From the IMG/VR virus record IMGVR_UViG_3300020442_003143, positions 1 to 25,491 of that record: a stretch of 25,491 nucleotides of DNA; one strand, written 5' to 3'. The notes under the pieces were generated by a model. The model was not told the DNA's origin, made no database searches, and was given only the letters and a program-made list of their open reading frames with translations. Both the position numbers and the translations under genes were made by a program. The DNA comes from a virus. Taxonomy: Duplodnaviria; Caudoviricetes. Shown here in pieces: positions 1-25,491 of the stretch. Position 1 is the stretch's first letter; the number at the start of each line of letters is the position of its first letter.

Positions 1-147
1 CCGAAGATGCAAGTATTTGAATCTGGTGCTGTTCAAGATATGTGCGGAGAAGATGTCTCATTCTGTTTAGATGCAAAAGAGGCAGGATTCCGTATTATGT
101 GTGATCCTCGTATTCGTGTAGGACATGAAAAAACAAGAGTTATTTAA
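1..147 (+). CDS. 3' fragment of a GT-A-fold (GT2-like) glycosyltransferase-related protein (partial, runs off the left edge)
   Basis: Frame 1 is open from base 1 to TAA 145-147: PKMQVFESGAVQDMCGEDVSFCLDAKEAGFRIMCDPRIRVGHEKTRVI*. GEDxxFC...GFxIxxDPxIxxGH resembles the C-terminal ED motif and His region of GT2-like enzymes. Not in the ORF track. Confidence 0.6.
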   Translation, partial: PKMQVFESGAVQDMCGEDVSFCLDAKEAGFRIMCDPRIRVGHEKTRVI

Positions 148-289
148 AATTACTCATAAAGGTGAGGTTTTATTTGATAATCTCACAGAAGAAGAGTATA
201 TGGACAAGATGCAGGACTTAGCAGATGACTTCTTTGCGAATGGTACACCGCATCCTCTCGAACTTAGAACTGAAATTAAGGAAAACTAA
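125..289 (+). CDS. Small acidic hypothetical protein (54 aa)
   Basis: ATG 125 to TAA 287-289: MKKQELFKITHKGEVLFDNLTEEEYMDKMQDLADDFFANGTPHPLELRTEIKEN. Overlaps the upstream gene by 23 nt and the downstream gene via TAATG, filling the gap exactly. Below the ORF-track size cutoff. Confidence 0.8.
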   Translation: MKKQELFKITHKGEVLFDNLTEEEYMDKMQDLADDFFANGTPHPLELRTEIKEN

Positions 290-426
290 TGGCAAAAACA
301 TTTAGCATGGGCAATACAATTGAAACCCGCCCGAAAAAAACTCGTCAAGGAAAGGGAAAACACTCGAAATACTCGGCAACATCCCGTAACTCGGCTCGTA
401 AAAGATATAAAGGACAAGGAAAATAG
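289..426 (+). CDS. Small highly basic protein (45 aa), putative nucleic-acid binding
   Basis: ATG 289 (AAGGA upstream, TAATG coupling) to TAG 424-426: MAKTFSMGNTIETRPKKTRQGKGKHSKYSATSRNSARKRYKGQGK; 14 K/R and 1 E. Its stop abuts the next ATG at 427. Confidence 0.82.
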   Translation: MAKTFSMGNTIETRPKKTRQGKGKHSKYSATSRNSARKRYKGQGK

Positions 427-1107
427 ATGTCTACGTTAATTGCGAATCTACCCTCCTATGAAGTATGGGTAAGAAAAGAGTATTTGACCGATCATAAGAG
501 TGGTCATGGTGAATTTGTAAAGGGAGTATGGGTTTCTGCGAAGAGTATACCTGGTCGTGCCTTCTATTTTGAGACATATTTGCCAGATTATGCTGCGATG
601 TTCGATAAATTACCAATTTCTGCGTTTACATCCGACCCTGAGACACCAAAACCTGATATGACACTGCATAATTTACAGTTTTGGAACTGTATGGACTACG
701 GAGTTGTCGCAGTTCAGAAGCAATTTATCGGTTCGATGCACTATGAGGTCATGACAAGGGATTATGGCAACCAAACTGGCACGTATATTTGCACTTTAGA
801 CAATTATCACTCAGATGTTGATGCAATTGACTATTCTACAAGTGAACAACCTGCCGAACATAAGTCTCACAACCTTCTCGAATTGGATAATGGACAGTTT
901 TGTCTCTATCCAAACAATAGAATGCGTATCTATGACAACAGTATTACACCAGAAGTGCCTAAAACACCCGATTTTAAGGTTTCAACTGTGTATTATCAGG
1001 TTGAAAACGGTCATGATCGTGATGGACTAGGTTCAGAAGAGAATTATTTCTGGAAAACAGCAAAAGAAAGAAGCAAAAAAGACGAAATAGAACCTAATTT
1101 GGGATAA
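427..1107 (+). CDS. Conserved hypothetical phage protein (226 aa)
   Basis: Long ORF with AAGGA upstream and globular composition. Resembles the uncharacterised protein I recall upstream of g25 in T4-like cyanophages; no function recognisable. Confidence 0.85.
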   Translation: MSTLIANLPSYEVWVRKEYLTDHKSGHGEFVKGVWVSAKSIPGRAFYFETYLPDYAAMFDKLPISAFTSDPETPKPDMTLHNLQFWNCMDYGVVAVQKQFIGSMHYEVMTRDYGNQTGTYICTLDNYHSDVDAIDYSTSEQPAEHKSHNLLELDNGQFCLYPNNRMRIYDNSITPEVPKTPDFKVSTVYYQVENGHDRDGLGSEENYFWKTAKERSKKDEIEPNLG

Positions 1108-1110
1108 ATA
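1103..1110 (+). promoter_or_regulatory. Candidate late promoter GATAAATA
   Basis: Matches NATAAATA, overlaps the upstream stop codon, 50 nt before g25. Confidence 0.5.
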
Positions 1111-1131
1111 ATAACATTCTAAAAAAAGTGT

Positions 1132-1139
1132 CATAAATA
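1132..1139 (+). promoter_or_regulatory. T4-type (gp55-dependent) late promoter CATAAATA
   Basis: Intergenic NATAAATA 21 nt upstream of the g25 ATG. Confidence 0.7.
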
Positions 1140-1160
1140 AAACAGGAAACACCTGTTTTA
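1138..1160 (+). promoter_or_regulatory. 9-bp hairpin covering the g25 ribosome-binding site (alternatively a weak intrinsic terminator)
   Basis: TAAAACAGG-AAACA-CCTGTTTTA is a perfect inverted repeat ending immediately before ATG 1161; the SD-like AGGA (1144-1147) lies mostly in the 5' arm. Confidence 0.65.
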
Positions 1161-1562
1161 ATGGCTATAAATCGGATATCAAGGGCATTTAAGGACATAA
1201 GTTTGTCTTTTTCACCCCATCCAGTCACAAAAGATCTTACAATTCTCAAAAATGAGAATGCAATTAAGAAATCTGTAAGAAATTTAGTACAAACAATCCC
1301 AACTGAGAGGTTTTTTAACTCAGCACTGGGTTCTGAGGTACGAAATAGCCTATTTGACTTCGTAGATTTTGGTACTGCGTCTGTTATACAGAACCAAATT
1401 GAAATAACACTTGAAAATTTTGAACCTAGAATAGATAATGTAGTTGTTGAGGTTGAACCTAGACCAGATTTGAACGAATTTGAGGTTACGGTGTTCTTTG
1501 ATATTGTTGGACAAGAAATTCCTACACAAGAATTCACATTCATGCTCGAAGCAACAAGATAA
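1161..1562 (+). CDS. g25: Baseplate wedge subunit / sheath initiator gp25 (GPW_gp25 family)
   Basis: 133 aa; FKDISLSFSPHPVTKDL...NENAIKKSVRNLVQTIPTERFFNSALGS...LENFEPRI are typical gp25 motifs. Confidence 0.95.
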   Translation: MAINRISRAFKDISLSFSPHPVTKDLTILKNENAIKKSVRNLVQTIPTERFFNSALGSEVRNSLFDFVDFGTASVIQNQIEITLENFEPRIDNVVVEVEPRPDLNEFEVTVFFDIVGQEIPTQEFTFMLEATR

Positions 1563-3485
1563 ATGCCTTTTACTAAGTTTACAAACCTCGATTTTGACCA
1601 AATCAAGACTTCAATCAAGGATTATATCCGTGCAAACTCGGATTTTACCGATTTTGACTTTGAAGGGTCAAATTTTTCCGTTTTAATCGATACTTTAGCA
1701 TATAATACGTATATTACAGCATTTAACTCAAACATGATTGTAAATGAGTCGTTTTTAGACTCTGCTACAGTGCGTGAAAATGTTGTTTCACTTGCTCGAA
1801 ACGTTGGATATGTTCCAAGATCAAGAACAGCTGCACAAGCAACCATTTCTTTCGATGTTACAACAAGTGGTAATACACCAACTCTGACTTTACAACCAGG
1901 ATTAGTCTGTGTTGGTACAAGTAATGATTCTTCTTACGTTTTTTCAATTCCAGAGTCGATTACTTCAGTTACAAGTCAATTAACAGATAATGCAGGTAAT
2001 ATAATTTCAAGCACCTCTTCATTTAATGACATCATCGTATATCAGGGAACTTACTTAACAAAAACCTTTACTGTTGACGGATCACTTGATCAAAGATTCA
2101 TACTTGAAAACTCATTTATTGATACTTCAACCATAGTTGTTAAAGTAAGTGGTATCTCTGACACCACTGAGAGAGAATATCGTAAAGTTGATAACATATT
2201 GAATATAACTGACTCTTCTGAAGTGTATTTGATACAAGAGATCACTGATGAGAGATATGAGTTGCTTTTTGGTGATGGTGTTTTTGGTAAAAAGATAGAT
2301 AACGATGCTGTAATCACAGTTTCTTATATTGTCACAGATGGTGTAGAAGGAAACGGTCCTGCATCGTTTACCTATGCAGGTAGTGTAGTGTCATCTTCAA
2401 ATCAAATTCAATTACCTTCTACTACACCATTAATTACAACGGTCTCAGCGGCATCTAACGGAGGCAACATCGAGTCAATTGACTCTATTAAGTATTTTGC
2501 ACCTAGACTCTATTCATCACAGTACAGAGCTGTTACAGCAAGGGATTATGAGTCAATAATACAAACAATTTATCCTAATACAGAATCAGTTTCAGTCGTT
2601 GGTGGTGAGGAACTTGATCCTCCTGAGTTTGGAACAGTATCAATTACCATAAAACCAAAAAATGGTGAATTTGTGTCAGACTACGATAAAACAATAATTT
2701 TATCAAAATTAAAAAGTTATTCATTAACAGGTATCAATCAGAAAATTTTAGATCTAAAGTTATTATATGTTGAACTTGAGTCGTATGTGTACTATGATCC
2801 TTCTAAAGTCAGTACTGTATCAAATTTAAAAAGTAAAATTATAAACGGTTTGACAACGTACAGTCAGTCAACTGATCTTAATAAATTTGGTGGTAGATTC
2901 AAGTATAGTAAAGTTATAAATGTTATTGATAAAATTGATGATGCAATATCATCGAACATAACTCGTGTGATCATACGAAGAAATCTAAAAGCAATTACAA
3001 ACACATTTGCACAGTATGAATTATGTTATGGTAATAGATTTCATATAAATCCTGCAGGAAGAAATATTAAAAGCACGGGATTTACAATTCAAAATCAAAC
3101 TGACACCGTATATTTCACAGATATACCGAATAAAACTCTAAGTGGTAGTTTAGATGGAAGTGGAAAGGGAGTTATAGCTGTGGTTAAAGGTGATGGAGAT
3201 CAACTTGTAGTATCATCCGCTGGGGTCGTTGATTATATTCATGGTGAAGTTATTTTAAATACAATTAACATAACATCAACTGAAAAATCGAACAATATTA
3301 TTGAAATTCAAGCATTTCCAGAATCAAATGATATTTTAAGTTTAAAAGACTTATATCTTACATTTGCGGTTGGTGATAGTACGATAAATATGGTTAAAGA
3401 CACTATTACTTCTGGAGAGCAGATATCTGGTGTTGGTTATAAAGTTACTTCAAGTTATTCAAACGGAACACTGATAAGAGGATAA
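1563..3485 (+). CDS. g6: Baseplate wedge subunit gp6
   Basis: 640 aa; LDFDQIK...FTDFDFEGSNFSVLIDTLAYNT...ESFLDSATVRENVVSLARNVGYVPRS, YELLFGDGVFGK and ESIDSIKYFAP...QYRAVTARDYE are T4 gp6 / Baseplate_J signatures. Confidence 0.96.
   Translation: MPFTKFTNLDFDQIKTSIKDYIRANSDFTDFDFEGSNFSVLIDTLAYNTYITAFNSNMIVNESFLDSATVRENVVSLARNVGYVPRSRTAAQATISFDVTTSGNTPTLTLQPGLVCVGTSNDSSYVFSIPESITSVTSQLTDNAGNIISSTSSFNDIIVYQGTYLTKTFTVDGSLDQRFILENSFIDTSTIVVKVSGISDTTEREYRKVDNILNITDSSEVYLIQEITDERYELLFGDGVFGKKIDNDAVITVSYIVTDGVEGNGPASFTYAGSVVSSSNQIQLPSTTPLITTVSAASNGGNIESIDSIKYFAPRLYSSQYRAVTARDYESIIQTIYPNTESVSVVGGEELDPPEFGTVSITIKPKNGEFVSDYDKTIILSKLKSYSLTGINQKILDLKLLYVELESYVYYDPSKVSTVSNLKSKIINGLTTYSQSTDLNKFGGRFKYSKVINVIDKIDDAISSNITRVIIRRNLKAITNTFAQYELCYGNRFHINPAGRNIKSTGFTIQNQTDTVYFTDIPNKTLSGSLDGSGKGVIAVVKGDGDQLVVSSAGVVDYIHGEVILNTINITSTEKSNNIIEIQAFPESNDILSLKDLYLTFAVGDSTINMVKDTITSGEQISGVGYKVTSSYSNGTLIRG
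3383..3390 (+). promoter_or_regulatory. Candidate late promoter GATAAATA inside the g6 3' end
   Basis: NATAAATA ending about 97 nt upstream of the gp7-like start at 3487. Confidence 0.5.
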
Positions 3486-3486
3486 T

Positions 3487-6400
3487 ATGATAACAACTGG
3501 AATTGATAAGAGAGTCAAAGTCCAACAGATAATTGAAAATCAAATCCCTGAATTTCTATTATCTGAAAGTCCTAAAGCAGTTGATTTTTTAAAACAATAT
3601 TATATCTCCCAAGAATATCAAGGGGGAGTAATTGATCTTACTGATAATTTAGATCAGTATATTAAATTAGATAATTTAACTCCAGAGGTTGTAGTAGGAG
3701 AAACTACACTAACAAGTGGTATCACAACATCTGCAACAATAGTAAATGTTAGTAGTACTAAGGGATTTCCTAAAGAATATGGATTATTTAAAATTAATGA
3801 CGAAGTAATAACATATACAGGATTAACCACTAATACATTCACTGGATGTATAAGAGGATTTAGTGGTATCACTTCATATCATGCGATAAATCAACCAGAA
3901 GAACTTGTATTCACAGATTCCACTGCAACTAATCATGAGACAGATACAACAGTTATAAATCTAAGTGCATTATTTTTAAAAGAATTTTACAAAAAAACAA
4001 AGTCAACTTTAACACCAGGATTAGAGAATGTTGATTTTGTTAATAATTTAGATGTAAGTAATTTCATAAAAAATTCAAAATCATTATATCAATCAAAGGG
4101 AACAGAAGAGTCATTCAGAATATTATTTAATGTCTTATATAATGAAACTCCAAAAGTAATTGATTTAGAAGAATATTTAATTAAACCATCATCAGCCGAG
4201 TATATAAGAAGAGAAATAGTCCTTGCTGAAGCAATAACTGGAAATCCAACCAAATTACTTGGTCAAACAATTATAAAATCTACCGATATTAATACAAGAG
4301 CACCTATCGCAGCTTCTGTATCTGAAATTGAACCACTAACAAGAGGTGAAAAAGTTTATTACAAATTAGGACTATTTGTTGGTTTTAATGATAGAGATCT
4401 TATTGAAGGTACCTTTACAATACCAGGAATAACAAAATCAATAACTGATGTTTCGGTAGGTTCAAGTGTAATAACTGTTGATTCTACAGTTGGTTTTGCA
4501 GCAACTGGATTTGTAGTATCTGGAATCAATACAAACATTTATTATGGTAGCAAATCTTTGAATCAATTCTTTGATTGTGAAAATATTATATCACCAATAT
4601 CTGCAACTGATGATGTTAGGTCTGATGAATTTTATTATGGATATGAAAACGGTGATTTATCAAAAAAGGTAGAATTACGACTAACAGGTGTATTATCAGA
4701 TTTTGAACCTACATCTGATATAAGACTTTTAACTGAAGGTGAAAAAATTACAGTAAAAAATGTTGGTGAAAAGATAACCGATCCACTTTTAAACAAATCT
4801 AGAAAACAAATATTTGCAAATTCATGGATTTATAATACTTCTTCAAGATTTAAAGTCAGTAGTATAAACGGAAATAATTTTGTTTTATTTACAAGTGATA
4901 TTGATAAATCTAGTATAAAAGTAGGTGATGGAGTACAAATACTTTTTAGAAATGAAGAAAACGTAGCAGGAACAGGAGTTGTTAAAAGTGTTAGTTCATC
5001 CACAAAGACTATTGACTTAGATCCATTAAGTAGTGTGAGTGGTGGGTCATTTACTGTTGATCCAAATAGAGACTATGATATTAGAAGATCTATAAAAACT
5101 GCAAGTAGTTCTACGGTTGATATTGAATTTGGCAATAACGTCTTAACAGCAGATACAACGAATGTATATAATGATTCTGATGAGAATATGTATGTTGCTT
5201 CTAATTCTCTACCATCTTATACAATTACTGCATCTATACCTCAATCAATTTTACCAAATGCAACTGGAAATATTGATTTACAAGGTTATAATCCAAGCAC
5301 ATTAAAATTTAGTGTTATATCGTTTCCATCTAATGTAAATTTCATAACTGGTGATGAAATAACATACACTGCTCAAGGAACTATTATTCCAGGTTTGGTA
5401 GAGGGATCATATTTTGTAGAAGTTTTAAGTTCTAAAAATCAAATTCGTTTATATAAATCTAGATCATTTATTCCAATAGCAGACTTTGAAGAATTTGAGT
5501 CTTTACCTTTAAATACAGGAACACATACTTTTTCTTTAGTCGGCACTGTAAATCAAAAGATAGGTGCTCAGAAAATTTTAAGAGAATTTCCATTAGAACC
5601 AAATATTGTAAGTTCTAATAATGAAAAGACTCTGCCAGGAACAACAGGACTTCTAATTAATGGTGTTGAAATACTTAATTACAAGTCTAATGATAAAATA
5701 TATTTTGGACCGTTAGAAAGTATAAAAGTATTAAATGGTGGTTCTAATTATGATGTTTTAGTACCTCCAACATTAGAAGTATCCTCACCATCTTCTGGAG
5801 GCACAAGAGCGTTAGTTCAACCTGTTGTTGTAGGAGAAGTAACTGATATTCAAATTGATCCACAGGATTTTGATATACAAAAAGTTCTATCAGTAACTAT
5901 CGAAGGAGGAAATGGATCTGGTGCAGTATTTGAACCAATATTATCAAAAAGAAAAAGAGAAATATCTTTTGATGGAAGATTAATTTCTCAATCAGGTGGT
6001 ATTGATAACATTAATGAGACTTTAACATTTTTAACTGATCATCACATATCGAGTGGTTTACCTCTAATTTATGATAGTAATGGTAATAATCCTTTAGGTG
6101 TTGGAACAGTTGGAAATGATGGAACATCAGTTGTTGGACTTGGAACAACTACCTTAGTTAATAGTGCTACATATTATCCTTTAGTTGTTAATTCAAATAC
6201 TATTAAATTATTTCAAAACATCAACGATTATAACACTGGAATTAACACCGTTGGTTTCACTACTTTTAATAAAGATGGTATTCATAAATTTAAATTATTT
6301 AAAGAAGAAAAAACACTCAAAAATATAAAAATATTAGATGGTGGTTCTAATTATCAGAATAGACAATTATTTGTAAAACCCACAGGAATTAATACCAGTA

Positions 6401-9400
6401 ACAATACAATTAATTTTGTAAATCATGGTTTTTCAACTGGTGACAAAATAGTTTATTCTAATAATGTTGGACTTGGATCTACTCAACCTCAACAGATATC
6501 TGGTTTGAGCACTTATACAGGAATTACAACAACATCAGTTTTATATAATGTCTTATCTATTGATGACAATTCATTTAGAATAACAAATGCAGGATTGGGT
6601 GGGACATCTCTAGATAATTATGATAGATTAAATTATGTCAAATTTTCAGATCAAGGAACTGGTTATCAAGTTTTTAAATATCCAGATATAAAATTAAATT
6701 TAAAATATGAATTAGCAAATACTAATGTTGGTGTCATAACAGCAACTCCTGTCGTTAGAGGTTCAATTGATGATTTATACTTATATGAAGATGGAAGTGG
6801 ATATGGTTCTGATATATTAAATTTAGAAAAACCTGTTAATGTTACTAGGAAAATTGGTAAAGATGCAGAACTTAAACCGATAATTTCAAATGGTTCAATA
6901 AGTTTTGTTGAGATCCAATCAAAAGGGCAAAATTATCAATCTCCACCAGATTTAGAGGTAGTTGGTATTGGCACTGGTCTAGGTGCTAAATTAAGAGCAG
7001 TTGTTGAAAATGGAAAAATTATAGACGTTGTTATATTAGAGGGTGGATTACAATATCAAGAAGACACAACATCAATTGTAGTTAAATCACCAGGCAGTGA
7101 ATTGAAGGTTGATACTAAAATAAGAAGTTTATTTACTAATTCCTTTGACAGATATGGTAGTGAGGCATTAATTGAGTCTCAAGAAAAATTAAAATATACA
7201 TTAGTCGGATATTCTACACAAATTGGAAATGATGCATTTGGTGATGATGGTATAGAACACTCACCTATAATTGGTTGGGCTTATGATGGAAATCCTATTT
7301 ACGGTCCTTATGGATATAGTGATCCATCAGATGAAAATTCAGCAATAAGACGTTTAGATTCTGGATATGAACTTGATACATCTAATATTATCGACAGACC
7401 TTCGACATTTAGTTCTGGATTCTTTATTGATGATTATGTTTTTAATAATGTTGGTGATTTGGATATTCATAACGGTAGATATGGTAGAACACCTGAGTAT
7501 CCAAATGGAACATATGCATATTTTGTTGGTATTACTTCAATTTCACTACAACCTAAATTTCCATATTTCATCGGAAATACTTATAGATCAAATCCAGTTA
7601 TTGACAATTATAAATTAACACAAAAAGATTTTAATATTGAAGATTCAAATCTTATAAGAAATACATATCCTTACAAAGTTTCAGATCAATTTGCAGATAA
7701 TGATTTTATAGTTGAATCAAATGAAATATCAAAACAAGTATCTGTAGTTGAATCAACTACTTTTGGATCTGTAAATTCAATACAAATTATAAATGATGGA
7801 GATAATTATCGAGTTACTAATTCTGCAGAATTTGATAACACAGGAACTGAGGGTGGTGGTTTAAGTGTTTCAGTTGATAGTATAAAAGGAAAGACTATAA
7901 ACTCAATTGATACAACTATTAATTCTTATGAAAACGTTGTATTTTTTAAAAATGAGAGTGGTGAAATATCTGCCTCAATATCAACAGCTCCATCACTCAA
8001 TAATGGTGATAGAGTAGTTATCTCTGGATTGAGCACAACATTATTACCAGATTTGAATGGTTCATTTATTATTGGAATAGAAACTGCAAGAAGTATTGTA
8101 TATCAAGAAATTCCCAATTCTACTACAACTGGTATTGTTACTGACATTTATTTGTCAAAAATACCAAGTAATATATCAGTAGGAAGTAGCATAGGAATCG
8201 GAACTGAAAAATTATTAGTTCTTAATACTTTTAATCAAAATAATATACTTAGAGTTAGAAGAGGTGAGTCCTCTGGAGTTCATACAGTAGGGACTGGTAT
8301 AAATCTAATTCCAAGTATTTTTAGTTTAGATAATACTGGATTTGGAGTCACTGATATCAAATCTAAATTAAATGATCAGGTATTTTTTAATCCTCATGAA
8401 TCAATCGGTGTAGGAACAGTTGTTGGTTTAGGATCAACTGCTTTTTCAACTCTTGGAAATCTCAAAAAAGTAGTTTCGACTCCACTCCAAAGTATAAGAT
8501 TACCAAATCATCCATTCGTAACAAATCAAAGAGTTACTCTAACTAAACCGAGTGCTGGATATGCTTTAACAGTATCTGATGATGATGGTGTAACCACATT
8601 TAATATTCCAGAGTCTGGGAATAGTCAAGATATTTTTATAATTAATAAATCTGATAACTTTGTAGGTATAGTAACACAAGTTGGACTAACAACTAACACG
8701 AGTGGATTATCCTTTGTTGGTGATACAAAAATTGGATCAAGTAGTTTTGAATATTCACTAAAAAGTAATTTTGAGCAATTAACTGGTAAATTACAAAGGA
8801 TACATGCACAAGTATCTCTATCAACAGCACACAATTTATCAAATAATGAGATAATTGATTTAACTGTAACACCAAATCAATCAGTTGGAATTGGTACATC
8901 AACTTCTGTTGATGTTAGATATGATGAGTTAAATGATATTCTACTTATTAATACAAAAACATGTTCATCTAGTGGAATTACAAGTTCAACAAACAATATT
9001 AATATAACATCTCACGACTTTGAATCAGGTGATAAAATTTATTATTCTTCATCTTCACCTTCAGAGGGTTTATCTGATAAAAATTCATATTTTATATTTA
9101 AAGTAGATGATGATAATTTTAAACTTGGAGAAACTTTATCAGATGTTGTTAATGATCCAATCAGAATTATTGAACTTTCATCAACTGGTGGTACACATGA
9201 ATTTTCATTAATCAATCCAAGAATAGAGATAATTAAAAATAATAACTTAGTTTTTGGTGTTGGTCACTCATCATTAGAAAATTTTGAATTTAAAATATTT
9301 CACGATCAAAACTTTAAAAATGAATTTGTCTCTACAGGAACAACTAATACATTTCAGGTTTCTGGAGTTGGAACAGTTGGTGTTACTTCAACTGCAACAG

Positions 9401-12400
9401 TTACTCTCAGTTTTTATGAAGATAATCCTGATATTCTATATTATAATGTACAAAAAAGTGGATATATAAGCACATCCGATACTATTGATGTAGTCAATCC
9501 ATCATCCATACAATATGCAAATAGTGTTTATGGTGGTGAATTTGAAGTATTTGACATAATCGGACTGGGTTCTACAATATTTAATATTTCTCTACCAGAA
9601 GTACCTGAAAAATTATCTTATAATGCAACAGAAACAAGTAAATTATCATACTCAACTAAATCTCGTAATGTTTCAGGTCCAATAGACAAAGTAAAAATTA
9701 ATTATGGTGGCACTGGATATAAAAGTTTACCATCTTTTGTAAGTATTGCATCAACACAAGGAACAAACGCCACATTATTACCCGACTCAACCACTATAAA
9801 TCGTATTAATAATGTTAGAATTTTAAATCCAGGTTTTGAATATTCCTCAGACAATACACTTAAACCAGAAGCTTTTGTAGCACCTATTATATCAATCATA
9901 GATTCAAATACAATAACAAAAGTTGAAGTTTTATCTGGTGGAAAAAATTATACCACTGAACCAGATTTAGTTATTGTAAATCCTGATACTGGGTTACAAG
10001 ATACATCAGGATCAGTTGAGGCAACGATAAATGGTAGTGCGGTGGTTGATGCGTCAATTATTGTTCCATCAAGAGGTTTAAAATCAGTTACTCATGAAAT
10101 ATTTGCACTTAATAATAGTAATGGAGCAACTATAAAAACAGTTGAATTTAATCCATCTACAGGTATTGTAACTTGTACTTTAGTCACACCTATATTAGGT
10201 TTTAGTACTGCACCATTCTCTGTTGGTGAAGAGATATTTGTTGAAGGTATACAACAATATACTCACTCAAGTTTAACACCAGGTGATGGTTTCAATTCTG
10301 AGGATAATGGATTTAAATTCTTTAAAATTACTTCGATGGTGAATAATAATCCAGCAACTGTTGAATTTGATTTATCAACATTTACAAGTAATGCTGGTAT
10401 TGCAAAAACAAATCAAAATTCATTTGCACAAATTATTAGCAAAGATGATTATCCAGTCTTTTCAGTAACACAAAAAATATTTAATTTTGTAGTAGGAGAA
10501 AAAATATCTGCATTTATTGGAGACTCATTTACTCCAGTTGAATTATCAATATCAGAATCTACTGACGAATTTATAAAAATTGTTGAAGATCAACCTGGTG
10601 CGTTTGATTTGGTTGCAGGTCAAAGAATAAGAGGATCAAACAGTGGTAATATAGCCACAATAAATCAAATATCTAAAAATACAGGACAATTCAAAATTGA
10701 TTATTCTCTAAAAGAAAATCAAGGTTGGAGAAATGATATTGGAAAATTAAATCAAGATTATCAAGTTTTGCCTGATAATGATTATTATCAAAATTTATCA
10801 TATAGTGTAAAAAGTTCAATAACTTTTGATGATTTAATAAATCCCGTAAATAGACTGTTACATACAAGTGGACTGAAGAATTTTGCTGATGTTGGTATTC
10901 AATCTGCTACTAGTGCTGGTATTACAACATCAACCTTCCTTGATACAGTCGCACTTGATATCATAGATCAAAAACGTGTAGACACAATTAATAATTTTGA
11001 TTTTGCTTTAGATATTGATACTGTTAATAATAAATCTAAATTCTTAAAATTAAAAAATACAAAACTGTCACCTTATATTGAATGTAGATCAAATCGTGTA
11101 TTAGAAATAGATGATATTAGTCCTTTATTCTCCAATACCTCTACTACATTAACAAAGTTTTTAGATATTCCAATTAATACAAATTATGCAAAATATTTAA
11201 TTCAAGTAAGAAATCCATTTAACAAAAATGTCCAACTATCTGATATTGTTTTATTTAAAGATGAAAACGATGTATTTACAGCAGAAAAAACAAGTATTCA
11301 TAATACTGCGTCGGATTTAGGTGATATTGAGTTCCAAATGGACTCTGCAGGTTTGATAAGTTTGATATTTACACCTGATGATGCAGATAATAATGATTAT
11401 GATATAAAAATATTCCAAAATACGTTCAATACTGATTTAACAGGTATTGGTACACAAACTATTGGATTTGTAAATTTAATAGGAAGTAATAAAATTGTAT
11501 CGTCTGGATCAACTTCAGAAATAGTTTCTGGAAATACTGGAAACATAGACGCATTCTTCGTATCAGCTGAAGTAAAAGATCCAACAACAACTGAAACTAA
11601 TTTTGTTGAATTGTATGCTACTCATGATGGTACAAATACATTTTTATCTGAATTTTTAACTGATTCAGAAGAGTCTGTAGTTTCCAATTTCATAGGTAGT
11701 TTCACATCAGGAATATCAACTGGTGTATTTTCATTAAGTTTTGAAAATGATGAAGCTAATGAGGTATTTGTTAGATCATCAATTATTGGAATAGGCACTA
11801 CATCTACAGGAATAGGTACGTATAGATTTAAATCTACAGGTCAAATTGATGGCACTGAAAAAACAGTTAGGTTTGAGTCAAATTATGTAAACGTATCAGC
11901 TGCAACAACTATATCATCCTTCTTACATGAAGAAATATCAAGTTTCAAGAGTATAGTAAGAGTTTCAAGTGGTTCTACTAGTGCATTACATCAAGTATTG
12001 GTTGCACATAATGAAACTGATACACATACAACTCAATATCCATTTTTATCAATCGGAAGCACATCGGGTATAGGTACATTCTCATCGACATTAGTTGGAA
12101 ATGATTTGAACTTTAATTTCCATCCAGATCCAGATTATACTGGTGGAACAAACAGTGTTCAAGTTCAAGTATTAAGTAAAGCATTCTATACAGATATTGA
12201 TTTATTAAATATTCCACTTGATTTACAATATGGAACAGTTACTGAATCTTTATCTCTTGCACAGTATGATGCAATTAATGGATCAAGATCAAACAAAACT
12301 AACTTCTTATTACAAAGCAATACGATACCAATATTTGAGAAAAAATTTGATCCATCAACATCATTAAATTTAGGGACAGGAGAATTTACTGTTATTGACC

Positions 12401-15400
12401 ATTTCTTTGAAAGTGGTGAAAAGATAATATATTCACCAGGTTCAACATTTACAGGTGCTACAGTTACAGGTATTGCGACTGCAGGTGGGACTTTGGCATC
12501 AGGAACTGAATTATTTGCAATCAAAAAACCACAGAATAAGGATGTATTTCAAGTTGCAAAAACTCGTGCTGATGCATTAGCTGGAATACCATTAATATTT
12601 ACAAGTGCTGGTGCAGGAAATTATCATGAATTTGAAATGTCTAAAAAGAATGAAAAGGCACTCATATCTATTGATGGTGTAATACAATCACCTATTGCTT
12701 TCACACCTATATCAACCACACTTGAGTTTAATATTACAGACAGTCAAACAATTTTCAGTGTTGCAGGTATTTCTTCAATAACAACGGGAGATACAATAAA
12801 AATTAACGATGAATATATGAAGATTACAAATGTTGGTTTAGGAACAACATCTGTAGGTCCAATCACAGAAAGTGGTGATGTTAATATTCTAGAAGTAGAC
12901 AGGGGATATATTGGATCTGCTGCAACTAATCATAGTGCGAGTGATATAACCAGATTATATTCAGGTAGTTATAATATTGTTGATAGTAGAGTTCATTTTA
13001 CTGAAGCACCAAGAGGTACAAATCAAAGTGGTAGAACTCCATCAAATTTAGATCCAATAAGATCAACATTTAACGGAAGAGTTTTCTTAAGAAAAGATTA
13101 TACAAAAAATATTATATTTGATGACATATCTGATAGTTTCAACGGAATTGATCAATCATACAGAGTTAAAGTTGAAGGTGCAGATACAGTAGGAGTTAAT
13201 ACTGGTAGTAGTATTTTGTTGTTAAATGGTATATTCCAAACACCAACTACATTCAATAATTTGGGAAATAATTATAACTTCAGTGAGATAGGTGGCACAG
13301 CGACAGATGTTATATTTACAGGTATTACCTCATCTAATGGTAGTTTGATTGTAAGTGACACTGATGTAAATCAAAATCAATTACCAAGAGGTGGTGTAAT
13401 CATATCATTAGGTTCAACAGGAGGATTAGGAGTTGCACCATTAGTCGGAGCAAAAGTTGTACCAAATGTTGGAGCAGGAGGAAGCACGATTGCTGGAGTT
13501 GTGGGTATAGCTACCACAGGAAGTTCATATGGCATAAGCACTGCATCATATAATAATATTACTGGTGAATTACAAGTCACAACCTCAAGTAATCATGATT
13601 TTGGAAATATAAATGAATTTGTAAGATTAGATGGTCTAACGTTTAATCCTGCTTTGACAATACCTAATGATAGATCATTTGGATTGACTGGAATATTATC
13701 TGCAACAACATTTAGTGTAAGTATAGGTGCAAGTAATCAAAGTCATGCGTATGTTGGATCTGGAACTGCTTTTGAATATCTACATGATCTAACATTTGGT
13801 TCTGGTTATAGAAATCCTGTATCAGTTGCTGTTACTGATTTAAATGGTACAGGTTCGGGTGCTGATATATCTGCTGTAGCTGGAGATGGTGGAGTATTAT
13901 CCTTTACAATTAATAATAATGGTACAGGATACACAAAACCTCAAATTCAAGTTTCATCACCCTCATACTCTAATCTACCTGTAACTGGGGTTTCAAGAAG
14001 AGGTATTGGCAATACAACAGATACTGGTAATGGTGCATCTATTACAATAGATGTTGGTGCAGCTAACACTGCAGTTGGTATTGGATCAACTCTATTCACA
14101 GTTACGAATTTTGTATTAGAAAATAATGGATACAATTTCAAAGTTGGTGATGTATTCAAACCTGTTGGATTAGTAACAGCTATTGGAGTCACTACTATGA
14201 CTGACTTCAATCTTACAGTTTTAGAAACATTTAATGATCAGTATTCCTCATGGAATTTTGGACAATTTGACTTTATTGATTCAATTAAAGATCTTCAAGA
14301 TGGTTCAAGAACTAGATTCCCAATAATATACAATTCAAATTTACTTAGTTTTGAAATAGATGAAAATAATCCAGAATCAGCTTTAATCAATCTCGATTCA
14401 TTATTACTCATCTTTATTAATGGAGTTGTTCAAAATCCAGGTGAAGCATATACATTTGAAGGCGGTACATCATTTACATTTGCACAACCTCCCGATGCAT
14501 CTGATGTCATAGATATATTTTTCTATAAAGGAACAGAAGGTGTAGATGCTGTTCAGGTTTCAGCTGGTTCATCAGTCGCACCTACAATAAAAGTTGGTGA
14601 CTCAGTTCAAGTTATCAAAAATTCAGGAATCACTACAACACAAAAACCAAGAGTGATTTATGGTATAAATGCATCAGATGAAGTTGAAACAAATTTATAT
14701 AATGGTATTGGTATTGATGAAAGAAACTTTAAACCATTTAGTTGGACTAAACAAAAAATTGATAAGAAAATAAATGGAGAATTGGTATTTAAAACAAGAG
14801 ACTCAATTGAGGCTTTAGTTTATCCTACTGCTAAAATTATATCTGATGTTGGTGTAGGAGATACCATCTTGTATCTTGATAATGCATCATTCTTTAATTA
14901 TGAAGAGGACTTTTCAAGTTTAAATATAGGAGCAGTTGGTGGAATAATTATTGAATCAACAGATTTAGTTGCTGCTGGCTTGACTGCGATTGTATCTGCT
15001 GCTGGAACTATTCAATCATTAGATATTACAAATTCTGGTAATGGATATGTTGGTTCTGCAGTTACTGTTTCAATCGCTGCACCTGCAACAAACAATTATT
15101 ATGCAATTACAACATCTACTACACCACCTGTTGGGTTAGCAACAGCAAGTGCTACAGTAACAATATCAGGTGGTCGTCTAAATACAGTTACGATTACTAA
15201 TCCTGGTTTTGGTTATACTCAAACAAAACCACCTCAAGTTCTTGCTCCTTCTCCAACTTTAAACAAAGAGGATATTGATTTAATAACCACAGTTGAGGGA
15301 TTTGATGGTGATATTATTGGTATAGCGGTAACTGATGGTGTTGGAGGTAATCCTCTTGCACTTGAATTTAAATTAAATGCAGATTTAGGATCAGGTTCAG

Positions 15401-15813
15401 GTAATCCATCCGCAACACTAACTGACTTAAAAGTTGGATATCCAATCTATATTTTTGATACACAGGTTGGACATGGTGTTACTTCTGTTTATAGTGATGG
15501 TGCAGTTGTTGCTACTGGAACTACCTGTGTTGATAATATCTACTTTGTAGATCAATTTAATGCAGGAGTTGGTATCATAACATGTAATATCATGACTGGA
15601 GTAAATACCACTGGTATAGATACTTCTGTTGGACTCGGAACTGCTATTGGTGGATTTTCATGGGGTCGATTAACTAATTTCAATAGATCTAATGCTATTT
15701 CTATTGGAGTTACAGGTAAAACACATTACTCTGGTATTTCAAGTTATCCAACTATCCAGAGAAGAGATTTCGGACTTAGAGACAGTGGTGCTTTAAGAAA
15801 GGATCTTGGCTAG
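3487..15813 (+). CDS. g7: Giant baseplate wedge initiator gp7-like mosaic structural protein (4108 aa) with a YHYH-like domain and several repeat families
   Basis: Lies between g6 and g8. N-terminal QIPEF...FLKQYY and LYQSKGTEESFRILFNVLY plus central DNDYYQNLSYSVKS...LLHTSG match gp7-type motifs. HSPIIGWAYDGNPIYGPYG...GDLDIHNGR..TPEYPNGTYAYF is YHYH-domain-like. Confidence 0.85.
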   Translation: MITTGIDKRVKVQQIIENQIPEFLLSESPKAVDFLKQYYISQEYQGGVIDLTDNLDQYIKLDNLTPEVVVGETTLTSGITTSATIVNVSSTKGFPKEYGLFKINDEVITYTGLTTNTFTGCIRGFSGITSYHAINQPEELVFTDSTATNHETDTTVINLSALFLKEFYKKTKSTLTPGLENVDFVNNLDVSNFIKNSKSLYQSKGTEESFRILFNVLYNETPKVIDLEEYLIKPSSAEYIRREIVLAEAITGNPTKLLGQTIIKSTDINTRAPIAASVSEIEPLTRGEKVYYKLGLFVGFNDRDLIEGTFTIPGITKSITDVSVGSSVITVDSTVGFAATGFVVSGINTNIYYGSKSLNQFFDCENIISPISATDDVRSDEFYYGYENGDLSKKVELRLTGVLSDFEPTSDIRLLTEGEKITVKNVGEKITDPLLNKSRKQIFANSWIYNTSSRFKVSSINGNNFVLFTSDIDKSSIKVGDGVQILFRNEENVAGTGVVKSVSSSTKTIDLDPLSSVSGGSFTVDPNRDYDIRRSIKTASSSTVDIEFGNNVLTADTTNVYNDSDENMYVASNSLPSYTITASIPQSILPNATGNIDLQGYNPSTLKFSVISFPSNVNFITGDEITYTAQGTIIPGLVEGSYFVEVLSSKNQIRLYKSRSFIPIADFEEFESLPLNTGTHTFSLVGTVNQKIGAQKILREFPLEPNIVSSNNEKTLPGTTGLLINGVEILNYKSNDKIYFGPLESIKVLNGGSNYDVLVPPTLEVSSPSSGGTRALVQPVVVGEVTDIQIDPQDFDIQKVLSVTIEGGNGSGAVFEPILSKRKREISFDGRLISQSGGIDNINETLTFLTDHHISSGLPLIYDSNGNNPLGVGTVGNDGTSVVGLGTTTLVNSATYYPLVVNSNTIKLFQNINDYNTGINTVGFTTFNKDGIHKFKLFKEEKTLKNIKILDGGSNYQNRQLFVKPTGINTSNNTINFVNHGFSTGDKIVYSNNVGLGSTQPQQISGLSTYTGITTTSVLYNVLSIDDNSFRITNAGLGGTSLDNYDRLNYVKFSDQGTGYQVFKYPDIKLNLKYELANTNVGVITATPVVRGSIDDLYLYEDGSGYGSDILNLEKPVNVTRKIGKDAELKPIISNGSISFVEIQSKGQNYQSPPDLEVVGIGTGLGAKLRAVVENGKIIDVVILEGGLQYQEDTTSIVVKSPGSELKVDTKIRSLFTNSFDRYGSEALIESQEKLKYTLVGYSTQIGNDAFGDDGIEHSPIIGWAYDGNPIYGPYGYSDPSDENSAIRRLDSGYELDTSNIIDRPSTFSSGFFIDDYVFNNVGDLDIHNGRYGRTPEYPNGTYAYFVGITSISLQPKFPYFIGNTYRSNPVIDNYKLTQKDFNIEDSNLIRNTYPYKVSDQFADNDFIVESNEISKQVSVVESTTFGSVNSIQIINDGDNYRVTNSAEFDNTGTEGGGLSVSVDSIKGKTINSIDTTINSYENVVFFKNESGEISASISTAPSLNNGDRVVISGLSTTLLPDLNGSFIIGIETARSIVYQEIPNSTTTGIVTDIYLSKIPSNISVGSSIGIGTEKLLVLNTFNQNNILRVRRGESSGVHTVGTGINLIPSIFSLDNTGFGVTDIKSKLNDQVFFNPHESIGVGTVVGLGSTAFSTLGNLKKVVSTPLQSIRLPNHPFVTNQRVTLTKPSAGYALTVSDDDGVTTFNIPESGNSQDIFIINKSDNFVGIVTQVGLTTNTSGLSFVGDTKIGSSSFEYSLKSNFEQLTGKLQRIHAQVSLSTAHNLSNNEIIDLTVTPNQSVGIGTSTSVDVRYDELNDILLINTKTCSSSGITSSTNNINITSHDFESGDKIYYSSSSPSEGLSDKNSYFIFKVDDDNFKLGETLSDVVNDPIRIIELSSTGGTHEFSLINPRIEIIKNNNLVFGVGHSSLENFEFKIFHDQNFKNEFVSTGTTNTFQVSGVGTVGVTSTATVTLSFYEDNPDILYYNVQKSGYISTSDTIDVVNPSSIQYANSVYGGEFEVFDIIGLGSTIFNISLPEVPEKLSYNATETSKLSYSTKSRNVSGPIDKVKINYGGTGYKSLPSFVSIASTQGTNATLLPDSTTINRINNVRILNPGFEYSSDNTLKPEAFVAPIISIIDSNTITKVEVLSGGKNYTTEPDLVIVNPDTGLQDTSGSVEATINGSAVVDASIIVPSRGLKSVTHEIFALNNSNGATIKTVEFNPSTGIVTCTLVTPILGFSTAPFSVGEEIFVEGIQQYTHSSLTPGDGFNSEDNGFKFFKITSMVNNNPATVEFDLSTFTSNAGIAKTNQNSFAQIISKDDYPVFSVTQKIFNFVVGEKISAFIGDSFTPVELSISESTDEFIKIVEDQPGAFDLVAGQRIRGSNSGNIATINQISKNTGQFKIDYSLKENQGWRNDIGKLNQDYQVLPDNDYYQNLSYSVKSSITFDDLINPVNRLLHTSGLKNFADVGIQSATSAGITTSTFLDTVALDIIDQKRVDTINNFDFALDIDTVNNKSKFLKLKNTKLSPYIECRSNRVLEIDDISPLFSNTSTTLTKFLDIPINTNYAKYLIQVRNPFNKNVQLSDIVLFKDENDVFTAEKTSIHNTASDLGDIEFQMDSAGLISLIFTPDDADNNDYDIKIFQNTFNTDLTGIGTQTIGFVNLIGSNKIVSSGSTSEIVSGNTGNIDAFFVSAEVKDPTTTETNFVELYATHDGTNTFLSEFLTDSEESVVSNFIGSFTSGISTGVFSLSFENDEANEVFVRSSIIGIGTTSTGIGTYRFKSTGQIDGTEKTVRFESNYVNVSAATTISSFLHEEISSFKSIVRVSSGSTSALHQVLVAHNETDTHTTQYPFLSIGSTSGIGTFSSTLVGNDLNFNFHPDPDYTGGTNSVQVQVLSKAFYTDIDLLNIPLDLQYGTVTESLSLAQYDAINGSRSNKTNFLLQSNTIPIFEKKFDPSTSLNLGTGEFTVIDHFFESGEKIIYSPGSTFTGATVTGIATAGGTLASGTELFAIKKPQNKDVFQVAKTRADALAGIPLIFTSAGAGNYHEFEMSKKNEKALISIDGVIQSPIAFTPISTTLEFNITDSQTIFSVAGISSITTGDTIKINDEYMKITNVGLGTTSVGPITESGDVNILEVDRGYIGSAATNHSASDITRLYSGSYNIVDSRVHFTEAPRGTNQSGRTPSNLDPIRSTFNGRVFLRKDYTKNIIFDDISDSFNGIDQSYRVKVEGADTVGVNTGSSILLLNGIFQTPTTFNNLGNNYNFSEIGGTATDVIFTGITSSNGSLIVSDTDVNQNQLPRGGVIISLGSTGGLGVAPLVGAKVVPNVGAGGSTIAGVVGIATTGSSYGISTASYNNITGELQVTTSSNHDFGNINEFVRLDGLTFNPALTIPNDRSFGLTGILSATTFSVSIGASNQSHAYVGSGTAFEYLHDLTFGSGYRNPVSVAVTDLNGTGSGADISAVAGDGGVLSFTINNNGTGYTKPQIQVSSPSYSNLPVTGVSRRGIGNTTDTGNGASITIDVGAANTAVGIGSTLFTVTNFVLENNGYNFKVGDVFKPVGLVTAIGVTTMTDFNLTVLETFNDQYSSWNFGQFDFIDSIKDLQDGSRTRFPIIYNSNLLSFEIDENNPESALINLDSLLLIFINGVVQNPGEAYTFEGGTSFTFAQPPDASDVIDIFFYKGTEGVDAVQVSAGSSVAPTIKVGDSVQVIKNSGITTTQKPRVIYGINASDEVETNLYNGIGIDERNFKPFSWTKQKIDKKINGELVFKTRDSIEALVYPTAKIISDVGVGDTILYLDNASFFNYEEDFSSLNIGAVGGIIIESTDLVAAGLTAIVSAAGTIQSLDITNSGNGYVGSAVTVSIAAPATNNYYAITTSTTPPVGLATASATVTISGGRLNTVTITNPGFGYTQTKPPQVLAPSPTLNKEDIDLITTVEGFDGDIIGIAVTDGVGGNPLALEFKLNADLGSGSGNPSATLTDLKVGYPIYIFDTQVGHGVTSVYSDGAVVATGTTCVDNIYFVDQFNAGVGIITCNIMTGVNTTGIDTSVGLGTAIGGFSWGRLTNFNRSNAISIGVTGKTHYSGISSYPTIQRRDFGLRDSGALRKDLG
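5721..6354 (+). repeat. 31-nt imperfect direct repeat pair (5721-5751 and 6324-6354) within gp7
   Basis: tataaaagtattaaatggtggttctaattat vs tataaaaatattagatggtggttctaattat: 29/31 identical, 603 nt apart, same frame. Confidence 0.7.
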
Positions 15814-15821
15814 TATAAATA
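15814..15821 (+). promoter_or_regulatory. T4-type late promoter TATAAATA
   Basis: Perfect consensus directly after the gp7 stop and 18 nt before the g8 ATG. Confidence 0.85.
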
Positions 15822-15839
15822 TAGAAAAAAGCTGATAAT

Positions 15840-17399
15840 ATGGCTGCTATTGTAACTGATCAATTTAGAATTCTAAATGCAAATAATTTTGTAGAGACAA
15901 TAGATGACTCTACAAACTCATATTATGTTGTGGTTGGTCTCGCTAATCCATCTTCACCTGTAGTGGGTTTTGGTAGAAGTTCAGACTGGAACACAGAAAC
16001 TCCTAACCCAATAGATAATTTAAATTACACTAATCATATTGGTGACACCACAATTTTTGGTAAGAAAGTAACATCAGATAATGTAAGAAGATTAATAACT
16101 AGAAGAAATTGGACTCAAGGTACAAAATATGAGATGTATCGTCATGATTACAGTTTAAAGAGTCCATCACCTGTCACAGGTTCTTCAAGATTATATGATT
16201 CAAGTTATTATGTAATGAATCAAAACTTTGACGTTTATATTTGTATTGATAATGGGTCTAGTGGTATAAGTACAACAGGTAATGCATCACAAGATGAACC
16301 AGTATTTACAGATCTTGAACCATCAAGAGCAGGTGAAAGTGGTGATGGTTATATTTGGAAGTACTTATTTACAGTCCCACCTAGTGATATAATAAAATTT
16401 GATTCTACTGAATACATTTCAGTTCCCAGTGATTGGCCAACTGCAACTACTACTCAAATTCAGTCTGTTAGAGAGAATGGTGATTCAACTGTAAATAATA
16501 ATCAAATAAGAAAAGTTTATATTGATAAACAAGGATTTGGATATACACAGAACCAAACTGGAGTTGAAGTTAATATAATCGGAGATGGTACTGGAGCAAA
16601 AGTTGTTATTGACACTGATAGTCAAGGAAAAATAATAAAAACTAATGTTTCATCAGGTGGTCAAGGTTATACTTACGGTATGGTTGATCTTGGAAGTTTA
16701 GGTAATCCAACAACAAGAGCAAAATTAATTCCTATAATCCCTCCATCTAGAGGTCATGGATTTGATTTATACAAAGAGTTGGGCACTGATAAATTACTAG
16801 TATACGCAAGATTTGATGATTCCACAAAAGATTTTCCTACTGATACAAAATTTGCTCAAATTAGTATCATAAAAAATCCAACATCAATTGGATCAACTGC
16901 GGTTTTCACTGAAAATCAATTTTCTTCTGTAAATGCAATCAAAGTTATATCACCAACAGGAACACCAGTTATAGGAGAAAAAATAGAGCAAACAGTAACT
17001 GGAGGCACAGCATTAGGTTATATTGTTTCTTATGACACTGATACTAATGTTATTAAGTATTATCAAGATAGATCTTTAGTATTCAATCAAACAACAGGCG
17101 ATCAAACAGATTACGTTGGTGTAACTACAAACTCTAAAATATTGGATTTTGTATCTAGTGCTGATAAAATTATTGCTCCAACAAGTGGATTTTCTGCATC
17201 AGTAGACCAAAATTTTAGTGGAATTAGCACAAATCCGACTGGAAACAAAGTTATTTCATTAGGAGTTAACTTTACAAATGGTCTTGCTAATCCAGAGATA
17301 AATAAAAAGTCGGGTGAAGTAATTTACTTAGATAATAGACCTTTAATTACTAGAAACTCTAGACAAAAAGAAGACATCAAAATCATCTTGGAATTTTAA
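15840..17399 (+). CDS. g8: Baseplate wedge subunit gp8
   Basis: 519 aa; MAAIVTDQFRILNANNF, WTQGTKYEMYRHD, YYVMNQNFDVYICIDN, GDGYIWKYLFT and C-terminal SGEVIYLDNRPLITR...QKEDIKIILEF are gp8 signatures. Confidence 0.93.
   Translation: MAAIVTDQFRILNANNFVETIDDSTNSYYVVVGLANPSSPVVGFGRSSDWNTETPNPIDNLNYTNHIGDTTIFGKKVTSDNVRRLITRRNWTQGTKYEMYRHDYSLKSPSPVTGSSRLYDSSYYVMNQNFDVYICIDNGSSGISTTGNASQDEPVFTDLEPSRAGESGDGYIWKYLFTVPPSDIIKFDSTEYISVPSDWPTATTTQIQSVRENGDSTVNNNQIRKVYIDKQGFGYTQNQTGVEVNIIGDGTGAKVVIDTDSQGKIIKTNVSSGGQGYTYGMVDLGSLGNPTTRAKLIPIIPPSRGHGFDLYKELGTDKLLVYARFDDSTKDFPTDTKFAQISIIKNPTSIGSTAVFTENQFSSVNAIKVISPTGTPVIGEKIEQTVTGGTALGYIVSYDTDTNVIKYYQDRSLVFNQTTGDQTDYVGVTTNSKILDFVSSADKIIAPTSGFSASVDQNFSGISTNPTGNKVISLGVNFTNGLANPEINKKSGEVIYLDNRPLITRNSRQKEDIKIILEF
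17297..17304 (+). promoter_or_regulatory. Candidate late promoter GATAAATA inside the g8 3' end
   Basis: NATAAATA ending about 99 nt upstream of ATG 17403. Confidence 0.5.
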
Positions 17400-17402
17400 G
17401 AA

Positions 17403-20400
17403 ATGGCTCAAAAAACGAATTTAAATATAAGTCCTTATTATGATGATTATGATAAGAGTGATCAATTTTATAAAGTCTTGTTTAAACCTGGATTTCCAGT
17501 TCAAGCTAGAGAATTAAGCACTTTACAATCAATTCTTCAAAATCAAGTTGAATCATTTGGAACTCATATGTTTAAAGATGGTTCGATGGTCATACCTGGT
17601 GGTATAGCATATGATCAAGAATATTATTCGTTAAAAATAGAAGAAGAGCATTTGGGAACACCTGTTACTTTATATCTTAATGAACTTATAGGGTTGAGAC
17701 TTAAGGGTGAAACAACTGGTAATATTTTATCAATTGATAATTTTGAATATCCTTCAGATAATGCAGATCTCACTAATCTTACCATATATGTAAAATTTTT
17801 AGAGGCGGGTGATGACAATTCAACAAATGGTTTAGCAGAAGGTGAGAATTTAATTGTAGAAGAAACATTTTCTTATGGTAATACAATCATTAATGCAGGA
17901 CAATCTGTATTGAATTTAATAGAAAGTGAAGATGCCTTTACAGTTGGATCTGCTGTTGGTATATCCGAGGGTGTTTATTTTATTAGAGGTAATTTTGTTC
18001 AAGTTAATAGTGAAAAAATTGTTTTAGACCCATATGATAATGAACCTTCATACCGAGTTGGACTAAGTATTGATGAGCAATTAATATCAGCAAAGGATGA
18101 TGATTCATTATATGATAATGCTAGAGGATTTTCAAATTATGCTGCACCAGGTGCTGATAGATTAAAGATAAAAACAACTTTAACAAAGAAAGCACTCACT
18201 GATTTTAACGATACAAATTTTGTTGAATTAATTAGATTAGATGAGGGTACAATAAAACTGACAGCAGATAAAACTGATTATAATTTAATAAAAGATTATT
18301 TTGCAAAAAGAACTTATGAAGAATCTGGTAATTACAGTTTAAATCAATTTGAAGTTGATGTTTTTAATTCTCTTAATGATGGTATTTCTGGAGATGGTGT
18401 TTATAGATCGAATGAGTTAACTCAACAAGGTAATATACCTGATGATGATATATTGTGTGTTAAAGTATCATCTGGTAAAGCATACGTTAAAGGATATGAT
18501 ATTGAACTTGAGTCATCTCAACTTATTGATAATGTTAAACCAAGGGATAAGCAGATAGTTGATTCAGCTTTAGTTCCGTATCAAATGGGAACTATTTTTA
18601 AAGTAAATCATGTTGCTGGTGTACCTGCACCTAATATTAATGATAATACTGCATTAGTAGAACTTTATAATAAAAGAGTTAGTGCAGATGATCAAAAACA
18701 AGGTGATAAGATTGGAGAGGCAAGAGTATATTCATTTGCAGTATCTGATGCTGCATACACAGGAGATACAACAGAGTGGGATTTACACTTATTTGATGTT
18801 CAAGTATTTACAAAGATTGAATTAAATAAATCAGTCACAAACACTGAAGTTCCTCTTACATCTTTTGTTAGAGGAGTAAGCAGTGGTGCTACAGGATATG
18901 TTTCCATAGTTTACAGTGGAACTGAGTGTATTTACTTAAGTGAAGTCACAGGTCAGTTCATGGCAGGTGAACAACTAATCATAAATGAGGATACTTCTTT
19001 TACTAGATCAATAAGAACAGTTGAAGCTTTTGGTATACAAGATGTAAAAGGTATTTTTCAAAATACTTCTGCTGTAACTGGTTATGCAGTTAGTTTTACA
19101 TCTGATACTGTTTTAAATCGAGTAATTAGTCCAAACTTTAGTAATGCTGATAAGATAACAATCACAGGTGCTGGTGCGACAACAAATGGAAGTTTCAATT
19201 TTGTGGGTATAAACACAGGAACTATTTTAAGATATACACCTGAAGGAGAAACAGTTGAAAGATTTAATCGTATTGAAACGGTATCTGGAGATGGGTTAAG
19301 TGTTACTTTATCTGCAGTTCCTACAATTACTGGCATATGTAATGGTGCTTTAAACTCAAATAAAATAAGCACTACCTTTGCTTTTGGTGTGCCAAATATA
19401 AATATTGAAGATAATAAAGGATTATATGCTGAAATAGATAATAAAAATGTTTCAGATATAAACTTAGATGCATCAACATTATTAGTAGGAAAAAATATAA
19501 CTGCTGAGAGCACTGATGGGTCTGGTGTATTAACATTTAATTTATCTGCAAGTGGCATATCAAGTGCATTTTATGAGAGTTTTGATGAAGAGAGATATTC
19601 TGTTCATTATAGTGATGGAAGTATAGAGGATTTAACCTCTGATCAGTTTGTTTTGAGTGCTGATGGACAAACTGTTACAATAAATGGATTAGAAACAAGT
19701 GAAAATAATATAACTGTAAGTGCTACCCTTAAGAAACAATCATTAAAGAGTAAACAAAAAGAATATGTAAGAAGTCAAAAAATTGCAGTTGAAAAAACAG
19801 CAGTTGGAATTAACACAGCTTTGACTGGAATGGAGATAAGTAAAAATTATGGTCTTCGTGTTGAAGATAAGGAAATATCATTAAATGTGCCAGATGCAGT
19901 AAAAATCATAGGTGTTTATGAGTCACTTAATTCATTATCACCCACTTTAGATAAATTTACTTTCCCATCTGGATTATCGTTGAATACAGAATCAATATTA
20001 GGAGAAAAAATAATCGGTTCTGATACGGGAGCAGTCGGACAAATTGTTACTAGAAATTCAGCTACTGAGATTGAAATATCAATTTTATCATCAAATGCAT
20101 TTAGTATTGGTGAAATAATTACATTTGAAGAATCAAATATAACAACTACCTTACAGGATATAACATTCGGTAATCACTTAAATATTACAAATAGATATGA
20201 GTTGGATAAAGGTCAGAGAGAGGAGTTCTATGATTATTCAAGAATTGTAAGAAGAAAAGATTTTTCACCAGCATCTAGAAAACTTTTAATAGTTTATGAT
20301 AGATATGACGTTCCTTCTGGAGATAGAGGTGACTTCTATACAGTTGCTTCATATACCCAAGAGAGATTTGGTAAAGATATTCCACACTTAAAAGATGGAT

Positions 20401-23400
20401 TAAGAGCTAGTGATACAATTGATTTTAGACCAAGAGTTGGTGCGTATGGTGGAACAGGATCTCCTTTTGCATTTTCAAATAGAAATTTCAACGATGCATC
20501 TAATCCAACCACTATCGTAACTCCAAATGAGAGTTCAATTGTTGGATATAATTTTTATCTACCAAGAATTGATAAAGTAGTTTTAGATTCATCTGGAGAG
20601 ATTGTTATAATAACAGGTGAATCTTCGACCAATCCAACTCCTATATCTGTGCTTGATAATGCTATGGTCTTAGCAACTATAGAATTACCTGCGTATCTTT
20701 ATGATCCAGATGATGCGAAAGTTGTCCTAGAGGATAACGTTAGATTTACCATGAAGGATATTGGTAAATTAGAGGACAGAATTGAAAATTTAGAGGTTAC
20801 ATCATCTTTGAGTTTATTAGAATTAGATACAAAAACACTTCAAATACAAGATGCAGATGGTTTATCAAGATTTAAAACTGGATTTTTTGTAGATGATTTT
20901 AAAAATACTAATCTAATTGATATTGAAAACGTTGATTGTAATGTCACTGTTGATGTTGAAAAACAAGAGTTGGAAACTACAACTAATTTTTGGTCAGTTA
21001 AACCACAACTTGCATTAGATCCTTCCATAAATGTCGCTACTGCTGATTTTTCTACAAATTTACCACTTTTAGATTCAAATTGTAAAAAAACTGGTGATTT
21101 AATAACTTTAGATTATGAAGAGGTATCTTGGTTAGGTAATCCACTGGCATCAAGAGTGGAAAATGTTAACCCATTTAATTTAACTGGATTCATAGGAACT
21201 GTAAAATTAGATCCTGCAAATGATACATGGGTTAGAAATATAGAGGTATCTGGAGGTAGTAAAACAATAACAGGTACAGTTGCTAGAACTTACGTTGAGA
21301 AAAAACAAATTAGTTCAAAACCTGATGATCACATAAGGTCTCGTAATGTTGGATTTAGTGCAGATGGACTTAGACCAGTTACAAGATTTTATCCATATTT
21401 TGATTACACAAGTGGAATTAATTTAATTCCAAAATTGTTAGAAATATCTATGGTAAATGGTATATTTACAAAGGGGGAAACAGTTGAAGCACTAAAAGAT
21501 GGTCAAAGAGTTGCTATTTTTAGAATAGCTCAACCAGATCATAAATCTGGAGATATAAATTCACCATCTCTTACATTTAATGCAAATCCATATGATACCT
21601 CACTTAGTTTAGGATCTGTATATTCAGCTTCCTCAACAGTATTGAATATTGATATTAACGCACTTGTTGATGAAGCAAAAGGTAGTTTTTATGGTTATAT
21701 TCCTAAAACTGGTACAATTACACTTCTTGGTCAAAGTAGTGGTGCACAAGCATCAGTTACTAATGTTAGATTAGTTGCTGACACTTATGGAGACTTATAT
21801 GGTTCATTCTTCTTTGAAGATCCTCTTAAAACCCCTGCTCCAAGTTTAAGATTTAAAGTTGGAACAAGCACCTTTAAGTTGTCATCTGAATCCACTATAG
21901 GTGATGCTTTATTTGGAAGTATATTATTATCAGAGGCTGGTACTGAGTATGTGACAAATGGAAAGGTTAACACGATTCAATCAACCAATATAACAGTTCG
22001 AGTACCACCTCCTGTATATTATGTACACTCTGGTGGTGGTGGCTTTAAGATAGCTAAAAAGAGTTTGATGTCAAATCTTAAAGGATTTAAAACTAATGCT
22101 AAAGGTGGATATGTAAAGGTTTCAAATGTTCAAAAAGTTAAAGCTAGACAAGCTGCAGCTAAGAAGAGGAAACAGGGGAAAAAAAAGAATTCTCCTTATA
22201 ACAGTTATAGTGGAAAACAATATCAGGGAATTGACCCTCTATCACAAACATTTAAAGTTGATGAAGATGGTGCATTTTTAACTTCAGTTGATTTATTTTT
22301 TGCAAGAAAAGATCCAAATGAAAATATTTCAGTTGAAATAAGAACAACTGAATTAGGAACACCTACAACTCAATTAGTTCAAGATTTTGCCCGTGTTGTA
22401 GTAAACCCTGTTGATATTAATGTTTCAAGTAATGGAGAAGTTGCAACTAGAGTAACATTTCCATCACCAATATATCTAGAACCAGAAACAGAGTATGCAT
22501 TAGTTCTTGGAGTACAACAATCAATTGAATATGAGGTATGGATATCTCGTATGGGTGATCGAACTGTAAATACACAAAGTTTACCTGATGCCGAGTCGGT
22601 TATCGTAACTCGTCAATATCTTGGTGGTAGTTTATTCAAATCACAAAATGGTTCAGTGTGGACTGCTAGCCAATATGAAGATTTGAAATTCCAACTTTAT
22701 AAAGCATCATTTGTTGAAGGCGAGGGAACTGTATTTTTCTACAATTCCAAGATGGAAACAAAAACAGGTAATATTGAAAGATTGTTACCTAACGCAATTA
22801 AAACACTACCAAGAAAATTAAAAGTCGGTATTGTAACTACATCTGACACTGACGGATTACTCACAAATGGTGTTAAGGTAAGTGATTCTACAACAGCAAC
22901 TGCAATTCAAGGATATATTGAAAATGTGGGTGGTGCTGTATCTACACTTGCTGTAACTAATACAGGACAAGGATTTGTAGCAAGTCAGACATATAATGCT
23001 GTTCCTTTGTATAATATTACTGGTAACGGAAGTGGAATGACAGCTACAATAGCAACAAATTCAGATGGACAAGTATCATCTGCATCAGTTACATCCAATA
23101 CAGGTGGTGCAGGATATGTCGTTGGTGACGTTCTTGGTATTTCAACAAGTAATGTAATTAAAGGTTCAGGTGCATTAATCAGTGTAACACAAACCAGTGG
23201 TAAGAGCACACTTTATCTTAAAAATGTTCAAGGTGAAGAATTTACGACAGGTCAACCATTAGTTGTTACAAATGGTGGTTCACAAATATCACTCGCAACA
23301 ACAACAATTCTCTCATCAGCAACTTACGATGATAAGTATGAGGGTAACGTGTTAGAAGTTAATCATTTTAATCATGGTATGGAGGCAGATAATAATTTTG

Positions 23401-24668
23401 TTACTCTTGCTGACGTTGAACCAGATACAACTGCAATCTTGTTAACAGATTCTCTTGCAGTCGATGATCAAGTAATATCAGTGGCAAGCACATCAGAATT
23501 TGCAACATTCGCTGGAATATCAACAACTCAAGGATTTGTTAAGATTAATAGTGAAGTTATTTTCTATGATAGTATTGCCACAAATCAACTTGGAATTGGA
23601 ACAAGAGGTGTAGATGGAACAATACCAAGAACACACAATACAGGTGATCGTGTATTTAAATATGAATTGAATGGAATGAGTTTAAGAAGTATAAACAATA
23701 ATCACGATATGGCTTCGATGCCTGTGGGTGTTAATGCACTTAAAAATATTGACCGTTATTATTTGAGTATTGATCGAGGTTCCTCATCTTCAGGCGATTC
23801 TCAAATTAGTTTTACTGATGAATCAAGTGTTGGTGGAGAAAATATATTTGCATCACAAAACTATCAGTTTGATAGTTTGATTCCACAATTCAACACTTTA
23901 TTACCAAACTCTAATACAGGAATGTATAATCAAATTAGAACTGTTTCTGGAACTAGTGCTGGCGGAAATGAGGTCTCCTTTGTTGATCAAGGATTTGAAA
24001 GTGTCACTATTAATAATGAAAATAAATTATCAACACCAAGACTTTTATGTTCTGAAATAAATGAAATCAATCGATTGACAGATTTACCTTTAAATCGATC
24101 ATTTACTTTCTCATGTATTATGGAATCATCAAGTCCAAATGTATCTCCTGTTATTGATGTGCAAAATGGTGTCATAATTTATCAGAGATCAAGATTAAAT
24201 CGACCAATACTTGATTATGTCAAAGATGGTAGATCAGAACAGGCATCTGGTGATCCACATTCTTCAGTTTACATTAGTAATCAGGTAAATCTTAAAAATC
24301 CTGCTACATCTCTCAAGGTTTTAGTTTCCGCATACAGAGATGCTTCTGCTGACTTTAGAGCTTTCTATCAATTAGTAAGAGCAGATGGATCTGCAACAGA
24401 GTTAGCTTATAATGCATTTCCTGGTTTTGATAATTTGGAAGATACAGATGGTGATGGTTTTGGTGATAAAGTTATTGACCCCTCTAAGAATACTGGAAGA
24501 CCAGACGCATTTGTTAGTCCAAGTTTAGTTGATGAATTTAAAGAATATCAATTTAGTGTAGATGACTTAGAGGAATTTATTGGATATAAAATTAAAATTG
24601 TATTCAGTGGAACAAACGAAGCAAAATCACCTCGATTAAAAGATTTACGAACAATCGCACTTGCATGA
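17403..24668 (+). CDS. Large virion structural protein, VrlC-like / DUF4815 family (2421 aa)
   Basis: N-terminal NISPYYDDY...YKVLFKPGFPVQARELSTLQSILQNQ, NARGFSNYAAPGADRLKI, AKRTYEESGNY, YLPRIDKV, RFKTGFFVDDF, ENVNPF, DPLSQTF, GSLFKSQN..W...QYEDLKF and C-terminal PRLKDLRTIALA are motifs of this family; follows g8 as in cyanomyoviruses. Confidence 0.88.
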   Translation: MAQKTNLNISPYYDDYDKSDQFYKVLFKPGFPVQARELSTLQSILQNQVESFGTHMFKDGSMVIPGGIAYDQEYYSLKIEEEHLGTPVTLYLNELIGLRLKGETTGNILSIDNFEYPSDNADLTNLTIYVKFLEAGDDNSTNGLAEGENLIVEETFSYGNTIINAGQSVLNLIESEDAFTVGSAVGISEGVYFIRGNFVQVNSEKIVLDPYDNEPSYRVGLSIDEQLISAKDDDSLYDNARGFSNYAAPGADRLKIKTTLTKKALTDFNDTNFVELIRLDEGTIKLTADKTDYNLIKDYFAKRTYEESGNYSLNQFEVDVFNSLNDGISGDGVYRSNELTQQGNIPDDDILCVKVSSGKAYVKGYDIELESSQLIDNVKPRDKQIVDSALVPYQMGTIFKVNHVAGVPAPNINDNTALVELYNKRVSADDQKQGDKIGEARVYSFAVSDAAYTGDTTEWDLHLFDVQVFTKIELNKSVTNTEVPLTSFVRGVSSGATGYVSIVYSGTECIYLSEVTGQFMAGEQLIINEDTSFTRSIRTVEAFGIQDVKGIFQNTSAVTGYAVSFTSDTVLNRVISPNFSNADKITITGAGATTNGSFNFVGINTGTILRYTPEGETVERFNRIETVSGDGLSVTLSAVPTITGICNGALNSNKISTTFAFGVPNINIEDNKGLYAEIDNKNVSDINLDASTLLVGKNITAESTDGSGVLTFNLSASGISSAFYESFDEERYSVHYSDGSIEDLTSDQFVLSADGQTVTINGLETSENNITVSATLKKQSLKSKQKEYVRSQKIAVEKTAVGINTALTGMEISKNYGLRVEDKEISLNVPDAVKIIGVYESLNSLSPTLDKFTFPSGLSLNTESILGEKIIGSDTGAVGQIVTRNSATEIEISILSSNAFSIGEIITFEESNITTTLQDITFGNHLNITNRYELDKGQREEFYDYSRIVRRKDFSPASRKLLIVYDRYDVPSGDRGDFYTVASYTQERFGKDIPHLKDGLRASDTIDFRPRVGAYGGTGSPFAFSNRNFNDASNPTTIVTPNESSIVGYNFYLPRIDKVVLDSSGEIVIITGESSTNPTPISVLDNAMVLATIELPAYLYDPDDAKVVLEDNVRFTMKDIGKLEDRIENLEVTSSLSLLELDTKTLQIQDADGLSRFKTGFFVDDFKNTNLIDIENVDCNVTVDVEKQELETTTNFWSVKPQLALDPSINVATADFSTNLPLLDSNCKKTGDLITLDYEEVSWLGNPLASRVENVNPFNLTGFIGTVKLDPANDTWVRNIEVSGGSKTITGTVARTYVEKKQISSKPDDHIRSRNVGFSADGLRPVTRFYPYFDYTSGINLIPKLLEISMVNGIFTKGETVEALKDGQRVAIFRIAQPDHKSGDINSPSLTFNANPYDTSLSLGSVYSASSTVLNIDINALVDEAKGSFYGYIPKTGTITLLGQSSGAQASVTNVRLVADTYGDLYGSFFFEDPLKTPAPSLRFKVGTSTFKLSSESTIGDALFGSILLSEAGTEYVTNGKVNTIQSTNITVRVPPPVYYVHSGGGGFKIAKKSLMSNLKGFKTNAKGGYVKVSNVQKVKARQAAAKKRKQGKKKNSPYNSYSGKQYQGIDPLSQTFKVDEDGAFLTSVDLFFARKDPNENISVEIRTTELGTPTTQLVQDFARVVVNPVDINVSSNGEVATRVTFPSPIYLEPETEYALVLGVQQSIEYEVWISRMGDRTVNTQSLPDAESVIVTRQYLGGSLFKSQNGSVWTASQYEDLKFQLYKASFVEGEGTVFFYNSKMETKTGNIERLLPNAIKTLPRKLKVGIVTTSDTDGLLTNGVKVSDSTTATAIQGYIENVGGAVSTLAVTNTGQGFVASQTYNAVPLYNITGNGSGMTATIATNSDGQVSSASVTSNTGGAGYVVGDVLGISTSNVIKGSGALISVTQTSGKSTLYLKNVQGEEFTTGQPLVVTNGGSQISLATTTILSSATYDDKYEGNVLEVNHFNHGMEADNNFVTLADVEPDTTAILLTDSLAVDDQVISVASTSEFATFAGISTTQGFVKINSEVIFYDSIATNQLGIGTRGVDGTIPRTHNTGDRVFKYELNGMSLRSINNNHDMASMPVGVNALKNIDRYYLSIDRGSSSSGDSQISFTDESSVGGENIFASQNYQFDSLIPQFNTLLPNSNTGMYNQIRTVSGTSAGGNEVSFVDQGFESVTINNENKLSTPRLLCSEINEINRLTDLPLNRSFTFSCIMESSSPNVSPVIDVQNGVIIYQRSRLNRPILDYVKDGRSEQASGDPHSSVYISNQVNLKNPATSLKVLVSAYRDASADFRAFYQLVRADGSATELAYNAFPGFDNLEDTDGDGFGDKVIDPSKNTGRPDAFVSPSLVDEFKEYQFSVDDLEEFIGYKIKIVFSGTNEAKSPRLKDLRTIALA

Positions 24669-24859
24669 TTCCAATTAAAGACCATAAAAATCTCTTTAGG
24701 GATGAAAAAACAGGTGCTGTAGTTAATACAGACACTAATGGTTATACTCAATATAAAAAAATGAAGTCTGCTAAAAAAAGTCAGAGGGAAGAGCTTGATA
24801 GGATAAAAGAGGATATTGAAGAGATAAAACTTTTATTAAAACAAATTGCGTCAAAATAG
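24665..24859 (+). CDS. Small hypothetical protein with C-terminal coiled coil (64 aa)
   Basis: ATGA overlap with the upstream stop; LFRDEKTGAVVNTD motif followed by the heptad-like ELDRIKEDIEEIKLLLKQI. Confidence 0.85.
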   Translation: MIPIKDHKNLFRDEKTGAVVNTDTNGYTQYKKMKSAKKSQREELDRIKEDIEEIKLLLKQIASK

Positions 24860-24874
24860 ACGGGTTACTGGAAA

Positions 24875-24882
24875 TATAAATA
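24875..24882 (+). promoter_or_regulatory. T4-type late promoter TATAAATA
   Basis: Perfect consensus in a 50-nt intergenic gap, 27 nt before ATG 24910. Confidence 0.85.
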
Positions 24883-24909
24883 TATCTAGAATCCTGATAT
24901 TGTTTTTAA

Positions 24910-25248
24910 ATGGCAGTTTACGTAAGTAATCTAACTGTTAATACTGGAACTACATTTTCTCAAATTTTTACTTTAGAAAGTGCAGCTACTAATTCTGCTA
25001 CGGATTTGACTGGTTTTACTGCTTCTGCACAGATGCGTAAGCATCCTGGCAGTAGTTCAGCAACTAATTTTCAAACCTCAATTATTAATGCAGCAGGTGG
25101 AAGGATAAGAGTTGGTTTAACAACAAGTCAAACAGCAGCTTTAAAACCTGGTAGATTCATGTACGATGTTCTAATTACAGATACATCGGGTGAAGTAACT
25201 AGAGTTTTAGAGGGTGCTGTTTTAGTTAGAGAGGGAGTGACAAAATAA
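24910..25248 (+). CDS. Small virion structural protein, probable beta-sandwich (BppU N-terminal-like), 112 aa
   Basis: NLTVNTGTTF...DLTGFTASAQMRK...LTTSQTAALKPGRFMYDVLI...RVLEG pattern, common in phage tail and baseplate adaptor proteins. Confidence 0.75.
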   Translation: MAVYVSNLTVNTGTTFSQIFTLESAATNSATDLTGFTASAQMRKHPGSSSATNFQTSIINAAGGRIRVGLTTSQTAALKPGRFMYDVLITDTSGEVTRVLEGAVLVREGVTK

Positions 25249-25475
25249 TGGCAGACATTAAAGTAAGAGTCGGTCAAAAAAATGCTATAAAGGTTACATC
25301 CTCATTAGCAGGTTCTTCAGCAGGAACTATTGGTGAACTAAGTGATGTGAACGCCAGTAACCCACAGAATGGAATGGTTTTAGTATACAATAGCACAACA
25401 CAGCAGTGGACTGGAACTTTGGAGTTGACTCCAGGTGCAACACAGAATTTGGACATAAACGGAGGAAGTTTCTGA
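25248..25475 (+). CDS. Small fibre-associated structural protein (75 aa)
   Basis: TAATG coupling; contains IGELSDVN...NGMVLVYNSTTQQW (a motif frequent in phage fibre proteins) and terminal INGGSF. Confidence 0.75.
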   Translation: MADIKVRVGQKNAIKVTSSLAGSSAGTIGELSDVNASNPQNGMVLVYNSTTQQWTGTLELTPGATQNLDINGGSF

Positions 25476-25476
25476 A

Positions 25477-25491
25477 ATGGCAAGTATTATA
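25477..25491 (+). CDS. Start of the next gene (MASII...), probably a tail-fibre-type protein (partial)
   Basis: ATG one base after the upstream TGA; only five codons are visible, so the product is inferred from context. Confidence 0.45.

Follow-up and report, generated by a model that had tools for sequence, protein, structure and literature searches.

In one cyanophage clade, the baseplate, sheath, neck, fiber, and capsid proteins are marked by a short dispersed motif, G-[ILVFM]-small-[T>S], which we propose, with a probability of roughly 0.55, to be an O-glycosylation sequon whose Thr or Ser receives its first sugar from an A197-like enzyme of the phrog_1574 family. The window, i.e., the whole analyzed stretch of 25,491 nt (IMG/VR record IMGVR_UViG_3300020442_003143), is the baseplate region of a T4-like marine cyanophage, with genes for gp25, gp6, a gp7-like protein (hereafter gp7), gp8, and a VrlC-like protein (Table 1). 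The best relatives of its gp7 among GenBank phages are found in S-SRM01, S-SKS1, and P-SSM2 (41–46% identity). The gene that the first-pass annotation of this DNA had described as glycosyltransferase-like, ending at base 147, is indeed the end of a phrog_1574 gene, and a phrog_1574 gene is also located directly upstream of gp25 in P-SSM2 and S-SRM01.

Table 1. Genes of the window and their matches to the motif G-[IVL]-[GSTAN]-[TS].
Feature	Position	Strand	Remarks
phrog_1574 glycosyltransferase, C-terminal 48 codons	1..147	+	E 1.2e-19; contig start cuts gene
Baseplate wedge gp25	1161..1562	+	Motif absent
Baseplate wedge gp6	1563..3485	+	1 motif (base 2847), chance level
gp7-like baseplate wedge protein, 4108 aa	3487..15813	+	45 motifs, first at base 3718, last at 15733
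Baseplate wedge gp8	15840..17399	+	3 motifs (bases 16263, 17118, 17220), in variable stretches
VrlC-like virion protein (DUF4815, phrog_358)	17403..24668	+	7 motifs, weak excess
112-aa LtfC-like beta-sandwich protein	24910..25248	+	Pfam match under curated cut-off; 1 motif (base 25114), chance level

The motif was scored as G-[IVL]-[GSTAN]-[TS], for which about 45 matches had been counted in gp7 by hand and about 7 predicted from composition. Both figures hold: the protein contains exactly 45 matches, 33 ending in T and 12 in S, whereas 1000 whole-protein shuffles yield 7.79 ± 2.77 with a maximum of 19. Local shuffles within blocks of 100, 50, and 20 residues give expectations of 8.1, 8.5, and 9.5, and an artifact of composition is ruled out by both kinds of shuffle. 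The DNA under the 45 sites consists of 45 different 12-base words; hence, the motif does not stem from a DNA repeat. The sites are irregularly spaced and occur in unlike contexts, in agreement with the earlier statement that they do not form a tandem repeat. The further matches reported in gp8, the VrlC-like protein (six named, seven present), and the 112-aa protein all exist, but taken singly they are weak against shuffles in gp8 (3 vs. 0.73 expected, reached by 30/1000 shuffles) and the VrlC-like protein (7 vs. 3.09, 38/1000) and at chance level in the 112-aa protein (239/1000); the single match in gp6 is likewise at chance level (621/1000). Since the pattern was picked on gp7 itself, its replication in relatives weighs more.

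An excess of 2.5- to 8.2-fold is seen in every one of 102 related gp7 fragments with a length of 1000 aa or more; the fragments were selected for similarity to gp8 or the enzyme and are therefore all near relatives rather than independent cases. In an unbiased scan of patterns of the same shape, GI.T ranked first in five of seven clade genomes and second and fifth in the other two, and it was never among the top five in eight outside genomes or in S-TIM5. A total of 16 whole phage genomes were compared (that of S-H38 is short of its last 224 bases). The genome-wide ratio of observed to expected matches is 2.29–3.61 in all seven Kyanoviridae with phrog_1574 and 0.77–1.15 in all eight without it. 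Thus, equal density in phages lacking the enzyme, which had been named as evidence against a recognition signal, was not observed, and the excess is confined to carriers among these 15 Kyanoviridae. The gp7 protein has 35 matches (7.1 expected) in the carrier S-SRM01 and none (4.4 expected) in the non-carrier S-CAM4. Among orthologs shared by both groups, the observed/expected numbers in carriers and non-carriers are 29/7.7 vs. 2/7.8 for the sheath, 9/1.1 vs. 2/0.7 for gp13, 17/5.2 vs. 7/6.7 for gp8, 52/21.8 vs. 21/16.1 for VrlC, and 7/2.9 vs. 0/3.1 for the capsid protein. In the same comparison, no motif was found in the tail tube, gp15, or terminase of carriers, and no excess in gp6 or replication proteins. 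The prohead protease (13/1.2 vs. 11/1.0) and NrdA (10/2.6 vs. 9/2.7) were set aside as clade signals, since their matches are conserved sites present in both groups. The S-SM2 ORFs named here as sheath, tube, protease, and NrdA are what we take them to be from their sequences, with no tool label.

The proposed co-variation of motif density with glycosyltransferase genes is thus seen in T4-like cyanophages, but only within a single clade. A split with support 1.0 in a ten-gene tree has all seven carriers on the same side; the correlation thus counts as a single evolutionary event, and any gene of that clade would co-vary equally well. AG-345-L05, which has GT11 without a close phrog_1574 homolog, was considered as a discordant genome and rejected, since it is a fragment from the clade, begins within VrlC, and carries the motif (80 vs. 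43). Among its large fiber-like genes, AG-345-L05 has a second, distant phrog_1574-like gene (29%; MH319754.1, 118864-119523), and ACG-2014f records likewise have a phrog_1574-like gene in two places.

In the 102 gp7 fragments, where counts are inflated by kinship, G is enriched 5.5-fold at the first motif position and every other residue at most 1.5-fold. The second position prefers I (8.4-fold), L (4.1), V (3.4), and F (2.8), the third G (8.4), T (5.7), S (5.3), and A (3.4), with M at 8.1 on only 30 counts, and the last T (7.8), S (3.1), A (2.35), V (1.3), and I (1.1). Ahead of the motif, V, A, S, and T are preferred and charged residues disfavored. By these preferences, the motif is strict in its first Gly, and Ser stands in for the final Thr whereas Val does not; the raised Ala at the last position would count against a sequon that needs a hydroxyl group.

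Individual sites turn over. Pairs of gp7 proteins at 30–55% identity have only 44–54% of sites in common, and the excess is retained in every fragment despite turnover of about half the sites; kept sites swap residues within classes, and lost sites often go wholesale. The sites of gp8, gp13, gp14, and the sheath lie in gappy alignment stretches and in different columns for each phage, and those of the sheath, gp13, gp8, and capsid arise as point gains or short insertions. As far as sequences can tell, the motif demonstrates the features of a sequon, namely enrichment across unrelated proteins, key residues that stay fixed, and sites that come and go.

The same data bear on the alternative that survives best, which we nevertheless consider unlikely: a structural Gly-turn capped by Thr/Ser hydrogen bonds, derived from fiber repeats (GxVGIGT, VSGISTF) and spread by duplication or shuffling, in which case the glycosyltransferases would be baggage of the clade that acts on host LPS or DNA. 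Such capping would likewise prefer T/S to V, conservation is almost complete at some sites (98% at residue 2861), the carriers form one clade only, and these genes are assigned to host surface or DNA modification in two papers (PMC1079782, PMC12801897). S-TIM5, moreover, has the same motif words as fiber repeats without spread elsewhere. However, the motif is depleted in seven beta-rich gp7-like proteins outside the clade (0.51-fold overall, 0.26-fold for G-I), which means that it is not a generally favored turn and makes a generic beta-turn unlikely. The point gains and short insertions noted above also occur in proteins lacking the fiber repeat: a search for a tandem repeat of the GxVGIGT type found single sites in the capsid, gp13, and gp8 and scattered sites in the sheath, with no repeated unit. 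Finally, the 11 sites in an AlphaFold model of gp7 residues 1490-2060 (pLDDT 85.8) have unlike predicted settings, i.e., hairpin turns, strand ends, long loops, and a short helix, which rules out one repeated position. The suggested mapping of motifs on models was therefore decisive on equivalent positions of a single fold but not on exposure in loops, as the last motif residue is in coil in 9/11 sites vs. 76/127 other T/S residues, with no clear difference. A fold search with the same segment found nothing useful in the PDB (best TM 0.18), and the strong matches in BFVD are a clade homolog and unnamed entries.

The capsid carries a site of its own. A G-[LMFI]-G-[TS] pattern is present within a variable stretch of the major capsid protein in all 87 clade members (7 isolates and 80 IMG/VR relatives chosen by 73–95% likeness to S-SM2 gp23, with 84 distinct loops) and in none of eight outside isolates, whereas shuffled loops carry it in 15/87 cases on average and in 23 at most. 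Both Gly residues are invariant and the last residue is T in 84 proteins and S in 3, while the stretch otherwise varies in sequence and length. The narrower pattern used for gp7 matches only 43 of the 80 IMG/VR loops, since F and M are common there. Neighboring positions (Q+3, G+5, N-P) are also well kept; hence, the motif is not the sole constraint on this loop. The clade stretch replaces T4 gp23 135-220 and overlaps the I-domain linker 132-160. According to one description of T4 gp23 (PMC9546572), the I domain and linkers extend onto the outer surface of the capsid, and from this equivalence the cyanophage loop is predicted to face outward. Structure searches found no close solved structure for clade gp8, gp13, or gp23. 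Four of ten long capsid contigs do not contain the phrog_1574 gene, and all four are 18–72% complete. Both the capsid site and the GT11 and GT25 genes discussed below lie outside the window and were absent from the first-pass annotation.

All-against-all BLAST with two reference genomes, P-SSM2 and S-CAM9, identified phrog_1574, GT11, GT25, and a 164-aa Gly/Thr-rich protein as families present in all seven carriers and none of the eight other genomes; a 115-aa protein occurs in 6/7 carriers and 0/8 others, and NDP-sugar epimerases in 6/7 carriers. Pfam GT11 and GT25 each match the same 9 of 19 records, S-TIM5 not among them, and phrog_1574, GT11, and GT25 are all present in 9/9 clade records searched for all three, only phrog_1574 being inside the window. 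The 164-aa protein (S-CAM9, KU686206.1, 134942-135436) contains three motifs and is a candidate decoration protein.

The phrog_1574 enzyme is 67–90% identical across most of the clade (60% in B23), and gp7 is 36–46% identical among its top matches. Across 83 aligned rows, the DSD motif has an invariant D81 with S82 and D83 conserved in at least 90%, and the C-terminal acidic motif has E192 in at least 90% and an invariant D193; the fragment in the window contains the GEDVSFC part of the latter. The sole PDB match of the family profile is STIV A197 (E 2.6e-8). With Pfam GT2 (PF00535), the query itself has no match, whereas 21/83 members match at E ≤ 0.01. A full-length IMG/VR member that shares 97% identity with its P-SSM2 counterpart was modeled (pLDDT 96.6), and Foldseek matched the model first to A197 and then to LH3, COLGALT1, Mnn9, mimivirus R699, GalNAc-Ts, and GlfT2, most of these being protein O-glycosyltransferases, with probability 1.0 for A197, LH3, and COLGALT1. 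A GT-A glycosyltransferase with A197 as its nearest match is thus predicted, and the enzyme is a candidate for initiating a glycan; fold likeness does not fix the acceptor, as Mnn9 and GlfT2 rank too. The neighbors LH3/PLOD3, COLGALT1, R699, and GalNAc-T (E 1e-8 to 1e-5), which act on hydroxylysine or mucin-type Ser/Thr, differ from the model in their extra domains and are only 9–14% identical to it. A197 (PDB 2c0n) is likewise a small stand-alone viral GT-A protein; it is essential, and a role in virion glycosylation has been proposed for it, possibly on the glycosylated STIV capsid protein B345 (review PMC10551542). It differs in coming from an archaeal turrivirus and in its 16% identity to the phrog_1574 enzyme; the available part of that review treats its donor and acceptor as not established and mentions no sequon.

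By every sequence test except independent co-variation, the motif appears to behave like a sequon. The recognition-signal reading of the first-pass annotation gains from the occurrence of sites in unrelated proteins, their turnover, the terminal hydroxyl, and the match with the enzyme in Kyanoviridae, but its link to a glycosyltransferase still amounts to co-occurrence in one clade. Under the O-glycosylation reading, accessible G-hydrophobic-small-T sites would receive a first sugar on their Thr from the A197-like enzyme while the particle is assembled in the host cytoplasm. Extension of the glycan would fall to GT25 and GT11 together with the variable 'LPS' gene islands, and sites would build up wherever a loop tolerates one. 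We infer that the enzyme acts on protein and reads the motif, as well as the residue modified and the order of the enzymes. At somewhat less than even odds, we further suggest that the clade coats its particle with glycans by means of this self-encoded, sequon-directed A197-like O-glycosylation, with one site per capsid subunit, dozens per baseplate protein, and a variable chain built by the 'LPS' islands. The coat may serve to shield the particle from proteases, from grazers, or from sticking to non-host surfaces.

Non-covalent docking, in which the motif would be bound as a short strand-turn by a decoration or chaperone protein specific to the clade, is improbable as well. A binding site would account equally well for the dispersal and turnover of the motif and for its single occurrence in each capsid protein, and the distributions of the 164-aa and 115-aa proteins match that of the motif. 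On the other hand, sites are at times only 3–7 residues apart (GVGTVVGLGS, GLSTYTGITT), one 1294-aa protein has 77 motifs, which is probably too dense for folded binders, the 164-aa protein bears the motif itself, and the strictly co-inherited genes are mostly glycosyltransferases. It is very unlikely that the motif is the target of a different covalent modification, such as phosphorylation, acylation, or addition of phosphoglycerol, or of a host enzyme: the hydroxyl requirement is silent on the group added and unannotated clade-specific genes exist, yet the co-varying set, read by eye, has no kinase-like or acyltransferase-like family, and the strain WH7803 is host to the carrier S-T4 and to the non-carriers S-PM2 and S-CAM1, a pattern that speaks against the host enzyme as sole cause.

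Outside the clade, dispersed motifs recur, but their tie to the phrog_1574 family did not replicate. Distant homologs of the enzyme are found among virion genes in vir323, ctvy9321, S-TIM5, and AG-345-L05, and also on giant-virus contigs. S-TIM5 has a 57% homolog, yet its genome-wide excess is only 1.37-fold, none of its proteins has an excess at p < 1e-3, and multiple matches are mostly fiber repeats; it was therefore rejected as an independent lineage for co-variation. Also rejected were vir323 and ctvy9321, whose distant homologs lie among structural genes with no excess in the 28 and 23 kb covered, and the giant-virus contigs L491 and L492 and contigs L411, L412, and L494, which lack structural context or excess; no VrlC match was found in the records of these five contigs. 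In the 735-kb phage LR756501, which has a 37% homolog, the cyanophage motif is depleted (127 vs. 189). Instead, S-G-x-T is raised at p < 1e-3 in 11/907 ORFs, several of them fiber-like repeat proteins, vs. 0–2 ORFs in each of 16 other phages. The wider [ST]-G-x-T pattern occurs in its large virion-type proteins, e.g., at 252448-256500, 466198-470223, and 617128-619197 of LR756501.1 (10 vs. 0.6, 7 vs. 0.5, and 9 vs. 0.6), and in the relatives L500-L508, being weak or absent in more distant orthologs. In a 1350-aa megaphage protein, with the longest plus-strand ORF of each locus taken as the ortholog, S-G-x-T occurs 4–15 times (0.3–0.7 expected) in the 9 closest of 80 loci; none of the remaining 71 has more than 4.

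This megaphage lineage would suggest that such tags arose more than once. The attempted link of SG-x-T to phrog_1574 failed: the family was found in none of 38 related megaphage contigs, with a positive control run, including the nearly complete motif-bearing relatives G012 and G013, so that a clade-specific Thr motif can exist without it. GT2 genes occur in motif-bearing and motif-free megaphages alike (5/5), and their presence is therefore uninformative. A D-P-Y-G-E-E-x-W-like motif was also observed in approximately 18 unrelated-looking short ORFs within 1-400000 of LR756501.1 (PYGE 27 vs. 0.6). In two lineages, a glycosyltransferase lies beside a small MAINY... gene (S-TIM5, JQ245707.2, 13705-16724; L412, 9965-11219), and that of S-TIM5 is also beside a tail fiber gene, possibly as a mobile fiber-modifying cassette.

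Phage-encoded glycosyltransferases with virion targets are known in the mycobacteriophages Che8, Corndog, and Myrna, where they are described as modifying capsid and tail tube (Freeman et al., 2023, via PMC12363180). The cyanophages differ in that their tail tube lacks the motif and their sites are internal and many, and tblastn with the phrog_1574 enzyme matched no mycobacteriophage record. The 'LPS biosynthesis' clusters of P-SSM2, S-SM2, S-SSM7, and S-SCSM2R contain the same GT11 and GT25, and ORF96 of S-SCSM2R (a 251-aa glycosyltransferase) is probably the phrog_1574 gene. Sugar-gene clusters of the P-SSM2 type have been labeled host-LPS genes since 2005. In published readings they alter the host surface, protect DNA, or serve as stuffer DNA (PMC1079782, PMC12801897), the 2010 comparison by Sullivan leaves their function open (PMC3037559), and the available parts of this literature name no virion substrate or motif. 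No description of the motif or of glycosylated cyanophage virions was found in the main texts of the literature covered, mostly non-subscription papers. The open function of the 'LPS' clusters is now reducible to one experiment on cultured phages and named peptides, above all one capsid peptide. If the proposal is true, a large class of ocean viruses would be glycan-coated, with consequences for their adsorption, grazing, and decay and for the peptides that viral proteomics misses; a short portable sequon with its 250-aa enzyme would be a further gain.

Several minor features of the window are recorded here. An unlisted Lys/Arg-rich frame of approximately 45 aa (MAKTFSMG...RYKGQGK) lies at 290-426 on the plus strand, between a 54-aa ORF and a 226-aa gene. 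The latter (427-1107) matches phrog_3704 'ferredoxin' (E 4e-112) and has no Pfam match, so the label looks doubtful. At 7255-7530, the baseplate protein gp7 contains an internal YHYH domain (residues 1257-1348; PF14240, E 8e-25).
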